Assembly (NCBI GenBank): GCA_947259105.1
Contig: CAMYKU010000003.1
Coordinates: forward strand, 74,404 to 138,403
Length of the DNA: 64,000 nucleotides
Direction: 5' to 3'
Source of the DNA: an uncultured Alphaproteobacteria bacterium
GTDB lineage: Bacteria; Pseudomonadota; Alphaproteobacteria; UBA8366; JADFVY01
The notes below the pieces were generated by a model. It made no database searches, had not been told where the DNA came from, and saw nothing but the letters and a program-made list of their open reading frames with translations. A program made the position numbers and the translations under genes. Shown here one piece after another: positions 1-64,000 of this stretch. Numbering within the stretch: position 1 is the stretch's first letter; the number at the start of each line of letters is the position of its first letter.

Positions 1-731
1 CCCGTCAGCGTAAGCATGGCAAAGACGATCCGATAGAACCACTTGTCGCTCAGCATACCGTGGAAGCGCAGGCCCAGCCAAACCCCCACCGGGATGGCCG
101 GGGCCAGCGCCAGCGCGGTGCCGAGATTGCCCGGAGAGAGCTGTCCCAACAGCCCGTAGGGGATCAGCTTGGTGTAGTTCACGACCGCGAAGAACACCGC
201 CATGGTGCCGACATAGACCGATTTGTCGAGGCGCTGCGGCAGCAGATACACCTGCACCGGCGGCGACCCGGCATGGGCGACGGTGCTGGTGAAGCCCGAC
301 AGTCCGGCCCACAGCACACCGCGCGGGCCCGGCTGGCTCGGCGCGCGTTCGGCCTGGCGCAGCACGATCTTGCCGGCAAAGCGCCAGGCCACGAAGGCCA
401 GTGCCACGGTGCCGACGATCAGCCGCACGATATCGTCGCTCAGATAATGGAACGACAACCCGCCGACGGTGATTCCCACCAGCGCGCCCGGCAGCATCAG
501 CGCCATGTTGCGTCGGTGCCACGCGCGGCGATAGGCCCACAGCGCGGCGATGTCCAGGACGCACAGGATCGGCAACAGGATGCCGGCCGCCTGCACCGGC
601 GGAATGACCAGTGTCATCATCGGCACCGACACGATGCCGAGCCCCCCGCCGACCCCCGTCTTGGAGATGCCCGAGATCACCACCGCGGGAATCGCGACGG
701 CGTAGAACAGGGGATCGGTGATGAGGTCCAC
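1..731 (-). CDS. TauE/SafE (DUF81) family anion/sulfite exporter, copy 1. Its 3' end runs off the window start; the probable GTG start is at 731.
   Basis: Minus-strand translation gives MDLITDPLFYAVAIPAVVISGISKTGVGGGLGIV...AHAGSPPVQVYLLPQRLDK, which aligns at roughly 55% identity with the TauE/SafE paralog at 9457-10242. The + strand ORF 60-800 in the track is its antisense shadow. Confidence 0.7.
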   Translation of the reverse strand, partial: MDLITDPLFYAVAIPAVVISGISKTGVGGGLGIVSVPMMTLVIPPVQAAGILLPILCVLDIAALWAYRRAWHRRNMALMLPGALVGITVGGLSFHYLSDDIVRLIVGTVALAFVAWRFAGKIVLRQAERAPSQPGPRGVLWAGLSGFTSTVAHAGSPPVQVYLLPQRLDKSVYVGTMAVFFAVVNYTKLIPYGLLGQLSPGNLGTALALAPAIPVGVWLGLRFHGMLSDKWFYRIVFAMLTLT

Positions 732-821
732 CGGCGGGCGACTCCCTCGAGGCACGGCAAAAAGACAAGGCCGGCGATCCCCGGCCGGCGCCGACCCTAG
801 CACGAAACCGGTGGAAAGGCG

Positions 822-2144
822 CTAGCCCCGAAATCGGTCCGACAGTTCACCCGTGGCGGTGCAGTAGCCGCCGGGGGTGGGGGCACGGCCCTGCCTGAAA
901 AAGTCGGTGAAAGCATATGTCCCCCAACTCTTGCTCTCGGTTGCATGACTGGAGACGAATCTGAGCATCGGTTCGGATTGTCCGCCCACCGGGCATGTCA
1001 TGCGAATGCAGTATTTCAGGTCGGACGCCGCCTGTTCGTCGGGAAGCCACGCAATCGCCCCGTGTTCGAAGAGGTCCGCGACGCCGGCGGCCATGACGAT
1101 GCTGCATCCATGGGAAAGGACCTGGCCGGGTTCTCCGATCAGGGTGGCCAGGCCCGCTTCCGGCGCGTCGGGCGACCATCCGCCGGCCCGGTTCAGCTCC
1201 GCGGCGATCTCCGCTGCGGTCCGGCCTTGCTCGCGCTGCGTGGCGACCCAGCCATCCACAGCTTCCCGCGTTTCCACGCTGGATATAATCGGCCCCGGTA
1301 AAACCGTCAGTACAAATGAGCCGATAAGCACGCCGGCGATCAACATGGCGACCGTCAGCGGCACCAAAATGGCCCTGCCCGGTGTATCCGGCCCCACCCC
1401 ACCAGCCGCGTCGTCAACATAGGCGCGAACCGCAGTGTCCGTCTCCGTCCGGGTGTAGGCCAGACTTCTGCCTATCGTAAACGCAGTCGCGGAGATCACA
1501 AGCGTCAGTGGCAACATCGGATAGGCCACCGCCAGGTCCCAACTGGTCTCTATTCCGTCCACCTCACGCTCCGCGGCCTGCACGAAAATTAGTGTCAGGG
1601 TCAGGCATGAGAAAAGACTTACCACCCCAAGGTGCATGACAGACATGCTGAAGAAACTTCTGCTGAAACGTTTGGTGCCCTGTTCGCGGATACCCTGAAG
1701 AAACTTTGAGGCCGCGCCGCCATTTCTGCGCGCAAGGCGCGGCGCAAACGCGATAAACAATGCGGACGGAACGGTTATCGCAACGGCCCAGCCAGTAAAT
1801 TTCTGCATCGTATCGCCGGACTGGAGCGGCCACCACGCCCATACGACCAACACCACGACGATAAGCGCCAGATTAATCATGCCAAATGAGAAGGCGTAAA
1901 GAAACAGCAGCCATTCGATTTTTGCTGGCTGCTTCGGGCCACTGTCGTAGAGGCTGGCGAGTGACACCGAGCCAGAATAAACCAGCAGGAGAAACCACGC
2001 TAACAACGGCCCTGCAGCTGGCCCGAATAACATGAAGGCGCCCAACGTGACCGCAAGCACAATCAGGATTTCGTAAAGAATTGAGCGGGGCGGCCGCGAC
2101 GACCATTGCGCCAGCGCCCGGTTTTCGATAATTGCGTTGACCAC
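822..2144 (-). CDS. Uncharacterized polytopic membrane protein, paralog P1 (subtype B) of a five-gene tandem family with a conserved Cys-containing C-terminal domain
   Basis: The 440 aa ORF has multiple hydrophobic helices in its N-terminal two thirds. Its C-terminal region is roughly 150 aa with the family motifs WSPDAPEAGLA, GCSIV..AG, YCIRMTCP and a terminal PGGYCTATGELSDRFRG shared with P2-P5. The KQPAKIEWLLFLY block matches P4. Confidence 0.7.
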   Translation of the reverse strand: MVNAIIENRALAQWSSRPPRSILYEILIVLAVTLGAFMLFGPAAGPLLAWFLLLVYSGSVSLASLYDSGPKQPAKIEWLLFLYAFSFGMINLALIVVVLVVWAWWPLQSGDTMQKFTGWAVAITVPSALFIAFAPRLARRNGGAASKFLQGIREQGTKRFSRSFFSMSVMHLGVVSLFSCLTLTLIFVQAAEREVDGIETSWDLAVAYPMLPLTLVISATAFTIGRSLAYTRTETDTAVRAYVDDAAGGVGPDTPGRAILVPLTVAMLIAGVLIGSFVLTVLPGPIISSVETREAVDGWVATQREQGRTAAEIAAELNRAGGWSPDAPEAGLATLIGEPGQVLSHGCSIVMAAGVADLFEHGAIAWLPDEQAASDLKYCIRMTCPVGGQSEPMLRFVSSHATESKSWGTYAFTDFFRQGRAPTPGGYCTATGELSDRFRG

Positions 2145-2248
2145 GGCTTTCCCCTTTCGGAATCAATCGCCATCAGCCTGCCAGCTATCGGCCAGATCTC
2201 CCTCGGTAGTGCGACAGACGCCGCGGCAAATTCTATCTCGAGAGGTAT

Positions 2249-2267
2249 AATCTGACGTTAACGGCCA
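2249..2267 (-). promoter_or_regulatory. Conserved upstream element copy 1 (GGTATAA-N6-GTTAACGG on the + strand), about 105-120 nt upstream of the P1 start
   Basis: Same motif with identical 6-nt spacing at 5253-5271 and 8122-8140, always upstream of the first gene of a paralog pair or singleton. Confidence 0.5.
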
Positions 2268-2277
2268 TCCATACGGG

Positions 2278-3792
2278 TCAGCCCTGGTACGTGTCGGCCA
2301 ACTCACCCTCGGCGGTGCAATAGCCGCCGGGGGACGCCTCGCGCCCCTCCAATAGCAAGTCGGCGTATGCTCTGAAAATCCAGCGCGGGCGTGCGCTGGG
2401 ATGGCTGGAATACAATGCGACGGTGTCCGGCGCATGCCACGCGAGTACGCCGGGGCAGGTCGCCCTGACGCAATAACGAACCGGCGGTATCGGCGTTGCC
2501 TCGTCGTCTTCCTCTTCGGCCTCCTCGGATTCTGATTCCCGGCGGTCGATCTCCTCGGCGAAGCGCCTGGTGGCGTCATGCACCACATGTGTCAACTGAT
2601 CCGATGTTTCGGGCCAGGGCCGGGCTTCCCGTTCGGCCGTATCGATCGTGCCCGCGGTCACCGTCACGGTGCAGTTCCAACGGGCTGTGCCCTCATCCAG
2701 ATCCTCGACCAGATCCGGCAGAAGTCGGGCCAGCCCTTCGCCCGGCGCGTCCGGCGACCAGCGCCCCAGTTCGTTGATCGTCGCGACGATCTCCGCCTCG
2801 GGCCGCCCCGATTGCTGAAAACCGTCCGCCCAGCGAGCCAGTGCCGTCCCGGAATGAGCGCCCGCGGAAAGTGCGAGGACCGGACCCGTCCTCACAACGA
2901 ACATGAAGTGAATGGTCAAGATCAGGGCGGCAAGCGGCGCAGCAAATCCGATGATCGCCACCGCGAGGCGGACAGGCATGCCGACGGCTTTCGTGACGCC
3001 GTGGCCGGGGCCGCCGTCCGGCGGATCATTGGCGGAAAAGCCGCCGTCGCACTGCGCGATGTGCCGCCATGAAACCACGATGCCGGCGGTCGCCAGCAAT
3101 CCCAGTGGCAGGACCGGGTCGGCCAGGAACAGGTCCCACACCGTCGGTATGCGGTCCCACCAAACCATATCGAGAAAATGATAGAACAGGATGGCCGGCC
3201 CGATCACGATAAGCATCAATACCAACGATTCCATAGCGGTAGCCCCGGAAATCCAGAGCGAGAGGACGCGGGACGCGCCGGACCTGTCGTTCAGGCGAGC
3301 GGGTGCGGCGGCGCGCGTCCGTTCGGCCCATGGCCGGATCGCGAAAGCGAGCCCGAGAAGCAGGGCCGCCAGCGCCAGAAGGATCGCCGTCTTCGACAAC
3401 CAGGGCAGATAATCCGCCGGTCCGAACGGAAACGGGGGGCCGTCCGGATCCCCTTCGAAAATTGCGAACACTCGCTCCCAGTCGTATGCGTGGCGGAGCC
3501 AGGTCAGAAGCGCGGCGATGAGAAGCCCCACGACAGCCAACTGGGCGCTGATCGTGCAAAGAGACTGAAGGATGAACTCCCGGAACGCTATTTTGAGCCG
3601 CTTCCATCGATCGCGGTATCCGATCAATGGCCACAGGGAATAGGTCAGATCTACTGCGACAACCGCGCAGAAAGTGATAAGGAAGCCTGCCGGCCAGACG
3701 ACGGCAAAAGCGGCAGCCATCGCCGCGAACAACAGTGCCGTATGCAGCAGCCAGCGCATCGTTTTTCCGTGCCGTTTGTTCGCTGTCCGCAT
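2278..3792 (-). CDS. Uncharacterized polytopic membrane protein, paralog P2 (subtype B). The start is either 3792 or the internal Met at 3759.
   Basis: The 504 aa ORF has the N-terminal block HTALLFAAMAAAF, which matches HTGLLFAAMAAPF of P4. Its C-terminal domain carries WSPDAPGEGLA, NCTVTVTAG, RYCVRATCPG and a terminal SPGGYCTAEGELADTYQG, with an acidic insert EEAEEEDDE. Confidence 0.7.
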   Translation of the reverse strand: MRTANKRHGKTMRWLLHTALLFAAMAAAFAVVWPAGFLITFCAVVAVDLTYSLWPLIGYRDRWKRLKIAFREFILQSLCTISAQLAVVGLLIAALLTWLRHAYDWERVFAIFEGDPDGPPFPFGPADYLPWLSKTAILLALAALLLGLAFAIRPWAERTRAAAPARLNDRSGASRVLSLWISGATAMESLVLMLIVIGPAILFYHFLDMVWWDRIPTVWDLFLADPVLPLGLLATAGIVVSWRHIAQCDGGFSANDPPDGGPGHGVTKAVGMPVRLAVAIIGFAAPLAALILTIHFMFVVRTGPVLALSAGAHSGTALARWADGFQQSGRPEAEIVATINELGRWSPDAPGEGLARLLPDLVEDLDEGTARWNCTVTVTAGTIDTAEREARPWPETSDQLTHVVHDATRRFAEEIDRRESESEEAEEEDDEATPIPPVRYCVRATCPGVLAWHAPDTVALYSSHPSARPRWIFRAYADLLLEGREASPGGYCTAEGELADTYQG

Positions 3793-3797
3793 GCCGG

Positions 3798-5183
3798 CTA
3801 ACCCTGATATTCCGCCGCCAATTCGCCGTCGGTGGTGCAGTAACCGCCGGCTTCGGGCGCGGCGCCGCTGGCGGACATATCCATGAACACGTTGTAGGCC
3901 CAGCCGCGGTTGCGCGACGGGTGGCTGGAGCTGAAGATCACCACCGAATGCGAATGCGCGGCCACCGGGGACGGGCAGGCCAGCCGGATACAGTAGCTTA
4001 TTTCGGGCAGCGGCCGGAAGGCGGCGACATATCCTTCGATCCAGCTCAAGTCCCGCAGCGCCGAATTGTCGGCGGCGCCGGCGTCGACCGTGACCGTGCA
4101 GCCGCTGCCAAGGCCCAGATACTCGAGGTCCTCGCCGAGTTCCGGCAACAGCGCCGGGAGGCCGGCGCCCGGCTGCGGCGTCGTCCAGTTGCCGTGGTCG
4201 CGCAGGTCAGATGCGATCTCGGCGGGGGGCCGGCCCGCCGCCTGCTGCGCTTCGATCCAGTTGTCGGTGGCGCGGGAGATTTCACCCCAGCCGGCGATCA
4301 TCGAGGCCGCGCCGAACGTCCCGATGACCCAGATATGCACGAAATACAGGTACCATCCGTAAGCTGCGGCGGCGCTCCCCAGCACCGCCAGGACCGCCGG
4401 GATTCTTGCCCCGCGGCGCGGCCGGCGCAAGGACGCCAGCGCCGCGGGCTGCATCCGCCGGAACGCCACCGTCAGGACCGCCGCCGCAAGAATGGCCGCT
4501 GCGAAGCCCGGATACTCGTTGGCCAGGTACCCGATATCGACGATCTGCGCCGGGTTGGTCGACCGCAGCAATTCGGGCAGCGCCGTGCCTGTGGCGGCGA
4601 CGCCAAGAAGGCTCACAAGCGCCAGCCCGAGCAATAGCCAGGCCACGGCCGCGGGCCGGAGGAGTCCGGCGCCCTCTGCGCGGACGCGGCGAACGCAGGC
4701 GCCGACGTCTTCGTCGTCGCGCCGCAGCAGGGCGACGGATGCCAGGAACAGGGCGACCGCCCCGACTGCTGCCCCCAACGCAACCGGCGCCATGGCTGCG
4801 AAGGCCAGGGGGAAACCGGGCTCCGCGCCGCCGGCGGCAACGACTTCCCAGCGATAGGCGAGCGGGAACCAGGCGGCGAAACCGAGAATGGCGAAGGCGC
4901 CGACGATGCTGGTGCCGCCGACGAGCTGGGCCAGCATGAACGGCGCCGCCCGCAGTTTCCGCGGCTGTCCGGGGGCTGTCCGCCGAAACGCCGCGACCAG
5001 CGCCCATGTTACATAGGCGGCGGCCACGCCGAGAGGAACAAGGGCGTAATACGGCCGGGAGACCACCGCAGACAGCGGCGCCGCCAGAATCAGGAACAGG
5101 ACCGCGATTTCCAGCAGGGCCAGCACCAGGGACGATTTCGGGCCGGCCGGCCAAACCAGGGACGGTATCGGATCCTTCGCCAT
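3798..5183 (-). CDS. Uncharacterized polytopic membrane protein, paralog P3 (subtype A)
   Basis: The 461 aa ORF has about 8 hydrophobic segments. Its C-terminal domain carries NWTTPQPGAGLPALLPELGED, GCTVTVDAGAADNSALRD, YCIRLACPSPV, SSHPSRNRGW and AGGYCTTDGELAAEYQG. It is the closest paralog of P5 along its full length. Confidence 0.75.
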   Translation of the reverse strand: MAKDPIPSLVWPAGPKSSLVLALLEIAVLFLILAAPLSAVVSRPYYALVPLGVAAAYVTWALVAAFRRTAPGQPRKLRAAPFMLAQLVGGTSIVGAFAILGFAAWFPLAYRWEVVAAGGAEPGFPLAFAAMAPVALGAAVGAVALFLASVALLRRDDEDVGACVRRVRAEGAGLLRPAAVAWLLLGLALVSLLGVAATGTALPELLRSTNPAQIVDIGYLANEYPGFAAAILAAAVLTVAFRRMQPAALASLRRPRRGARIPAVLAVLGSAAAAYGWYLYFVHIWVIGTFGAASMIAGWGEISRATDNWIEAQQAAGRPPAEIASDLRDHGNWTTPQPGAGLPALLPELGEDLEYLGLGSGCTVTVDAGAADNSALRDLSWIEGYVAAFRPLPEISYCIRLACPSPVAAHSHSVVIFSSSHPSRNRGWAYNVFMDMSASGAAPEAGGYCTTDGELAAEYQG

Positions 5184-5252
5184 CGCATCATTACCTTTTG
5201 GCTGTCACAACCGATACGTACAGCAGGAAATGCGGGCTATCCTAACCGGAAA

Positions 5253-5271
5253 GGCATAACCGTGAGTTAAC
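5253..5271 (-). promoter_or_regulatory. Conserved upstream element copy 2 (GGCATAA-N6-GTTAACCG on the + strand), about 70-90 nt upstream of the P3 start
   Basis: Read directly from the P4/P3 intergenic sequence. The 6-nt spacing is conserved. Confidence 0.5.
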
Positions 5272-5286
5272 CGAGCGGCCCTGGCG

Positions 5287-6651
5287 TCAGCCCTGATATT
5301 CCGCCGCCAGTTCGCCGTTCCTCGTGCAATACCCGCCCGGCGCGGCGGCCACGCCTTCGGCGGAGACGTCAGCGTACCAATATTTCCCCCAGCCTTCGGC
5401 CTGGCTGGAACGGTTTGTGAGGAGCAGCAGAGCCGGCGGGGCGCTCCAGGTGAACGGTGGGGCGCATGCCACTGCAATGCAGGCTCTTAATTCCGGTTCG
5501 ATCTCGCCGGCAACAGACGGGCCGTCTCGATCTTGGGTTGGCGGGTCGATGACCCCGGCGGCGATCCGCACCGTGCAGGAATCGGGAAAGGCCTGCCCGG
5601 GGTCCGCGACCAGCGCCCCCAACCCCGCCCCCGGCGCGTCCGGTGTCCAGTGGCCGAACCGGTTCAGCGCCGCAGCCGTTTCCGCATTGGTCCAATCGTC
5701 GTCCTCGTGCGTATTCTCCAGAATCCGCAGCGCTTCGATCACGCCTTTCAGGGCTTTCCTGCCATCCGCCACGCCTTTCGCCGTGATGCTCAGGTGAAAT
5801 GGATAGATGATGAAGAACAGGGCCGCCACGAGGGCGCCGGCCGTCACCGCGGTCAAGACGGAATTGGCTGTCGCGGCCGGTAGCGGCGCGTCCTTCGCGC
5901 CGTCGATGTAGGCCCGAACGACGGCGTCGTCCCCTTCCCGGCTCGTTTCCAGAATCCTGCTCAGCGACAGAATGGCGGCGGCTGCAAGCAGCGAGAACGG
6001 CAAAAACGGATAGGCCGCAATAAGCTCCCAGATTGTCACGATACCGTCGCCGTCACGCCACCACGCCAGTTCGCGCAAATCCGACGGTACCCAGGCTATG
6101 CTGAGCAGGCAGAAGAGTCCCGCGTTGAAAGCCACGTAGCGCAGCCAGTTATCGTGGAACCATCCGAACCCCTTCGCACGGACCCCCTTGAGGAAACGCG
6201 AGGCGGGCCCGCCGCCTTCTCGCGCCAGCAGCGGGGCGAACAGAAGAAACAGGATGGGCGGGAATATCATCGTGGCTGCGATTGCGATCAATGCAGCCAT
6301 GCCGCCGTCCCAAATGTCGCTGGACCTCGTAAGGGGCCGGTATGCCCACAACGGCCATTCCACGATCAAGGCGAACAGCAGCCCCTGCACGGCAATGGGG
6401 ACGGAGATATCGTACAAAATGAACAGCAGACGGACTTTCGCCGGCTGCTTCGGTTTGCCCCGGTCGCGCAGATAGAGGGTCACCAACCACCACAGCACGT
6501 ACATAGAGCCGATGCCGACCGCCGTCAGCGACGCTGTCGCGATCTTCAGCATGAAAAAAGGCGCCGCCATCGCCGCGAACAGCAGACCGGTGTGCACGAC
6601 GCAGCGTCTTGCGAGCACCGAAACGTTCATCTGCCTGCGTTCTTCGCCCAT
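5287..6651 (-). CDS. Uncharacterized polytopic membrane protein, paralog P4 (subtype B). The track ORF is over-extended to 6870; the likely start is the Met at 6651 or 6630.
   Basis: The family-conserved N-terminus begins MNVSVLARRCVVHTGLLFAAMAAPFF. The upstream 73-80 codons are low-complexity (Pro/Ser/Ala-rich) and would overlap the 3' end of P5. The C-terminal domain carries HWTPDAPGAGLGAL, SCTVRIAAG, ACIAVACAPP and APGGYCTRNGELAAEYQG. Confidence 0.7.
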   Translation of the reverse strand: MGEERRQMNVSVLARRCVVHTGLLFAAMAAPFFMLKIATASLTAVGIGSMYVLWWLVTLYLRDRGKPKQPAKVRLLFILYDISVPIAVQGLLFALIVEWPLWAYRPLTRSSDIWDGGMAALIAIAATMIFPPILFLLFAPLLAREGGGPASRFLKGVRAKGFGWFHDNWLRYVAFNAGLFCLLSIAWVPSDLRELAWWRDGDGIVTIWELIAAYPFLPFSLLAAAAILSLSRILETSREGDDAVVRAYIDGAKDAPLPAATANSVLTAVTAGALVAALFFIIYPFHLSITAKGVADGRKALKGVIEALRILENTHEDDDWTNAETAAALNRFGHWTPDAPGAGLGALVADPGQAFPDSCTVRIAAGVIDPPTQDRDGPSVAGEIEPELRACIAVACAPPFTWSAPPALLLLTNRSSQAEGWGKYWYADVSAEGVAAAPGGYCTRNGELAAEYQG

Positions 6652-6664
6652 ATATCGCCGCCCG

Positions 6665-8053
6665 CTAGCCCTGATACGATTCCGCCAGCCCGCCGGTCTC
6701 GGTGCAATAGCCGCCGGGCTCGAAGGCCCGGCCGTTGCCGAATAAGTCCATGGATAAATGGGTGATCCAATACCGGTTGCGCGAGGGGTGGCTGGACTCG
6801 AGGACCACGACGGAGTGCTCGTGCCAGACAACGGGGGAAGGGCAAGCCATCCGGATGCAATAACCAACATCGGTCAGCGGCCGGATATCGGCTTCGAATT
6901 CACGGATCCAGTCCCGATCCCGGAGTGCCGCACTGTCGACGACGCCGGCATCAATCGTAACGGAACAGCCGCTGGCAAGATTCAATTCCCCCAGGTTCTC
7001 GCCTGGCCCAGGCAGGAACGCGGCGAGGCTGGCGTCGGGTTCGGCCGAAGTCCAGTTGCCATGCGCGCGCAGGTCCGCGGCGATCTCATCAGGGCTTCTG
7101 CCTGCTTCACTCTGCGCCGCGACCCAGTCGGTCGTGGCGCCGGATACAACCTTCCATCCCATAATCATGTCCACCGGTCCGAGCGCCGCAATCATGCCAA
7201 TATGCACGACGTACAGGAACCAGCCTAAGGATATGCCGCTACCGCCAAGGGCCGCCAGCACGGCCGGTGCGCGGCTGCCCGCCACGGGGCGCGTCTCGCG
7301 CAGGCACGCCAGCGCCGCGGGCTGGGCCCGCCGGAACGCCACCAGCAGGACCGCCGACGCAAGGATGGCGACTGGTATGGCCGGGAACTCGCCCGCCACG
7401 AACCACCCGCCGACGTCGCGATACGGGTTCGCCTCCTGCAGCAGGAGCGACAGGGCACCTACGCTGGCATTCACGCCGCCAACGCTGGCAATGGCGAAAC
7501 CGAGCAGCAGCGTCGCCGCCGCGGCCGGCAGTAACGACCGCACCCGGTCCGGCCGGAGCGCGCAATCGTCGCCGCTCTCGCCGTCGCGCCGCAGGAAGAA
7601 GGACGAGGCAAGGAGGAATATCGCGACCGAGACGACAATCAGGGCGAAATCGATGGGCGCCAGGAATGAATGACGGGTGGGGTCGGTGTGACCATACTCG
7701 ACGACGTCGTTAACTTTGCGGCGGTATGCGGCCTGTAGCCAGATGCCAAGAACCAACGAGCCGGCGCCACGAGCAGCCAGCCAGGCGCTGGCAAGCTGGG
7801 CCAGCGAAAACAAACCCGCGCGCAGTTTCGATGGCAGTTCACGCGACGGCCGCCAGTACGCGGCGACCAGCGACCAGATTACGTAGGCAGCGATCAGACC
7901 GACAGGCCCAAGGATCAACAGATCGTTGGAAACGCCCATAAAAAACGGCCCTGCCAACACCAGAAAGACGATCACCGTTTCCAGCAGCGCCCAGCCGTAT
8001 GCGGGGGCCGGGGCGGTCACTGTGCCGGGGCTCTGCGAATGATCGGCTGCCAT
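6665..8053 (-). CDS. Uncharacterized polytopic membrane protein, paralog P5 (subtype A)
   Basis: The 462 aa ORF is collinear with P3. It carries NWTSAEPDASLAAFLPGPGE, GCSVTIDAGVVDSAALRD, YCIRMACPSPVVWHEHSVVVLESSHPSRNRYW and EPGGYCTETGGLAESYQG. Confidence 0.75.
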   Translation of the reverse strand: MAADHSQSPGTVTAPAPAYGWALLETVIVFLVLAGPFFMGVSNDLLILGPVGLIAAYVIWSLVAAYWRPSRELPSKLRAGLFSLAQLASAWLAARGAGSLVLGIWLQAAYRRKVNDVVEYGHTDPTRHSFLAPIDFALIVVSVAIFLLASSFFLRRDGESGDDCALRPDRVRSLLPAAAATLLLGFAIASVGGVNASVGALSLLLQEANPYRDVGGWFVAGEFPAIPVAILASAVLLVAFRRAQPAALACLRETRPVAGSRAPAVLAALGGSGISLGWFLYVVHIGMIAALGPVDMIMGWKVVSGATTDWVAAQSEAGRSPDEIAADLRAHGNWTSAEPDASLAAFLPGPGENLGELNLASGCSVTIDAGVVDSAALRDRDWIREFEADIRPLTDVGYCIRMACPSPVVWHEHSVVVLESSHPSRNRYWITHLSMDLFGNGRAFEPGGYCTETGGLAESYQG

Positions 8054-8121
8054 CTCGGTTCGGTCTCCGGGCTGTTGCGCCGAACAATCGCGGCGGAACT
8101 GCGCCCGGTACCCTAGCGATA

Positions 8122-8140
8122 AAGGTATAACTCCCGGTTA
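8122..8140 (-). promoter_or_regulatory. Conserved upstream element copy 3 (GGTATAA-N6-GTTAACCG on the + strand), about 70-90 nt upstream of the P5 start
   Basis: Read directly from the intergenic sequence between the patatin gene and P5. Confidence 0.5.
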
Positions 8141-8262
8141 ACCGGCGGTTGCCGCATGCCCCGTTGCCGCCTCCGCACCTCCGTCACCGCTGCCCGCCGT
8201 CGTACATCCCCTTTGCTTGCTCTCCTGAAAAAGCGCCCGGAAAGGAAAGTTGTGGCGGCGCG

Positions 8263-9189
8263 TCACGGCACGATTTCCCTCAGGGCCGGGAGCATTCGCG
8301 CCACCGACCGTCGTCCCTCGGCAATGGATTCGTCCGCCCGGTCGAATTCCATAAGGCCGATCTCGCTCAGCTTGGGCATCAGCATCACATGGGGTGGTTC
8401 GCCCGCCAGGCGGCTGCGCGTGATCTGGTCCTGCATGATATTGATCGCGCCGGCGATCACGTCGAAATATCCTGGTCCGGCCGAACGCTTTCCAAGCAAC
8501 TGGGCGGCGATTGCGTTCACGCCGTTCCTGATCCCCGCGGGAAGGTCGCCGGACAGCTTGGCCAGGAAATCGGTCTCTGGTTCCGGCGCGGCACTCTCGC
8601 GGATGGCCAGCCGTTTCGGGATACCATGGCGTCCGACGATATCGCCGTTGAGATTCACTGCGATGACGATCTCGGCGCCCAGGGCGCGGCAGGCCGACAC
8701 CGGGATCGGATTCACGACCCCGCCGTCGATCAGGCACCATTCACCCTTGCGCACCGGGCTGAATATCCCCGGCAGGGCGATGGATGCGCGTACGGCTTCG
8801 ACCATGGACCCCTCGCGCAGCCAGATCTCACGCCCCGAAACGAGGTCCGTGGCGACGGCGACGAACGGCTTGGGAAGATTCTCGATGGCCGTATCTTCGT
8901 GGCGTTCGCGAAAGAATTTCATCAGCCGGCGGCCTTCGATCAGGCCGCCACTGGTGAGGCTGACGTCCATGAAGCGCACGATATCCCGCCAGTTGATCGA
9001 GCGCGCCCATTTGTCCAGGATTTCCAGTTCCCCGGCGACGTAGGCCGCTCCGACAAGCGCGCCGATGGAGCTGCCACAAACGATGTCAGGCTCGATGCCG
9101 GCCTCGCCAAGCGCCTGAATCACCCCGATATGCGACCATCCGCGCGCGGACCCGCTGCCAAGCGCCAGCCCGATCCGGGGGCGGCTCAC
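8263..9189 (-). CDS. Patatin-like phospholipase (RssA-like). The track ORF extends to 9324, but the likely start is the GTG or TTG near 9189-9192, about 10 codons before the glycine-rich loop.
   Basis: It has the oxyanion-hole motif GSGSARG and the nucleophile motif GSSIG (GxSxG), plus a downstream DGG(V) Asp motif. Its overall length and order match bacterial patatin/RssA proteins. Confidence 0.8.
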   Translation of the reverse strand: MSRPRIGLALGSGSARGWSHIGVIQALGEAGIEPDIVCGSSIGALVGAAYVAGELEILDKWARSINWRDIVRFMDVSLTSGGLIEGRRLMKFFRERHEDTAIENLPKPFVAVATDLVSGREIWLREGSMVEAVRASIALPGIFSPVRKGEWCLIDGGVVNPIPVSACRALGAEIVIAVNLNGDIVGRHGIPKRLAIRESAAPEPETDFLAKLSGDLPAGIRNGVNAIAAQLLGKRSAGPGYFDVIAGAINIMQDQITRSRLAGEPPHVMLMPKLSEIGLMEFDRADESIAEGRRSVARMLPALREIVP

Positions 9190-9456
9190 CAACGCGGGCT
9201 CCGGAACTGCCGCAGGCCGGGGCCGAGGACCGCCGCACCCTCGGAAAGGCCGACGATACCGGCCTCCGCAACCGCGAGGGCACAAAACGGCGGATCGGCG
9301 AAGCCAGGCAAAGGCAAACCCCATTCAACTCGGAACCGGTAACGGCACGCTATACCACAGCGTGCATCGGCGCGACAGCGGATCGGATCAGGCCCTGCCC
9401 GGCAAGTCGGGCTTGAAAGCCGCGCGCGTCGATGCCGTCGACATCGAGGTCTTCGC

Positions 9457-10242
9457 TCATGGGCCTCCGGCCACGAGCCCCTCGACCCCCTGCCAGACCA
9501 GGCGGCAGCCGGTCAGGAAGATCAGCGTGTAGCAGACCCGGTAGAACAGGTCCTCGGGCAGGCGCTGCTGGAAGGTCACGCCGAGCCAGATGCCGACGGG
9601 CGCGACCGGCGCCAGGATCAGCGCGGTGCCGAGGTTGGTCTCGTCCAGCGTGCCCAGCAGCGTATAGGGCACCACTTTCATCACGTCGACCAGCGCGAAC
9701 AGGATCACCGTGGTGCCGATGAAGACGCGTTTGTCCAGGCGCTGCGGCAGCAGGTAGATATGCACCGGCGGGCTGCCGCCATGGGCGACGACGCTGGTGA
9801 ATCCGCCGACCGCCGCCCAGAAGGTTCCGTACCCGCGGTGCGGCGGCGCCCGATGGTCTGCGGCGCGCTTGAGCAGCCGCAGGCCCACCCAGCGGTACAG
9901 CGTGAACAGGATAGCGATGGCGCCGATGAGGATGCGGATCATGTCGTCGTTCATGTAGCGGAAGGTCAGGCCGCCGACGACCACGCCGATCAGCGAGCCC
10001 GGCAGCAGGATCATCAGGTTGCGCCGGTGGAAGATGCCCCAGTAGGCGCGCAGGCTGAACACGTCCATGAACAGCAGCAGCGGCATCAGCACCGCCGCCG
10101 CCTGGACCGGCGGCACGATCAGCGCCATCAGCGGCACCGCCATGATGCCCAGCCCGCCGCCGACCCCGGCCTTGGAAAACCCGACGATCAGGACGGCGGG
10201 CACCGCCAGCGCGTAGAACCACGGATCGCTGATGAATTCCAA
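9457..10242 (-). CDS. TauE/SafE (DUF81) family anion/sulfite exporter, copy 2
   Basis: It reads MEFISDPWFYALAVPAVLIVGFSKAGVGGGLGIMAVPLMALIVPP...AHGGSPPVHIYLLPQRLDK. This is the DUF81 twin-repeat membrane topology, and it is paralogous to the gene at 1-731. The start is TTG at 10242 or GTG at 10251. Confidence 0.75.
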   Translation of the reverse strand: MEFISDPWFYALAVPAVLIVGFSKAGVGGGLGIMAVPLMALIVPPVQAAAVLMPLLLFMDVFSLRAYWGIFHRRNLMILLPGSLIGVVVGGLTFRYMNDDMIRILIGAIAILFTLYRWVGLRLLKRAADHRAPPHRGYGTFWAAVGGFTSVVAHGGSPPVHIYLLPQRLDKRVFIGTTVILFALVDVMKVVPYTLLGTLDETNLGTALILAPVAPVGIWLGVTFQQRLPEDLFYRVCYTLIFLTGCRLVWQGVEGLVAGGP

Positions 10243-10436
10243 GCACTGCACCCTTCGTTGCGGCGGCCCCAATCAACCTGCCGACGCCAGCCGGCGCGGC
10301 GCCGTCGGCGGAGCCAGGCTGCCGTGATTCTTCATTGCGGGGAAACGATTTAACACGGGCCAAGAGAAAGTGATAGCGGATGCCGCCATATCCTGCGGCG
10401 CACCCCTTGACTCTCATCCAATAACGCGCAATTCAT

Positions 10437-10712
10437 GCCTAGTGGTGTGTATCAGACATATGGCACCCTTGGGACGGTCTTGCGCGTTCATCCGGCGAGG
10501 CGCGGGGCGCGCCGCGATACCGGCGCATCGCAAGCGGCGCGCAACGCGGCCGGTGGGCGCTCAAGGCCGCCCTTTGGGTCACGTTTCCCGCCCCCTCGGT
10601 GCGTCGGGCGCGCTTGACGATGCTCCAGCATCGCCTGCGCGCACCCTCCTGCCGAGGAGGCGGGAAACGCGATCCCATGGGCGCCATATGTCTAGTACAC
10701 ACCACTAGCCCA
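10437..10712. repeat. About 276 bp imperfect palindromic element bounded by 27 bp terminal inverted repeats (CCTAGTGGTGTGTAYYAGACATATGGC). It is MITE-like or a large regulatory hairpin.
   Basis: The segment at 10437-10463 and the reverse complement of 10686-10712 match at 24 of 27 positions. Internal arms are also partly self-complementary, and there is a central GATGCTccAGCATC palindrome at about 10619. The element produces mirror-image pseudo-ORFs on both strands, each ending ...HMSxTHH. Confidence 0.5.
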
Positions 10713-10760
10713 TACCGGAGGGTTGCCGAAACCCGGTGGAATTGTTCCCGAGGCTTGTGC

Positions 10761-11474
10761 ATGCCACTCGCAAACGAAAAAACGACGGCCGGGCGCGACG
10801 ACGGAAGCTTGCGAGTCCTGAACGGCGAGGCGGCAGACCGGCTGGCGGCGATATCGCGGGTCCTCACCGTGCCGGCCGGCCGGCCGGTCATGATGGAGGG
10901 CGCGCCGGCAACGGAACTGTACAGCGTATCCCAGGGCATCGTCAGCGTCTTCAAGCTGATGCCGGACGGCCGGCGGCAGATCACCGGCTTCCTGTATCCC
11001 GGCAGTTTTCTAGGCGTCACGTTCAACGCTGAGACGACCTACGCTTATAGTGCCGACGCCGTAACGGCGGTGACGCTGCGGGCGTATCCGCGCCGCGACT
11101 TCGAGCGGCTGCTCGACGAGGTGCCAGGCGTGCGTCGCGCGTTCATCGCCGCAATGGCTGACGAGTTGACCGAGGCGCAGGACCGCATGCTGCTGCTGGC
11201 CCACAGGTCGGCGAGCGAACGGCTGGCCTGTTTCCTGCTGACCCTGGCCGGCCGCCAGGCCGGCAAGGGGGGGGAGCCGGTCGACACCGTTTACATTCCG
11301 ATGCGCGGCAGCGATATCGCCGATTATCTGGGTCTGACCGCCGAAACGGTGAGCCGCACGCTGGCGGTGTTCCGCCGCAAGGGAATCGTCCATGCGGAAA
11401 GGGGCGGCAGCATCGGAATCCTGGACCGCGGCGCGCTGGAGGCGCTGGCCGGACCACTGTCGCGCCACATCTGA
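10761..11474 (+). CDS. Crp/Fnr family transcriptional regulator
   Basis: It has an N-terminal cNMP-binding beta-roll (VPAGRPVMMEGAPATELYSVSQGIVSV) and a C-terminal HTH (SDIADYLGLTAETVSRTLAVFRRKGIV). It is divergent from the TauE/patatin/paralog cluster. Confidence 0.8.
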   Translation: MPLANEKTTAGRDDGSLRVLNGEAADRLAAISRVLTVPAGRPVMMEGAPATELYSVSQGIVSVFKLMPDGRRQITGFLYPGSFLGVTFNAETTYAYSADAVTAVTLRAYPRRDFERLLDEVPGVRRAFIAAMADELTEAQDRMLLLAHRSASERLACFLLTLAGRQAGKGGEPVDTVYIPMRGSDIADYLGLTAETVSRTLAVFRRKGIVHAERGGSIGILDRGALEALAGPLSRHI

Positions 11475-11645
11475 CCCGGTGCCATCCTGGTGAGAAGCCC
11501 GCTCTAGCCGCGCCGCACTGCATATTCCGATCTCACCCGCCGCCCGGGTCACCGGGATTTGAGCGCTCGTGACGTCCGCCGGGACAGTTCCGTGAACAAT
11601 TCCTGCCACGATCGGAAACAGCACGAACATGAAGGAGCAACTGTC

Positions 11646-12107
11646 ATGCTTGTCCGCCCGTTTCTGGCCACGGCTTTGATCTCCATCGGCCTCTTGTCCC
11701 ATGTCGCCGTTGCGCCGGCGGCCGCCGCGGATCCCGTCTCTACAGGCACGTTCGGCAATCTTGCCGTCAGCGGCTACGACCCGGTCGCCTACTTCGCGCA
11801 AGGCAAGCCGGTCGAGGGACGCAGTGTCCTGGAATACGAATGGAACGACGCCACCTGGCGCTTTTCCAGCGCGGAGAACCTCGCGGCGTTCAAGGCGAGC
11901 CCGGAGGCCTATGCACCGCAGTATGGCGGCTATTGCGCCTGGGCGGTCAGCCAGGGCTACACCGCAAAGAGCGATCCCGATGCCTGGCGCATCGTCGACG
12001 GCAAGCTCTATCTGAACTACAGCAAGGACATCCAGAAGCGCTGGGCGCAGGATATCCCCGGCAATATCGCCAAGGCCGACGCCAACTGGCCCAAGGTTCT
12101 GGAATAG
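11646..12107 (+). CDS. Secreted YHS-like domain protein (GYDPVAYF ... GGYCAW motif family)
   Basis: It has a signal peptide MLVRPFLATALISIGLLSHVAVAPAAAA. The motifs VSGYDPVAYF and YGGYCAWAV are typical of the YHS-domain-like periplasmic protein family. The track ORF start at 11559 is probably over-extended. Confidence 0.55.
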   Translation: MLVRPFLATALISIGLLSHVAVAPAAAADPVSTGTFGNLAVSGYDPVAYFAQGKPVEGRSVLEYEWNDATWRFSSAENLAAFKASPEAYAPQYGGYCAWAVSQGYTAKSDPDAWRIVDGKLYLNYSKDIQKRWAQDIPGNIAKADANWPKVLE

Positions 12108-12160
12108 GGCATTTCAAGATCGGTCGGCTCCGGCCCGCTCCCCCACCCCGGGAGCCAGGG

Positions 12161-12700
12161 TCAGGCTCGTGTAACCGCGCCTTCCGCGTCACGCGTCGCG
12201 CGCCATCCCGTGTCCGCCATGACGACCGATGTCTCGACCTGGCGGTCGGGAATGTCCCAGTAGCGGCGCAGCAGGGCGTGGGTCTCCTCGCGCGGTACAA
12301 GGTGGAACCCGTGCTTTCCGTAAAAACCGATGGCCCAGTTCGCGGCGGCCCAGGTGCCGACCAGCAGCGGGCCGTCGGTGAAGGACCGGATGTGATCCAG
12401 CAGCCGGCCGCCGATGCCGCGGCGGCGCATCGCCGAGCGCACATAGGCGTGGCGGATCAGCACCACGTCCTGTACCGGCTGCAACCCCATCACGCCGAGC
12501 AGACGATTGTCCCCCTCGAATCCCCAGAACTTGACGCCCGCCGCGATTTCAGCCGCCAGCGCGTCGCGCGGCATATAGGGGTCGCGCCAGCGGTCCTCGG
12601 GAATGACGTCCTTATAGGCCTGCGCCGCATCGTTGACGATGGCGAAGATATCCTCTCCTCGAAGTCCCGTTGGTTGCAGTAGCGGATCATGATGGGTCAC
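12161..12700 (-). CDS. GNAT family N-acetyltransferase
   Basis: The acetyl-CoA binding motif region (RRRGIGGRLLDHI) and the protein length are typical of GNAT enzymes. Confidence 0.65.
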   Translation of the reverse strand: MTHHDPLLQPTGLRGEDIFAIVNDAAQAYKDVIPEDRWRDPYMPRDALAAEIAAGVKFWGFEGDNRLLGVMGLQPVQDVVLIRHAYVRSAMRRRGIGGRLLDHIRSFTDGPLLVGTWAAANWAIGFYGKHGFHLVPREETHALLRRYWDIPDRQVETSVVMADTGWRATRDAEGAVTRA

Positions 12701-14271
12701 ACTGTAACATAAATCCCGCCCCGTCTGCTATCGCCCGCGCCGTCGAAGGCGCCGGTCGCGGGGTCCAGGGCGACCGCGTGGACCCCGCCGTAGAACATGC
12801 TGAAATGGTCCCACAGCTCCTTGTCCGGGAACGGGTCGGTGAAGCGGGCGATGCGGTCCGCGTCGAAGCCGCCGTCCGCGCCGACCGCTTCCACGCTCAG
12901 CCGGCCGCGTTCGCAGTGGATGCGCGGGGCCGAGATCGCATCCGGCAGCCCCATCCCGAAGCGCAGCACATTCATCAGCACCTGCAGGATCGCCGTGCGG
13001 ATGCGGTTCGAGCCGCCACTGCCCAGCGCCGTTCGCCGCCCGTCCGCATGGTCCACCATGGTCGGCGCCATCATCGACGAGATGCGGGTATCCGGCGTCC
13101 ATTCATGGAAGCCGCGCGGATTGATGTCCTCCTCGCCCAGCATGTTGTTCGGCGCGATGCCGCAGCCGGGCAGTACGTGGCCGCAACCCTCGCCGTTCGA
13201 CACGCTCATCGCCGCCGCGTTGCCGTCGGCATCGATCACGCTGACATGGGTGGTGCCGCCCTGCTTCAGCGCACGGCCCCGCATCGATTTCCGGTATTCC
13301 GCCACGACCGGGTCGGACAGGAGCGTCGCGACCCGTGCCGCATCGCAGCCCTCGTCGAGCCCGCAGCCGGTGCGCGCCGCGTTGGTCGCCGCCATGGCAT
13401 CGGCCAGCCGCATCAGCCAGGCCGGGTCGTCGGGCGCGCTGCGCTCCTCGAGACCGTCCAGCAGCGCCAGGGCGAAGGCGATCAGCGGGCCGCCGGAGGA
13501 CGGCGGTGGATTGGTGAGGATCCGGGCGCCGCCGAAGCCCCGTTCCAGCGGCCGCCGGCGCACCACCTCGTAACCCTGCAGATCGGACCGCGTCAGGGTG
13601 CCGCCGGACGCGGCGCAAGCCTCGACGAACTCCGATGCGATGGCGCCGCGATAGAACAGGTCGCGTCCCTCGCGCGCCAGCGCCTCCAGCGTCCCGGCCA
13701 TGGCGCCGGGCCGGTAGATTTCGCCCGCGCGCAGCACGCGGCCGGGCGCCGCGGCGCTCTCGAACAGGGCGGTCGCCGATTCGGTCGCCAGGTAGATCGG
13801 CTCCACGATATCCAGGATGTGCGCCTGCAATGCCGAGATTTCGGCGCCTCGGCGGGCAAGCCGGGCGGCGGGTTCGACGATCCGGGCCATCGGCAGCCTG
13901 CCGAGATCCTGATGCACGGCGAACAGTCCGGCCACCACGCCGGGCGTCGCCATCGCACCCATGCCGATATGGAATTCCTGTGTCGTGGTGCCGAAATCGA
14001 CGTCCACCGGGTAAAACTCGACCTCACCGGCCGGGCGCCTGCGCCTGGGAGTCTGGCAGAAGAAGTCGTACAGCACCGGCTCGCCTTCGGCCGGCTCCGC
14101 CAGCAGGAAGCCGCCGCCGGCCAGCGAGGCCAGCACCGGTTCCGCCACCGGCGCGGTGCACAACGCCGCCAGCGCCGCGTCGAAGGCGTTGCCGCCGTCG
14201 CGCAGCATCTCGGCGGCGGCATTTGCGGTCGCCGCGTCGCCCGCGGCTATGGCGCCTCTGGTCCGTGTCAT
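12697..14271 (-). CDS. ggt: Gamma-glutamyltransferase family protein (Ntn hydrolase)
   Basis: It has the catalytic Thr motif GGTTHVSVIDADGN, the conserved SSGG and GSGGS regions, and the N-terminal AIAAGDAATANAAAEMLRDGGNAFDAA. I chose the internal Met at 14271 as the start. Confidence 0.8.
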   Translation of the reverse strand: MTRTRGAIAAGDAATANAAAEMLRDGGNAFDAALAALCTAPVAEPVLASLAGGGFLLAEPAEGEPVLYDFFCQTPRRRRPAGEVEFYPVDVDFGTTTQEFHIGMGAMATPGVVAGLFAVHQDLGRLPMARIVEPAARLARRGAEISALQAHILDIVEPIYLATESATALFESAAAPGRVLRAGEIYRPGAMAGTLEALAREGRDLFYRGAIASEFVEACAASGGTLTRSDLQGYEVVRRRPLERGFGGARILTNPPPSSGGPLIAFALALLDGLEERSAPDDPAWLMRLADAMAATNAARTGCGLDEGCDAARVATLLSDPVVAEYRKSMRGRALKQGGTTHVSVIDADGNAAAMSVSNGEGCGHVLPGCGIAPNNMLGEEDINPRGFHEWTPDTRISSMMAPTMVDHADGRRTALGSGGSNRIRTAILQVLMNVLRFGMGLPDAISAPRIHCERGRLSVEAVGADGGFDADRIARFTDPFPDKELWDHFSMFYGGVHAVALDPATGAFDGAGDSRRGGIYVTV

Positions 14272-14352
14272 CGCGCTTTTCCCGGGCGGCAATCAACCGT
14301 CAGCCGTTAGCCGTTGGCGTAGTGCCAAGTGCCAATAGCCAACCGCCGAATG

Positions 14353-15186
14353 CTAACAGCTGCTTTCCCCCAGCCCCGACTCCGTCTGTTTGCAGGTTTC
14401 CGGCCGTACCAAGGCGCCGAAATCCTCGACATAGGCGGTGTGGCTCAGCAGCCCGCCACCCGGCGACCAGTTGTGAAGCTGAAACGCAGGCGGCTCCTTC
14501 GTCAACTTGATGCCCTTGGAGTCGTCCAGCTTCAACTCGACCTGGAAGCTGGTGGCCGGGGCGACGCTGACCGGCACGCCCGCGAACATGGTCTGGATCG
14601 GCCGGTGGATGTGCCCGCAGAGAATGCGGACGATCTGGCCGTGCCTCGCGACGACCGCGGCAAATCCCGACGGGTCCAGCAACCCCATGCCGTCCATATG
14701 GGCGATGCCCGTGGCGAAGGGCGGATGGTGCATCATCACGACCGTCGGCCTGTCGGGCTGCTCCGAAAGCACGTCGTCCAGCCAGCGGCAGCGCGCGGGG
14801 CAGAACTCGCCATGGGGCCGGCCCGCAACGACGGTGTCCAGCGCCACGATACGCAGCGGCCAGTCGTCCGCTGCGTACATGAGAAAACGCCCGTCTTCGA
14901 AAGGCTGGCCGGGGAATGCGTCGCGCAGGTTGCCGCGGTCGTCGTGATTGCCGGGCAAGAGCAGATAGGGCATACGCGCGCCGTCGAGAAGGCTGCGCAA
15001 CGCGGCGTATTCCTCCGGTCGGCCGTCGGCCGCGAGATCCCCGGTCGCGACCAGCAGGTCGGGAAGCGGGGAACAGCCGTTGATTCGCTCGATCGCGCGT
15101 TCGAGGGCGCTATAGCTGTCGAACTGGTCCAGCAGCAATTCGCCGCGGGGCTTGACGTGAGTGTCCGTGATCTGTGCTATGAGCAT
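14353..15186 (-). CDS. Metallophosphoesterase (calcineurin-like, CpdA-type phosphodiesterase family)
   Basis: It has the motifs DTH, GDLAADG, GNHD and GHIH characteristic of the calcineurin-like phosphoesterase fold. Confidence 0.7.
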   Translation of the reverse strand: MLIAQITDTHVKPRGELLLDQFDSYSALERAIERINGCSPLPDLLVATGDLAADGRPEEYAALRSLLDGARMPYLLLPGNHDDRGNLRDAFPGQPFEDGRFLMYAADDWPLRIVALDTVVAGRPHGEFCPARCRWLDDVLSEQPDRPTVVMMHHPPFATGIAHMDGMGLLDPSGFAAVVARHGQIVRILCGHIHRPIQTMFAGVPVSVAPATSFQVELKLDDSKGIKLTKEPPAFQLHNWSPGGGLLSHTAYVEDFGALVRPETCKQTESGLGESSC

Positions 15187-15297
15187 GATGTCTCGACGAT
15201 TCGGGTGGATGCCGAAGGGCCGTACTCTCCGTCATGCCGTCCGTGCCGTCAATTCGCAATGCTTTAGTGTGGCGATCACCACACTGGAGGGAAAGGC

Positions 15298-16476
15298 ATG
15301 ACCCGCGGCGATATCGGGGCGTTCGTCGCCCATTGCGACAAGGTGATCGAGGGCGAGGAAGACGCCCTGTTGAGCGACCTGACCTTCGCGGTGAAGGACA
15401 TCATCGACGTCGCGGGCTGCCGCACCGGCTGCGGCAACCCGGACTGGCTGCGGACCCACGAGCCGGCGCAGCAATCGGCGCCGGTCGTACGGAAGCTGAT
15501 CGACGCCGGCGCCACCATGATCGGCAAGACAGTGACCGAGGAGATGGCGTATTCGCTGATCGGCGAGAACGCCCATTACGGCGCGCCGGTCAACGTGAAC
15601 GCGCCGGGCCGCGTCGCCGGCGGCTCGTCCAGCGGCTCGGCCGCGGCGGTGGCGGCGGGGGACGCGCATTTCGCGCTCGGCTCGGACACCGGCGGCTCGG
15701 TGCGCATCCCGGCCAGCTTCTGCGGCATCTACGGCCTGCGGCCGACCCACGGCCGCATCCCGCTGGAAGGCATCATGCCGCTGGCCGCGAGTTACGATAC
15801 GATCGGCTGGTTCGCGCGCGACCCGGCCGTGATGTCCGGCGTCGCCCATATCCTGCTCGACGACTGGCGGGAGCCGGAGATCCTCACCCGCCTCTACGTG
15901 CCCGAGGATATCTGGGCGCTGGCCGACGAAGCGGTGCAGGCGGCACTCGTCCCGGCGCTGGACAGGCTGGAGGCGCTGGTCGGGCCGCACCAGGGATTCC
16001 TGATCGGCGAGAACGGCAGCATCGAGCCGCAGGCCGCGGCATATATGGCGCTGCAGGGCCGTGAGGCCTGGGAAACCCATCGGGGCTGGGTCGAGGCCGA
16101 GAACCCCACCTTCGGCCCCGGCATCGCCGAGCGTTTCCGGGCGATCGCCGCGATCGCGGACGACGAGGTCGCGCGCTGGACCGAGTGGCGCGGTGATTTC
16201 GCCGGCGGGCTGTGCGGCGTGCTCAACGAGGGTGCGGTGATGGCCCTGCCGACCGCGCCCTGCATCGCCCCCTTCACCGGCGAGCCGCAAGGCAGGCTGG
16301 CGGACGTGCGCAAGCGCATCCTGCTGATGACCGGCGCCGCCGGCCACGCCGGCCTGCCGCAGATCAGCATTCCGTTCGCAACGGTCGAGGGCTGCCCCGT
16401 CGGTTTCTCGATCGTCGGCCGCCGCGGCGGCGACGAGGTCCTGCTCGACCTCGCCCGGCGGCTGAACCCGGCCTGA
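15298..16476 (+). CDS. Amidase (amidase-signature family)
   Basis: It has the amidase signature GGSSSGSAAAVAAG with the catalytic Ser, and an upstream K...S (AVKDIID). Confidence 0.8.
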   Translation: MTRGDIGAFVAHCDKVIEGEEDALLSDLTFAVKDIIDVAGCRTGCGNPDWLRTHEPAQQSAPVVRKLIDAGATMIGKTVTEEMAYSLIGENAHYGAPVNVNAPGRVAGGSSSGSAAAVAAGDAHFALGSDTGGSVRIPASFCGIYGLRPTHGRIPLEGIMPLAASYDTIGWFARDPAVMSGVAHILLDDWREPEILTRLYVPEDIWALADEAVQAALVPALDRLEALVGPHQGFLIGENGSIEPQAAAYMALQGREAWETHRGWVEAENPTFGPGIAERFRAIAAIADDEVARWTEWRGDFAGGLCGVLNEGAVMALPTAPCIAPFTGEPQGRLADVRKRILLMTGAAGHAGLPQISIPFATVEGCPVGFSIVGRRGGDEVLLDLARRLNPA

Positions 16477-16557
16477 TCAGATTAACACTTCGTAAGAACC
16501 GGACCGGTATCATCGGTCGGACGGCCGCGACGTGCGGCCGGAGCCGGAGCCGCGCGC

Positions 16558-16998
16558 ATGGACAAGCAACGCATCCTGAACACCAGCATCGCGGCGGCGG
16601 CGGCGGTGAACGTCGTTGCCCTGCTGATGGTGATCGTCGTGGTCTGGCTGCTCGGCGCGCTGCTGCCGTTGTCCTATGGCGGGTTTGTCGAGAAGCTGGC
16701 CTTTGCGGTGGCCGCCGGCGCGATGGCCTTCGGCCTGCGCCGGCTGGTGCGCAAGGCCCTGGTGCCGCGCATGTTCGAGCCCGGCCCCGTCGATCCCGAG
16801 CTGCTGGAGGAATTCAAGGAGCACCGGTCCGTCGTCATGCTCTCATGGTGGGGCGGCATCGTTCTTGGCCTGCTGTGCCTCGCGTTCCCGCTCGAACTGA
16901 TCCGCGAGGGCGCCGCCTTCGCGCTGGCCGCCGCCCTGATCGTGCTCAGCCGCGAGAAGATCCTGGTCGAGTATTACCTTCTGAAAACCGAGGATTAG
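16558..16998 (+). CDS. Hypothetical small membrane protein (about 4 TM)
   Basis: The ORF has strong GC3 bias and four hydrophobic segments. No recognisable motif. Confidence 0.4.
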   Translation: MDKQRILNTSIAAAAAVNVVALLMVIVVVWLLGALLPLSYGGFVEKLAFAVAAGAMAFGLRRLVRKALVPRMFEPGPVDPELLEEFKEHRSVVMLSWWGGIVLGLLCLAFPLELIREGAAFALAAALIVLSREKILVEYYLLKTED

Positions 16999-17164
16999 GT
17001 GTGCTCCGGGCTCTTCCGGAGTGTGCGCCGATTCCGCGTCTCACACCGCGGCGCGCGGCCATAGGTGCGGTTCTTTCCGACCGCATGTTGATCCTGATCA
17101 AGGCATGGCGACCGGTTTTCCGGCAGACTGCCGTCGCGTAAGGCTTCCACGATTGGAGGATGCC

Positions 17165-17737
17165 ATGTTCGCGATTCCACTGCAGATCACCTTCAAGGGT
17201 ATGGGGCCTTCCGAGGCCATCGAGGCCAATGTGCGGGAAAAGGCCGGGAAGCTGGAGCGGTTCTCCGGCCATCTGATGAGCTGTCGGGTGGTGATCGAGG
17301 CGCCGCACCGCCATGGCCGCAAGGGCAGGCTCTATCACGTCGGCATCGATCTCGGTGTCGTCGGCGGCGAACTGGCCGTGACCCATGAGGGTCCGCTGAA
17401 CCACGCGCATGAGGACGTATACGTGGCGATCCGCGATTCCTTCGACGCGGCGGTCCGCCGGTTGGAGGATTACGAGCGCAAGCGCCGCGGCAAGGTAAAG
17501 ACGCACGAGGTGCCTGTGCACGGCAGGATCGCCGGCATGTCCCACGATCACGGCTTCATCGCGACCAGCGACGGCCGCGAGATCTATTTCCACAGGAACA
17601 GCGTGGTCGGCGGCGATTTCGAGGCTCTGGAGGCCGGCGACCAGGTCCGCCTTGTCATTCACCCCGGCGAGGGCGAGAAAGGACCGCAGGCAAGCACCGT
17701 GACGCCTGTCGGCAAACACCATCTGGTGGACAGCTAG
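17165..17737 (+). CDS. hpf: Ribosome hibernation-promoting factor (HPF/RaiA) domain fused to a C-terminal cold-shock domain
   Basis: The sequence GGAGG precedes the ATG at 17165. The N-terminal 100 aa match HPF/YfiA (MFAIPLQITFKGMG...VVIEAPHRHGRKGRLYHVGIDL...AIRDSFDAAVRRLEDY). The C-terminal 70 aa match CspA-type cold-shock domains (HGFIATSDGREIYFHRNSV...GEKGPQASTV). The track ORF start at 17021 is over-extended. Confidence 0.7.
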   Translation: MFAIPLQITFKGMGPSEAIEANVREKAGKLERFSGHLMSCRVVIEAPHRHGRKGRLYHVGIDLGVVGGELAVTHEGPLNHAHEDVYVAIRDSFDAAVRRLEDYERKRRGKVKTHEVPVHGRIAGMSHDHGFIATSDGREIYFHRNSVVGGDFEALEAGDQVRLVIHPGEGEKGPQASTVTPVGKHHLVDS

Positions 17738-17777
17738 TCCATCATCCGTTCAAGTGGAATCGGGTCGGGCCGGCGGC

Positions 17778-17888
17778 GCGACCTCATACTTCGAGACGGG
17801 CCTTAAGGCCCTCCTCAGCATGAGGCCCCAGCGCTTGTGTCCTCATGCTGAGGAGGCGCGAAGCGCCGTCTCGAAGTATGAGGTCGCT
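17778..17888. terminator. Large nested perfect palindrome between the convergent hpf and apt genes. It is a bidirectional terminator or a REP-like element.
   Basis: The outer arms GACCTCATACTTCGAGACGG (17780-17799) and CCGTCTCGAAGTATGAGGTC (17867-17886) are perfect 20 bp reverse complements. The inner arms CCTCCTCAGCATGAGG and CCTCATGCTGAGGAGG are a perfect 16 bp inverted repeat. There is also a GCCTTAAGGC mini-palindrome. Confidence 0.5.
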
Positions 17889-17954
17889 CGATGCCGGCGC
17901 CGGACGATCTTGAAATGCGCTAATCCGGCGCCGGTTGGCGTAAGCGGGAGTCCC

Positions 17955-18470
17955 TTACGCGTCGTATTTCAGCAGCACCTCGAAGGGCACGTCGATCTTC
18001 TCGCGGCCGCCCAGGAAGGTCAGCTCGATGACGCAGGCGGCGCCGCGCACGTCGCCGCCGACCTCACGGATCAGGTCGATGCCGGCCGCCATGGTGCCGC
18101 CGGTCGCCATCAGATCGTCCAGAATCGCCACGCGCTGGCCGGGCGCGATGGCGTCGGCCTGGATCTCCACCGTGTCGGTCCCGTATTCCAGGTCGTAGGT
18201 GTGGGCGATGACCGGGCCCGGCAGCTTGCCCTTTTTGCGCAGCATGGCGAAGCCGCAGCCGATATGCAGTGCCAGCGGCGCCGCGACGAGGAACCCGCGG
18301 CTGTCGACGCCGACCAGGATATCCGGCTCCCAGTCCGCGACCAGCGCCGCCAGTTTGGCGGTGCAGTAGTGCCAGGCCCGCGGATGGGCCAGCATCGGCG
18401 AGATGTCGTAGAAATTGATCCCCGGCTTCGGGAAATCCGGGATGTTCCTAATGTGCTGCTTGAGGTCCAT
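17955..18470 (-). CDS. apt: Adenine phosphoribosyltransferase
   Basis: It reads [27 protein letters not shown]...VGVDSRGF...[13 protein letters not shown], which includes the PRPP-binding motif. The protein is 171 aa. The track ORF start at 18608 is over-extended. Confidence 0.85.
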
Positions 18471-18781
18471 GCGTGCGCTCCGCCGCCCTTGAACGAATTC
18501 GGCCGGGCGGCACTCTAGCGGGGTGCAGGGGCGGGGGCAATGCGGTGGGGCGATCCGGCGCAGCATGTCGCCCCGGCCCGGGTTCGTGCGGGGCCGATGC
18601 GTGCGCACTCACGTGATCGTACAAGGGCACCTGTCCTGAAACCCGCAGAAAACGCCGGTGCATGGGGTTGTTCCTCCGGTATCGCGGTGGCGCCCCCGTC
18701 CGGCGGCGGGGTATCGTCCGCCCGCTTTGCCGCCGCAAGAGACTCGGCTATGCTCCGTGCGCGAACGGGAATGGGGGGAGC

Positions 18782-19915
18782 ATGGAAGACGGGCCGGGCT
18801 GGATCAGGCAGGCGGAGGCGGACGGACGGCTCGTCGTTTCGGCGGGCGGCGCGTGGACCGTCGCCGGGGCCGCCGCGCTGGAACAGGCCGTCGCCGCGCT
18901 GGCGCCCGGGCCGGCGGGGCAGGTCCGCTTCGATCTTTCGGCGCTGGAACGGGTCGACACCGCCGGCGTCTTCCTGCTGCGCGCGGCGGCGCGGCGCTAC
19001 GAGGAAACCGGCGCGGACGTCGCCCTCGAAGGAATCGCCGCGCAGATGCGGCCGCTGTTCGAGCTGGTCGCCGGGAACGAGGGACGGGAGCCACCGGAGG
19101 CGCCGCGGAGCAACCCCCTGACCGCCGTGGTCGAACGGCTGGGACGCAGCACAGTCGCCGGTGTGCGGGAATTGACCGCGCTGGTCGGTTTCGTCGGCGA
19201 GGTCACGCTGACCGCGGCGCGGATTTCCTGGCGGCCGCGCCGCTTCCGCATCGTCTCGCTGACCAACCAGATCGAGCGTGCCGGGCTGAACGCGATTCCG
19301 ATCATCCTCCTGATGACGTTCCTGATCGGCATCGTGATCGCCTATCAGGGCGCGGTGCAACTGCGCCGCCTGGGCTTCGAGATCCTGACCATCGACATGC
19401 TGGCCATCACCATGCTGCGCGAGCTGGGCGTGCTGCTGACGGCGATCATGATCGCCGGCCGGTCGGGCTCCGCCTTCACCGCGGAAATCGGCACCATGAA
19501 GGTCAACGAGGAGATCGCGGCGATGCAGGCGCTCGGCCTCGACCCGGTCGAGATACTGGTGCTGCCCCGGATCATCGCCCTGGTCATCGCGCTGCCGATC
19601 CTGACGGTATTTGCCGACGTCATCGGGTTGCTCGGCGGCGCCGCCATGGCGGTCGTCAGCATGGACATGAACACCACCCAGTTCATGGTGCGGCTCGGCG
19701 AGGCGGCGACGCTCCCGCATTTCATCGTCGGACTGGTCAAGGCGCCGGCCTTTGCCGTTATCATCGGCGTTGTCGGTTGTTACGAGGGCCTGCGGGTTTC
19801 GGGCGGCGCCGATAGCGTCGGCGTGATGACGACGCGTGCGGTCGTGCTGTCGATCTTCCTGGTGATCGTCGCCGACGCTGTATTCTCGATCATGTTCGCC
19901 GCGATGGGGGTCTGA
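18782..19915 (+). CDS. MlaE-family ABC permease with an N-terminal STAS (anti-sigma-factor-antagonist-like) domain
   Basis: The N-terminal 110 aa are STAS-like (RLVVSAGGAWTVAGAAALEQAV...FDLSALERVDTAGVFLL). The C-terminal region is a MlaE/YrbE-type permease (NAIPIILLMTFLIGIVIAYQG...). Confidence 0.8.
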   Translation: MEDGPGWIRQAEADGRLVVSAGGAWTVAGAAALEQAVAALAPGPAGQVRFDLSALERVDTAGVFLLRAAARRYEETGADVALEGIAAQMRPLFELVAGNEGREPPEAPRSNPLTAVVERLGRSTVAGVRELTALVGFVGEVTLTAARISWRPRRFRIVSLTNQIERAGLNAIPIILLMTFLIGIVIAYQGAVQLRRLGFEILTIDMLAITMLRELGVLLTAIMIAGRSGSAFTAEIGTMKVNEEIAAMQALGLDPVEILVLPRIIALVIALPILTVFADVIGLLGGAAMAVVSMDMNTTQFMVRLGEAATLPHFIVGLVKAPAFAVIIGVVGCYEGLRVSGGADSVGVMTTRAVVLSIFLVIVADAVFSIMFAAMGV

Positions 19916-19917
19916 GG

Positions 19918-20706
19918 ATGGCCGGCGAGGCGGTGATCCGGATCCGCGGCCTGCGGAACCAGTTCGGCCGGCAGGTGGTGCATGACGGCCTGGATCTGGA
20001 CGTGCTGCGCGGCGAGGTGCTCGGCGTGGTCGGGGGCTCGGGTTCCGGCAAGTCGGTGCTGATGCTCACCATCCTCGGCCTCAACCGCCCGAGCGCGGGG
20101 GCGGTCGAGTTGCTGGGGGTGGACGTGCTGCGCGGCGATGCCGAGGCGCGCGCCGCGGCCCAGACCCGCTGCGGGGTGCTGTTCCAGGACGGCGCCCTGT
20201 TCTCGTCGCTCACGGTCACCGAGAATGTGCAGGCGCCGATGCGCGAGCATCTGCGCTTGCCGGCGCCGCTGATGGACGAGCTGGCGGCGCTGAAGATCGC
20301 CATGGTCGGCCTGCCGCCGGACGCCGGGCCGAAATATCCGGGCGAGCTGTCCGGCGGCATGCGCAAGCGCGCCGGACTTGCGCGGGCGCTGTCGCTGGAC
20401 CCGGAGGTCGTTTTCCTCGACGAGCCGACGGCCGGCCTCGATCCGATCGGCGCCGCGGGTTTCGATGAGCTGATCCGCGATTTGCAGCGGAGCCTGGGGC
20501 TGACGGTGGTGATGGTGACCCACGATCTCGACAGCCTCGCCGCGATCTGCGACCGCATTGCGGTGCTGGTGGACAAAAAGGTCCGTGTGGGCACAATGGC
20601 CGATCACATGCGCGACAGGCATCCGTGGATCCAGGAATACTTCCACGGGCCGCGGGCGCGCGCCGCTTTTGCAGCCGCGGACATGGCGTCCGGGGAAGGG
20701 TCATAG
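19918..20706 (+). CDS. MlaF-family ABC transporter ATP-binding protein
   Basis: It has Walker A GGSGSGKS, the ABC signature LSGGMRKRAGLARAL and Walker B VVFLDEPTAGLD. Confidence 0.85.
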   Translation: MAGEAVIRIRGLRNQFGRQVVHDGLDLDVLRGEVLGVVGGSGSGKSVLMLTILGLNRPSAGAVELLGVDVLRGDAEARAAAQTRCGVLFQDGALFSSLTVTENVQAPMREHLRLPAPLMDELAALKIAMVGLPPDAGPKYPGELSGGMRKRAGLARALSLDPEVVFLDEPTAGLDPIGAAGFDELIRDLQRSLGLTVVMVTHDLDSLAAICDRIAVLVDKKVRVGTMADHMRDRHPWIQEYFHGPRARAAFAAADMASGEGS

Positions 20707-21659
20707 TGGAGACACGTGCGAGCTACCTGCTGGTCGGGATCTTCGTCATCGCCGGCATCGTGGCGATGCTGGCGGCGGCGGTCTGGGTCACCGGCTCCCG
20801 CACCGACCGCGCCACGGTCCTTTACGATATCTATTTCGAGGGCAGCGTCGCCGGCCTCAAGCCCGGGAACGCCGTGCAATACCGGGGCATCCCGGTCGGC
20901 GGCGTCATCGACATGCGGATCGACCCGGAAAATGTCGAGCGGATCCTGGTCACCGTCGAAGTCGCAGGCGGCACCCCGATCAAGGAGGATACCGAGGCGA
21001 CCCTCGCGCTGCAGGGCATTACCGGCGTCGCGTTCATCCAGCTGGCCGGCGGCACGCAGCAGTCACCGGACCTCAAGCCCGCCCCCGGCCATGACCGCGC
21101 AGTCATCCGCTCGCATCCCTCGCAGCTTGCGGCGCTGATCGACGCCGCGCCGGAGTTGCTCAACCGCACGATCAACGTCATCGGCCAGCTGGAGAAACTG
21201 CTGGGCGAGGAGAACCTCGCGCATGTCGAGAGCACGCTCGGCAACATCGAAACAATGACCGGCAGCCTGGCGGACAGCGGCGACGATATCGAAACGATGC
21301 TGGCGGAAGGCGCGCGAGTCATGGAGGAGTTGCGCAACGCGATCACCCGCGCTGACAATATGCTGGCAGCGGTCGAAGGCGACGTCGACGACATGACGAC
21401 GGAAACGCGCGCCGTGCTGACCGGCGTAAGACGGGCCGCGGGGAGCCTGGCAGTGGCCTCCGACAAATTCGCGAACCTGCTGAGTAAGAACAGCGATTCC
21501 CTGGGCGATTTCAGTCAAACCGGGCTGTACGAATTCACCCAGCTCATGGCCGAGGCGCGGATACTGGTCGCGGCGCTAAGCCGGCTGGTGGACGACGTCA
21601 ACCGCGATCCGGCGCGCTTCTTTTTTGGCGACCGACAGCAGGGAGTAGAGGTGGATTGA
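20706..21659 (+). CDS. MlaD/MCE-domain protein (ABC transporter substrate-binding/periplasmic component)
   Basis: The GTG start overlaps the mlaF stop (TAGTG). It has an N-terminal TM anchor and an MCE domain (VAGLKPGNAVQYRGIPVGGVIDMRIDPEN). Confidence 0.75.
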   Translation: METRASYLLVGIFVIAGIVAMLAAAVWVTGSRTDRATVLYDIYFEGSVAGLKPGNAVQYRGIPVGGVIDMRIDPENVERILVTVEVAGGTPIKEDTEATLALQGITGVAFIQLAGGTQQSPDLKPAPGHDRAVIRSHPSQLAALIDAAPELLNRTINVIGQLEKLLGEENLAHVESTLGNIETMTGSLADSGDDIETMLAEGARVMEELRNAITRADNMLAAVEGDVDDMTTETRAVLTGVRRAAGSLAVASDKFANLLSKNSDSLGDFSQTGLYEFTQLMAEARILVAALSRLVDDVNRDPARFFFGDRQQGVEVD

Positions 21660-22363
21660 TGCGTATATTCGGAACCAAATGGCCCGGCGCAAGGACCGCC
21701 GCGGCACTGGTCCTGGGCGCGGCCTTCGTGCTGGCCACCGGTTGCGACGTCCAGCTGCCGGGCACGGGCGAGCCGGCGCAGCTCTATGTGCTGACGCCGA
21801 AAAGCACCTATCCGGGCGACCTTCCCGAGGTCGACTGGCAATTGCTGGTCGAGCAGACGACATCGCCGGCGGGCCTCAATACTCCGCGGATCGCGGTTGC
21901 CTACAGCCAGATCGAACTGGACTATTTCGCGCGCTCCAACTGGACCGACCGGGCGCCGGAAATGGTCCAGCGGCTTCTGGTCGAGAGCTTCGAGAATTCG
22001 GGCAAGATCATCGCGGTGGGCCGGGATGCGGTCGGGCTGCGCTCCAATATCCTGCTGAAGACCGAGCTGCGCGAGTTCCAGGCGGAATACGACGGTAAGC
22101 CGGGGGCCGGCCAGCCGCAGGGCGAGGCCACGGGTTCGGGCCGGGCGCCGCAGGTCCGAGTGCGCATCGCGGCCAAGCTGGTGAAGATGCCGCAACGGGT
22201 CATCGTGGCCTCTGAGACCTTCGAGGATGTTGTACCCGCGGAAGAAAACTCCATGGAGGCCATCGTCAGGGCATTCGACGGCGCGCTGGGCAAAACGCTC
22301 AAGGGAGTCGTCGTCTGGACCCTTACCGAGGGCGAAACGATTACGGGTAAGTCCGGCGGATGA
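21656..22363 (+). CDS. ABC-type transport auxiliary lipoprotein (PqiC/YmbA-like, DUF330)
   Basis: It has a lipoprotein signal ...LATGC. It is translationally coupled to the MlaD gene. Size and position match the auxiliary lipoprotein of Mce/Pqi-type systems. Confidence 0.6.
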   Translation: MMRIFGTKWPGARTAAALVLGAAFVLATGCDVQLPGTGEPAQLYVLTPKSTYPGDLPEVDWQLLVEQTTSPAGLNTPRIAVAYSQIELDYFARSNWTDRAPEMVQRLLVESFENSGKIIAVGRDAVGLRSNILLKTELREFQAEYDGKPGAGQPQGEATGSGRAPQVRVRIAAKLVKMPQRVIVASETFEDVVPAEENSMEAIVRAFDGALGKTLKGVVVWTLTEGETITGKSGG

Positions 22364-22508
22364 GGCCGGAGAAGAATCGGGCGGAGTAGATGAGAAATAT
22401 CCGCCGCAACAGAGCTGCATCGTCTGGACCTCGGGCGGGGGCGGCGCCATTATGGGCCGCCGCCCAGGCGGGTGCGGGGCGGCTTGCCAGTCAGGGATTG
22501 CCGCAGTC

Positions 22509-23840
22509 ATGACCCACGTCTTCCACCGGCATACGAGCGCGCAATACCCTATCGCCGCAAAGGGCGACGGCGTGTTCATCGAAGACCGGGAGGGCAAGCG
22601 CTATCTCGACGCGTCCGGCGGGGCGGCGGTGTCCTGCCTCGGGCACAGCAACGAACGGGTGATTGCCGCGATCAAGGCGCAACTGGACGCCATACCCTTC
22701 GCCCATACCGGCTTCTTCACCAGCGAGGCGGCCGAGGCGCTGGCCGACCGGATGGTGGCGGACGCGCCGGACGGCATCAACCATATTTATTTCGTATCCG
22801 GCGGCTCGGAAGCCGTGGAGGCGGCGCTCAAACTCGCGCGGCAGTATTTCGTCGAGATCGGCGAGCCGCAGCGCCGGCACGTGATCGCACGGCTGCAGAG
22901 CTATCATGGCAATACCCTGGGTGCGCTGGCGGCCGGGGGAAACATGTGGCGCCGGCAGCAGTACGAACCCCTGCTGATCGAAACGCATCATATATCGCCC
23001 TGCTTCGCTTACCGCTGGGCCGAGGACGGCGAGGCCGAGGAGGCATTCGGCCGGCGCGTCGCCGACGAACTGGAAGCAAAAATCCTCGAGCTCGGCGCCG
23101 ACAGCGTCATCGCCTTCGTCGCCGAAACGGTGGTCGGCGCGACTCTCGGCGCGGTCGCCGCGACGGACGGCTATTTCAGGCGTATCCGTAAAATCTGCGA
23201 CCGGTACGGCGTGCTGCTGATCCTCGACGAGGTGATGTGCGGCATGGGCCGCACCGGAACGCTGCATGCCTGCGAGCAGGACGGCGTGGCGCCGGACATC
23301 ATGACCGTGGCCAAGGGGCTCGGTGCCGGCTACCAGCCGATCGGCGCGACCATGGTGGCTGGAAGGATCCATGATACGATCCGCGACGGCTCCGGGTTCT
23401 TCCAGCATGGCCACACCTATATGGCCCACCCGACGGCCTGCGCGGCGGCGCTGGCGGTGCAGCAGGTAATCGCCGGGGACGGCCTGCTGGCCAACGTGCG
23501 GGCGGTGGGCGAGTTGCTGGACCGGACGCTTACCGAGCGGCTCGGCAATCACCGGCATGTCGGCGACATTCGCGGCCGCGGCCTGTTCCGAGGTGTCGAA
23601 CTGGTCGCCGACCGCGCGACGAAGGCGCCTTTCGATCCAGCCCGGCGGCTGCACGCCCGCATCAAGGCAGAGGCGATGCAGCGCGGCCTGATCTGCTACC
23701 CGATGGGCGGCACGGTCGACGGCAAGAAGGGCGATCACGTTCTGCTGGCGCCGCCGTTCATCGTCGAACCGGAACATGTCGAGATGATCGTTGACCGTCT
23801 GGCCGCGGCGATCGATGCGGCGATCGAGGCGGCGGCATGA
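22509..23840 (+). CDS. Class III (omega) aminotransferase, PLP-dependent
   Basis: The sequence GKRYLDASGGAAVSCLGH, the PLP-lysine region IMTVAKGLGAGYQPIGA, and the overall length are typical of the aspartate aminotransferase family in fold type I class III. The track ORF start at 22227 is over-extended. Confidence 0.8.
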   Translation: MTHVFHRHTSAQYPIAAKGDGVFIEDREGKRYLDASGGAAVSCLGHSNERVIAAIKAQLDAIPFAHTGFFTSEAAEALADRMVADAPDGINHIYFVSGGSEAVEAALKLARQYFVEIGEPQRRHVIARLQSYHGNTLGALAAGGNMWRRQQYEPLLIETHHISPCFAYRWAEDGEAEEAFGRRVADELEAKILELGADSVIAFVAETVVGATLGAVAATDGYFRRIRKICDRYGVLLILDEVMCGMGRTGTLHACEQDGVAPDIMTVAKGLGAGYQPIGATMVAGRIHDTIRDGSGFFQHGHTYMAHPTACAAALAVQQVIAGDGLLANVRAVGELLDRTLTERLGNHRHVGDIRGRGLFRGVELVADRATKAPFDPARRLHARIKAEAMQRGLICYPMGGTVDGKKGDHVLLAPPFIVEPEHVEMIVDRLAAAIDAAIEAAA

Positions 23841-24679
23841 CCGGGCAGAATTTCGACATTGACGCACCGCTGATTCTGGCGGTCGCGCCAAACGGGGCGC
23901 GCAAGACCAGGGCCGACCATCCGGCCATGCCCGTCACGGCCGAGGAATGCGCCCGCGCCGCCGCGGCGTGCCGGGAAGCCGGGGCGGCGATGATCCATCT
24001 GCATGTGCGTGACGCCGATGGGACGCACAGTCTGGACGCGGACGCCTACGCCGACGCCATCGCCGCGGTCCGACGCGAGACCGGCGATGCGATGATCATT
24101 CAGATGACGACCGAAGCGGTCGGCATCTACCAGCCGGAGGAGCAGATGGCGGCGGTGCGTGCCGTTCGGCCCGAAGCGGTATCGATGGCGATCCGCGAGT
24201 TATGCCCCGACGACGGATCCCTTGGCGCCTTCGCCGATTTCCTGTCCTGGCTCAAGGGCGAGCATATCAGTCCGCAGTTCATTCTGTACTCGCGGGAGGA
24301 CTGCGAGCGCTTCGCCGATCTGCGTCTGCGTGGTGTGGTGCCTTACGACCATCCCTTCGTCCTCCATGTGCTGGGCCGGTATACGCCAGGCCAGAAATCC
24401 GTCCCCGCCGATCTGCTGCCTGTTCTGCACGCTGACGGGGGCCTGGCGCTCGACTGGGCGATCTGTGCCTTCGGCGCGCGGGAATGCGCCTGCGCCCTGA
24501 CGGCGGCGGCGCTGGGCGGCCATGCGCGGGTCGGCTTCGAGAACAATATTTTTCTGGCGGACGGATCGGTCGCTCCCGATAATGCGGCGCTTGTCGGACA
24601 GATCGCGGATGGAGCAAATCTGTTGGGCCGCGCACTTGCCGACGCCGACCGGGCCCGCGCCCATCTGGGGAGACCATGA
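23837..24679 (+). CDS. 3-keto-5-aminohexanoate cleavage enzyme family protein (BKACE/DUF849)
   Basis: It has the N-terminal LILAVAPNGARKTRADHPAMPVTAEE and a TIM-barrel BKACE pattern with conserved His/Glu positions. It is translationally coupled (ATGA) to the upstream aminotransferase. Confidence 0.7.
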   Translation: MTGQNFDIDAPLILAVAPNGARKTRADHPAMPVTAEECARAAAACREAGAAMIHLHVRDADGTHSLDADAYADAIAAVRRETGDAMIIQMTTEAVGIYQPEEQMAAVRAVRPEAVSMAIRELCPDDGSLGAFADFLSWLKGEHISPQFILYSREDCERFADLRLRGVVPYDHPFVLHVLGRYTPGQKSVPADLLPVLHADGGLALDWAICAFGARECACALTAAALGGHARVGFENNIFLADGSVAPDNAALVGQIADGANLLGRALADADRARAHLGRP

Positions 24680-25722
24680 GCGTACTGCGATCGACCCTCG
24701 TTCCGGCCTTGTTTGCTGCGGCATTGATGGCCGCACCGCAGCCAGCGAAAGCGGACAGCCACGACCCCGCCCAGCCCGAGGAAAGCGGCATGGCCGAGGA
24801 GAGTGGCGCGGCCCCAACCGAGGCGGCGCCCGAACGCGACATCGTAATCGGCGGCGGCAACGTGGCCGGGGTTTATTTCCCTGCTGCGGGCGCAATCTGC
24901 CGCGTGGTTTCTCAGCAGACCCCGGACAGGCGCTGCCTGGTGGAAAGCAATGCAAACTCATCCGCGAACATCGAGCGGCTGACCGGCGGATTGCTGGATT
25001 TCGCAGTGGTTCAGTCGGACTGGCTGATGCACGCGTCAAGGGGAACCAGCCTGTTCCGACCCAACGGACCCGACGAAACGCTGCGCGCCGTGCTGTCGCT
25101 GCATGCCGAGGCGCTCACCCTCGTCGCCCGGGCGGGCGCGCGGATCGAGAAGCCGGAGGATCTGAAGAACAAGCGCCTGAATCTGGGCCCGGCCTATACC
25201 TACCAGCGTGTCCTGACCGATGCGCTGCTTCGGGCGATCGATCTGGATGAGGATGACCTTGCGCAGCTCATGGAGATTTCGACGGCTGAGCAGTTCACCG
25301 CACTGTGCATCGGAGAACTGGATGCCGCAGCGATTGTCGCCGCCCACCCGTCGCCCGTCCTGGCCGACGCGATGCAACGTTGCGATCTGCGGTTGGTTCC
25401 GATAGCCGGCGACGCGGTCGACAAGCTTGTCGAGGACCGCAAGGAACTCGCGGCGGCCATCGTGGCCGGCGGCCTTTATGCCGGCGCGCCCGACGACATC
25501 CCGACCTTCGGTCTGCGGGCGGTCCTCGCGACAACCACCCAGGTCGAAGACGAAATTGTCGCGGCGGTCGTGAAAGCTGTGCTGGATGCGCTGCCGGCAT
25601 TGACCGACCAGCACCCCGCGCTGGCCCGCCTCGACCGCGAGACCATGGCGACCGCCGGCATCGCCCTGCCTCTGCACGCGGGCGCGCAACGCGCCTTCAA
25701 AGCAAGCGGCGTGCTTCCCTGA
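24676..25722 (+). CDS. TAXI-family TRAP transporter solute receptor, copy 1
   Basis: It has a signal peptide and the TAXI hallmarks GGGNVAGVYFPAAGAICR and VVQSDW. The start overlaps the stop of the BKACE gene. Confidence 0.8.
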   Translation: MSVLRSTLVPALFAAALMAAPQPAKADSHDPAQPEESGMAEESGAAPTEAAPERDIVIGGGNVAGVYFPAAGAICRVVSQQTPDRRCLVESNANSSANIERLTGGLLDFAVVQSDWLMHASRGTSLFRPNGPDETLRAVLSLHAEALTLVARAGARIEKPEDLKNKRLNLGPAYTYQRVLTDALLRAIDLDEDDLAQLMEISTAEQFTALCIGELDAAAIVAAHPSPVLADAMQRCDLRLVPIAGDAVDKLVEDRKELAAAIVAGGLYAGAPDDIPTFGLRAVLATTTQVEDEIVAAVVKAVLDALPALTDQHPALARLDRETMATAGIALPLHAGAQRAFKASGVLP

Positions 25723-25908
25723 AAGCCCCTGAAATTACCGGATTCCCGGTTGACGCCGCGCGTTAAGGGCAGGCATAGTCGTGCATATCCTTATGGATAA
25801 GGAACGGACGGCAACGGTGGTGGCCCGGCCGGGTTCGCACCACGGTTTCCGTTGAAGAACAACAGCGCCGGCACACGGCGCAGGTTAAACCAGATACGGG
25901 AGCCTCTC

Positions 25909-26907
25909 ATGAAAATAAAGATATTGATCGCGGCGATATTGATAGCTGCCGCGGTTGTTGTCGTCTGGGCTTTAAGCACAAGGGTCGATAAGGAGCCGTC
26001 AGTTGCACAGGGGCCAGGCAACTTTATCACCATCGGCACCGGCGGTGTGACCGGGGTGTATTATCCCACCGGCGGCGCCATCTGTCGTCTGGTCAACAAG
26101 GGCCGCACTGAACACCGCATCCGCTGCTCGGTGGAGAGCACCGGCGGGTCGGTTTACAACATCAACACGATCAAGGCCGGTGAGCTGGACATGGGCGTGG
26201 CCCAGTCCGACTGGCAATATCATGCCTATCACGGCTCCAGCACGTTCGAGGGGCAGCCGTTCCCGGAACTGCGCGCGGTCTTTTCCGTGCATCCGGAGCC
26301 GGTGACGATCCTTGCGCGCCGCGATTCCGGTGTCACCCACATCGACCAGCTGAAGGGCAAGCGTCTAAATATCGGCAATCCCGGCTCGGGCACACGCGCG
26401 ACCTGGGAGGTGATCGAGGAAGCGCTCGGCTGGAAGCGCAGCGACCTGAAACTGGCCGCCGAACTGAAGTCGGCGGAGACCGGACAGGCGCTGTGCGACA
26501 ACAAGATCGACTCCTATTTCTGGCTGGTCGGACATCCGTCCGGCCTGACCAAGGAATCCGTCTCGTCCTGCGATGCGGTGCTGGTGGACGTCACCGGGCC
26601 GGCGATCGACAAGCTCGTCAAGGACAACCCGTTCTACCGCTATGCGACGATTCCCGGCGGGATGTACAGCGGCAACCCGGAGGACGTGAAGACATTCGGT
26701 GTCGGCGCCACCTTCGTCTCGTCGACGCGGGTTCCGGCGGACGTCGTGTACCAGGTCGTCAAGGCGGTCTTCGAAAATTTCGACGATTTCCAAAAGCTGC
26801 ACCCGGCATTCGCAAATCTGAAGAAGGAAGAGATGATCAGGGACGGGCTTTCCGCCCCGCTGCACGATGGGGCCGCAAAGTATTACAAGGAAGCCGGCCT
26901 GATGTGA
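25909..26907 (+). CDS. TAXI-family TRAP transporter solute receptor, copy 2
   Basis: The start is [18 protein letters not shown]. The motifs [22 protein letters not shown] and [12 protein letters not shown] are present. The track ORF start at 25852 is probably over-extended. Confidence 0.8.
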
Positions 26908-26976
26908 TGCGGCGACCGGGGGAGCGGCACGCTCCGTTCCCCCGCCTCGTTGCACACCATCGATACCGGCTGTCCG

Positions 26977-27972
26977 ATGCCTGGGCCTGCGCGCGCAATA
27001 CAATCCCGAGCAAGATGGACGCGCATCCTGTGCGCGGCCGCGCTGCTGCATGGCGTGTTTGCGGCGACGGCAGCGACCGCGACCGAGGTCGTCATCGGAA
27101 CGGGCAGCGTTCTGGGTGTCTATTTTCAGGTCGGCCGCGGCATCTGCCGTCTCGTGGAGCGGCATACGGAGGGGCTGGAGTGTTCCGCGGTGCCCACGCC
27201 GGGCTCCAGGTTCAATATGGACAGCGTCCAGCTCAATGCCTTTGAAGTCGGGATCGTTCAGTCGGACGTACACTTCAAGGCATACAACAAGTCCGGGGAT
27301 TTTCTGGAATTCGCGGATGTATCCTACGACAATATCCGGTCGGTCTTCTCGGTGCATGGTGAGCCGTTCACCCTGGTAGCGCGGCGCGATTCCGGCATTC
27401 GCTCACTGGCGGACCTGGCCGGGCGCAGGGTCAATCTCGGCAATCCGGGCTCCGGCCAGCGGTCCACCATGGAGGTCGTCATGGACGCGATGGGCTGGAC
27501 ACCCAAGAGTTTTGCCTTTGCCGGCAGCCTGCCCGCGGCGCAGCAATCGCTTGCGCTGTGTCACGGGCGGATCGAGGCGATGGTCTATGTCGTGGGGCAT
27601 CCCAACAAATCGATCCAGAAGGCAACCGATCTCTGCGATGCGGTTCTGGTGAATGTCGAGGGGCCGGAAATCGATCACCTGGTGGCCAGAAATCCATACT
27701 ACTCCTACATGACGATTCCGGGTGGCATTTACAGGGGAAATGAGCAACCGGTCGCTACATTCGGCGTGCGGGCGACAGTGGTCGTCTCCGAGGATCTGGA
27801 TGCCGACACGGTCTATGAGATCACCCGTGCTGTGTTCGAGAATCTCGACCAGTTCAAGAAAATGTACCCCGCCTTCGACGCGCTGGATCCGAAACGCATG
27901 ATCGTGGAAGGCCTTGCGGCACCGCTCCATGAAGGCGCGATCCGGTATTTTTCCGAAAAGGGCTTGATGTGA
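26977..27972 (+). CDS. TAXI-family TRAP transporter solute receptor, copy 3
   Basis: The motifs VIGTGSVLGVYFQVGRGICRLV and VQSDVHFKAY are present. Its C-terminus LHEGAIRYFSEKGLM is paralogous to copy 2, which ends [15 protein letters not shown]. Confidence 0.8.
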   Translation: MPGPARAIQSRARWTRILCAAALLHGVFAATAATATEVVIGTGSVLGVYFQVGRGICRLVERHTEGLECSAVPTPGSRFNMDSVQLNAFEVGIVQSDVHFKAYNKSGDFLEFADVSYDNIRSVFSVHGEPFTLVARRDSGIRSLADLAGRRVNLGNPGSGQRSTMEVVMDAMGWTPKSFAFAGSLPAAQQSLALCHGRIEAMVYVVGHPNKSIQKATDLCDAVLVNVEGPEIDHLVARNPYYSYMTIPGGIYRGNEQPVATFGVRATVVVSEDLDADTVYEITRAVFENLDQFKKMYPAFDALDPKRMIVEGLAAPLHEGAIRYFSEKGLM

Positions 27973-28015
27973 TCGCGCGGTGGCCGGGTGGAGGCCGAAC
28001 CTATGACAGGGGAGA

Positions 28016-30616
28016 ATGGTGGTGGCCGACAATAAAATGATGACCGAAAAATCGGCGCAAGATTTCGTGGCCGAGGCCGATACCGGAGCCCGCGCGCCGG
28101 GGGATCCGTTCTCACGCAAGCTTCTGTTCTATGTCGCGGTCGCATGGTCGGTGTTCCAGATCTGGATTGCATCCCCGCTGCCCTACATGCTGGCCGACTA
28201 CATCCCGCTGATGAACGACACCCATACAAGGTCGATCCATCTCGCGTTTGCGATCTTCCTGGCCTACCTTTCGTTTCCCGCTCTCAAGCGATCGCCGCGC
28301 CACCGGATCCCGATTCAGGACTGGGTGATCGCCATCATCGGTGCGGCGGCGGCGAGCTATACCGCGGTGATGGCGGTACCGCTTTCGAGCCGTCCAGGTT
28401 TGCCGGAATGGTACGATCTGGTCGCGGCCGGAATCGGCCTTGTCTGCCTGCTCGAAGCGACGCGGCGGTCGCTGGGGCCACCGCTTCTGGTGGTCGCGCT
28501 GCTGTTCCTGTCCTACGTGTTCTTCGGCCACCTGGCGCCGGAGGTGATCGCCTGGCAGGGGGCTTCCTTCAAAAAGGCGATGTCGCATCTGTGGCTCGGC
28601 CAGGAAGGCGTCTTCGGCATCGGCCTCGGGGTGTCGACGACGTTCGTCTTCCTGTTCGTGCTGTTCGGTGCGCTGCTCGACAAGGCCGGCGCCGGCAATT
28701 ACTTCACCATGGTCGCCTTTTCGCTGCTCGGCCACCTGCGCGGCGGGCCCGCCAAGGCGGCTGTCGTGTCGTCTGCCATGAACGGTATGATCTCGGGCTC
28801 GTCGATCGCCAACGTCGTCGTCACCGGCACGTTTACCATCCCGCTGATGAAGCGGGTCGGCTTCTCGGCGGAAAAGGCCGGCGCCGTTGAGGTCGCCTCT
28901 TCGACCAACGGACAGCTGATGCCGCCGATCATGGGCGCGGCAGCATTCCTGATGATCGAATATGTCGGCATCTCCTACGTCGAAGTGATCAAGCACGCGT
29001 TCCTGCCGGCCGTGATCTCCTATATCGCGCTCGTTTATATCGTGCATCTCGAAGCGCTAAAGGCCGGAATGCAGGGGATTCCGAGACGCACTGTTTCGCC
29101 GCTGGCGCGCCGGCTGATCGGCTTCGCCCTGACCGCCGGCGGCATCGTCATCCTTTCGGGCATCATCTACTACGGCTTCGGCTGGGTGAAGGATGTGGCG
29201 GGTGACGCGTCGATCTGGATCGCCACGGCGGTGATCCTGGCCGCCTATCTGTATCTCGTCCGGATTGCCGCCCGGGTTCCGAATCTCGCATCGGAGAGCG
29301 AGATCGCGAATATGAAATACCTGCCGGAGGTCGCGCCGACCGTCCGATCCGGCCTGCACTACCTGCTGCCGGTCGTGGTGCTGATCTGGTGTCTCGTGGT
29401 CGAGCGCTTCTCACCGGGGCTGGCCGCGTTCTGGGCCTCGCTGCTGATGATCTTCGTCGTCGTCACGCAGGATGCCCTGAAGGCGTTCTTCCGGGGCCAA
29501 GATCCCGATTACATCGCCGCCATCCGCATCGGCTGGTCGCATACGGTTGCCGGACTGGCGGCCGGCGCCCGCAACATGATCGGCATCGGCATCGCCACCG
29601 CGGTTGCCGGCATCGTCGTCGGCACGGTGACGCTGACCGGTATCGGACTGGTGATGACCGAATTCGTCGAATTCATCTCCGGCGGCAATCTGATCCTGAT
29701 GCTGCTGTTTACCGCTTTCATCAGCCTGTTGCTGGGCATGGGTTTGCCGACCACGGCCAACTATATCGTGGTCTCGACCCTGATGGCGCCGGTGATCGTC
29801 ACGCTGGGCGCCGAGTCCGGCCTGATCGTGCCGCTGATCGCGGTGCATATGTTCGTCTTCTATTTCGGCATATTGGCGGATGACACGCCGCCTGTCGGAC
29901 TTGCCGCGTTCGCCGCTGCGGCGATCTCGCAGGGCGATCCGATCCGCACCGGTCTGCAGGGCTTCGCCTATGATATCCGCACGGCGATCCTGCCGTTCCT
30001 GTTCATTTTCAACACCGAACTCCTGATGATCGGCATCGACAGCGTGCCGTATCTGCTGCTGGTGGTCGTTTCGGCGGTGGCGGCGATGCTGCTGTTCGCG
30101 GCCGGCACGCAGGGGTATTTCATTGTGCGCAGCCGGCTGTGGGAGTCGCTGATGCTGGTCGTCATCGCGCTGACGCTGTTCCGGCCCGGCTTCTGGATGG
30201 ACATGATCGTGGCGCCGCTCGAAACCCGCCCGGCCGGGGAAATTGTTGCGATCGCCGAAGCGCAGCCGCCGAATACCGTTCTGCGTGTCCGCATGTCCGG
30301 CGAGACGATCGACGGCGATTTCGTCACCAAGTTCGTGCCGCTGCCGCTCGGACCGGCGGGGCCCGGCGCGGAACGGCTCGCCCATGGCGGGATCGAGGCG
30401 CGCCAACAGGGCGGCAAGACGCTGGTCGACAACATCGTCTTCGGCACGGCCGCCGAGCAGGCCGGCGTCGACTTCGACTGGGAGATTCTTGATGTCCAGG
30501 TGGACGCCGAACAGCCGCCCAAACAGTTGATCTACATCCCGACACTGGCCCTGCTTGGCATGATCGTGCTCTTGCAGCGCCGTCGCCGCCCGGCTTCGGC
30601 CGCGGCGACAGCATAG
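28016..30616 (+). CDS. TRAP transporter fused permease (4TM/12TM DctQM-like fusion, TAXI-associated type)
   Basis: The 866 aa polytopic membrane protein follows the three TAXI receptors. It has the internal duplicated permease architecture typical of TAXI-TRAP permeases. Confidence 0.8.
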   Translation: MVVADNKMMTEKSAQDFVAEADTGARAPGDPFSRKLLFYVAVAWSVFQIWIASPLPYMLADYIPLMNDTHTRSIHLAFAIFLAYLSFPALKRSPRHRIPIQDWVIAIIGAAAASYTAVMAVPLSSRPGLPEWYDLVAAGIGLVCLLEATRRSLGPPLLVVALLFLSYVFFGHLAPEVIAWQGASFKKAMSHLWLGQEGVFGIGLGVSTTFVFLFVLFGALLDKAGAGNYFTMVAFSLLGHLRGGPAKAAVVSSAMNGMISGSSIANVVVTGTFTIPLMKRVGFSAEKAGAVEVASSTNGQLMPPIMGAAAFLMIEYVGISYVEVIKHAFLPAVISYIALVYIVHLEALKAGMQGIPRRTVSPLARRLIGFALTAGGIVILSGIIYYGFGWVKDVAGDASIWIATAVILAAYLYLVRIAARVPNLASESEIANMKYLPEVAPTVRSGLHYLLPVVVLIWCLVVERFSPGLAAFWASLLMIFVVVTQDALKAFFRGQDPDYIAAIRIGWSHTVAGLAAGARNMIGIGIATAVAGIVVGTVTLTGIGLVMTEFVEFISGGNLILMLLFTAFISLLLGMGLPTTANYIVVSTLMAPVIVTLGAESGLIVPLIAVHMFVFYFGILADDTPPVGLAAFAAAAISQGDPIRTGLQGFAYDIRTAILPFLFIFNTELLMIGIDSVPYLLLVVVSAVAAMLLFAAGTQGYFIVRSRLWESLMLVVIALTLFRPGFWMDMIVAPLETRPAGEIVAIAEAQPPNTVLRVRMSGETIDGDFVTKFVPLPLGPAGPGAERLAHGGIEARQQGGKTLVDNIVFGTAAEQAGVDFDWEILDVQVDAEQPPKQLIYIPTLALLGMIVLLQRRRRPASAAATA

Positions 30617-30627
30617 CGAGGCAAACC

Positions 30628-31056
30628 ATGTACCAGACCATCCTGCTGACGGTCGATCTGAACGAGGAGTCGTCGTGGAAAAAGGCGCTGCCCACCGCGC
30701 TCGAGCTTTGCCGACTGCAAGGCGCCAAGCTGCATGTCATGACCGTCATACCCGACTTCGGGATGTCCATCGTCGGCTCGTTCTTTCCCGATGGCTACGA
30801 GAACCGGGCACTGGCCGATGCCGGCAAGGCGCTGAAGGAATTCATCGCGACGCATATTCCCGGCGACCTGGACGTTGTGAGCGATGTGTGCCACGGCACC
30901 GTGTACGAGGAAATTCTCGACGCCGCGCAGCGGGTCGGCGCCGACCTCATCGTGATGGCGGCGCACCGGCCGGGGCAGGCGGACTACCTGCTCGGCCCCA
31001 ACGCCGCCCGCGTCGTGCGTCATGCCGACTGCTCGGTCCTTGTGATCCGGGGTTGA
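30628..31056 (+). CDS. Universal stress protein (UspA family)
   Basis: It is 142 aa with the USP ATP-binding motif region GADLIVMAAHRPG...GPNAARVVRHADCSVLVI. Confidence 0.85.
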   Translation: MYQTILLTVDLNEESSWKKALPTALELCRLQGAKLHVMTVIPDFGMSIVGSFFPDGYENRALADAGKALKEFIATHIPGDLDVVSDVCHGTVYEEILDAAQRVGADLIVMAAHRPGQADYLLGPNAARVVRHADCSVLVIRG

Positions 31057-31073
31057 GGCGGCGTTCCGCCGCG

Positions 31074-32927
31074 CTACTGCGCCGCCGCGTCTCCCTTCTT
31101 CGACCCGCTGTCCAGGAAGTCGCCCAGCACGCCCGCAGCGCCGGCAAGGCTGTTGGGACCCCCGCTCCCGCCCAGCGTAAAGACCCGCTCCGGCACGAAC
31201 TTGTGCGCATTGGTCAGCGCTGAGGTCAGCACATCGGGGTTGCCGTCGAAGAAATCCAGCAGCCGGCCGACCACGAACTCGAACTTGCGCAGCTCCACTA
31301 CGCGATCCTGGCCCAGGATTTCCGACTGCGACTTCTGGCCCTCGGCGATCAGCATCAGCTTGTCGCGCTCGCCCTGACCTTCGTTGCGGCGCGCCATGGC
31401 GAACTGTTCGGACCGCTTCACCTCGATTTGCGCCTCCACCAGCTTGTCCTGCTGGTCGGCGGTGGCGCGGGTCTGCTCGGTCTTGATGCGCTCGCTCTGG
31501 GCGCCGCGCTCCTGATGATAGGCCTTCGCGAGCTGTTGTGCCAGTTGCTCGCGCTTGCGGGCGACCAGCAGTTCGGGCGGCAGGTCGGGCTCCAGCAGGC
31601 GCACCTCCTTGATGTCCACGCCGGCCTTCAGGCCCTCGTCGTGGATGATCACCTCGATGGCCTCTTCCAGCGCCGTGCGGTTCTCGATTACGTCCAGCAC
31701 GCGGACCCGCCGGGTAACGGTGCGCATCTGCGGCTCGCCGTTCTCGTCGAGGATCGGGGCGCCGCGCTCGTCGAGGACCTGCGTCGGGACCCGGATCACG
31801 CCGCCGGCAACGTTACGCACGACCGATTGCACGGCCGGGCTCATGATGCGGTCCTCGACCTCCTGCAGACCGCCGACCGAAGCGACCACGAAGGGCGCGT
31901 GTGCGGGCGTGACCTGGACCAGGACGCGCAGCTGCTGGGCGATGGTCCAGCCCTCGACCTTCAGGAAAATCGCCTCGTCGGCCGCATGCTGCGGCACCTT
32001 GATGTTTTCCGACTCCTCGCGCTGGGTGATGCGCCCCTGCTGGTCCACGGCCAGCGAAATCTGCCGCCGCGTGAAGCCGCCGCGGTATTCCCAGGTCTGC
32101 ACCCGCGTATCGACCAGGGTGACGGTGTAGGCCTTCTCGTTGATGTAGTATTTGCCGGGGTTCAGCGCCCTTCCCCAGACCCCGATGCAGCCGACCGGAA
32201 CCAGCGGCACGCTGAGCACACCCTCGACTTCGCCGACATCGGCGGTCGGCGAACAATCCTCCGGGCGTTCGGCGCGCAGATTGCCGAAGTCGACGCGCGA
32301 ACGGACATTCGATTTCACCACGCCGACGAAGCCTTTCGGGATGTCGGTGACGTCGCCGATCTGGACATCCCACAAGAACCCGTTCAGGCGGTACTTTCCA
32401 GGCGTAAGTACGGTGGTCTGTGGTCCCTTCTGCCCGCCATTGGTCAGGAAATATGCCGTATCGTTGATCATCTTGTCGGCGTCATCCGCGGCGAACGGGT
32501 TGGCGTAGGTCTGCTCATCGCGCAGCGGAACGCCGTCGCGCGCCACGAGGAACCCGTACTTTCCCGACGGGATTTCGATAACGTCCTGCATCGTCACGTT
32601 ATACTGAATGCGCAGACCCGGCTGGAAATGGAAGCCGGGCGGCAGGACGTCCGCCTGCGGACCCATTTCCCCCTGGGTCGCCAGGATGCCACCCTCCTTC
32701 AGGGCGTTGAAGCCGTATACCTTGTCCTTGTGGCCGGTCTGGTCCTTGTCGACGTATACGAACGATAGAGACGCGACGAGGCCCAGCGCAACGAGAAAAC
32801 CCAGGCCGCGTATGGCAAGCCGGGCGGACGACAGCAGTCGGTCCTGAGCGGGGTCGGTCGAGGTGACGTAGCTGGCGCCGAACCAGGCGACGAGAACGAC
32901 GACGACGGCGAGGATGAGGGTGGTCAT
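31074..32927 (-). CDS. Flotillin-like SPFH/Band-7 domain membrane protein with C-terminal coiled coil
   Basis: It has an N-terminal TM anchor, an SPFH-like core (VTLVDTRVQTWEYRGG...IEVIIHDEGLKAGVDIKEVRLLEPDLPPEL), and a long charged helical region (ARKREQLAQQLAKAYHQERGAQSERIKTEQTRATADQQ...). It is convergent with uspA. Confidence 0.55.
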   Translation of the reverse strand: MTTLILAVVVVLVAWFGASYVTSTDPAQDRLLSSARLAIRGLGFLVALGLVASLSFVYVDKDQTGHKDKVYGFNALKEGGILATQGEMGPQADVLPPGFHFQPGLRIQYNVTMQDVIEIPSGKYGFLVARDGVPLRDEQTYANPFAADDADKMINDTAYFLTNGGQKGPQTTVLTPGKYRLNGFLWDVQIGDVTDIPKGFVGVVKSNVRSRVDFGNLRAERPEDCSPTADVGEVEGVLSVPLVPVGCIGVWGRALNPGKYYINEKAYTVTLVDTRVQTWEYRGGFTRRQISLAVDQQGRITQREESENIKVPQHAADEAIFLKVEGWTIAQQLRVLVQVTPAHAPFVVASVGGLQEVEDRIMSPAVQSVVRNVAGGVIRVPTQVLDERGAPILDENGEPQMRTVTRRVRVLDVIENRTALEEAIEVIIHDEGLKAGVDIKEVRLLEPDLPPELLVARKREQLAQQLAKAYHQERGAQSERIKTEQTRATADQQDKLVEAQIEVKRSEQFAMARRNEGQGERDKLMLIAEGQKSQSEILGQDRVVELRKFEFVVGRLLDFFDGNPDVLTSALTNAHKFVPERVFTLGGSGGPNSLAGAAGVLGDFLDSGSKKGDAAAQ

Positions 32928-33083
32928 GGTCGGCTCCTCCTGCTATCCGGGCGACCGCGGCAAGTGCCGTCCGCAACGGGCGGAAGCGCCTCTGCGCCAA
33001 GCGACCCGATCGCGACGTATATTTGGCGGCTCTTTATTAAGGCCAGGTGAACGTGGCTAAGAAACGGAGCAATCGAGCCATTT

Positions 33084-33680
33084 TCAGGGCAGTTCAAGAC
33101 TGATGCGGAAGGCCATGCGCTCAACATGCGCCTGCTCGCCCGCGACCAGATTGCCAAGCTCCAGCGCCTCGATCCGCATTGCGCCTTCGATGCGCGGCAC
33201 CAGGGCCAACTGGTTTTCCGCATTCCTGACGTTCTCTTCCGAACGCTCGCCAGGCCAAAGAAGGACTTCCAGCGCCTCCTGCGCCGCCTGGTATCCGGCG
33301 CTGTCCCGTACGAAGGCAAAGCGCCGCTCCATCTGTGGCGCGTTGACATTGCCGTCTCCCGGCTCGTTCGGGCCGGTGTTGTCCCTGTTGCGGAAATGCC
33401 AACCCTGAATGACCGCAGGATTTATACCGCGGAAGGGTGGCGTTACGGCGGTCACGTAATTCTGGTCGCGCTGCATCGGATCGCCGATCCAGATGGTCCA
33501 GCCGCCGCCTGTCGGCACCAGACGAAACTCGTATCCGGCGCCGTCATGATCGAACCGGTGGACCAGCGTATCGCCGCGACTCACCTCGCCCCGCAATTCC
33601 AGCGGGTCCGCCGCGGCGGCGCCGGTGGTGGCGACGCCAAGAGACAGCACCAAGGCGGTTATGAATCCAAATCGGGGCAT
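33084..33680 (-). CDS. Hypothetical secreted protein (198 aa)
   Basis: It has a signal peptide MPRFGFITALVLSLGVATTGAAAA, and the protein-like composition continues to the stop. It is the only coherent part of the over-long track ORF 33084-34724. Confidence 0.4.
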   Translation of the reverse strand: MPRFGFITALVLSLGVATTGAAAADPLELRGEVSRGDTLVHRFDHDGAGYEFRLVPTGGGWTIWIGDPMQRDQNYVTAVTPPFRGINPAVIQGWHFRNRDNTGPNEPGDGNVNAPQMERRFAFVRDSAGYQAAQEALEVLLWPGERSEENVRNAENQLALVPRIEGAMRIEALELGNLVAGEQAHVERMAFRISLELP

Positions 33681-33866
33681 GGCAAGCAGGTGGATGATAT
33701 ATGCAGAACGTAAACAGAGGATATAGCTGTTCGTCGAATCGCCCAACCGCTTCCTTGGTGTCCGACCTGGCCCTCCAGGTTCGATGCGCGGAAGGTACTT
33801 CGAAGCACTTGGCCACATCGCCGAATAGTGGCAGCATACGCATGCGATCGTTAACAGCGGAGAGCG

Positions 33867-34721
33867 ATGCGACGTCTTCTGGTCATTCCGATCCTGCTTG
33901 GCCTCCTGTCTGGTACGGCGCCCGCGGCGCCGTACCAGCCGGTGGTGGTGCCCGTGGCCTCCGGGCCGTTCATGATGGGATCGGACGATGCGGAACGGGA
34001 GGCCGCCTACGATCTGGACGAGGCAGCCTACGGCCACAGCGCCACGCGGCAGCAGGGCTGGTACAGTCGCGAAATGCCCCGCCGGGTCGTCACGACCGGA
34101 AGCTACGGCATCATGCAGCGCCCCGTGACCAACGACCTCTATGCCCGCTTCCTGCTGGCGGCGCGCCGGCCTGCGCCCTATATCGACAGGACGACGTGGG
34201 AGCGCCAGGGCCTGATCCACCCGTACGGGCTGGTCGAGCGGTTTCTGTGGCGCGAAGGCAGTCCCCCGCCGCGGCGGGGAGTCCATCCGGTGGTGCTGGT
34301 GAGCCATGCCGACGCCACGGCCTTTGCCGCATGGCTCAGTGCCGAAACCGGCGTCGCGTGGCGGCTGCCGACCGAGGCCGAATGGGAGAAGGCGGCGCGG
34401 GGAACGGCCGGCCGCCGCTTCCCCTGGGGTGACGAATTCGATCCCCAACGACTCAACAGTCACGACAACGGACCCTTCGATTCGGTCCCGGCCGGCAGTA
34501 TCCCGGCGGGTGCCAGCCCTTTCGGCATGCTCGATGCGGCGGGACAGGTGTTCGAATGGACCGCGACGCCGGCCGGCGGCAACCGCTTCATCGACAAGGG
34601 CGGTTCCTGGGACGACAAGGGATGCGGCGTATGCCGCCCGGCGGCGCGCCATTCCCGGCTCGCGGCCCTGAAGCATATCCTGATCGGGTTCCGGCTGGTC
34701 CGGGGTGCCGGGCCGGAATGA
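33867..34721 (+). CDS. Formylglycine-generating enzyme (FGE/SUMF1) family domain protein
   Basis: It has a signal peptide and the FGE-sulfatase domain hallmarks GPFMMGSDD, WRLPTEAEWEKAARG and a C-terminal KGGSW...GFRLV. Confidence 0.7.
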   Translation: MRRLLVIPILLGLLSGTAPAAPYQPVVVPVASGPFMMGSDDAEREAAYDLDEAAYGHSATRQQGWYSREMPRRVVTTGSYGIMQRPVTNDLYARFLLAARRPAPYIDRTTWERQGLIHPYGLVERFLWREGSPPPRRGVHPVVLVSHADATAFAAWLSAETGVAWRLPTEAEWEKAARGTAGRRFPWGDEFDPQRLNSHDNGPFDSVPAGSIPAGASPFGMLDAAGQVFEWTATPAGGNRFIDKGGSWDDKGCGVCRPAARHSRLAALKHILIGFRLVRGAGPE

Positions 34722-34769
34722 CATTCAACAAGAGGTGACTGGCATTCCCGGGATCCGGCCGATACAACC

Positions 34770-35528
34770 TTGCGACAAGAGTGGAAGGGATACGGTGTGT
34801 TGACGCAAATTGAAACGGCCGATTTGGCCGCCCTGTCGGAAGCGCAGCTTGCGGCCATGCTTGTGGCTGGCGAGAAGGTTCTGGAAAGCGTGCGCGTGCT
34901 CGGCAATACCGGCGACAACATCGTCGGCGAGTTGCTGCACGATGTCGAAACCTTTTACGAATGGAACCATTATCCGGAGGGCGACGTGTTCGACCCGCGC
35001 AGCAACGCGCAATACTATTATCACGCCCATCCCAAGGAAGAGCGCCCGGGCGAGCACGGCCATTTCCACACCTTCCTCAGGCCGAAGGGCATGCCGCCAG
35101 GCATCGCGCCCGCACCGCTGCCCGATTTCGAGCCACCGAAGGGCGAGAACGATGCGTTGAGCCATCTGATCGCGATTTCCTGCGACAAGCAGGGTGTTCC
35201 CAGCAAGCTGTTCACGACCAACCGGTGGGTGACCGGTGAGATCTGGTATTCGGCCGAGGACGTTTGCCGGATGGTCAATTATTTCGTCATCGATCATGTC
35301 CGCCCGTCATGGGCCGTCAATCTCTGGCTGTCGAACCTGCTCGTTCTGTTCCGGCCGCAGATCCGCGCACTGATAATGGGGCGCGACGAGGCCGTCGAGG
35401 CGTGGGCGGCAGAGCACAAAAGCGACAGCGTCTACGAGGATCGCGAACTGGAGGTGACGACGGAGTGCGAAATCTCCGTCCCCGACCAGATCACGACGAT
35501 CCGCGAAGAGTTGAAAATAAGGACGTGA
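34770..35528 (+). CDS. Hypothetical conserved protein (His-rich motif YYYHAHPKEERPGEHGHFHTF)
   Basis: The ORF has good coding bias. No family recognised from sequence alone. Confidence 0.45.
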   Translation: MRQEWKGYGVLTQIETADLAALSEAQLAAMLVAGEKVLESVRVLGNTGDNIVGELLHDVETFYEWNHYPEGDVFDPRSNAQYYYHAHPKEERPGEHGHFHTFLRPKGMPPGIAPAPLPDFEPPKGENDALSHLIAISCDKQGVPSKLFTTNRWVTGEIWYSAEDVCRMVNYFVIDHVRPSWAVNLWLSNLLVLFRPQIRALIMGRDEAVEAWAAEHKSDSVYEDRELEVTTECEISVPDQITTIREELKIRT

Positions 35529-35536
35529 TGGCCTGG

Positions 35537-36655
35537 TTAGAGCCTCTGGCGGGTCTCGCGGTCGAACACCGATATCTGCGACAGGTCGATCCGCGTGCGG
35601 ACCGGCGTGCCGAGCTTGATCTGCTCGCGCGGGCTGAAGCGACCGCTGATCTCGCTGTCGCCGAATGCCAGGTTGACGTGCTGATCGAAGCCGTTTGTTT
35701 CGACCAGCGTCGGTACGAGATCCAGCGCTACGTTCGGCCTGTCGGCGGAAGGGTCGGAGCCGGAGACATACTCCGGCCGGATGCCGAGGATCACTTCGGC
35801 CCCGTCCTCGATACCCCCGCCGAAGGGGTAGTGGTCGGCGGGCAGCTCCCGTGTCGCGCCGTCGAACGAGACCTGTATGCGGATCGCGCCGCCGTCTTTG
35901 CTAATGCGGCCATTGATGAAGTTCATCGCGGGCGAGCCGATGAAGCCGGCGACGAAGGTATTGACCGGATAGTCATAGACCTGCTGCGGCGGCCCCAGCT
36001 GGGCGATAACGCCGCCCTCCATCACCGCCACTTCGGTGGCCAGGCTCATCGCCTCGGTCTGGTCGTGGGTGACATAGACGATGGTGGCGCCGAGCGCCCG
36101 GTGCAGGCGCTTGATCTCGGCCCGCATCTCGACGCGCAGCTTGGCGTCCAGGTTCGATAGCGGCTCGTCGAACAGGAACAGCTTCGGCTGGCGCACAAGG
36201 GCGCGCCCCATCGCCACGCGCTGCCGCTGACCGCCGGAGAGGTGTGCCGGCCGCCGGTTGAGTAGATGATCGATCTTCAGCATGTGCGCGACCTTTTCGA
36301 GCGCCGATCTCTGCTCCGCGCGCGTTGCGCCGCGGACCTTCATGCCGAAGGTGATATTCCTGGCGACCGACATGTTGGGGTAGAGCGCATAGGACTGGAA
36401 CACCATGGCGATGTCGCGGTCCTTCGGCGCCGCGTCGGTCATGTCACGCCCGCCGATCAGAATCCGGCCCGACGTCGGCGCCTCCAGTCCGGCGACGCAG
36501 TTGAGCAGTGTCGACTTGCCGCAGCCCGACGGCCCGACGAGCACCAGGAACGCCCCTTCCTCGATCGCCAGGTCGATATTCATCAGGACGTGAACGTTTT
36601 GAAAGCTCTTGGTCAGGCCTTCGATCTTCAGGACGGCGTCATTCTGTGCGGCCAT
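35537..36655 (-). CDS. ugpC: Sugar ABC transporter ATP-binding protein (MalK/UgpC type)
   Basis: It has Walker A GPSGCGKST, the signature LSGGQRQRVAMGRAL, Walker B LFLFDEPLSNLD, and a C-terminal TOBE-like regulatory domain. Confidence 0.85.
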   Translation of the reverse strand: MAAQNDAVLKIEGLTKSFQNVHVLMNIDLAIEEGAFLVLVGPSGCGKSTLLNCVAGLEAPTSGRILIGGRDMTDAAPKDRDIAMVFQSYALYPNMSVARNITFGMKVRGATRAEQRSALEKVAHMLKIDHLLNRRPAHLSGGQRQRVAMGRALVRQPKLFLFDEPLSNLDAKLRVEMRAEIKRLHRALGATIVYVTHDQTEAMSLATEVAVMEGGVIAQLGPPQQVYDYPVNTFVAGFIGSPAMNFINGRISKDGGAIRIQVSFDGATRELPADHYPFGGGIEDGAEVILGIRPEYVSGSDPSADRPNVALDLVPTLVETNGFDQHVNLAFGDSEISGRFSPREQIKLGTPVRTRIDLSQISVFDRETRQRL

Positions 36656-36659
36656 CGTC

Positions 36660-37565
36660 TTAACCCTTCACCGAGCCCGCGGTCAGGCCGCGGATGAAGT
36701 ACTTGCCGGCCAGCACGTAGACGATCAGGGTCGGCAAACCGGCGATGATCGCAGCGGCCATGTCGACGTTGTATTCCTTCACGCCGGTGGTCGAGTTGAC
36801 GATGTTGTTCAGCGCCACCGTGACCGGCTGCGTGCCGGCCTGGCTGAACGACACGCCGAACAGGAAGTCGTTCCAGATCTGGGTGAACTGCCAGATCACG
36901 GTCACCACGATGATCGGCGGCGACAGCGGCAGGAAAATCCGGAAGAAGATGGTGAAGAACCCCGCGCCGTCGATCTTGGCGGCCTTCACCAGCTCCACCG
37001 GGATCGTGACGTAGTAGTTCCGGAAGAACAGGGTGGTGAACCCCAGCCCGTAGACGACGTGCACCAGGACCAGACCGCCCAACGAGCCGGCAAGTCCGAG
37101 CAATCCCAGCGTGCGCGCCATCGGCAGCAGGACCACCTGGAACGGGATAAAGCAGCCGAACAGCATCAATGCGAAGATCAGATTCGCGCCGCGGAAGCGC
37201 CAGTGCGACAGCGCGTAGCCGTTCACGGCGCCGAGAAAGGTGGACAGGAACACGGCCGGTACGACCATCTTTACGCTGTTCCAGAAGAACGGCTGCAGCC
37301 CCTCGCACTGGATGCCCGCGCAGGCCGAACTCCATGCCGTCGCCCACGAAACGAGGCTGGCGCTGTCCGGCAGGCTCATCAGCGATCCGGCGCGAATTTC
37401 GTCCAGACTCTTCAGCGAGGTGACCGCCATCACGAAGAGCGGCAGAATGTAGTAGGCGACGAACAGGGCCAGCAGCAGATAAAGCAGTCCGCGCAGCGCG
37501 ACGCGCACGATACCGCGCCGCGTCGCACGGCCTGCCGGCGCGCTCGTCAGCGTCGCATCAGTCAT
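36660..37565 (-). CDS. Sugar ABC transporter permease (UgpE/MalG type)
   Basis: It is a 6-TM permease with the EAA-like loop region FRIFLPLSPPIIVVTVIW. It is in an operon with the ATPase. Confidence 0.8.
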   Translation of the reverse strand: MTDATLTSAPAGRATRRGIVRVALRGLLYLLLALFVAYYILPLFVMAVTSLKSLDEIRAGSLMSLPDSASLVSWATAWSSACAGIQCEGLQPFFWNSVKMVVPAVFLSTFLGAVNGYALSHWRFRGANLIFALMLFGCFIPFQVVLLPMARTLGLLGLAGSLGGLVLVHVVYGLGFTTLFFRNYYVTIPVELVKAAKIDGAGFFTIFFRIFLPLSPPIIVVTVIWQFTQIWNDFLFGVSFSQAGTQPVTVALNNIVNSTTGVKEYNVDMAAAIIAGLPTLIVYVLAGKYFIRGLTAGSVKG

Positions 37566-38430
37566 GGCGTGGTCTCAACTCGGAATAGAGGTAGGGCACG
37601 ATGATCGCCGCCACCGTCATCATCATGACCGTGGCGCTGGCCGCGGCCTGACCCAGATCCCCGCGCGAGAACGCCATCGCGTACATGTAGGTGGCGGGAA
37701 GGTCGGTGGCGTAGCCCGGACCGCCGCCGGTGAGCGCGATGACCAGGTCGAAGCTCTTGATCGCCAGGTGGGCCAGCACGATGACCGCGCTGAGGAACAC
37801 CGGCGACAGCGACGGGATGACGATGCTGACATAGATGCGCGGAAGGTTGATGCCGTCGACCATGGCGGCCTTTATGACCTCCTGATCGACTGAGCGCAGC
37901 CCGGCCAGGAACAGCGCCATGACGAATCCCGACGCTTGCCAGACGCCGGCGATCACCACCGTGTAGATCGCCATCTCCGGGTCGACCAGCCAGTCGAAGC
38001 TGAAGCTTTCCCAGCCCCAGGACCGGACCACCGATTCGATGCCGAGACCCGGGTTGAGAATCCACTTCCAGGCGGTGCCCGTGACGATGAACGACAGCGC
38101 CATCGGATACAGGTAGATCGTGCGAATCGCGCCCTCTGCGCGGATGCGCTGGTCGAGCAACACCGCGAGCAGCAGGCCGAGGGCGATCGAAACGGCGATG
38201 AACAGGAGGCCGAAAACGAAGAGATTCTCCATCGCCACGTCCCAGCGTGGCGTGCGGAACAACTTTACGTACTGGCCGAAGCCGTCGAAATCGTATCGCG
38301 GCATGATTCGCGACCGGGTCAGCGAGACGTAGCCGGTCCAGACGATAAACCCGTATACGAAGAACAGAACCGCCGCGAGCGAGGGCGCGACGACGATCTT
38401 CGGGATGTTTCGCGTCAGCCAGCCGGACAT
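37558..38430 (-). CDS. Sugar ABC transporter permease (UgpA/MalF type)
   Basis: It is a 6-TM permease. Its stop overlaps the downstream permease start. Confidence 0.8.
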   Translation of the reverse strand: MSGWLTRNIPKIVVAPSLAAVLFFVYGFIVWTGYVSLTRSRIMPRYDFDGFGQYVKLFRTPRWDVAMENLFVFGLLFIAVSIALGLLLAVLLDQRIRAEGAIRTIYLYPMALSFIVTGTAWKWILNPGLGIESVVRSWGWESFSFDWLVDPEMAIYTVVIAGVWQASGFVMALFLAGLRSVDQEVIKAAMVDGINLPRIYVSIVIPSLSPVFLSAVIVLAHLAIKSFDLVIALTGGGPGYATDLPATYMYAMAFSRGDLGQAAASATVMMMTVAAIIVPYLYSELRPRHD

Positions 38431-38494
38431 GGCGAGACCTGTCCCGTCGCCGGGGCCGCCGCCACGTGCGGCTCCCCTGGTGACGGGTGCGGGT

Positions 38495-39739
38495 CTAACG
38501 CGAATTGGCGACGGCGTCGGCCAGCGACTTGGCCGCCTGCGCCGAGCTCATGTCCGAATTGAAGTGCTGCGTTACCAGGTCGGTGATCGCCCCGGCCTGC
38601 TGCCCGCGCAGCGCCATACCGTGGGCATAACTCGGCAACAGCGTCCCGCTGCTGGCGGCGACGTCCATGTCATAGGCGGAACGCCGCGCGCAGTAGTCGA
38701 ATTCGCCGAGCGGCGTGCCGAGCCGGGCCGGTATCGAGCCCTTGGCAAGATTGAACGTCTTCTGGAAGTTCTCGCCGACGATCAACTTGGCGAGCAGCTT
38801 CTGCCCGGCCTCGCGGTCCGCGCCGGATACCTTGAACATGGCGAAACTATCGACATTGTACAGGAAGCCGGCGCCTGGCGTGGGGTTGCATTGGTAATCC
38901 TTGCCGGGCGTCTTGCCCGCGGCGGTAAACTCGCCCTTGGCCCAATCGCCCATGATCTGGAACGCCGCCTCGCCATTGATCACCATTGCGGTCGCAAGGT
39001 TCCACTCGCGGCCCGAGAAATTGCTGTCGACGAAACCACGCAGGGTGCGCATCTGGTCGAACACCTTGACCATCGTCGCACTGTTGAGCGCCGCCGGATC
39101 GAGATCGACCAGCGCCTTCCGGTAGAAGGCCGGGCCGCCGATGCCGAGCACCACGCTCTCGAAGACGGTCGCGTCCTGCCAGGCCTGGCCACCGTGCGCC
39201 AGCGGCGTGATGCCCAGCGCCTTGAGCTTCACCGCCGCCGTGTTGAATTCATCCCAGCTGGTCGGGATCGAGACCCCGGCCCTGGCCAGAACTGCGGTGT
39301 TCGCCCAGATCCAGTTCACCCGGTGCACATTGACCGGAGCGGCGCAGTACTTCCCGCCACACTTCATATGCCCGGCGATCGCGGCCGGCAGGAGCAAGTC
39401 CCATTTCTCCACCTTGCCGACACCGGAGAGGTCGGCGAGCACGCCTTCCTCGTACCATTCCTGGATGCTCGGCCCCTTGAGCTGGACCGCGGTCGGCGCG
39501 TTGCCCGACAGCACACGGGCGCGGAGCGCCTGCATCGCGGCGTCGCCGCCGCCACCGGCGACCGGCATGTCGACCCACTTGCCGCCGTTGCTCTGGAACT
39601 CGTCCATCAGTGTTTGCACGGCGCGGGCCTCACCGCCCGAAGTCCACCAGTGCAGGACCTCGGCCTGCGGCTCGGCCAGCGCGGTGCCGGCCCCAAGCCC
39701 TGCGATCAGTGTCAGGGACGCCAATACAGATCGTTTCAT
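38495..39739 (-). CDS. ABC transporter extracellular solute-binding protein (family 1, sugar)
   Basis: It has a signal peptide MKRSVLASLTLIAGLGAGTALA and is about 415 aa. It is the first gene of the ABC operon. The track ORF start at 39826 is over-extended. Confidence 0.8.
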   Translation of the reverse strand: MKRSVLASLTLIAGLGAGTALAEPQAEVLHWWTSGGEARAVQTLMDEFQSNGGKWVDMPVAGGGGDAAMQALRARVLSGNAPTAVQLKGPSIQEWYEEGVLADLSGVGKVEKWDLLLPAAIAGHMKCGGKYCAAPVNVHRVNWIWANTAVLARAGVSIPTSWDEFNTAAVKLKALGITPLAHGGQAWQDATVFESVVLGIGGPAFYRKALVDLDPAALNSATMVKVFDQMRTLRGFVDSNFSGREWNLATAMVINGEAAFQIMGDWAKGEFTAAGKTPGKDYQCNPTPGAGFLYNVDSFAMFKVSGADREAGQKLLAKLIVGENFQKTFNLAKGSIPARLGTPLGEFDYCARRSAYDMDVAASSGTLLPSYAHGMALRGQQAGAITDLVTQHFNSDMSSAQAAKSLADAVANSR

Positions 39740-39973
39740 CGGAACCTCCCGATTATCGTTGACCCATAGCCGCGTCGCACCTGCAGCGCGGCTTGAGTCC
39801 ATCAATGACCGGACAGCCCTCCACAATCAACAAAGAACATGCGTTCGTGTCACTCCACCGGCCAGGAATTGATCGCACCTTGTCATGGTCGGAGATATTA
39901 CCGCGTATCAGTGCGATGGTACCGAAGTTCGATCGAACGAATTCCGGACTCGGGACGCCAGGGATGGACGCGG

Positions 39974-40495
39974 TTACCCGTGCGCCGGACGGTGATAGGT
40001 TACGCGGACCCGGGCCGTGCCGTTGTTCACGAAGCCCAGATAGTCCGCAGCGGCCCACGACAGGTCGATGATCCGTCCTTTGACGAAAGGTCCTCGATCG
40101 GTGATGACCACGATCGCCGACCGCCCGTTCGCAAGGTTGGTGACCTTGACCTGGGTGCCCGTGGGCAGGGTCGTATGCGCCGCCGTCATTTCGTGCATGT
40201 TGAATTTGCGGCCGCTGGCCGTGGTCCGGCCATGGAAGGTCTTGCCATACCACGAGGCCATTCCGGTAAGGTCGTAGGACCGGTCGTCCCGCGGCACATA
40301 TCGCACGCCATTGACGACATAAGGTCGGCCGAGTTTGTACGGGACATTTTTCGGCGGCGACGCCGGTTGCGCCGCTGGGCCGGTCGTGGCGCCCGTGGTT
40401 CGCGCCGTCTCCCCGCCGCCGCAAGCGGCGAGCGCCGAAAGGGCGGCCAGCATGGCAACAATACGGATCGGCCGAAGGGTTCGTGTGCGAAACAT
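39974..40495 (-). CDS. rlpA: Septal ring lytic transglycosylase RlpA family lipoprotein (DPBB domain)
   Basis: It has a lipobox ALAAC. The DPBB motifs GMASWYGKTFHGRTTASGRKF and TAAHTTLPTGTQVKVTNLANGRSAIVVITDRGP are present. Confidence 0.8.
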   Translation of the reverse strand: MFRTRTLRPIRIVAMLAALSALAACGGGETARTTGATTGPAAQPASPPKNVPYKLGRPYVVNGVRYVPRDDRSYDLTGMASWYGKTFHGRTTASGRKFNMHEMTAAHTTLPTGTQVKVTNLANGRSAIVVITDRGPFVKGRIIDLSWAAADYLGFVNNGTARVRVTYHRPAHG

Positions 40496-40598
40496 GATGA
40501 GCCCCGGGAGCGATGTTCGTTCCCGCTAATTCAAACCGATTCGGGTTGGCAATTCGTTAACTCCCCCCCCGGTGCCCTCGCCCGACGATTCTTTCAGA

Positions 40599-41342
40599 TC
40601 AATCGGCCAGTACACCAAGCGGCATCCCGGCATCCCGGTCCACGCGCTCTGCCGCCGTCAGCTTATTGTCGAGGTGCAGCCGCAGTACTTCCGCAAGGCG
40701 CTTTCCGTCACGCGCCGCGAGCGCCTCCAGCATTTGCTCGTGTTCCTGCATGGCCTGTTCCCAGCGCCCGCCGGACCTGTTCGCGGCAAAGCGCTGGCGC
40801 CGGATCCGCCCGCCCAGTTGCCTGTGCGTCTCGATCAGAACGTTGTTGCCCGACAGTTCGACCAGCGTCTCGTGGATGCGCTGGTTCAGTCGGAAATATT
40901 CGCGCAGTTCACCGCGAGTGTGGTGCAGCGCCATCTGATAGTGCAGTACGCGGATCTCGGCGATTTCGTTCTCCTTGACCCGCTTGCAGGCCAGTTCGCC
41001 GGCCAGGCCCTCCAGCGCGCCGATCACCTTGAAGGTATCGGCAATGTCCACCGGTCCGGGGTCGGAAACCATGGCGCCACGGTTCGGCTGCAGGATCACC
41101 AGGCCTTCCGCCGCCAGTACTTTCATTGCCTCGCGCAACGGCGTGCGCGACAGGCCGAGTTGGTCGCAAACGGCCTGTTCGCGGATCCGTTCGCCCGGGG
41201 CCAGCTCGCCCTCGACGATCATGTCGCGCAGGCGGTCTGCCGCCTCTTCATGCAGGGGGCGGCGGGACCGCGGCCCGTGTCCCGGATATCCGGCCGGCGA
41301 TGGATCGGGGCCACCTTCTGTCATGTCATTTCTCCCTGTCAT
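40599..41342 (-). CDS. GntR family (FadR-like) transcriptional regulator
   Basis: It has an N-terminal winged HTH (IREQAVCDQLGLSRTPLREAMKVLAAEGLV) and a C-terminal FCD-type all-helical domain. It lies downstream of the oxidase gene in the same operon. Confidence 0.8.
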   Translation of the reverse strand: MTGRNDMTEGGPDPSPAGYPGHGPRSRRPLHEEAADRLRDMIVEGELAPGERIREQAVCDQLGLSRTPLREAMKVLAAEGLVILQPNRGAMVSDPGPVDIADTFKVIGALEGLAGELACKRVKENEIAEIRVLHYQMALHHTRGELREYFRLNQRIHETLVELSGNNVLIETHRQLGGRIRRQRFAANRSGGRWEQAMQEHEQMLEALAARDGKRLAEVLRLHLDNKLTAAERVDRDAGMPLGVLAD

Positions 41343-41345
41343 TGT

Positions 41346-44276
41346 TCAATGCTTATAAATTGCGTCTGCCAGCACCCGCGCGACATGGACCGCCTGCCGG
41401 CCGGCGCCGTCCTCGATCTGATGCCGGCAACTGGTGCCGTCGGCCACGATAATAACGTCGTTTTCGGTCGCGCGAACCGCCGGCAGAACATCCAGTTCGC
41501 CGATCCTCATCGAAATATCGAAATGCTCCGCCTCGTATCCAAAGGCGCCGGCCATGCCGCAACATGTGGACTCGATGGTCTCGACCTCCAGACCGGGGAC
41601 CAGCGCCAGCGCCTTTTGTACCGGGCCCATCGCGCCAAGTGCCTTCTGGTGGCAGTGGCCGTGCAGCAGGGCCCTGCCGCGGCGGGGCGGCCCGAAATCC
41701 AGCGCAAACCGCCCGGCGTCGATCTCGGCCGCGATAAACTCCTCGAACAGCATCGCGCAGGCCGCCAGCCTTGTGGTCTCTTCGCCCGGCAGCATTGCCA
41801 GGAATTCGTCGCGCAGGCTGAACAGGCAGGACGGCTCCAGGCCGATGACCGGGACGCCCTTGTCGACCCATGGGCGCAGCGCGTCAATCATGCGCCGGGC
41901 CTCCGCACGCGCGTTGTCGATCAGCCCCGCGGCCAGGAAAGTCCGTCCGCAGCACAGGGGTCGCCGGCCGTCCGGCGCTTTCGCAACGTGCACCCGGTAT
42001 CCCGCGGCCGCCAGCACCTGCTGCGCTGCCCGCGCGTTCTCCGGCTCGAACCAGGTATTGAAGGTGTCGACGAAGAGCACGACGTCGCGTCCATCCTCCG
42101 GCCCCACGGCGGGCTGGTCGTGCCGGAAGACGTCGCGCCTCCACTCCGGCAGCGTGCGGCGGGCGCTCAGGCGGGTCAGTATTTCGCCCAGCCGGGCCAG
42201 CAGCCGGATTCGGTTGCGCAGGTTCAGCAGCGGCGCCAGCCGCGCTGCCCACGGGGCGTAGCGCGGCACAAATGCGATCAGCCGGTCGCGCAGGGACAGC
42301 CGGTTCCTTTTGCGCCATTGCTGCAGGAATTCGTATTTCATCCGTGCCATATCGACGCCCGTCGGACATTCGCGCTTGCAGCCCTTGCAGCCGATACACA
42401 GGTCCATCGCCGCCTTCATTTCGGGCGAGGTGAGGGCGTCCGGCCCCAATTGTCCGGTGATCGCCAGGCGTAGCGCGTTGGCGCGCCCGCGGGTCACATG
42501 GATCTCGTCGCCGGTTGCCCGGTAGGAGGGGCACATGACTCCGGGGCTCGCCTTGCGGCAGGTGCCGTTGTTGTTGCACATCTCGATCGCGGCCGGGAAA
42601 CCGCCCCATTCGGACCAGTCCAGCGCCGTCTCGATCCGCAGTGGCGTATAGCCCGGCGGGTAGCGGAACAGCGAGCGGTCGTCCATTTTCGACGGGCGGA
42701 CGATCTTGCCCGGGTTGAACAGCCCGTCCGGGTCGAAATCGTCCTTCAGCGCTTCGAAGGTGCGGGCGATCTTCGATCCGTACATTGTTTCCAGGAATTC
42801 GGAGCGCACCAGCCCGTCGCCATGCTCGCCGGAGAACGAGCCCTTGTACTCGCGCACCATGGCGAACGCTTCTTCTGCGATCTCGCGCATCTTCCGGACG
42901 TCGCTGCCTTCCTTCATGTTCAGGACAGGACGGACATGCAGCGTTCCGACCGAGGCATGCGCGTACCATGTGCCGCTGGTGCCGTGCTTCGCGAATATTC
43001 CGTTCAGCCGTTCCGTATAGTCGGCCAGATGCTCCAGCGGGACGGCGCAATCCTCGATGAAGGACACCGGCTTTCCCTCGCCCTTCATCGACATCATGAT
43101 GTTGAGGCCGGCCTTGCGGACCTCCCAGACCTGGCGCTGGAACCCGGGATCTGTCGCTTGCACAACCGCATCCGGATAACCCAGGTCGCCCATCAGCTCG
43201 ACCAGACGCTTCAGGTCACGAAGCTGCGTTTCGGCGTCTTCGCCCGCGAATTCCACCAGCAGCAGGGACTCCGGCTGGCCCCGCACGAAGCGTTCGACGG
43301 TCGGGCGGAACATCGGGATATCGCGGGCAAGTTCGATCATCGTCCGGTCTACCAATTCCACCGCCGCCGGATTCAACGCCACGATATGCTGCGTTGCCTC
43401 CATCGCCCCGCGGAATGTCGGAAAATGGCAAATGCCCAGGGTCTTGTGCGGCGGTATCGTCTGCAGGTCGAGTTCGATCTCGTGGAAGAATCCGAGGGTC
43501 CCTTCCGAGCCCACCAGCAGGTTCGCCATATTGTGGCCCGTGGCGTCGATCGTCTCGATATTGTAACCGCCCACCTTGCGCAGCAACTTCGGAATCCGCG
43601 CGTCGATGTCCTCGGCATTGATCTGCCCCAACGCGCGCATTTTCTGAATCAGCGCGATATAGCGCGCCGGCGCGTCGAGCCCGGCGAGATTGCCCGGCAC
43701 GTTGCCGAAATTGGCCTCCGTCCCGTCCGCCAGGATGGCGTCGATCGAGCGCACATTGTGCACCATGTTGCCGTATCGAATGGACCGCGAACCGCAGCTG
43801 TTGTTGCCGGCCATACCGCCGATGGTCGCACGGTTGGAGGGCGACACATCGACCGGGAAGAACAGGCCATGCGGGCGCAGATACGCGTTCAGTTGATCGA
43901 GCACGATGCCCGGCCGAACACGGACCCGGCGCTCTGCCGCGTCCAGCGAAACCACATCGCGAAGATGCTTGCTGGTATCAATCACCAGGGCGGCGCCTAC
44001 CGCCTGGCCGCATTGCGATGTGCCGGCGCCGCGCGGCAGTACCGGCACGCCATCCTCGCGGGCAATTCGGATCGCGGTCCGGATATCGTCCGCCGACCGC
44101 GGGACCACCGCGCCGACCGGCACGATCTGGTAAATCGAGGCATCCGTGCTGTAGCGGCCGCGGCTGAACGGGTCGAACAGAACTTCCGCCCGGGTCTCGC
44201 GACGCAACCGGCGCGCCAGCGGGCTGTCCGATTCGTCCGCGACAGAAATTACATTATTGGATCGTATCGTCGCCAT
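41346..44276 (-). CDS. FAD-binding and (Fe-S)-binding oxidoreductase (GlcD-like FAD-linked oxidase fused to a GlcF-like CCG/Fe-S domain). It is likely a D-2-hydroxyacid dehydrogenase.
   Basis: It is 976 aa. The N-terminus has the FAD PCMH domain (VVPRSADDIRTAIRIAREDGVPVLPRGAGTS). There are central 4Fe-4S Cys clusters (CIGCKGCKRECP) and C-terminal CCG Cys-rich repeats. Confidence 0.85.
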   Translation of the reverse strand: MATIRSNNVISVADESDSPLARRLRRETRAEVLFDPFSRGRYSTDASIYQIVPVGAVVPRSADDIRTAIRIAREDGVPVLPRGAGTSQCGQAVGAALVIDTSKHLRDVVSLDAAERRVRVRPGIVLDQLNAYLRPHGLFFPVDVSPSNRATIGGMAGNNSCGSRSIRYGNMVHNVRSIDAILADGTEANFGNVPGNLAGLDAPARYIALIQKMRALGQINAEDIDARIPKLLRKVGGYNIETIDATGHNMANLLVGSEGTLGFFHEIELDLQTIPPHKTLGICHFPTFRGAMEATQHIVALNPAAVELVDRTMIELARDIPMFRPTVERFVRGQPESLLLVEFAGEDAETQLRDLKRLVELMGDLGYPDAVVQATDPGFQRQVWEVRKAGLNIMMSMKGEGKPVSFIEDCAVPLEHLADYTERLNGIFAKHGTSGTWYAHASVGTLHVRPVLNMKEGSDVRKMREIAEEAFAMVREYKGSFSGEHGDGLVRSEFLETMYGSKIARTFEALKDDFDPDGLFNPGKIVRPSKMDDRSLFRYPPGYTPLRIETALDWSEWGGFPAAIEMCNNNGTCRKASPGVMCPSYRATGDEIHVTRGRANALRLAITGQLGPDALTSPEMKAAMDLCIGCKGCKRECPTGVDMARMKYEFLQQWRKRNRLSLRDRLIAFVPRYAPWAARLAPLLNLRNRIRLLARLGEILTRLSARRTLPEWRRDVFRHDQPAVGPEDGRDVVLFVDTFNTWFEPENARAAQQVLAAAGYRVHVAKAPDGRRPLCCGRTFLAAGLIDNARAEARRMIDALRPWVDKGVPVIGLEPSCLFSLRDEFLAMLPGEETTRLAACAMLFEEFIAAEIDAGRFALDFGPPRRGRALLHGHCHQKALGAMGPVQKALALVPGLEVETIESTCCGMAGAFGYEAEHFDISMRIGELDVLPAVRATENDVIIVADGTSCRHQIEDGAGRQAVHVARVLADAIYKH

Positions 44277-44291
44277 GCAGAGCGCTTCCCG

Positions 44292-44482
44292 GATTAACCG
44301 AATTCGTTAATCATAGTCCTTAATATTGCATACAATAGATATTGCATACAATGGGCTGCATAGGGCTGCTTATTGGAACCGACGGCCTTACAGGTTCGTC
44401 GGAAAGGCATTTGGAGGATATAGGCATGCGTTTGCACGGTTTTCCCCGAGAGGGTAGTTGCACTCCCTAAAATTGTATGCAA
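44292..44482. promoter_or_regulatory. Divergent control region carrying a GATTAAC-N7-GTTAATC inverted repeat (44292-44312) and three copies of a 12 bp palindromic box ATTGCATACAAT. Two copies are direct at 44325-44336 and 44341-44352; one is inverted at 44472-44482. These are probably GntR-type operators.
   Basis: Read directly in the low-GC 260 bp spacer between the oxidase and aminotransferase starts. Confidence 0.45.
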
Positions 44483-44537
44483 AAATTATGAATATTAACT
44501 TCGGTTCCTTTTTCCGAAGTGCCACACGGAGTTTTGC

Positions 44538-45773
44538 ATGGCGTTCCACAGCGGGCGGCATTATTTGCAGATCCCCGGTCCCACGAATGTGCCGGACCGT
44601 GTTTTGCGTGCCATGGACAACCCGACCATCGACCATCGCGGTCCCGAGTTCGCGGTGCTCGGCGGCGAGGTTCTGGCCGGTATGAAGCACGTCTTCCAGA
44701 CCGAGGGCGAGGTGGTGATCTATCCGGGGTCCGGAACCGGCGCGTGGGAAGCGGCGCTGGTCAATACCCTGTCTCCCGGCGATAGCGTGCTGATGTATGA
44801 GACCGGGCATTTCGCGACGTTGTGGTCGCAACTTGCCGGGCGTCTGGGCCTCGATGTCGAATTGCTGCCGGGCAACTGGCGGCGGGGCGTCGCTGCCGCC
44901 GCGATCGAGGCGCGCCTTGTCGAGGACAAGGCGCACGACATCAAGGCGGTTTGTGTTGTCCACAACGAAACCTCGACCGGCGTGACCAGCAATATCAAGT
45001 CAGTGCGCGAGGCGATCGATGCAGCCGACCATCCGGCACTGCTGATGGTCGATACCATTTCGTCGCTCGCCTCGATCGATTACCGGCATGACGAATGGGG
45101 TGTGGACGTTACGGTCGGCGGCTCGCAGAAGGGACTGATGCTGCCGCCCGGGCTCGGCTTCAATGCAATCGGTGCGAAAGCGCTCGAGGCGTCCAAGTCG
45201 TCGACCACGCCCAAGTCTTACTGGTCCTGGGCGGAAATGCTGGGGCCGAACGCGAAGGGTTTTTTCCCCTACACGCCTGCCACGAATTTGCTTTATGGTC
45301 TTCGCGAAGCGTTGAAGATGCTGCTGGATGAAGAGGGGCTGGATGCCGTCTTCGCCCGGCATCGCCGGCTCGCAGAAGCAACGCGCCGCGCGGTGCGCGC
45401 CTGGGGACTGGAAGTTTTCTGTGCCAACGAGGACGAACACAGCGCCTCGCTGACCGGAGTGATTATGCCCGAAGGCCACAGTGCGGACGGATTGCGGAAG
45501 GCGATTCTCGACCGCTTCAACATGTCGCTTGGCTCCGGCCTGGGCAAGATCGCGGACAAGATCTTCCGCATCGGCCATCTGGGCGATTTCAACGAACTCA
45601 TGCTGATGGGAAGCCTGGCAGGAGTCGAGATGGGACTGGAAGTTGCGGGAACCCCGCACAGCAAGGGTGGCGTTACGGCAGCGATGGCGTTTTTGTCGGA
45701 GCGTCGCAACGACTCGGTGAAACTGTCGGCCGGACGGCCGATTACGGAAAAGCAACAAGAACAACAACTATGA
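44538..45773 (+). CDS. Class V aminotransferase (serine-glyoxylate/alanine-glyoxylate aminotransferase type)
   Basis: The N-terminus LQIPGPTNVPDRVLRAM, the PLP-lysine region GGSQKGLMLPPGLG, and the length of 411 aa are typical of SGAT/AGXT. Confidence 0.8.
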   Translation: MAFHSGRHYLQIPGPTNVPDRVLRAMDNPTIDHRGPEFAVLGGEVLAGMKHVFQTEGEVVIYPGSGTGAWEAALVNTLSPGDSVLMYETGHFATLWSQLAGRLGLDVELLPGNWRRGVAAAAIEARLVEDKAHDIKAVCVVHNETSTGVTSNIKSVREAIDAADHPALLMVDTISSLASIDYRHDEWGVDVTVGGSQKGLMLPPGLGFNAIGAKALEASKSSTTPKSYWSWAEMLGPNAKGFFPYTPATNLLYGLREALKMLLDEEGLDAVFARHRRLAEATRRAVRAWGLEVFCANEDEHSASLTGVIMPEGHSADGLRKAILDRFNMSLGSGLGKIADKIFRIGHLGDFNELMLMGSLAGVEMGLEVAGTPHSKGGVTAAMAFLSERRNDSVKLSAGRPITEKQQEQQL

Positions 45774-45792
45774 GTGAAATAAGGAGGAAACG

Positions 45793-46782
45793 ATGAGAAT
45801 ACTGAAATTGTTTGCAGGGCTTATATTGGCGCTCGGAATTGCGGCGCCGGCTGCGACCCCCGCTTCGGCCGAGGAAATAACCTTGAAGTACGGCCATGTC
45901 GGCGCGCCGGGTTCGCTGTTCGCCGTCTCGGTCGAGGAATTCGCCAAGCGCGTCAACACGCAGATGGCGGGCAGGGTCAAGATTGAGGTGTTCGGCGCCA
46001 GCCAGCTTGGCAAGGATCAGGAACTGCTGCAGAAGCTGAAGCTTGGCACCGTCGACTTCTCGCTGCCGTCGAGTGTCATGTCCTCGGTGGTCGACGAGTT
46101 CGGCGTATTCGATATGCCGTACCTGGTCAAAGACCGCGCCCATATGAACAGGATCGAACAGGAAATCTTCTGGAAGCAGCTTGCGCCTCTGGCCGAAGAA
46201 AAAGGCTACAAGGTGATTGCGATCTGGGAGAACGGATTCCGCCATATCACGAACAACAACCACCCCATTGCGTTACCGGCCGATCTTAAGGGTATCAAGC
46301 TGCGTACGCCCAAGGGCAAATGGCGGGTCAAGATGTTCCAGGCCTATGGTGCGAACCCGACGCCAATGGCGTTTTCGGAGGTGTTCGTGGCGCTTCAGAC
46401 CGGTGTGATGGATGGCCAGGAGAACCCCTTCGCGCAGATCCACAGCGCGAAGTTCCAGGAAGTCCAGAAGTATCTTTCGCTGACGGGCCATGTCTACACA
46501 CCGGCCTATGTGCTGGTCGGCAAGAAGAGATGGGAAAGTCTGCCGAAGGACGTCACCAGCGAAATCGAGAGAATTGCAAAGGAAACGCAAGCCTTCGTTT
46601 ATGAGACTGCGGCCGCCATGGAGACCGATCTCCTGACCAAGTTGAAAGCCGGTGGCATGCAAGTGAACGAGGCGGACAAATCGGCCTTCGTCAAGGCCAG
46701 TGCGTCAATCTATGAAGAGTTTGGCGTCGACGTCAAAGGCGGGAAGGAACTCGTCGACAAGGCCCTGAGCCTGTCCAACTGA
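45793..46782 (+). CDS. dctP: TRAP transporter substrate-binding protein DctP family
   Basis: It has a signal peptide and the DctP-family pattern LKYGHVGAPGS...QLGKDQELLQKLKLGTVDF. Confidence 0.85.
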   Translation: MRILKLFAGLILALGIAAPAATPASAEEITLKYGHVGAPGSLFAVSVEEFAKRVNTQMAGRVKIEVFGASQLGKDQELLQKLKLGTVDFSLPSSVMSSVVDEFGVFDMPYLVKDRAHMNRIEQEIFWKQLAPLAEEKGYKVIAIWENGFRHITNNNHPIALPADLKGIKLRTPKGKWRVKMFQAYGANPTPMAFSEVFVALQTGVMDGQENPFAQIHSAKFQEVQKYLSLTGHVYTPAYVLVGKKRWESLPKDVTSEIERIAKETQAFVYETAAAMETDLLTKLKAGGMQVNEADKSAFVKASASIYEEFGVDVKGGKELVDKALSLSN

Positions 46783-46797
46783 CGCCTGCCGTATTAC

Positions 46798-46840
46798 CGC
46801 CCCGTCACCTGCTCTCTTGGCAGGCGGCGGGGCGGATTTC
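46798..46840 (+). terminator. Stem-loop between dctP and dctQ (CCGCCCCG...CGGGGCGG with inner CCTGC/GCAGG pairing). It is a possible attenuator or partial terminator.
   Basis: An 8 bp GC stem is read directly. It is followed by ATTT only, so it would be a weak intrinsic terminator. Confidence 0.3.
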
Positions 46841-46881
46841 CATGGTTCAACGACCTTCTGCTCGGATCGGGGGCTGTTTCA

Positions 46882-47400
46882 ATGCCAGTGTTGGCGCGCT
46901 TGGAATTCTGGTTCGAGCGGCTGCTTGAGTTGATCGTCATGCTGCTCACCAGCAGTTTGGCCATTGTCGTCCTGCTAGCGGTCATCTACCGCAAGGCCGG
47001 TGCGTCATTCGTGTGGTACGACGAGGTCGCGTCGATCATGCTGGCCTGGCTTACTTATTACGGGGCCGCGCTGGCGGCGCTCAAGCGCGCCCACATCGGT
47101 TTCCCCGGTGTGGTGGAGGCCATGCCCCCGAAATGGCGGGTGGCGGCGGTCATCGCGGGCGAGATCATCATTATCGGTTTCTTCGTCGTGCTCGCCTGGG
47201 TCGGTTGGGAAGTCTTGCTGGTGCTTGAGGGCAGCTACCTGATCAGCCTGCCGACGGTCTCCAACCAGTTTACCCAGTCCGTCATTCCGATCGGGGCCAT
47301 GCTGTTCGTAGTCGCCCAATTGCTCAGCCTGCCGCGGACGCTTGAGGAGGCCCGGCGCGGGCTGCACCATGAAATTCCGCCGGAGTTGCAGGACACATGA
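46882..47400 (+). CDS. dctQ: TRAP transporter small permease DctQ
   Basis: It is a 4-TM protein between dctP and dctM. Its stop overlaps the dctM start. Confidence 0.75.
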   Translation: MPVLARLEFWFERLLELIVMLLTSSLAIVVLLAVIYRKAGASFVWYDEVASIMLAWLTYYGAALAALKRAHIGFPGVVEAMPPKWRVAAVIAGEIIIIGFFVVLAWVGWEVLLVLEGSYLISLPTVSNQFTQSVIPIGAMLFVVAQLLSLPRTLEEARRGLHHEIPPELQDT

Positions 47401-48680
47401 CCATTCTCTTCATGTTTCTCGGCCTCGTGGTGCTCGTTCTGCTGAATGTGCCGATCGCGGTGGCGCTGGGGGTGGTCGCCGCAGTGGCCATGGTCGTCAC
47501 CGCCGGGCCCGACATTCTGCCCAACATGGCGCTGGTCATGTTTGACGGATCGACGAAATTCCCGCTGCTGGCGATCCCTCTGTTCATCCTGGCCGGCGCC
47601 ATTATGAACTCGTCGGGTATTTCACGACGCCTGATCGCCTTCGCATCGGCACTGTTGGGGTTCGTGAAAGGCGGTCTGGCGATGGTCAATATCGGGACTT
47701 CGCTGTTTTTCGCCGAAATCTCCGGTTCCGCCGTGGCCGACGTGGCGGCGCTGGGCTCGATTCTGATCCCGGCGATGAAGCGGCGGGGCTATCCGAACGC
47801 ATTTGCGGCGGCCGTGACCTCGTCATCGGCAACGCTGGCCGTCATTATTCCGCCCTCGATCCCGATGATCCTCTACGCCGTGATGGCGGACTCCTCGGTC
47901 GTGCAGCTGTTTGTCGCCGGCGTCGTCCCGGGCCTGCTGGGCGGATTTCTGATGATGTGCGTCGCCTACTGGTTCGCCCGGCGGTACAATTTCCCGGTCG
48001 AGGAATCGTTCCGTCTGCCGCGCGTCTGGGCCACTTTCAAGGACGCGGCATGGGCGTTTCTGCTGCCGGTCATCATTCTGGGCGGCATCTTCGGGGGCAT
48101 TGTGACGGCGACCGAGGGCGCGGCGCTGGCGGTGTTCGCGGCGCTCTTTATCGGCGGCGTGATCTATCGCGAGCTCGACTGGCCGCATCTGCGCGAGGCC
48201 ATGATGGAAGGCGGTGTGCAGACTGCCGTCGTCATGCTGCTCGTCGCCTCTTCGGCGCTGGTCGGGGTGTACCTGACCGAACAGCAGGTGCCGCAGCAAC
48301 TGGCCGCCACCATCAGCGAATTCACACAGAACAGATATGTCGTGCTGGCGTTGCTGAACGTTCTGTTCCTGGTCCTTGGTCTGTTCCTGCATTCGGCCGC
48401 TGCAATCATCCTGGTGGTGCCGATCGTCATCCCCCTGGTCAACGCGGTCGGCATCGATCCCATCCATTTCGGATTGATCGTCACGCTGAACCTCGGCATC
48501 GGGCAGCAGACCCCGCCGGTCGCAAGTGTGCTGATCACCGCCTGCTCGGTGGCCAAAGCGAACATCTGGGAGGTCAGCAAGTACAACGTCTATTTCGTCG
48601 CCGTGCTGGTGTTCGTCTTGATGTTGGTGACCTACGTTCCCATCGTCCCGATGGGTCTGGTGGAACTCATTTACCGTTAG
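47397..48680 (+). CDS. dctM: TRAP transporter large permease DctM
   Basis: It is a 427 aa 12-TM protein with the DctM-family start MTILFMFLGLVVLVLLNVPIAVALG. Confidence 0.85.
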   Translation: MTILFMFLGLVVLVLLNVPIAVALGVVAAVAMVVTAGPDILPNMALVMFDGSTKFPLLAIPLFILAGAIMNSSGISRRLIAFASALLGFVKGGLAMVNIGTSLFFAEISGSAVADVAALGSILIPAMKRRGYPNAFAAAVTSSSATLAVIIPPSIPMILYAVMADSSVVQLFVAGVVPGLLGGFLMMCVAYWFARRYNFPVEESFRLPRVWATFKDAAWAFLLPVIILGGIFGGIVTATEGAALAVFAALFIGGVIYRELDWPHLREAMMEGGVQTAVVMLLVASSALVGVYLTEQQVPQQLAATISEFTQNRYVVLALLNVLFLVLGLFLHSAAAIILVVPIVIPLVNAVGIDPIHFGLIVTLNLGIGQQTPPVASVLITACSVAKANIWEVSKYNVYFVAVLVFVLMLVTYVPIVPMGLVELIYR

Positions 48681-48693
48681 GGAAGGCTGGGCC

Positions 48694-49476
48694 ATGCCGC
48701 ACGACACCATCCTGGTCCGCCGCGATGGCAAGATCGCGACGGTCACGCTGAACCGTCCTGAAAAGCTGAACGCCATGACCAAGCCGATGTGGCAGCGCCT
48801 CGGCGCGGTCATGGAGGAACTCGGGGCCGACGATGAGCTGCGCTGCATCGTGCTGCGCGGGGCTGGCGGCAAGTCCTTTTCGCCGGGCAACGACATCTCG
48901 GAATTCGCAACCGACCGGTCGAATCCCGCGCAGGCCAAGGCATATGGCAAGATCCTGCACCGCACTCTAAGGGCGCTCGGCAACTGCCGCCATCCGACCC
49001 TGGCCCTGATAGAGGGTATCTGCGTGGGCGGCGGGATGGAGATCGCGGGGTTATGCGACCTGCGGATCTGCGGCGAGTCGAGCCGCTTCGGCGTGCCGAT
49101 CAAACAGCTCGGCCTCGTTATGGCCTATCCGGAAATCGCCGCCCTGCAACGGCTGGTTGGCCGGTCGATCGCGCTGGAAATCCTTCTGGAAGGACGCATC
49201 TTCGATGCTGCGGAAGCAATGGAAAAGGGGATCGTCACACGGGTCGTCCCGGACGACAGGGTCGAGGAGGAAGCCTACGCCGCGGCGCAGCGTATCGCCG
49301 AGGGTGCGCCGCTGGTCGCGCGCTGGCACAAGAAATTTGCCGACCGTCTGGAGGACTCTGCGCCCCTGACCGAAAATGAGCTGGACGAAGGCTATGCCTG
49401 TTACGCCACCGAGGATTTCCGCATTGGCTACCAGGCGTTCCTGAACAAGACCAAGCCGGAGTTCGAGGGGCGCTGA
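48694..49476 (+). CDS. Enoyl-CoA hydratase/isomerase (crotonase) family protein
   Basis: It has the crotonase fold motifs RPEKLNAM...LRGAGGKSFSPGNDI...GICVGGGMEIAGLCDLRI. Confidence 0.8.
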   Translation: MPHDTILVRRDGKIATVTLNRPEKLNAMTKPMWQRLGAVMEELGADDELRCIVLRGAGGKSFSPGNDISEFATDRSNPAQAKAYGKILHRTLRALGNCRHPTLALIEGICVGGGMEIAGLCDLRICGESSRFGVPIKQLGLVMAYPEIAALQRLVGRSIALEILLEGRIFDAAEAMEKGIVTRVVPDDRVEEEAYAAAQRIAEGAPLVARWHKKFADRLEDSAPLTENELDEGYACYATEDFRIGYQAFLNKTKPEFEGR

Positions 49477-49478
49477 GC

Positions 49479-50699
49479 ATGGCCGAACGCAGCGGTCCGC
49501 TCAAGGGTGTGAAGGTTATCGAGCTGGCTCATATCATGGCGGGGCCGGTCTGCGGTCTGATGCTTGCCGATATGGGCGCGGACGTCATCAAGGTCGAGAA
49601 AATGCCGGGCGGCGACGACACGCGCCGGTCTGTGCCGCCGGATATCGATGGCGAATCCGCGGCCTTCATGATGATGAATCGCAACAAGCGCGGGATCGCA
49701 GTCAATCTTAAAGACGGGCAGGGCAAGGCGGTGGTGCGCCGCCTGCTACGCGATGCCGACGTGGTGATCGAGAACTACCGCCGCGATACCATGGCGCGGC
49801 TGGGGCTTGGATACGACGTGCTGCAGAAGAGCAATCCCGGCCTGATCTACTGCGAGATTTCCGGGTTCGGTCGCACCGGACCCTATGCCGACCGCGGCGG
49901 CTTTGACCTGATCGCACAGGGCATGTCCGGTCTGATGAGTATTACCGGCGAGGGCCCGGGCCGCCCGCCGGTCAAAGTCGGTGCGCCGGTGAGTGACATC
50001 ACCGCCGGCATTCTCGGGGCGCTGGGCGTGGTTTCCGCTTACATCCACAAGATGCGGACGGGCGAGGGGCAGCGTGTCGATACCTCGTTGTTCGAAGCTG
50101 CCATTGTCCACACCTACTGGCAGTCGGCCATCGCGCTCGCGACCGGCGAATCGCCGGGGCCGATGGGCTCCGCCCACCCGCTGAACGCACCCTATCAGGC
50201 GCTGCGCACCAAGGATGGCTGGGTCAATGTCGGCGCCGCGAACCAGGCCAACTGGCTGCGCCTTCTGGACGCCCTGGATGCACGGAGCCTGGCCGAGGAC
50301 AAGCGCTTCATGGAAAACGCCGACCGTATGGCCCATCTCGACGAACTCGCGGAAGCGCTGGAAGCGCATCTGGCCGCCCGCACGACCGATGAGTGGCTGG
50401 CCGCGTTCGAGGCGGCGGGCCTGCCGGCCGGGCCGGTTCTCGACATTGCCGAGATGCACCGCGACCCGCAGGTTCTGGCCCGCAAGATGGTGACCGAGGC
50501 GGCTCATGCGCGCCTCGGACCGGTCAAAACGCTGGGCCTCCCGGTCAAGTTTTCCGGGACTCCCGGCGGTGTGGTCATGGGGGCGCCGACCTATGGCCAG
50601 CATACGGTCGAAGTGCTGGCCGAGTACGGTTACGGCACCGATGAGATCGAGGCGCTGGCCGCATCCGGTGCGGTCGCGCTGCAGACGGCTGCCGATTAA
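49479..50699 (+). CDS. CoA-transferase family III (CaiB/BaiF) protein
   Basis: The motifs LKGVKVIELAHIMAGPVCG, VENYRRDTMARLGLGYD and the catalytic Asp region GGFDLIAQGMSGLMS are present. Confidence 0.85.
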   Translation: MAERSGPLKGVKVIELAHIMAGPVCGLMLADMGADVIKVEKMPGGDDTRRSVPPDIDGESAAFMMMNRNKRGIAVNLKDGQGKAVVRRLLRDADVVIENYRRDTMARLGLGYDVLQKSNPGLIYCEISGFGRTGPYADRGGFDLIAQGMSGLMSITGEGPGRPPVKVGAPVSDITAGILGALGVVSAYIHKMRTGEGQRVDTSLFEAAIVHTYWQSAIALATGESPGPMGSAHPLNAPYQALRTKDGWVNVGAANQANWLRLLDALDARSLAEDKRFMENADRMAHLDELAEALEAHLAARTTDEWLAAFEAAGLPAGPVLDIAEMHRDPQVLARKMVTEAAHARLGPVKTLGLPVKFSGTPGGVVMGAPTYGQHTVEVLAEYGYGTDEIEALAASGAVALQTAAD

Positions 50700-50846
50700 C
50701 CCGATCTTAAACCTCGCTGCCCCATCATCCCCGAACGAGGATCGGCTGCGCCGCCGCGCGGCGTAGCGGGTTTCCGCGCGTATCGAAGGCCGACCGAGCT
50801 GGTCGAAGAGTGGGCGCGCCATGGTGTTCGGGCTGGAGCCGAAAGA

Positions 50847-52529
50847 ATGAAACTGACGATCAGACTGAAACTCGTGTTCATGGGATCAGTAGCGGTCGTC
50901 GCACTGATCGTGCTGGTTGCGGTTTCCTGGAAAGCGAGCGACGCGGTCGGAAGCGCGACCAGGGGCAACCAGGTCATGCTGCAGGAGGCCCAGACGCTTG
51001 GCGACCTCCGCGTTTCCACCCTAGAGCTGGTGCTTGCCGCCGCGGACTCAATCGTCGACGCGGACGAAGGCTACGTGTACGACGAACGCCTGGAGAGGAT
51101 GGACCGGGGCATTACCGCGCTGCGCGAAAACCAGGTAATCGTGGATACCGTGGCCAGACGCGCGAACAAACCCGAGCTGGCGGCCGAAATAATTGAACTG
51201 ACCAATGTCGCCGACCGCGTGATCCGGGTCGAACTCGTGCAGGCGATCGAGAGCCGTGCCGGCAAGGATGCCTTCGCCCGGTTCGATGACGACATCGACG
51301 AATATGGTGAAGGCCTCGTCGATCTGTTGGCCGAACTCCAGGACCTGGTGGTGTTGGATCTGGCCCGCTCCGGCGCAGCGTTGAATCAGGAGGTCGTGAG
51401 TTCGTCGCAGATTGCGCTGGCCGTGGGCGCGCTTTTCGCCGGCGTTCTCGTCATTGTCATGTCTTTCGTCGGCGTCACCATAACCCGGCCGATTTCACGT
51501 CTCACCCTGGTGATGCGTGAGCTTGCGGGCGGCAATACCAATATAGCGGTATCCGGGCAGGACGGCACCGACGAGGTGTCCGACATGGCTCGTGCCGTGC
51601 AGGTGTTCAAGGACAATGCCGTCGAGAAACGGCAACTCGAGGACGCACAGACAGCGACCCAGCAGCGTGCCTCCGAAGAAAAACGCCAGACTGTGGTCGA
51701 GATGGCCGACCGTTTCGAGTTGCAGGTCAAGAAGGTCGTCGACGGTGTATCCTCTGCCGCCACCGAAATGCAGGTTACGGCGCAGCAGATGTCGGCGACC
51801 GCCGAGGAGACCAGCCGCCAGTCGGCAAACGTGGCGACCGCTTCCGAGGAGGCCGCCGCCAATGTGCAGACGGTGGCGGCGACGGCCGAAGAACTGTCGG
51901 CCTCGATCGCCGAGATCGGGCGGCAGGTCATGCAGTCGGCGAAGATCGCCCAGAACGCGGTGGCCGAGGCCGAGTCGACCAATGAAACCGTATTAGGCCT
52001 GTCGGAAGCCGCCAGCAAGATCGGCGACGTGGTAAAGCTGATCAACGACATTGCCGGGCAGACCAACCTGCTGGCGTTGAACGCAACGATCGAGGCGGCC
52101 CGCGCCGGCGAGGCCGGCAAGGGTTTCGCGGTCGTAGCCCAGGAGGTCAAGAACCTGGCCAACCAGACCGCCCGGGCGACCGAGGAGATCTCGCAGCAGA
52201 TCACGTCCGTCCAGGAGGAGACCAACGATGCCGTCGGCGCGATCGAGAAGATCCGGGCGATCATCGGCGAGGTCAACGAGATCGCGACGACGATCTCCTC
52301 TGCCGTCGAGGAGCAGGGTATCTCCACCCAGGAGATCGCCCGCAACGTCCAGCAGGCGGCCCGCGGCACACAGGACGTCAACCAGAATATCGAGAGCGTT
52401 TCCAGGGCGGTCGGCGAAACAGGCACGGCGGCAGGCCAGGTCCTCGGCGCCTCGCAGGAAATGGCGCGTCAGGCCGAGGGATTGCGCCGCGAAGTCGAAA
52501 AGTTCCTCGGCGAGGTACGCAACGCCTGA
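50847..52529 (+). CDS. Methyl-accepting chemotaxis protein (HAMP plus MCP signalling domain)
   Basis: It has an N-terminal TM segment and periplasmic region, a second TM, a HAMP domain, and the highly conserved MCP signalling domain ([35 protein letters not shown]). Confidence 0.85.
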
Positions 52530-52843
52530 TGCGGTCAATTACGGACCTCTGATCCGGCGTGCCCACGCGGCCACGGCGGCTGCTGTGATATTCACGGGTC
52601 ATCCGGGTCCGCTGGCCGTTGCGGCCAGGCAAGAACCGCTCCTGCCATAGGCTTTGTTTGCCCGGAAATGTCTGCCGGAAATGGCCCGTTCACCGTAGAT
52701 ATTTAGGTCTTGCAGACGTGTTCCGGTCTCCTGCGCAATTAGCGGAAGTGCGCGGTTGGTAACCTTTGATTCACTATATTCGGCGACACTTGTGTAAAGT
52801 GGCGCAAAAGCCCGGTCCCGCGAGGAGCAGTGTTGTTGCTGCG

Positions 52844-54256
52844 ATGAGCATCTGGAAGACGAACCTCTCAGAGCTGAACATGTTCAGCTTGCGGTTTCGC
52901 AACAGGATGGCCGAACGGCGTTTCCTGCGCACGCATATGCTCGATTCCCGGCCCGTCATCAGGTTAGGGCTCCTGGCTGGAGCGGTGCTGTACGGCCTGT
53001 TCGGCGTCCTCGATGTCCTGCTCATGCACGAGGCCGTGGAGAAATTCTGGATCGTCAGGTTCGGCTTCGTCTTCCCCGTTGTTTTCGGGGTGCTGATCCT
53101 GACCTACCACCGGAGCTTCGTGCGCTGCGCCCAGGCGGGGCTTTCACTCGCGATGTTTGCCTCCGGAATGGGGATCATCGCGATGACGGTGGTCGGTACG
53201 CCGCCGGCAAGCCATTGGTATTATGCTGGGCTGATCATGGTGGTGATCTATTGCGCCAGTGTCTTGCGCATTCATCACGTTTATTCGTTGATCGTGTCTC
53301 TGATTCTGTTTGGCTTTTACCAGTTGTCCGCGTTCTTCCTGAACCCGGTTCCGTATGAAGTTCTCCTGAGCAACAATTTCTTTCTGGCTATGGCGATCGC
53401 GGTGGGCGCGACAGTAAACTACGTGCAGGAAATCTATCTGCGTCTCAACCATCTCCAGACACGGCTGCTGATGTATGAGAAGGCGGCTTCGGAGAGATTG
53501 CGTCGAAAGGCAGACGCGGCAAACAATGCCAAGACCGAATTCCTGGCCAGCATGAGCCACGAGCTGCGCACCCCGCTCAATGCGATCATCGGGTTTTCGG
53601 AGATCGTGAAGGAAGAGATCCTGGGGCCGCTGGGGACGAGACGCTACAAGAACTACGCCGAGGATATCTATTCCAGCGGCACCCATTTGTTGAATATCAT
53701 CGGCGATATGCTCGACCTTGCAACGGCGGAGGCGGGCAAGCTTTCGTTCGTCGAGTGCGAGGTCGACGTATGCAAGGTCGTGGATGAATGCCTGCGTATG
53801 TTCCGGGTTCCCGATATATCCCATGGTCTCAGGATTTCCGCGTCGTTGCCGCCGGACAGCATCGTCGTGTTGGCTGATCCGGGCCGGCTTCGCCAGGTGA
53901 TCATCAACCTGGTTTCCAATGGGGTCAAATTCACCGAAAGGGGCGGGGATGTCTCCGTTGCCCTCTGGATCGACGAAACTGGCAGTTGCGTCTTGAACGT
54001 ATGCGACAGCGGGATCGGCATGGCGCCGGAAGATCTCGGAAACGCAACCCAACCATTCTATCGGGCGGGGAATCCGTACACCAGCGGGCGCGGCGGGACC
54101 GGGTTGGGGCTTCCCCTTGTGCAAAAAATCATCCAACAGCACGGTGGCCAGCTGACGATAGACAGCAAGCCCGGACAAGGCACCGTCGTGACAATGCGCC
54201 TTCCACCCGAACGCACCGTGGTCAACGCCCCGCGGCCTCTGAAACTGCCGGGTTGA
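52844..54256 (+). CDS. Sensor histidine kinase (membrane N-terminal domain, HisKA, HATPase_c)
   Basis: It has the H-box FLASMSHELRTPLNAIIGFSE, the N box VINLVSNGVKFT, and the G boxes DSGIGM and GGTGLGL. The start is ambiguous: the TTG at 52766 or the Met at 52844 or 52880. Confidence 0.75.
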   Translation: MSIWKTNLSELNMFSLRFRNRMAERRFLRTHMLDSRPVIRLGLLAGAVLYGLFGVLDVLLMHEAVEKFWIVRFGFVFPVVFGVLILTYHRSFVRCAQAGLSLAMFASGMGIIAMTVVGTPPASHWYYAGLIMVVIYCASVLRIHHVYSLIVSLILFGFYQLSAFFLNPVPYEVLLSNNFFLAMAIAVGATVNYVQEIYLRLNHLQTRLLMYEKAASERLRRKADAANNAKTEFLASMSHELRTPLNAIIGFSEIVKEEILGPLGTRRYKNYAEDIYSSGTHLLNIIGDMLDLATAEAGKLSFVECEVDVCKVVDECLRMFRVPDISHGLRISASLPPDSIVVLADPGRLRQVIINLVSNGVKFTERGGDVSVALWIDETGSCVLNVCDSGIGMAPEDLGNATQPFYRAGNPYTSGRGGTGLGLPLVQKIIQQHGGQLTIDSKPGQGTVVTMRLPPERTVVNAPRPLKLPG

Positions 54257-54316
54257 AGCGCTGTCCGCTCACCCGAGAGCGGCCTGAATGGATATTTCTT
54301 CGACCCGGGGAAGACG

Positions 54317-55765
54317 TCAGGGTTTGCGCAGACTCAGCATGTACACCCGGCCGGTCCGGTCGGTCTCGAGTTTGAGCGAGTCGGCCGGCAGGCCTTCCAC
54401 CATGGCCCACATCTGCGACTCATCGCGGTAATAGACGCTCCAGTCACAGATAAATTCCATCGGCCAGAGATTACTGAGGCTGGTGTCCCGCATATTGCCA
54501 ATGACGATGAGGCCGCCCGGCGCCAGCCGGTCGTACAATGAGGCGACCAGGTCGTGTGCCCGCCGATCGGTCAGATAGTCGACAAGACCCACGCTGTATA
54601 TGAAGTCTTGCGGCCCCACGCCGGGGAACACGCGGTTCTTCTTCGCCAGTTCCACAAAGGACAGGTTCAGGCATTGCACAGTGGCCTTGCCATCGTGCCG
54701 CGTGGTTTGCGGATATATTTCGCCATATGCCTGCTCGAGCGCCTCGTGCTCCTGGTCGATCAGCGTAAAGGACGCTCGCCCGGGGATATCATCCGCCTGC
54801 AGAAAATTGGAAACCTCTTTGGCGGGCCCGCTTCCGATGCTGGTGATATGTGTGATCGTGTCCGCCCCCCGGGCCGCGATCTCATCGGCAATCATCTGCT
54901 GTAACATTTGCATGCGGGTGCCAATGCACTCTGCAACTTCGAGGCCGGCGCGGTGTAGAAGCTTGCCGGTCGCGGTCTTTCCCTCGCGCCGCCAGGAATA
55001 GACATTGTTCATCACCTGGTAATCGCCGGGATAGCCGAGCGGTTTCTCGTAACTGCGGCGCCAAATAGGCCCATCCATGAATTCCGGCGTTACCACGAGT
55101 TCGGTAAACTGCTTGGTTGCCCGCAGGCGATCCGGGTCGGACATGATCGGTTCGACCAAAGCGTTGGCGCGTTCCCAGTGCTCACGCCACGCCGGGATAA
55201 TCCGCTCTTCGCAAATCGCCAGCGCCTCGTCCGCCGAACCCTGCGACACCGGGGAACAACCGTTGCCCCGCAGTTCGTGACGCTCCAGGACAGCCCGGAA
55301 GTTCCGCAGCAGATGAAGGACATCGGCGGCGAGCTTCCGGTATGCGGGGTCGACCAGTCCCGCGTCGGGGACCAGGCCGCCGCCGATTTCCAGATCAAGA
55401 AGAAGCCGGTTGCGTTTGCTGATCACCTCCGCGATATCGAGGTAGTCCGAGGTCAGGCCGAGGCCGACTCTTACCCCGCATTTCTGGCGGCCAATCCGGC
55501 ATACCCGCGCCCGCCCTTCGTGCAGAACCATATCGTCAAGCAAAAGCCGGACGGCAAATTCATCGCCGATTCGAGGAGCCCACAGCGCCGATCCGGGTGC
55601 AATCGCGCTGAATCCGGTCATGCTCAGGTCTTCCAGCGCCAAATGGGTATTGTCGATTTCCACCTTGGCGGTCGCCTGTGGAAACAAGTCCCGCGCCTTG
55701 AATCGCTCCGCTCTATAGAATACACGTCGCCCGGACGCGCCGGAAAGGCGTTCGTACGTAAGCAT
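54317..55765 (-). CDS. PilZ-domain protein fused to a class I SAM-dependent methyltransferase
   Basis: The N-terminus has the PilZ c-di-GMP motifs RRVFYR (RxxxR) and DLSMTGFS (DxSxxG). The C-terminal half has methyltransferase motif I ITSIGSGPAKEV, a post-I acidic region FTLIDQE, and motifs II/III DFIYSVGLVDYL and LAPGGLIVIGN. Confidence 0.6.
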   Translation of the reverse strand: MLTYERLSGASGRRVFYRAERFKARDLFPQATAKVEIDNTHLALEDLSMTGFSAIAPGSALWAPRIGDEFAVRLLLDDMVLHEGRARVCRIGRQKCGVRVGLGLTSDYLDIAEVISKRNRLLLDLEIGGGLVPDAGLVDPAYRKLAADVLHLLRNFRAVLERHELRGNGCSPVSQGSADEALAICEERIIPAWREHWERANALVEPIMSDPDRLRATKQFTELVVTPEFMDGPIWRRSYEKPLGYPGDYQVMNNVYSWRREGKTATGKLLHRAGLEVAECIGTRMQMLQQMIADEIAARGADTITHITSIGSGPAKEVSNFLQADDIPGRASFTLIDQEHEALEQAYGEIYPQTTRHDGKATVQCLNLSFVELAKKNRVFPGVGPQDFIYSVGLVDYLTDRRAHDLVASLYDRLAPGGLIVIGNMRDTSLSNLWPMEFICDWSVYYRDESQMWAMVEGLPADSLKLETDRTGRVYMLSLRKP

Positions 55766-55789
55766 ATCACCCTGCCTTCAAAAAACCTC

Positions 55790-56290
55790 TGTCAGTTCAC
55801 TCCTACGATCCTCGTCGAATGCCCCATAAACGAGCGAGGAAAGTATTCGCAATCTTCCATTCAATGGGAAATCGTTTTTAACCCATTGTGCCTCAACATT
55901 TTTTTTTGATGCTACCCCGAACCGAGAAAAAGTGTAAAGCTTTTTTTTCTAGATTTGCAGTAGAGCCAGTTTTTGTTTTTTTACGTGACTTTCAATATCG
56001 ATTCCAAATCAATCATTGACTTGGATACTTTAGTGCACCTCTGTCCCCAGGCTCGTCCGCACGGCCACGTTAGAAGCTACTGTAACAGGATATTACGATA
56101 TGATGGGATTATTATAAAGTGAAAATCCAGACAGATTCTCCCGGATTCGGTTACCCGGAGCGGCGTGCCGGACATGGCCTTATTTCGACTAACTATTTAA
56201 AAACAAGCCATATTCCGTGATATGGCTGAATCATGGCCGACAGTGGCCATGAAGCGCCAGGCAAAGGCGAAACGCCCGGAATCGGCCATT
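55790..56290. other. About 500 bp AT-rich intergenic island (around 40% GC against a roughly 67% background) with poly-T tracts and two palindromes (AGCCATATtccgtgATATGGCT at 56216-56237; ATGGCCgacagtGGCCAT at 56242-56259). It is likely a promoter or silencer region upstream of the PilZ-methyltransferase gene.
   Basis: The composition shift is obvious from the sequence. No ORF with coding bias is present. Confidence 0.5.
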
Positions 56291-56566
56291 GTTATAGTTG
56301 CGAACGGATAATCGCAGCACCGCCGGCTTGAATCTCGATGCGTCGATCGGTCGCGGGCTCATTGCCGGTACCAGACAGGGAAATCTCACGCATATCAGCC
56401 GCGCCTTGCGACTCGCCACTCGAATCCGACCCGGCAGGATGCCGCAGCCCCGAAACCTCTGCTGGCCGGGGGGACAGGCCGCGTTGCGCCGGTCCTGCAG
56501 CGCCCGCGATCGGCGTTGCGAGACAATTGGACGAAACCGATCGCATGGCGACACCCCGCTATTCCG

Positions 56567-57183
56567 CTATTTCCGGGCCACGCGTTCACGGATGCTCCGG
56601 GCCATGGCTTCGACGGTATCTGTCTGGGAAAAGGCGGTGGCGTACAAACCATCCGGATCCATCAGGTAGAGATGGGCTGAGTGATCCATGGCATAGTCGT
56701 CAGTGCCTGTTCCCGTGCCGTCCGACACAGGGACCTTTGCATAGTACGCCCGGTGCGATTTCGCAGCGCTTGCGACCTGTTCCTCGCTGCCCGTCAGGCC
56801 AATGATTCTGGGGTGGAATGCGGCAACGTACGCGCCCACCACCTCCGGCGTGTCGCGGGCGGGATCCACTGTTATGAAGAGCGGCTGCAACGCATCGCCG
56901 TCCGCGCCCAGTTCATCCATCACCAGCGCCACCGTGCCGAGCGTGGTCGGGCAGATATCCGGGCAGTGGGTGAATCCGAAGAAGATCAGTAGCCATGAGC
57001 CACGGAAATCCGCGTCGGTAACCGGCCGGCCGCGCCCGTCGACGAGCGCGAATTCGCCGGTGACGATCTCGCGGGCGATCTCTTCGGCGGTTCGCGCTTT
57101 TTCCGCCTCGCCGACCGGTGCCGGGGTCTTCAGGTTCGTGACATAGGCCGCCGCAAACAATCCGACGGCGGTTGCAGCGGCGA
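56567..57183 (-). CDS. SCO1/SenC family copper chaperone (thioredoxin-like)
   Basis: It has a TM anchor, the metal-binding motif CPDICP, and a downstream conserved His. GAGG precedes the ATG at 57183. The track ORF begins at a TTG at 57256. Confidence 0.8.
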
Positions 57184-57298
57184 ACCAGAGCATCAGCCTC
57201 AACTTGCGCACGATCCCTCTCCAGCCCGGCGGGCATTGATGTTGATCCGGAAGCAAGTGTCAGGGGCCGGCCGAGCGCGACCCCGGGGGTGCGCCCGC

Positions 57299-57544
57299 CT
57301 ACCAGTAGAGCGGGCTGCAGGTCTGCACCTGGCCGGTCGCCGTCACGGCGCAGGTATAGTTCTTGCCTCGATATTCGATCAGCAACAGGAACCCCTGAAA
57401 TCCCTGGCTGGACGATGCCCGGATCTGTCCGCCCTGGACGATCGCAACCGCGTCCTGCCCCTTTACGGGCTGTTGCGCCGCGGCTGGGCCCGCCGTGTAT
57501 GCCATCACCAAAGCCAGCAAAATAGCCGAAATCATTGCACGCAT
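57299..57544 (-). CDS. Small secreted protein (about 81 aa, 2 Cys), hypothetical
   Basis: GGAGGAGG precedes the ATG. It has a signal peptide MRAMISAILLALVMAYTAGPAAA. The mature 58 aa ends CAVTATGQVQTCSPLYW. It is immediately upstream of the SCO1 gene. Confidence 0.45.
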   Translation of the reverse strand: MRAMISAILLALVMAYTAGPAAAQQPVKGQDAVAIVQGGQIRASSSQGFQGFLLLIEYRGKNYTCAVTATGQVQTCSPLYW

Positions 57545-57793
57545 GAATTCCTCCTCCTCACTGCCGGCGCACCGCCGCGCCAGGAAAACAGGATGTAATG
57601 TTGGCACCGCTTTGGCGAGCAATGTCAAGGTATGCTGAAAATTCGCTATAATGCGCGGCGTAACGCGCCGGCCAGCCGCAATCCACAGGTGGGCGAGCGC
57701 GCAGACGGAAACACGGTCGGCCACGCTTCGATGCGCGGGCAGCTACGGTGCGGCGAAACAGGAGACATCAATGCTGTCGTTTCAACCAGCCCT

Positions 57794-60700
57794 CTATGGA
57801 TCGCGACCGACCCGTGATGCCGACTCCAGGACGGGGCCCAGAGCCGCGTGCAGGCGCCCAAGAAGCTCCGGCAACAGGTCTTTTTGCTCATTCCCTGCCG
57901 CGGTTTCCACGAGTTCCGCCGCCGCCGACAGTTCGTTTGCCGAGAGGTTGCCGGCCATGCCCTTCAGGAGATGGGCGAGATCCCGAACGCGCTGAAGGTC
58001 CGCCTGGTCGAATGCCTCCTGAATTTCGTCCCCCACGCTGCCGTGTTTCTGGTGGAACTTGTGCAACAGTATCCCGAAGAACTCCCTGGTTATATCGAGC
58101 CGCTCGAGCGCACTCGCAACATCGATACCCGGAAGGTCGTCCGGAAGACTCCCGGTGCCGCTGTTTGCGGGCGCCGCAGATCCGGATGACGGACCATTCA
58201 ACTGCCGGTCTCGGGGCTTGATCCACTTGTTGAGCGCCGCGATGAGCCGGGCGACCTCCACCGGCTTGGGTACATGGTCGTCCATTCCCGCCTCGAGGCA
58301 ATCCCGCCGCTGTTCGGCGAAGGCGTGCGCGGTCATGGCAATGATCGGCAGATCCTTCAGATCCGGGTTTTCCCGGATCGCCCGCGTCGCCTGAAGGCCG
58401 TCCATCACGGGCATCTGCACGTCCATGAGAACAGCTTCGAAACGCGTCGGGTCGGCAGTGACCATCTCGACAGCTTCTTTGCCGTTGTTTGCGGTTTCGA
58501 CCACGAGGCCCGCGCGTTTCAAAACCGCTTGACTGACCTCCTGGTTAATTTCGTTGTCCTCCACAAGCAGAATGCGAGCGCCTTGAAGTTCGGGCCGCAA
58601 CTGTTTCGCGGATCGGGTCGCGTGGCCCACCGGGGAGGTCTTGACCGCATCCCCCCCCGAAACCGTGCCGAGGATCATGTCCGCCAATACGGGAATGTAT
58701 ACGGGTTTGGTGATGAAACTGCACCGCTCCACGCCCTCGACATTCGACCGCGACTCTTGCCCGCGCAGCATGAAGATCGTCTCAACTGGCCCCAGCTTGC
58801 CGGCGCGCATGATCCGGCGTGCGGTTTCGATACATCCCGATACCTGGGCGTTGCAGTCGACGATCAGGACATCACAGGATGGCCCTCCGTTTTCGGCGAT
58901 CCGATCGATTGCCGAAATGGCGGTCTCGGCCGAGTTCGCCGACTGAACCTTGATGCCCCATGCGGAAAGGCCGCCCGGAAGAATCTCCCGCGCCTCGCGG
59001 CTGCTCGTTACCAGCAGCACATTTGGCGCCGGTATTGTCGGGCGGACCGGCGCGGGCTGGGCCGCCGGCAAACCGAACTCAGCGGTAAAGCTGAATGTGC
59101 TGCCCTTCCCGGGTTCGCTCTTGAGGTCGATCACGCCACCCATCAGCTCGACGATGCGCCTCGAGATGACCAGGCCCAACCCGCTGCCGCCATATTTCCG
59201 CGTTGTCGAGCCGTCGGCCTGGACGAAGGCCTCGAACAGCCCGGACTGCACGCCCTCGTCGATTCCGATCCCGGAATCCTCGACCGAGAATCCAAGCGTT
59301 ACCCGCTTTTTCTTTCGGTCCTCCACCCATGCGCGGACTACGATACTGCCGACATCGGTGAACTTGACCGCGTTGTTCGTGAGATTGAGGAGAACCTGTC
59401 CCAGGTGAAGTGTGTCGCCGATCAGCATTCTGGGAAGGTCCGGAGCCGCCATGATGAACAGGTCGAGCTTCTTCCGTTCGGCCTCGGTCGCCACCATGGT
59501 CGACACGCTGCTCAGGGTATCGTTCAGATCGAACTCTGCCGATTCAAGCTCCAGCTTCCCGGTTTCTATCTTCGATATGTCGAGAATATTGTTGATGACC
59601 TCCAGGAGCGCTCGGGCCGCGGTCCGGGTCTTGTTCAGGTTGTCGGCCTGCTGCGGCGTAAGGTCGGTCTGCATCGTCAGGTCGATCAGGCCAAGGATGG
59701 CGTTCATCGGGGTGCGGATCTCATGGCTCATGTTTGCCAGGAATTCGCTCTTGGCGGCTGTTGCGTGCTCGGCACGGGATTTTTGCACGGCAAACGTATC
59801 GGCCAGGTCGCGAAGCTCGTGCGCTTGCTCTTCGAGAAGCTCCCGACTTGCTTGTAGCTCGTCCTCGATCAGTCTTCGTTCGTTGATGTCGTAAATCCAG
59901 GCGAGGTAACAATCCCCGGTATAGAGATCCGTCGGCATGAATGAGAGTAGCGCCCAAAAGGGAGAATCTCCCTTCCGCCGGAGATGAACCTCGACATTTT
60001 CCATCCCCTGGCCGGTTTTCAGGATTTCGACGATCTCGTCCCGGTCCTCGGGATTGACGTAGAAATCCTTCGCATTTGATCGGAAGTACTCGTCCTGCGA
60101 GAGGCCGAGCATCTTCAGCATTCGGGCATTGGCGAATACCGGGGTGCCATTCAGGGTTACGATGGAGATGCCCAGAGGACTCGACTCCAGTATCGACCGC
60201 AATCTGCGTTCGTTCTTTTGCAGCGTGTCTTCATCGGATTTTCGGTGCTCCATCATCTCGTTGTAGGCGTTGATCACTTCACCCAATTCATCCGGCGGGT
60301 CGAAGGCGGCCGGTTGGCGTCCGGCCAACGGCTGCGAGGTTCGGACCGCCTTTAGAAACTGTCCGAGCGGGCGGTTGACCACGTAATGGGTGGTCAGCGC
60401 GATGCTGGCGATAATCGAAGCCATGACGATGATCATCAGAATTGAGTAGTTGACTGAATTCTTGATCAGGATCGGTCTGGGGTCGACCTCTTCTGCGAAG
60501 ATCCGCAGCCGTCCCAGCTCGCGATTGACGAAACCCTCATTGGCGATGATGGGTATCTCGACGGACACGTAACTGTCGGGGCTTTCCCCCAACTGTCCGG
60601 CTGCAAAAAGAACCTCGCCGGCTGCATTCAGGAGCACGACCCGTTTGACCTGCGGGGCCGCGTGAATGTCGGAGAGGGAGTACGACATCATGACCTGGGC

Positions 60701-60943
60701 GGTGTACGGATTGCTGCTGCTCAAATGGGTAGCCAATGTCTCGCTGTGGGTCAGAGCATGGCTCCGCAGGAGGTCTCGCAGATGCTCCTCTTGCCAGCGA
60801 ACCTGCAGCGTTCCAACCGCTATCATCGTAGCCAGAGAGGCCAGGAACACGAAGGGCAGCGTGACCAGGAGGAATTTGCTGTTAATTGATTTCGCGATAC
60901 GCACGGTCGTTTTTACTCCTCTGCTCGCATGTATGCTGGCCAA
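57794..60943 (-). CDS. Hybrid sensor histidine kinase/response regulator (periplasmic sensor, HAMP, PAS, HisKA, HATPase_c, two REC domains, Hpt)
   Basis: The H-box is EFLANMSHEIRTPMNAILG. ATPase G boxes are present. REC domains appear around VLLVTSS... and ILLVEDNEINQ...LMDVQMPVMDG. A C-terminal Hpt (LHKFHQKHG...AHLLKGMAGNLSA) is present. Confidence 0.85.
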   Translation of the reverse strand: MASIHASRGVKTTVRIAKSINSKFLLVTLPFVFLASLATMIAVGTLQVRWQEEHLRDLLRSHALTHSETLATHLSSSNPYTAQVMMSYSLSDIHAAPQVKRVVLLNAAGEVLFAAGQLGESPDSYVSVEIPIIANEGFVNRELGRLRIFAEEVDPRPILIKNSVNYSILMIIVMASIIASIALTTHYVVNRPLGQFLKAVRTSQPLAGRQPAAFDPPDELGEVINAYNEMMEHRKSDEDTLQKNERRLRSILESSPLGISIVTLNGTPVFANARMLKMLGLSQDEYFRSNAKDFYVNPEDRDEIVEILKTGQGMENVEVHLRRKGDSPFWALLSFMPTDLYTGDCYLAWIYDINERRLIEDELQASRELLEEQAHELRDLADTFAVQKSRAEHATAAKSEFLANMSHEIRTPMNAILGLIDLTMQTDLTPQQADNLNKTRTAARALLEVINNILDISKIETGKLELESAEFDLNDTLSSVSTMVATEAERKKLDLFIMAAPDLPRMLIGDTLHLGQVLLNLTNNAVKFTDVGSIVVRAWVEDRKKKRVTLGFSVEDSGIGIDEGVQSGLFEAFVQADGSTTRKYGGSGLGLVISRRIVELMGGVIDLKSEPGKGSTFSFTAEFGLPAAQPAPVRPTIPAPNVLLVTSSREAREILPGGLSAWGIKVQSANSAETAISAIDRIAENGGPSCDVLIVDCNAQVSGCIETARRIMRAGKLGPVETIFMLRGQESRSNVEGVERCSFITKPVYIPVLADMILGTVSGGDAVKTSPVGHATRSAKQLRPELQGARILLVEDNEINQEVSQAVLKRAGLVVETANNGKEAVEMVTADPTRFEAVLMDVQMPVMDGLQATRAIRENPDLKDLPIIAMTAHAFAEQRRDCLEAGMDDHVPKPVEVARLIAALNKWIKPRDRQLNGPSSGSAAPANSGTGSLPDDLPGIDVASALERLDITREFFGILLHKFHQKHGSVGDEIQEAFDQADLQRVRDLAHLLKGMAGNLSANELSAAAELVETAAGNEQKDLLPELLGRLHAALGPVLESASRVGRDP

Positions 60944-60956
60944 CCCGGCACCATAA

Positions 60957-62411
60957 TCATTCCCTTGTCCGAGCCTGTTGGAAGCCGGCGCGCGTCATGC
61001 GGCCCCATTCCTTGCTGCCGCGCAGGAACTGCCAATAGCCGACGACTCGCCACAGATTGTTGATCTGGCGGTATCCGAAGTTCTCCAGGACGGCGATAAA
61101 TCCCAGCAATACCACGTGTCTGGCTTTCGGGATGCGCTTCAGTTCCATCTCTTCCAACAGCAGGGCGCCGACGCTGATCGTGATCCCCCACGCGAAGGTC
61201 AGCGCCAGGTAGGCCGCAAAGAATTCGGGGCTCAAAAAGCCGAAATACCAGGACACCGGGATCAGGAAATATCCGAGCACCTCTATGGGCGGTCCGATCA
61301 CATCGAACAGCAAGACGTATGGAAATCCGATGAGGCCGACCACGCCAAAGCGTGGATTGAAAAGCATTCGAATATGCTTGAAAAAGGATTCGAGTGCACC
61401 GCGCTGCCATCGTTTGCGCTGGCTGCCAAGCATACCAAGCCTCTCGGGCGCTTCCGTCCAGCACACCGGATCGGGAACGAAGCGAATGACGTAATCCTCG
61501 CCCCGTTCCCGCATATAGCGGTGAAGCTTGAGGATGATTTCCATGTCCTCGCCGACGGTGCCGTGCGAATAGCCGCCCGCCGCCAGGACGGCATTGCGCT
61601 TGAAGATCCCGAACGCGCCGGAGATCAGCATAAGGGCGTTGAACTCACTCCATGCCAGGCGCGCGATGAGAAACGCGCGTAGATATTCGACGATCTGAAA
61701 CAGCGGCAACAGGGTGTTTGGAAGTCCCACCGAAACCACGCGACCGCCGTGTACGGTACTGCCGTTGGCGATCCGGATCGTGCCCCCGACGGCGATGACC
61801 CGGTCCGGATCTTCGGAAAACGGCTGTACGGCCCGCAGCAGCGAGTCCGCCTCCAGAATCGAGTCGGCATCGACGACGCAAAACATCGGCAGACGCGACA
61901 TATTGATGCCGGCGTTGAGGGCATCGGCCTTGCCACCGTTCTCCTTGTCCACGACGATGAGGTTCGGAAAGTTGGGCGACCCGTAGACCGCCTTGATGGG
62001 CTGGTGCGGCACCTCTTCCTCGTAGACCCGGACAGTCGGCCGCAGGTCGTAGTTTTCGATCAGTGTCTGGAGCGTGGCATCGTTTGAGCCGTCATTGATG
62101 ACGATGATCTCGAAGCGCGGGTAGTGGAGCGCCAGCATCGACCGGACGTTGGCCACCACGGTGGCGTCCTCGTTGTAGGCCGGAACCAGAAGGGAAATTG
62201 GCAGGGATGTGTCGCTCAGCTGCCGCCAGGCGCGGACGGCGTTGGGAACCAGGCGCCAACGCCGCAAGACATTGAAGGCGAGTCCGAGCTGCAACATGGC
62301 GAGCAGATTCTGCATCGCGCCCGTGCCCAGGATGACGACGCTGGCCCACCACGCCGTCGCCGCCACGTAGGACGGCAGGGCATCGGTAGAAAGTGAGGAA
62401 AATACGCTCAT
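60957..62411 (-). CDS. Family 2 glycosyltransferase, processive beta-glycan synthase type (PgaC/NodC/HAS-like)
   Basis: The motifs LVPAYNEDATVV, IIVINDGSND, VVDKENGGKADALNAG, VVDADS and the processivity motif QRKRWQRGA (QxxRW) are present. The catalytic domain is flanked by N- and C-terminal TM segments. Confidence 0.85.
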   Translation of the reverse strand: MSVFSSLSTDALPSYVAATAWWASVVILGTGAMQNLLAMLQLGLAFNVLRRWRLVPNAVRAWRQLSDTSLPISLLVPAYNEDATVVANVRSMLALHYPRFEIIVINDGSNDATLQTLIENYDLRPTVRVYEEEVPHQPIKAVYGSPNFPNLIVVDKENGGKADALNAGINMSRLPMFCVVDADSILEADSLLRAVQPFSEDPDRVIAVGGTIRIANGSTVHGGRVVSVGLPNTLLPLFQIVEYLRAFLIARLAWSEFNALMLISGAFGIFKRNAVLAAGGYSHGTVGEDMEIILKLHRYMRERGEDYVIRFVPDPVCWTEAPERLGMLGSQRKRWQRGALESFFKHIRMLFNPRFGVVGLIGFPYVLLFDVIGPPIEVLGYFLIPVSWYFGFLSPEFFAAYLALTFAWGITISVGALLLEEMELKRIPKARHVVLLGFIAVLENFGYRQINNLWRVVGYWQFLRGSKEWGRMTRAGFQQARTRE

Positions 62412-63526
62412 GCCGCGGCACTCTCCTCGGCCAGGATCATGTCGGCGATGCTTGCCGACCGCCCGACCCCCATACGCGCGGTCTCCAGGGCGGTTCTGCC
62501 TTCACCCCCAATTGTCCTCAAGGCTTCGGCGGCCCGGAATCGGGGCCACCACTCGATGTCGTCCAGTCTTTCGCGAAGCAGGTGCACGGCCCTCGGCAGC
62601 GGGATGCGTCCGGCGCAGATTGCGGCCTCGGTACGGACCTCCCATGCGTCGTCTCGCAGTCCTTGCAGAACGGCTGGCTCAGCGTCGGGATGACCGATGG
62701 CGGCAAAGGCGCGCATGGCTTCGGCACGAACATCGATCGATGCCGAGCGGGCGTGTCGGGTGATTACCGCGACAGCCGAATAGTCCTGGGCGGTGCCGAG
62801 GGCGTAAATGGAAAGCGCGGTGACGAGATCGGGTGGATCGTTTTCAAGAAGCCGTATCAGTTCACCGGTGTTGTATGATGCAAAGATCCGGAAGATCTCG
62901 CGCAGCATCCGCGAGCGGATGGTAGCACCGATATCCAGCTTTCCGACCAGGTCGTCCACGGTCAGATTCGGTCCCAAGCTGACCAGGTTTCGCGCGGCCG
63001 CAAGGCGAACGTCCGGTTCCCGATCGTCCAGCATTCTGCGCAGGGCCTCGATGATTTCCGGGTCGGGAACCAGGGCAAGGGTCTCGATCGCGTTGATCCG
63101 TGTTTCGACGCGCCGGTGACGCAAATCCGCAAGGCAGATTTCCCGCGCCGCCGTGGTCCGCAACAAATCGACGAGACGCTCGCGCGTGCCCCCCCGAACA
63201 GAGCCCAGGAGGTCCTGCACGATGTCGCGCAGCAGACGAAGATCTCTGCGGAGCTGCGGCTTTCGCCGCCGTCCCTCAACGAGTCCTGCCGCCACCTTGT
63301 GCAGCACATTGAGATCGAAATTCCCGCAGATTTCCTTGATCCTGCGGTCGTCTACCGGTGCTTCCAGGTAGATCATCGCAAGAAGCATCAGGGCCTTTTT
63401 GCGTTCCTGCAGCCTGCGCTCGACACGGCCCTGATAGTGCCTCCGCACGATCAGGCCCGCCAACGTGACCAGCGGCACCGTCACCAGCGTGACGGATATC
63501 CACCAGATCGTTGCCAGCAGTGTCAT
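62408..63526 (-). CDS. HEAT-repeat (PBS-lyase type) domain membrane-anchored protein
   Basis: It has an N-terminal TM helix. Repeated ExxxRxxAxxALGxxG units follow (DPEIIEALRRMLDDREPDVRLAAARNLVSLG; DVRAEAMRAFAAIGHPDAEPAVLQGLRDDAWEVRTEAA). Its stop overlaps the GT2 start. Confidence 0.6.
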   Translation of the reverse strand: MTLLATIWWISVTLVTVPLVTLAGLIVRRHYQGRVERRLQERKKALMLLAMIYLEAPVDDRRIKEICGNFDLNVLHKVAAGLVEGRRRKPQLRRDLRLLRDIVQDLLGSVRGGTRERLVDLLRTTAAREICLADLRHRRVETRINAIETLALVPDPEIIEALRRMLDDREPDVRLAAARNLVSLGPNLTVDDLVGKLDIGATIRSRMLREIFRIFASYNTGELIRLLENDPPDLVTALSIYALGTAQDYSAVAVITRHARSASIDVRAEAMRAFAAIGHPDAEPAVLQGLRDDAWEVRTEAAICAGRIPLPRAVHLLRERLDDIEWWPRFRAAEALRTIGGEGRTALETARMGVGRSASIADMILAEESAAA

Positions 63527-63567
63527 TGCGGAAGCCTTTTCAAAAAACTGCGTTTGCCACCTTCCCG

Positions 63568-64000
63568 TCAGTAACGCAGGGTCAATGACACACCATAGAC
63601 ATTGCGGATGTATGAATTTTCGCGGTCTTCGCGTGCAAGATCGGCATTCAGGCGAACGCTTGGGGTCAGGTCGACCGCCAGCCCGCCGAAGACGCTTCGG
63701 GTATCGACGGTGAAACCGGCTTCGGTTTCCGGCGCGTCGCTCAGCCCACCGAACAGGCGAACTGGTGAGGCCACTTGCAAGTCGGCCCGCCCGTACCAGC
63801 CGGCCAGGCGCGAGTCGGTATCGCGGTCAAACGCGTTTATCCATTTGCCCGTAAGCCAGACGCGGCCGTCGAATCCGTATAGTACGATGCCCGGATCGGC
63901 GTTCTGGATCTCGCCCGCGGTATAGCTCTTGTGACGGAGGTCGGCCGTCAGCAGCAGCGGGCCGAACGGTCCGTGATCCTCCACGACGCGCACGTTGCCG
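63568..64000 (-). CDS. Probable outer-membrane beta-barrel protein (3' part only; the gene continues beyond the window end)
   Basis: Hydrophobic and polar residues alternate in beta-strand patterns, and the C-terminus is aromatic (...VYGVSLTLRY). It is the first gene of the operon containing the HEAT-repeat and GT2 genes. Confidence 0.4.
   Translation of the reverse strand, partial: GNVRVVEDHGPFGPLLLTADLRHKSYTAGEIQNADPGIVLYGFDGRVWLTGKWINAFDRDTDSRLAGWYGRADLQVASPVRLFGGLSDAPETEAGFTVDTRSVFGGLAVDLTPSVRLNADLAREDRENSYIRNVYGVSLTLRY

Follow-up and report, generated by a model that had tools for sequence, protein, structure and literature searches.

Polytopic membrane proteins with a probable type IV pilin module, encoded in a tandem array in uncultured Alphaproteobacteria

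A tandem array of unnamed membrane proteins

Five co-directional open reading frames lie on the minus strand between positions 822 and 8053 of a 64-kb stretch of DNA from an uncultured alphaproteobacterium (the whole stretch analysed, called the window here), where a preliminary description of the locus had placed them. Each encodes a polytopic membrane protein that ends in a four-cysteine domain. The genes are P1 (822..2144), P2 (2278..3792), P3 (3798..5183), P4 (5287..6651) and P5 (6665..8053), with products of 440, 504, 461, 454 and 462 aa, respectively. The start of P4 was corrected to the ATG at 6651, in agreement with the NCBI call (P0027); the raw reading frame extends to 6870, overlapping P5. 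The five proteins can be aligned end to end with 32 invariant columns, so the five-gene paralogue array described earlier is genuine, and with pairwise identities of 22-48% its members are deeply diverged paralogues. The DNA pattern of their C-terminus, GGYCTxxGxL(A/S)xx(Y/F)(Q/R)G-stop, has exactly five matches in the window (0.00 expected by shuffling). Further loci were traced with a degenerate DNA pattern for this motif.

Scans of P1-P5 against Pfam, NCBIfam, PADLOC and PHROGs gave only noise, all below threshold, and searches of PDB sequences with profiles of the full-length proteins and of the C-terminal (head) domain found no match. The homologues are all unnamed or "hypothetical protein", without a precomputed Pfam domain. 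Thus, the family is unrecognised, as had been suggested, in that none of these databases and no source annotation has a name for it. When the family profile was searched against 1.84e9 representative proteins (cut-off E<=1e-3), 93 representatives were matched. The family is very rare, and is confined to uncultured Alphaproteobacteria.

The array has the same GC content as the window (63-68%), and there is no compositional sign of horizontal transfer. An FNR/FixK box upstream of the array was rejected, since the window has a single match, at 17088, as many as expected by chance. Scans for promoters and terminators did not rise above chance, and no RNA genes were found in the window.

Homology of the head domain to type IV pilins

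Among the 1.84 billion representatives, the only match identified with a different architecture is P0130, a 205-aa prepilin starting MFKPIQRSARGFTLVELM (E 1.5e-4), which carries Pfam N_methyl (E 2e-9). This single HMM-to-sequence match in the big library is marginal. Comparison of the family with P0130 in hhalign gives a probability of 95% (E 2e-8). P0130 is a member of a pilin family of more than 1,600 proteins, and the family head, with the transmembrane (TM) helix left out, aligns with 30 such pilins at 97.2% (E 3.8e-11, 135 columns). In this alignment the motifs YCI, SS.(A/P)S...W and GGYC(T/S)A.G are collinear, and the alignment runs to the C-terminus on both sides. The reciprocal HMMs are specific: the family head HMM matched 62 of 120 pilins at E<1e-3, and the pilin-head HMM, run against 556 open reading frames of the window, matched family members exclusively (P5 weakly, P4 not on its own).

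The related pilins (P0130 and P0132-P0250), referred to here as AGGYC-tail pilins, are 185-205 aa long with a PF07963 N_methyl leader, and are annotated as prepilin-type, PilA or PilE. Their genes come first in pilin-PilZ-(kinase/FGE-sulfatase)-T2SSE-T2SSF-EAL/FHA loci. As they adjoin T2SSE and T2SSF genes and their products match solved T4a pilins, they are genuine pilins. The head is thus homologous to bona fide pilins by hmmsearch (P0130), hhalign (95-97%, E 2e-8 to 4e-11) and reciprocal HMMs, and the seventh TM helix (TM7) together with the C-terminal domain is very probably a type IV pilin module. The window family has in common with the AGGYC-tail pilins the motifs (Y/F)CI, (Y/S)SS.(A/P)S...W, D/N...G and, near the C-terminus, GGYC(T/S)A.G, two aligned cysteines that match the D-region pair, an extended alpha1 that passes from membrane to head, and the same membrane orientation. 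It differs in that it has a second cysteine pair (C362 and C403 in P3), its alpha-beta region is longer and its C-terminus reads (Y/F)(Q/R)G. By its own test of a confident match between the C-terminal domain and a characterised family, the preliminary description is half refuted: the head does match type IV pilins, but is without a Pfam model.

It is very unlikely that the pilin resemblance is convergent or spurious and that the C-terminal domain represents a new fold family in its own right. Such a fold would fit the Foldseek comparison of the head with the PDB, where structural similarity is modest and no match was found at E<=0.001 (best E 0.86), and the failure of the head to find anything in PDB and Pfam sequence searches. 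However, three independent lines agree, namely the HMM-to-sequence match, the profile-profile alignment at 97%, collinear to the very C-terminus, and the fold ranking. The membrane topology is also that of a prepilin, and a control hhalign comparison with TauE gives 0.2%.

Predicted fold and membrane topology

The AlphaFold2 model of full-length P3 (pLDDT 85.7, pTM 0.83) has seven TM helices, within the range of about six to eight that had been estimated from the sequence. A single 52-residue helix (264-315) leads into a four-strand sheet. Its length and the hydrophobic character of its first ~23 residues agree with a pilin alpha1, which has ~50 residues, a hydrophobic N-terminal half embedded in the membrane and a C-terminal half that packs against the head. 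The head, modelled with pLDDT 88.8 and pTM 0.87, is predicted to adopt the alpha/beta roll of pilin heads, whose antiparallel sheet has some four strands.

Among 89 full-length family members, the mean number of Lys+Arg is 3.5, 4.9 and 3.3 in loops 2, 4 and 6, and 0.2, 1.2 and 1.3 in loops 1, 3 and 5. By the positive-inside rule, the N-terminus is therefore in and the C-terminus out. The head domain is predicted with good confidence to be periplasmic, in the orientation of a prepilin, which places the cysteine domain on one of the two sides of the membrane between which the preliminary description had left the choice. The mean head has 12 Lys+Arg versus 23 Asp+Glu.

Conservation of the head and its cysteines

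The head is better conserved than the TM part of the protein (mean identity 36-40% versus 22%). Near-invariant positions (P3 numbering) are G331, W333, C362, C398, C403, S420, H421, W428, GG446-447, C449, G453 and G461. The four cysteines (C362, C398, C403 and C449) are invariant in all five array proteins, as had been noted, and are 98-99% conserved among the 89 full-length members. C398 and C449 align with the sole two invariant cysteines of the related pilins. The head probably has two disulfides, of which C398-C449 may be the counterpart of the C-terminal D-region disulfide of pilins, and C362-C403 would be a family-specific staple joining strands beta1 and beta2.

In P3, the pilin-type module (3801..4394, minus strand; residues 264-461) consists of TM7 and its periplasmic extension, which form a continuous helix (264-315) and together correspond to pilin alpha1, followed by the alpha/beta head. 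The modules of the other proteins, all on the minus strand, were delimited by alignment to P3, and in P1, P2 and P5 are also matched by the pilin-head HMM, weakly so in P5. They are at 825..1370 in P1 (residues 259-440; Cys347, 379, 384 and 428), 2281..2973 in P2 (residues 274-504; Cys374, 441, 446 and 492), 5290..5859 in P4 (residues 265-454; Cys359, 391, 396 and 442) and 6668..7261 in P5 (residues 265-462; Cys363, 399, 404 and 450). The head of P2 carries an acidic insert of ~40 aa. The P4 head is the most degenerate of the five, lacking both the YC tyrosine and the SH histidine.

Several motif details had been overstated. The C-terminal end is not absolutely conserved, as P1 ends in SDRFRG and P5 has GGLAESYQG. 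In place of YC(I/V)R..CP, P4 reads ACIAVACA. The SSHPSRNR.W block, taken for an extra element of P3 and P5 (subtype A), is no insertion; it aligns with SSHPSARPRW in P2, SSHATESKSW in P1 and TNRSSQAEGW in P4. As for the blocks held to be shared by P1, P2 and P4 (subtype B), HTxLLFAAMAA is found only in P2 and P4, and KQPAK only in P1 and P4.

Absence of the pilin processing signature

Type IV pilins are defined by an N-terminal processing signal and by polymerisation. The signal, N_methyl (PF07963), is the prepilin peptidase substrate and consists of a short basic leader and Gly(-1), then Phe/Met(+1) and Glu(+5). Only a few to ~30 leader residues precede alpha1, and Glu+5 is held necessary for registration of the subunits. 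The AGGYC-tail pilins have a short leader and an invariant GFTLVELM, which supplies Gly-1, Phe+1 and Glu+5, with nothing upstream. In contrast, the window proteins lack these residues and have ~260 residues with six TM helices ahead of the alpha1-like helix. In the 89-member alignment the collinear positions are A/T/G, R and V/A/L, and N_methyl has no match in P1-P5 even at E<=1. Judged from sequence, the Gly(-1)/Phe(+1)/Glu(+5) signature for processing and assembly is absent. With these residues missing and the N-terminus tied to six TM helices, neither cleavage by prepilin peptidase nor entry into a filament would be expected, and the module seems, on balance, to be non-polymerising.

Another difference from the AGGYC-tail pilins is that filament machinery genes are not nearby: no genes for T2SSE, T2SSF, prepilin peptidase or N_methyl pilins were found in the 64-kb window or in the ~20-kb related loci. 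This bears on the idea that the family cooperates with a type IV filament or pseudopilus apparatus whose genes lie elsewhere in the genome. The module would then be a basal, anchoring or terminating subunit, or a primer or decoy docking under the growing fibre, and the paralogues would mirror minor pilins, which come in sets of four or five. In favour, the true major pilins with which the head shares homology have genes next to T2SSE/T2SSF, TM7 and the head have the geometry of a membrane-resident pilin, and diverged tandem paralogue sets are the rule for minor pilins, which prime assembly (PMC5979040). However, besides the missing machinery genes, Glu+5 is absent and single-copy genomes predominate among the related loci, so a filament-associated role is unlikely.

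Proposed role and comparison with pilin systems

In the explanation favoured here, to which we assign a rough overall probability of 0.5, each array gene would encode an inner-membrane protein in which a poorly conserved six-helix N-domain is fused to a complete, unprocessed type IV pilin module. TM7 would take the place of pilin alpha1, with a Lys/Arg-rich cytoplasmic loop standing where the prepilin leader would be, and its helix would run on for ~30 residues into the periplasm and bear the acidic alpha/beta head. The head, permanently tethered to the membrane, may contact other proteins or ligands on the periplasmic side, although such an interaction function is suggested only tentatively. 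The diverged paralogues could supply different partners or specificities. Alternatively, they may pack via their alpha1-like helices, as tandem-encoded minor pilins and pseudopilins do. As most related genomes have a single copy, a hetero-oligomer cannot be obligatory.

Minor pilin and pseudopilin sets (FimU-PilVWXE of type IVa pili, GspG-K of type II secretion) are likewise tandem, with four to six deeply diverged paralogues built on the plan of alpha1 plus head, and form hetero-oligomeric complexes that prime assembly (PMC5979040). Minor pilins and pseudopilins are, however, bitopic, cleaved by prepilin peptidase and located at the filament tip, whereas the present family is polytopic, lacks the cleavage and assembly residues, and varies from one to six copies between related genomes, unlike minor pilin sets. 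A further likeness is PilS-PilA of Pseudomonas, in which PilA binds the six TM helices of the PilS kinase and its alpha1 is proposed to lie, within the inner membrane, against them (PMC6058289). The geometry here would be similar, but the six helices and the pilin belong to a single polypeptide, which carries neither a kinase nor any other domain for cytoplasmic output. That an unassembled membrane pilin can itself be functional is indicated by the action of PilA on cell cycle signalling in Caulobacter (PMC7196804).

No description of polytopic pilin fusions was found in the literature. It is a speculative proposal that these are the first pilin modules fixed in polytopic proteins, independent of prepilin peptidase and of filament assembly, and that the 5-6 ancient paralogues, packed via their alpha1-like helices, make up a membrane-embedded, hetero-oligomeric "pilus stub" or a receptor platform at the periplasmic face. 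If true, the pilin fold would here have a new use that does not depend on the filament machinery. With pilin head and alpha1 fused behind six TM helices, and without Gly-1, Phe+1 and Glu+5, the family would show exaptation of the module as a fixed periplasmic domain, and the definition of the pilin superfamily would be widened. The significance is limited by the restriction of the family to a few uncultured Alphaproteobacteria. Two family-model seeds follow from the analysis, the six-helix N-domain and the "AGGYC" pilin head, and a model of the latter would also annotate the heads of over 1,600 pilins, in which only the N_methyl motif is recognised at present.

Genomic neighbourhood

Between P5 and the upstream TauE gene is an RssA-like patatin phospholipase gene (8263..9324, minus strand). 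Tandem immunity arrays beside lipase effectors exist in other systems, and the preliminary description had raised an immunity or sensing function for the array tied to this gene, which has the same orientation as P5 and begins its intergenic gap of 209 bp on the upstream side. However, the patatin is a neighbour in this genome only. It is absent from every orthologous locus examined (L001-L007, L013 and L014), among them loci with one, three or six family copies, so that conserved adjacency to or co-inheritance with a lipase gene is not seen. Its product is of the housekeeping type (266.7 bits with the RssA model, cut-off 272), PADLOC has no hit in P1-P5 apart from one insignificant match to P2 (E 0.087), and no secretion-system genes were found nearby. 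The comparative loci already largely refute the patatin link, which is thus highly improbable.

The conserved neighbours are TauE/SafE (TSUP) permease genes, one downstream (1..731, minus strand, cut by the window edge; PF01925, E 2e-35) and one upstream (9457..10272, minus strand; PF01925, E 2e-36). TauE genes flank the gene or array on both sides in the window, L001-L004, L006, L007, L013, L014 and L015, and probably in L012. Co-occurrence of TauE with the family does hold in the syntenic clade. The same loci carry a D-cysteine desulfhydrase/CuyA-like PALP gene downstream (359.7 bits, cut-off 450), except for L015 and L012, in which the sequence or annotation stops too early to show it. In single-copy loci, the gaps from the family gene through TauE-TauE-PALP are 88, 15 and -8 bp, compatible with one operon, and CuyA has been found to neighbour a putative sulfite exporter (PMC11193023). 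The family might accordingly serve the permeases as accessory, sensor or redox partner in organosulfur metabolism, such as sulfite export after desulfonation, with the periplasmic Cys-rich head sensing or reacting with sulfite or another exported anion. This also appears unlikely. The whole region (GGT-GNAT-YHS-Crp-GntR) is syntenic in relatives, so that the adjacency may be simple inheritance, and the distant members L008 and L016 have no TauE neighbours. The family proteins have no CXXC or other redox motif, lacking the redox pair, with conserved cysteines within or beside TM helices, by which membrane thiol-disulfide oxidoreductases (DsbB, DsbD/CcdA, VKOR) are recognised, and their conserved cysteines and motifs are common to ordinary pilins, where they are structural. 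Like the family, the TauE/SafE permeases (TSUP, PF01925) are polytopic inner-membrane proteins, but the membrane domains are unrelated in sequence. An origin of the six-helix domain from flanking TauE was rejected, as hhalign with eight flanking TauE proteins gives 0.2% and there is no Pfam PF01925 match.

Phylogeny and copy number of the paralogues

The syntenic locus between the TauE permease genes holds 1, 3, 5 or 6 family copies, and a single copy is the commonest state among related genomes. P3, which was used for modelling, and P5, which has 48% identity to it, belong to clade A, and the subtype A recognised earlier is thus a real clade. Subtype B is not monophyletic: P2 is in another major clade than P4 and P1, and mutual identity in the group is only 24-30%. 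An A-type gene followed within 5-24 bp by a non-A paralogue is found here and in three other genomes, as the proposed A-B pairs would have it. However, the identity matrix and NJ tree are against a recent duplication of such a pair, and the paralogues are ancient. P3, P2 and P4 each have their own orthologue (75%, 75% and 53%) in the array of another genome, in a different order, which also argues against recent pair duplication. The array is rather an old expansion specific to its lineage, uncultured Rhodospirillales-like Alphaproteobacteria, in which 1 to 6 copies occupy a single syntenic locus between TauE/TSUP genes, and it is a tractable case of ancient paralogue retention at a fixed locus.

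The P3 lineage is the one found alone in single-copy genomes. The P2-type paralogue has orthologues in two other arrays, L006_g5 (75%) and L007_g4 (73%), and the P4-type has one, L006_g6 (53%). P1 is a divergent paralogue with a long branch beside the P4 clade, no close orthologue found (best identity 30%), and its own 50% cluster, of which it is the representative (P0048).

The paralogous genes and their rarity

The five tandem paralogues lie on the minus strand and were called as open reading frames at 822-2144 (P1, 440 aa), 2278-3792 (P2, 504 aa), 3798-5183 (P3, 461 aa), 5287-6651 (P4, 454 aa) and 6665-8053 (P5, 462 aa), with gaps from P5 to P1 of 13, 103, 5 and 133 bp. The P4 start, ATG at 6651, is 13 bp past the P5 stop and is the same as that of the NCBI product P0027. 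P1-P5 align over their whole length; 32 columns are invariant, and pairwise identities are 22-48%. The GC content of the array is that of the rest of the window. A DNA pattern for the C-terminal end, GGYCTxxGxL(A/S)xx(Y/F)(Q/R)G-stop, has exactly five matches in the 64 kb, versus 0.00 expected. The motifs of the preliminary description are present in P1-P5, with small inaccuracies in how they were described. Upstream of the array the only sizeable intergenic region is the 209-bp gap between the patatin gene and P5 (8054-8262), in which no sigma-70-like or FNR-box match was found.

Searches with P1-P5 of Pfam, NCBIfam, PADLOC, PHROGs and PDB sequences returned nothing above noise, and the family is indeed unrecognised, as first supposed, in that none of these gives it a name. 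In a word-seeded search of 5.8e9 clusters, P3 retrieved 26 relatives and a P4/P1/P2 profile 19, all of about 440-510 aa, unnamed and without any Pfam domain. An exhaustive HMMER search of 1.84e9 representatives with a 43-sequence family profile yielded no more than 93 proteins with E<=1e-3, almost all of them either full-length with the same architecture or fragments. The C-terminal DNA pattern occurs at four loci in 185,579 species genomes and at eight in 241 million metagenome records, the named sources being MAGs of Rhodospirillales or Alphaproteobacteria. Among the genomes with family members is the complete chromosome CP070634.1. Two matches are on a contig labelled 'uncultured Flavobacteriales bacterium' (CAYFYY010000007.1, 85,429 bp, locus L009); this label is probably a binning error, the contig really being alphaproteobacterial.

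Relationship of the head to type IV pilins

Of the 93 matches, P0130 alone was identified as differing in architecture. This 205-aa protein begins MFKPIQRSARGFTLVELMVVIAIIGILAAI, carries the Pfam N_methyl motif and was matched in the HMMER search at positions 267-464 of the family profile; comparison with the family by hhalign gives it 95.3% probability, E 2.3e-8. It is one of a family of over 1,600 pilins, 185-205 aa long and with the annotations prepilin-type, PilA or PilE. One related pilin opens a locus of the order pilin-PilZ-kinase/FGE-sulfatase-T2SSE-T2SSF-EAL/FHA, and the profile of these proteins matches solved T4a pilins; P0130-type proteins are thus genuine pilins. An alignment of 30 of them has as invariant or near-invariant blocks GFTLVELM, VVYCI, VLYSS.AS...GW and, a few residues before the C-terminus, AGGYC(S/T)A.G. 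The family head without its transmembrane (TM) helix aligns with these pilins over 135 columns (hhalign 97.2%, E 3.8e-11), pairing YCIR with YCIT, SSHPSR..W with SS.AS...W and GGYCT..G with GGYCS..G, and the full-length family profile matches the same pilins at 97.1%. Independent lines of sequence evidence therefore agree in assigning the head to the type IV pilin superfamily, rather than to an unlikely convergence on pilin-like features. The motifs, previously taken as unique, are largely the structural signature of the AGGYC-type pilin head, which argues against S420/H421 (P3 numbering) or the conserved cysteines as a catalytic or metal site.

The loci of the true pilins at L022 10001-18338, L024 4533-12869 and L019 231-2806 form an unusual type IV filament locus, with genes for a pilin, a PilZ-like protein, a Ser/Thr kinase with a fused FGE-sulfatase domain, a T2SSE ATPase, a T2SSF platform and an EAL/FHA protein, in that order. 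The head domain of these pilins has no Pfam model.

Topology and departures from canonical pilins

An AlphaFold2 model of P3 with the 43-sequence alignment (pLDDT 85.7, pTM 0.83) has six TM helices, a continuous helix at 264-315 and an alpha/beta domain; the head alone (288-461) gives pLDDT 88.8 and pTM 0.87. Across 89 members, mean K+R is 3.5, 4.9 and 3.3 in loops 2, 4 and 6, and 0.2, 1.2 and 1.3 in loops 1, 3 and 5, while the head averages 12 K+R versus 23 D+E. By the positive-inside rule this charge pattern predicts a cytoplasmic N-terminus and a periplasmic head. When the hhalign register is carried back gap-free, pilin +1 falls at about P3 residue 260, placing the Lys/Arg-rich cytoplasmic loop 6 at the prepilin-leader position and TM7 at that of alpha1-N. 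The two orientations, each derived independently, are the same.

Conservation is centred on the head (mean identity 36-40%, versus 22% in the membrane part), and near-invariant residues are G331, W333, C362, C398, C403, S420, H421, W428, G446, G447, C449, G453 and the last residue, G461. In the alignment with the related pilins, C398 and C449 match the sole two cysteines that are invariant there, the D-region pair. The other two, C362 and C403, are peculiar to the family; in the head model they sit where strand beta1 starts and where the antiparallel strand beta2 ends, a placement that would fit a cross-strand disulfide.

The positions equivalent to pilin Gly-1, Phe+1 and Glu+5 are A/T/G, R and V/A/L, and P1-P5 have no Pfam N_methyl match. 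From established pilin biology, neither cleavage by prepilin peptidase nor canonical filament registration is therefore expected. Among the features that define pilins are the processing motif and a module that stands at the N-terminus; the family, tested for both, has neither, and therefore these proteins are not filed as pilins. Literature searches found no account of a polytopic protein with a terminal pilin module. The finding is tempered by the narrow distribution of the family and by modest structural scores.

The evidence best supports a six-helix membrane domain joined to an unprocessed pilin module (TM7 plus the four-cysteine head), which would stay permanently anchored in the inner membrane and show a putatively disulfide-stabilised head to the periplasm. 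The head would most likely be an interaction module that binds proteins or ligands, with the ancient paralogues differing in specificity. Alternatively, the paralogues may associate by way of their alpha1-like helices, as do minor pilins (PMC5979040). PilS has a six-TM domain to which PilA binds (PMC6058289), and Caulobacter PilA signals from inside the inner membrane (PMC7196804); in both, a membrane-resident pilin is active without assembly, which for the family is an analogy. The proteins might instead anchor or prime a filament machine encoded elsewhere, but a search of the window found no such genes nearby, and this role appears unlikely.

Kinship of the paralogues

Relationships were taken from an identity matrix and from 94 members in a neighbour-joining tree. 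P3 and P5 group with every single-copy orthologue (clade A, to which the database protein P0018 also belongs), a second clade holds P4 and also P1, which is long-branched and has no close orthologue, and P2 is in another major clade with L006_g5 and L007_g4, genes of two comparison loci. The proposed subtype B (P1, P2 and P4) is thus no clade, P2 falling apart from P4/P1. The six-gene array of L006 has orthologues of P3 (75% identity), P2 (75%) and P4 (53%) in a different order; the array therefore consists of ancient lineages, which rules out recent amplification and contradicts an origin by recent duplication of an A-B pair. What survives of the pairing is that in the multi-copy loci (the window, L006, L007 and L015) a non-A gene lies 5-24 bp downstream of a clade-A gene.

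Between head strands beta1 and beta2, P2 (residues about 390-435), L006_g5, L007_g4 and the database protein P0043 have a strongly acidic insertion of some 40-60 aa (…ESESEEAEEEDDEAT…); no other part of the head varies as much.

Gene neighbourhood

The window order is TauE (<1-731), P1-P5, an RssA-like patatin (8263-9324), TauE (9457-10272), Crp/FixK-like regulator, YHS, GNAT, gamma-glutamyltranspeptidase, metallophosphoesterase and amidase. Gene order is conserved in related MAGs and metagenome contigs, in which the TauE genes enclose a variable number of family members: L001-L004 have a single one, L007, L013 and L014 have three, and L006 has six; L015 has two followed by TauE. The middle gene of the three (L007 8498-9995; L013 and L014 11395-12892; GCA_012974945, GCA_012974985) is split into overlapping ORFs of 198 and 317 aa, a frameshift that marks a pseudogene or reflects misassembly. 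Downstream, the related loci have two TauE genes, a D-cysteine-desulfhydrase/CuyA-like PALP gene (359.7 bits, under the 450 cut-off) and a PPOX-type flavoprotein gene.

No patatin gene is found at the array position in any of the related syntenic loci (L001-L004, L006, L007, L013-L015). The patatin association is accidental, and a patatin-linked immunity function is rejected. TauE does co-occur with the family within one syntenic clade, and this synteny is the sole support for a role as accessory or sensor of the flanking permeases in sulfonate/sulfite metabolism. The distant members L008 and L016 lie in unrelated contexts without TauE, and by hhalign TauE shows no kinship with the six-helix domain. 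As the association is confined to one syntenic clade, it may be inherited rather than functional, and such a role is improbable.

The YHS-domain gene (11559-12107, plus strand) adjoins the Crp/FixK-like regulator gene, and its orthologue at L001 8227-8679 matches NCBIfam 'YHS domain-containing (seleno)protein' (172.6 bits, cut-off 70). Two putative minus-strand ORFs, at 33084-34724 (546 aa) and 54317-55765 (482 aa), have no Pfam match. A second tandem paralogue set, unrelated to P1-P5, occupies 24676-30616 on the plus strand: three NMT1_3 (TAXI-type solute-binding) genes at 24676-25722, 25852-26907 and 26950-27972, and after them a DctM+DUF3394 fusion permease of 866 aa at 28016-30616.

What the first reader, a model, noticed from the sequence alone, without database searches (positions are those of the whole stretch)
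2249..8140. Shared cis element GGYATAA-N6-GTTAACSG upstream of P1, P3 and P5 defines three co-regulated transcription units
The element has three occurrences: GAGAGGTATAAtctgacGTTAACGG at 2249-2267, AAAGGCATAAccgtgaGTTAACCG at 5253-5271, and AAAGGTATAActcccgGTTAACCG at 8122-8140. All have identical 6-nt spacing. Each lies 70-120 nt upstream of the first gene of a unit (P1 alone, P3-P2, P5-P4), whereas P2 and P4 start within 5-40 nt of the preceding stop. In gene orientation the motif reads CSGTTAAC-N6-TTATRCC. The 6-nt gap is too short for a sigma70 -35/-10 pair, so this is more likely a transcription-factor site than a promoter core. A degenerate reversed copy (GGTAACggcacgcTATACC at 9338-9356) sits between patatin and the second TauE gene. 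The divergently encoded Crp/Fnr regulator at 10761-11474 is an obvious candidate binder, though GTTAAC is not a canonical FNR box.
Basis: seen in the sequence. Interest (0 to 1): 0.7.

Follow-up and report, generated by a model that had tools for sequence, protein, structure and literature searches.

The report
Conserved activator-type promoter before paralogous membrane genes
The repeated motif is real and marks three conserved promoters upstream of a tandem family of unknown membrane-protein genes. It most resembles a binding box for the alphaproteobacterial regulator CtrA followed by a -10 element, not a site for the neighbouring Crp/Fnr protein, so it is ordinary gene regulation attached to an unusual gene family.

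Summary
The motif is confirmed. GGYATAA-N6-GTTAACSG occurs exactly three times (2244-2264, 5253-5273, 8124-8144), with none expected by chance.

In gene orientation it is part of a 33-nt module: GTTAAC-N5-(G)TTAKRCCTYT-N5-TAGRRT. The module starts 88-89 nt before the start codons of P5 and P3, and the same distance before a remnant ATG upstream of P1.

The module is kept upstream of orthologous genes in all eight other distinct sites examined, some degenerate. Those proteins are only 43-60% identical, and the spacers and flanks are not conserved. No RNA structure is predicted.

The core is TTAA-N7-TTA(K). It lies where published CtrA-activated promoters carry TTAA-N7-TTAA(C): from about -38 to -24, with A at -11.

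A chemotaxis-receptor gene in the same window and four of its orthologues keep the same box and spacing.

The neighbouring regulator is FixK/FNR-like, so TTGA-N6-TCAA is expected. One homologue keeps the motif in a locus with no Crp/Fnr gene.

The three-unit reading is supported in silico. The Crp/Fnr assignment is not. CtrA binding is inferred, not shown.

The parts
8110..8142 (-). P5 promoter module GTTAACCGGGAGTTATACCTTTATCGCTAGGGT. TTAA core 8138-8141, second half-site TTAT 8127-8130, CCTTT 8121-8125, -10-like TAGGGT 8110-8115. Predicted start of transcription near 8103.
   Evidence: (45.9 bits). Orthologous sites are in L001, L004 and L010.
5239..5271 (-). P3 promoter module GTTAACTCACGGTTATGCCTTTCCGGTTAGGAT. 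-10-like TAGGAT 5239-5244. Predicted start of transcription near 5232.
   Evidence: (44.2 bits). Orthologous sites are L005 11422, L011 9912 and L008 9914.
2230..2262 (-). P1 promoter module GTTAACGTCAGATTATACCTCTCGAGATAGAAT. -10-like TAGAAT 2230-2235. Predicted start of transcription near 2223. A remnant ATGGCGATTGATTCC lies 89 nt after the first G and resembles the P3-type start ATGGCGAAGGATCC.
   Evidence: (39.4 bits).
6665..8053 (-). P5, 462 aa, first gene of unit P5-P4. Member of a rare family with no Pfam or NCBIfam hit.
5287..6651 (-). P4, 454 aa from ATG 6651. It starts 13 nt after the P5 stop and has no motif.
3798..5183 (-). P3, 461 aa, first gene of unit P3-P2.
2278..3792 (-). P2, 504 aa. 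It starts 5 nt after the P3 stop and has no motif.
822..2144 (-). P1, 440 aa (GTG start), a single-gene unit.
766..789 (-). Terminator-like GC hairpin plus T-run after P1. This is the only such site found at a boundary of the cluster.
   Evidence: The same arrangement follows the last P gene in L001, L004, L005, L010 and L011.
50695..50728 (+). Related box ATTAAC-ccgatc-TTAAACCTCG...CATCAT, starting about 150 nt upstream of the methyl-accepting chemotaxis protein gene 50847-52529. The TTAA-N7-TTAA match is perfect.
   Evidence: Conserved upstream of orthologues in L062, L063, L064 and L066.
9336..9356 (+). Degenerate inverted copy GGTAAC-N6-CTATACC next to the patatin gene. Probably a decayed relic, not a functional site.
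10761..11474 (+). Crp/Fnr-family regulator (FixK/FnrL/Fnr-like), divergent from the cluster.

Best explanation
Each of the three sites is an activator-dependent sigma-70-type promoter serving one transcription unit of the P gene cluster (P5-P4, P3-P2, P1).

**The module.** In gene orientation it reads GTTAAC-N5-(G)TTAKRCCTYT-N5-TAGRRT. TAGRRT is the -10 hexamer (TAnnnT). No -35 hexamer sits at the proper distance. In its place are two TTAA-type half-sites one helical turn apart (TTAA-N7-TTAK), which would span about -38 to -24.

**The proposed factor.** This is the sequence and position of a CtrA box. CtrA is the OmpR-family response regulator of Alphaproteobacteria. Phosphorylated CtrA, or a factor with the same specificity, would bind the box and recruit RNA polymerase. 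The three units would then switch on together, along with chemotaxis and motility genes that carry the same box.

**Downstream genes.** P4 and P2 follow by translational coupling or co-transcription.

**What is shown and what is inferred.**
- Shown: the sequence, its conservation, its fixed distance to start codons, the absence of RNA structure, and the presence of the same box at a chemotaxis gene.
- Inferred: the transcription start, activation rather than repression, and CtrA as the binder.

**Confidence.** I put about 0.85 on 'conserved promoter plus regulator box' and about 0.5 on CtrA specifically. The figure given is for the combined statement.
For: **Conservation across 11 non-redundant P-gene sites from 8 loci (proteins 43-60% identical).**
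- TTAA is kept in 11 of 11 sites, TTA in 10, CCTTT in 9-11, T28 and A29 in 10, and T33 in 9.
- The N5 spacers and the flanks are not conserved.
- L065 adds a twelfth site.

**Position and specificity.**
- The module starts 88-91 nt before the start codon in window P5 and P3, L001, L005b, L010 and L011, 83 nt before it in L004, and 72 or 87 nt before it in L005a, depending on the ATG.
- It is present only before the first gene of a unit. Genes with 5-54-nt gaps lack it.
- A 33-nt matrix finds only the three P sites in the window at 10 bits or more. The best of 20 shuffles scored 14.9.

**Agreement with published CtrA promoters.**
- The consensus is TTAA-N7-TTAAC (PMC7200025, PMC4046655).
- In activated Caulobacter promoters the 5' nucleotide of the full site lies near -35, for example -39 at ctrA P2 (PMC4287350).
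- In R. sphaeroides the site ends 23-24 nt from the mapped start and A is invariant at -11 (PMC6180460).
- Setting the A of TAGRRT to -11 puts the box at -38 to -24/-23.
- L011 has a perfect TTAA-N7-TTAAC on the opposite strand.

**The same box at motility-type genes.**
- The MCP gene at 50847 carries TTAAC-N6-TTAA plus a -10-like hexamer. Orthologues that are 83, 71, 69 and 55% identical keep it.
- A whole-collection scan with the extended pattern found only four hits in high-GC genomes. Two were P loci. One was upstream of an MCP gene in an Acetobacteraceae genome, and one upstream of a PilZ-like gene.
- About 0.1-0.2 chance hits are expected per 100 Gbp of such DNA.
Against: - No transcript or binding data exist for this uncultured organism. 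The start site, and hence the -38 to -24 placement, rests on reading TAGRRT as the -10.
- In nearly all P sites the second half-site is TTAG or TTAT, not TTAA.
- The P sites also conserve RCCTYT. This is not part of the CtrA consensus and is absent from the MCP sites, so a second or different factor may be involved.
- I could not check whether this genome encodes CtrA. Some Rhodospirillales lack it (PMC2877005).
- In the complete genome CP070634.1 the stringent extended pattern occurs only at the P locus.
- The TTAA cores are self-complementary, so a dimer that recognises a dyad cannot be excluded.
- The two non-P hits in other genomes match by construction of the search pattern. With a few hundred Gbp of high-GC DNA searched, they are only suggestive.
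Confidence: 0.5

Rival explanations
1. The box is the operator of a different regulator that recognises the dyad TTAAC-N5-GTTAA. That regulator could be dedicated to the P genes or be another local factor. It might act as a repressor over the -35 and spacer region, with RCCTYT as part of its site.
For: - GTTAAC is itself a palindrome, and TAAC-N5-GTTA is an inverted repeat. It also fits the generic T-N11-A pattern of LysR-type sites (my own knowledge).
- The P sites conserve extra positions (G1, C6, RCCTYT) that the MCP sites lack.
- The stringent pattern is unique to the P locus in the complete genome CP070634.1.
Against: - Among the regulators I know, TTAA half-sites 11 bp apart at -38 to -24 are what CtrA uses.
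- The same core precedes MCP orthologues.
- No other regulator gene is conserved beside the cluster. Only Crp/Fnr is, plus a GntR gene next to an unrelated sugar-acid cluster.
- L065 keeps the motif in a locus with no regulator gene among the called genes that have a Pfam hit.
Confidence: 0.22
2. The divergently encoded Crp/Fnr protein (10761-11474) binds the motif and co-regulates the three units.
For: - The Crp/Fnr gene is syntenic with the P cluster in L001-L007, L010 and L011.
- In L008, which lacks it, the second half-site of both motif copies has decayed.
- From my own knowledge, some family members such as PrfA and CprK do recognise TTAA-type half-sites, though with N6 between the TTAA cores.
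Against: - The protein is FixK/FnrL/Fnr-like with the E--SR recognition helix, which predicts TTGA-N6-TCAA. No such box lies at the P promoters. The only perfect one in the window is at 17088-17101.
- The site centre would lie near -31 rather than at -41.5 or -61.5.
- L065 keeps a full motif with no Crp/Fnr gene in the fetched locus.
- The same core motif precedes MCP genes far from any Crp/Fnr gene.
Confidence: 0.07
3. The module is the promoter of an alternative sigma factor rather than an activator box plus a sigma-70 -10. The conserved blocks would be read directly by that sigma.
For: - There are three conserved blocks at fixed spacing, and no TTGACA-like hexamer lies 16-18 nt from TAGRRT.
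- An 'AAC' in the upstream block is common in ECF-type -35 elements (my own knowledge).
Against: - The distance from GTTAAC to TAGRRT (21 nt) fits no sigma family I know.
- The region 16-17 nt after AAC is not conserved.
- TAnnnT is the housekeeping -10 signature.
- None of the fetched loci shows a sigma or anti-sigma gene beside the cluster.
Confidence: 0.08
4. The similarity has no function of its own. It is sequence left over from the tandem duplication that made the paralogues, or it is a transcribed RNA element in the 5' leader.
For: - The three units are clearly products of duplication.
- The P1 unit keeps a remnant of a P3-type start codon region.
- The motif lies only 13 nt after the upstream stop codon, so it is probably also transcribed by read-through.
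Against: - The paralogues are only 23-48% identical in protein, so neutral intergenic DNA would be randomised.
- Conservation is confined to discrete blocks with free spacers. It is repeated across orthologues in other genomes.
- RNAalifold predicts no pairs.
- Rfam has no match.
Confidence: 0.04

Closest known systems
CtrA-activated promoters of Alphaproteobacteria (Caulobacter ctrA P2 and class II flagellar genes; Rhodobacter sphaeroides fla2 promoters)
   Same: - There are two TTAA half-sites 11 bp apart, matching the consensus TTAA-N7-TTAAC.
- The box replaces the -35. Its 5' end lies near -38/-39 and its 3' end 23-24 nt from the start.
- A lies at -11 in a TAnnnT hexamer.
- The same box sits at a chemotaxis-receptor gene in the same genome and its relatives (PMC4287350, PMC6180460, PMC7200025).
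   Different: - The second half-site is TTAG or TTAT in nearly all P sites.
- There is an extra conserved RCCTYT.
- The target genes are an uncharacterised membrane-protein family, not known CtrA targets.
- CtrA binding and even the presence of ctrA in this genome are untested.
Pho box / PhoB-type promoters (OmpR-family direct repeats replacing the -35; my own knowledge)
   Same: An 18-bp unit made of two repeats with 11-bp phasing lies 9-10 bp upstream of the -10, and there is no -35 hexamer.
   Different: The half-site sequence is different (CTGTCAT in the Pho box, GTTAA here). Nothing in the locus links it to phosphate.
FNR/FixK boxes (TTGAT-N4-ATCAA) of Crp/Fnr regulators
   Same: The site is bipartite and of similar length. 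A FixK/FNR-like regulator gene lies next to the cluster.
   Different: - The half-site is TTAA, not TTGA.
- The spacing is one base longer.
- The centre lies near -31, not -41.5.
- The motif persists in a locus with no Crp/Fnr gene.

Membership tests
CtrA-box (CtrA-activated) promoter | Full site TTAA-N7-TTAA(C) | tested here: met
   - The first TTAA is kept in 11 of 11 P sites and the second TTA in 10 of 11. That is 8 of 9 consensus positions in most sites.
- L011 matches 9 of 9 on the opposite strand.
- The MCP sites match TTAA-N7-TTAA exactly in 4 of 5 orthologues.
- Caveat: the fourth base of the second half-site is G or T in most P sites.
CtrA-box (CtrA-activated) promoter | The box overlaps the -35: 5' end near -39, 3' end 23-24 nt from the start, A at -11 | tested here: inconclusive
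   The spacing from the box to the conserved TAnnnT hexamer gives -38 to -24/-23 if the A of TAGRRT is -11. This matches PMC4287350 and PMC6180460. The transcription start is predicted, not mapped.
CtrA-box (CtrA-activated) promoter | The same box occurs at motility or chemotaxis genes of the same organism (shared regulon) | tested here: met
   - The box precedes the MCP gene 50847-52529 and four orthologues.
- The extended pattern also lies upstream of an MCP gene (L031) and a PilZ-like gene (L021/L034) in other alphaproteobacterial genomes.
- No flagellar genes were available to test.
CtrA-box (CtrA-activated) promoter | The genome encodes CtrA, CtrA~P binds the site, and expression depends on it | not testable with these tools
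   - ctrA is not in the window.
- The genome of origin could not be searched.
- Some Rhodospirillales lack ctrA (PMC2877005).
FNR/FixK-type Crp/Fnr box | Palindrome TTGA-N6-TCAA (TTGAT-N4-ATCAA) | tested here: not met
   There is no such box at or near the three sites. The only exact match in the window is at 17088-17101.
FNR/FixK-type Crp/Fnr box | The motif co-occurs with the regulator gene | tested here: inconclusive
   The gene is adjacent in most syntenic loci. However, L065 keeps a full motif and L008 keeps degenerate ones with no Crp/Fnr gene in the fetched DNA. The regulator could be encoded elsewhere in those genomes.
Canonical sigma-70 core promoter | TTGACA-like -35 lying 16-18 nt upstream of a TATAAT-like -10 | tested here: not met
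   - The -10-like TAGRRT is present (T28 and A29 in 10 of 11 sites, T33 in 9 of 11).
- The -35 position falls in the unconserved spacer.
- The consensus scan reports nothing at the three sites.
Structured cis-regulatory RNA (riboswitch or leader) | Conserved secondary structure with covariation, or a match to a described family | tested here: not met
   There is no Rfam match in the window. RNAalifold on 11 sequences predicts no pairs.

The most novel reading that the evidence does not exclude
The P genes are a previously unnoticed regulatory target class. They form a very rare, tandemly expanded family of polytopic membrane proteins with a cysteine-bearing C-terminal domain, with no Pfam or NCBIfam family and no informative match among solved PDB structures. 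In this reading they are wired into the CtrA (motility and developmental) programme of a group of uncultured Rhodospirillales. The P-specific TTAK-RCCTYT extension would mark a composite site where CtrA acts together with a second, unknown factor.
Probability: 0.2. Interest if true: 0.5.

Novelty: new member of a known kind. Interest (0 to 1): 0.3.

Why it matters
If correct, the result gives a handle on a protein family about which nothing is known. Only 16 sequence clusters turned up among 5.8 billion proteins.

The genes would be expressed from three separately driven but identically controlled promoters, probably together with chemotaxis functions. That narrows the conditions under which to look for a phenotype.

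The result also adds well-footprinted examples of CtrA-type promoters from Rhodospirillales, where few have been described. For genome annotation, it shows that the neighbouring Crp/Fnr gene should not be assumed to regulate the cluster. As regulatory biology it is not surprising.

Tried and rejected
- **The search for related loci with the paralogue alignment failed** because no stretch was conserved enough. I used homologue look-ups instead.
- **The window's own P5 protein is not in the contig index**, so the source genome could not be explored beyond the window.
- **The metagenome scan with the extended pattern** returned only chance hits in AT-rich DNA or duplicates of loci already found. 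L052 (57% GC) lies between minus-strand ORFs and was judged chance.
- **The TTAA-N7-TGAAC hit at 33037** has no -10 at the proper spacing, and the ORF after it does not look like a real protein. It was judged chance.
- **Other promoter types were considered by eye and rejected on spacing:** sigma-54, sigma-28, ECF, and MerR-type promoters with a long spacer, since the spacer contains no dyad.
- **No regulator candidates in the window.** Pfam scans of 20 other window ORFs found no ctrA, flagellar or response-regulator gene.
- **The Magnetospirillum CtrA paper (PMC3370617) is not held**.
- **Folding the conserved region after P1** gave no significant structure overall.
Full report
**What is in the sequence.** Positions 822-8053 of the minus strand carry five paralogous genes:
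- P1, 822-2144
- P2, 2278-3792
- P3, 3798-5183
- P4, 5287-6651
- P5, 6665-8053

They are 23-48% identical to one another. None has a Pfam or NCBIfam match. The sites lie upstream of P1, P3 and P5. P2 and P4 start 5 and 13 nt after the preceding stop codon and have no motif.

**The motif is part of a larger module.** I aligned the three upstream regions in gene orientation. This shows three blocks: GTTAAC, then 5 free bases, then (G/A)TTATRCCTYT, then 5 free bases, then TAGAAT, TAGGAT or TAGGGT. The module starts 88-89 nt before the start codons of P3 and P5. In the P1 unit the same distance leads to a remnant ATGGCGATTGATTCC that resembles the P3-type start ATGGCGAAGGATCC. The single-gene P1 unit therefore probably arose from a two-gene unit by deletion.

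**Conservation in other genomes.**
- The family is very rare, with 16 clusters among 5.8 billion proteins. The one named member is from a Rhodospirillales metagenome-assembled genome.
- Most contigs that carry homologues are syntenic. The order is Crp/Fnr, TauE, one to three P genes, a terminator-like hairpin, TauE, TauE, and a PALP enzyme.
- In every locus the module precedes the first P gene of a unit and is absent where genes are 5-54 nt apart.
- Across 11 non-redundant sites, TTAA is kept in 11, the second TTA in 10, CCTTT in 9-11, T28 and A29 in 10, and T33 in 9. The spacers and flanks are not conserved.
- T28, A29 and T33 form the TAnnnT signature of a -10 hexamer.
- A homologue in an unrelated context (L065) still carries GTTAACcaacgCTTAGACCTTTatgggAAATAAT.
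- With a 33-nt matrix, only the three P sites in the window reach 10 bits. They score 39-46 bits, and the best of 20 shuffles scored 14.9.

The paralogues and orthologues are far too diverged for neutral intergenic similarity to survive. The blocks are therefore under selection.

**What it is not.**
- **Not a described RNA family or a structured leader.** Rfam finds nothing, and RNAalifold predicts no pairs.
- **Not a canonical sigma-70 promoter.** The position 17 nt upstream of TAGRRT falls in the unconserved spacer, and the consensus scan reports nothing there.
- **Probably not a Crp/Fnr site.** The neighbouring regulator scores best against FixK, FnrL and Fnr models. It has the E--SR recognition helix, which from established knowledge reads TTGA-N6-TCAA. 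The only such box in the window is TTGATCCTGATCAA at 17088-17101. L065 keeps the motif with no Crp/Fnr gene in the fetched locus.

**What it resembles.** The core is TTAA-N7-TTA(K), two half-sites one helical turn apart. The published consensus for the alphaproteobacterial response regulator CtrA is TTAA-N7-TTAAC (PMC7200025, PMC4046655).
- In Caulobacter, activating full sites have their 5' nucleotide near the -35, for example -39 at ctrA P2 (PMC4287350).
- In Rhodobacter sphaeroides, with mapped starts, the site ends 23-24 nt from the start and A is invariant at -11 (PMC6180460).
- If the A of TAGRRT is -11, the P box spans -38 to -24/-23. That is the same architecture.
- L011 has a perfect TTAA-N7-TTAAC on the opposite strand.

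**Independent support from a chemotaxis gene.** A search for the CtrA consensus with one mismatch found six matches in the window, against about one expected. Three are the P sites. Two are the two strands of a single site, ATTAACccgatcTTAAACCTCG at 50695-50716, about 150 nt upstream of a methyl-accepting chemotaxis protein gene. The sixth, at 33037, was judged chance (see the rejected leads).
- Orthologues of that gene are 83, 71, 69 and 55% identical. All keep (G/A)TTAAC-N6-(T/C)TAA followed, at the same distance give or take one base, by a -10-like hexamer.
- One of these orthologues is in the sample, and probably the organism, whose P sites are degenerate (L008 and L066).
- I scanned 596 Gbp of reference genomes with the extended pattern. 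It gave 21 hits, 17 of them in AT-rich genomes. The four high-GC hits were two P loci, a site upstream of an MCP gene in an Acetobacteraceae genome, and a site upstream of a PilZ-like gene.
- Chance expectation in such DNA is about 0.1-0.2 per 100 Gbp, so these last two hits are suggestive only.

Chemotaxis and motility genes are classic CtrA targets. In the Rhodospirillales and Rhodobacterales examined so far, CtrA is not essential (PMC4046655). In Rhodospirillales its reported roles are motility in Magnetospirillum (Greene et al. 2012, cited in PMC3692519) and swarmer-to-cyst differentiation in Rhodospirillum centenum (PMC4046655).

**Most likely mechanism.** There are three activator-dependent promoters, one per unit. 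A CtrA-type dimer bound over the -35 region would recruit RNA polymerase to a TAGRRT -10, giving leaders of about 50 nt. P4 and P2 would be expressed by coupling to P5 and P3. Only 13 nt separate each upstream stop codon from the next module, and the only terminator-like hairpin follows P1. Read-through from upstream promoters is therefore also likely, and the internal promoters would add to it.

**Caveats.**
- Nothing here is experimental.
- I could not establish that the genome encodes CtrA, and some Rhodospirillales lack it (PMC2877005).
- The second half-site is TTAG or TTAT rather than TTAA in most P sites.
- The P sites conserve RCCTYT, which the MCP sites lack and the CtrA consensus does not include. 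This remains unexplained and leaves room for a second or different factor.
- The TTAA cores are self-complementary, so sequence alone cannot separate direct-repeat recognition from dyad recognition.

**Verdict on the finding.** The idea of three co-regulated units is supported in silico. The proposed binder is not supported. The 'reversed copy' at 9336-9356 has no half-site cores, no -10 and no downstream gene. It may be a relic connected with the patatin gene, which is inserted at this position only in this genome.

**Novelty and interest.** This is ordinary promoter and operator biology: new instances of a known kind of site. It is attached to a gene family that is itself unknown. The P5 model (pLDDT 77.8) shows about nine membrane helices and a C-terminal alpha/beta domain with four invariant cysteines. 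It has no informative match in the PDB.

Noticed in passing
window 10439-10708: A palindromic element of about 270 nt, with 36-nt terminal inverted arms and nested 32-nt arms. It is the only copy in the window. It is inserted in the divergent Crp/Fnr-TauE intergenic region, just after the apparent Crp/Fnr promoter (CTTGAC-N17-CAATTC at about 10404-10434). The same intergenic region is about 270 nt shorter in syntenic loci. It looks like a miniature inverted-repeat mobile element.
   Followed up: partly
window 766-825 (minus strand); also L001, L004, L005, L010 and L011 before the TauE gene that follows the last P gene: A conserved sequence sits at the end of the cluster. The stop codon lies inside CTAGCGC, an imperfect complement GTGCTAG(G/C) follows about 17 nt later, and then comes a GC-rich hairpin with a T-run. 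It could be a terminator, possibly with a second hairpin. Folding the window copy gave no significant overall structure.
   Followed up: partly
window 17088-17101: A perfect FNR/FixK box, TTGATCCTGATCAA, is the only exact TTGA-N6-TCAA match in the window. It lies in the region that in syntenic loci carries cytochrome genes. It is a more plausible target than the P promoters for the FixK/FNR-like regulator at 10761-11474.
   Followed up: no
window 822-8053 and homologues P0002-P0016: The P family is extremely rare, with 16 clusters in 5.8 billion proteins and no Pfam or NCBIfam hit. The AlphaFold model (pLDDT 77.8) has about nine membrane helices plus a C-terminal alpha/beta domain. That domain has four invariant cysteines and an invariant PGGYCT...G.L...YQG end. 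No informative PDB fold match was found.
   Followed up: partly
window 8263-9324: A patatin-like phospholipase gene lies between TauE and the P5 promoter only in this genome. In syntenic loci the motif starts 14-45 nt after the TauE stop codon. The annotated N-terminal 50 residues or so are arginine-rich and may not be real. A GTG near 9193 could be the true start.
   Followed up: no
window 2144-2175: A remnant of a P3-type start (ATGGCGATTGATTCC) sits at the canonical +89 position of the P1 promoter. It opens a short out-of-frame ORF that overlaps the P1 start. This suggests that an upstream gene was deleted from a former two-gene unit.
   Followed up: partly
L021 341-372 (minus strand) and L034 8737-8768; L031 4277-4308: The extended motif TTAAC-N6-TTAKRCCTYT-N5-TAGNNT occurs in two other alphaproteobacterial genomes. 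In one it lies upstream of a 128-aa PilZ-like gene (RREHRR...DWSLGG) just after a tRNA gene. In the other, an Acetobacteraceae genome, it lies upstream of a methyl-accepting chemotaxis protein gene.
   Followed up: partly
window 11559-12107: A gene for a YHS-domain (seleno)protein family member follows the Crp/Fnr gene. This pairing is conserved in nearly all syntenic loci, which suggests the two genes form a unit.
   Followed up: no
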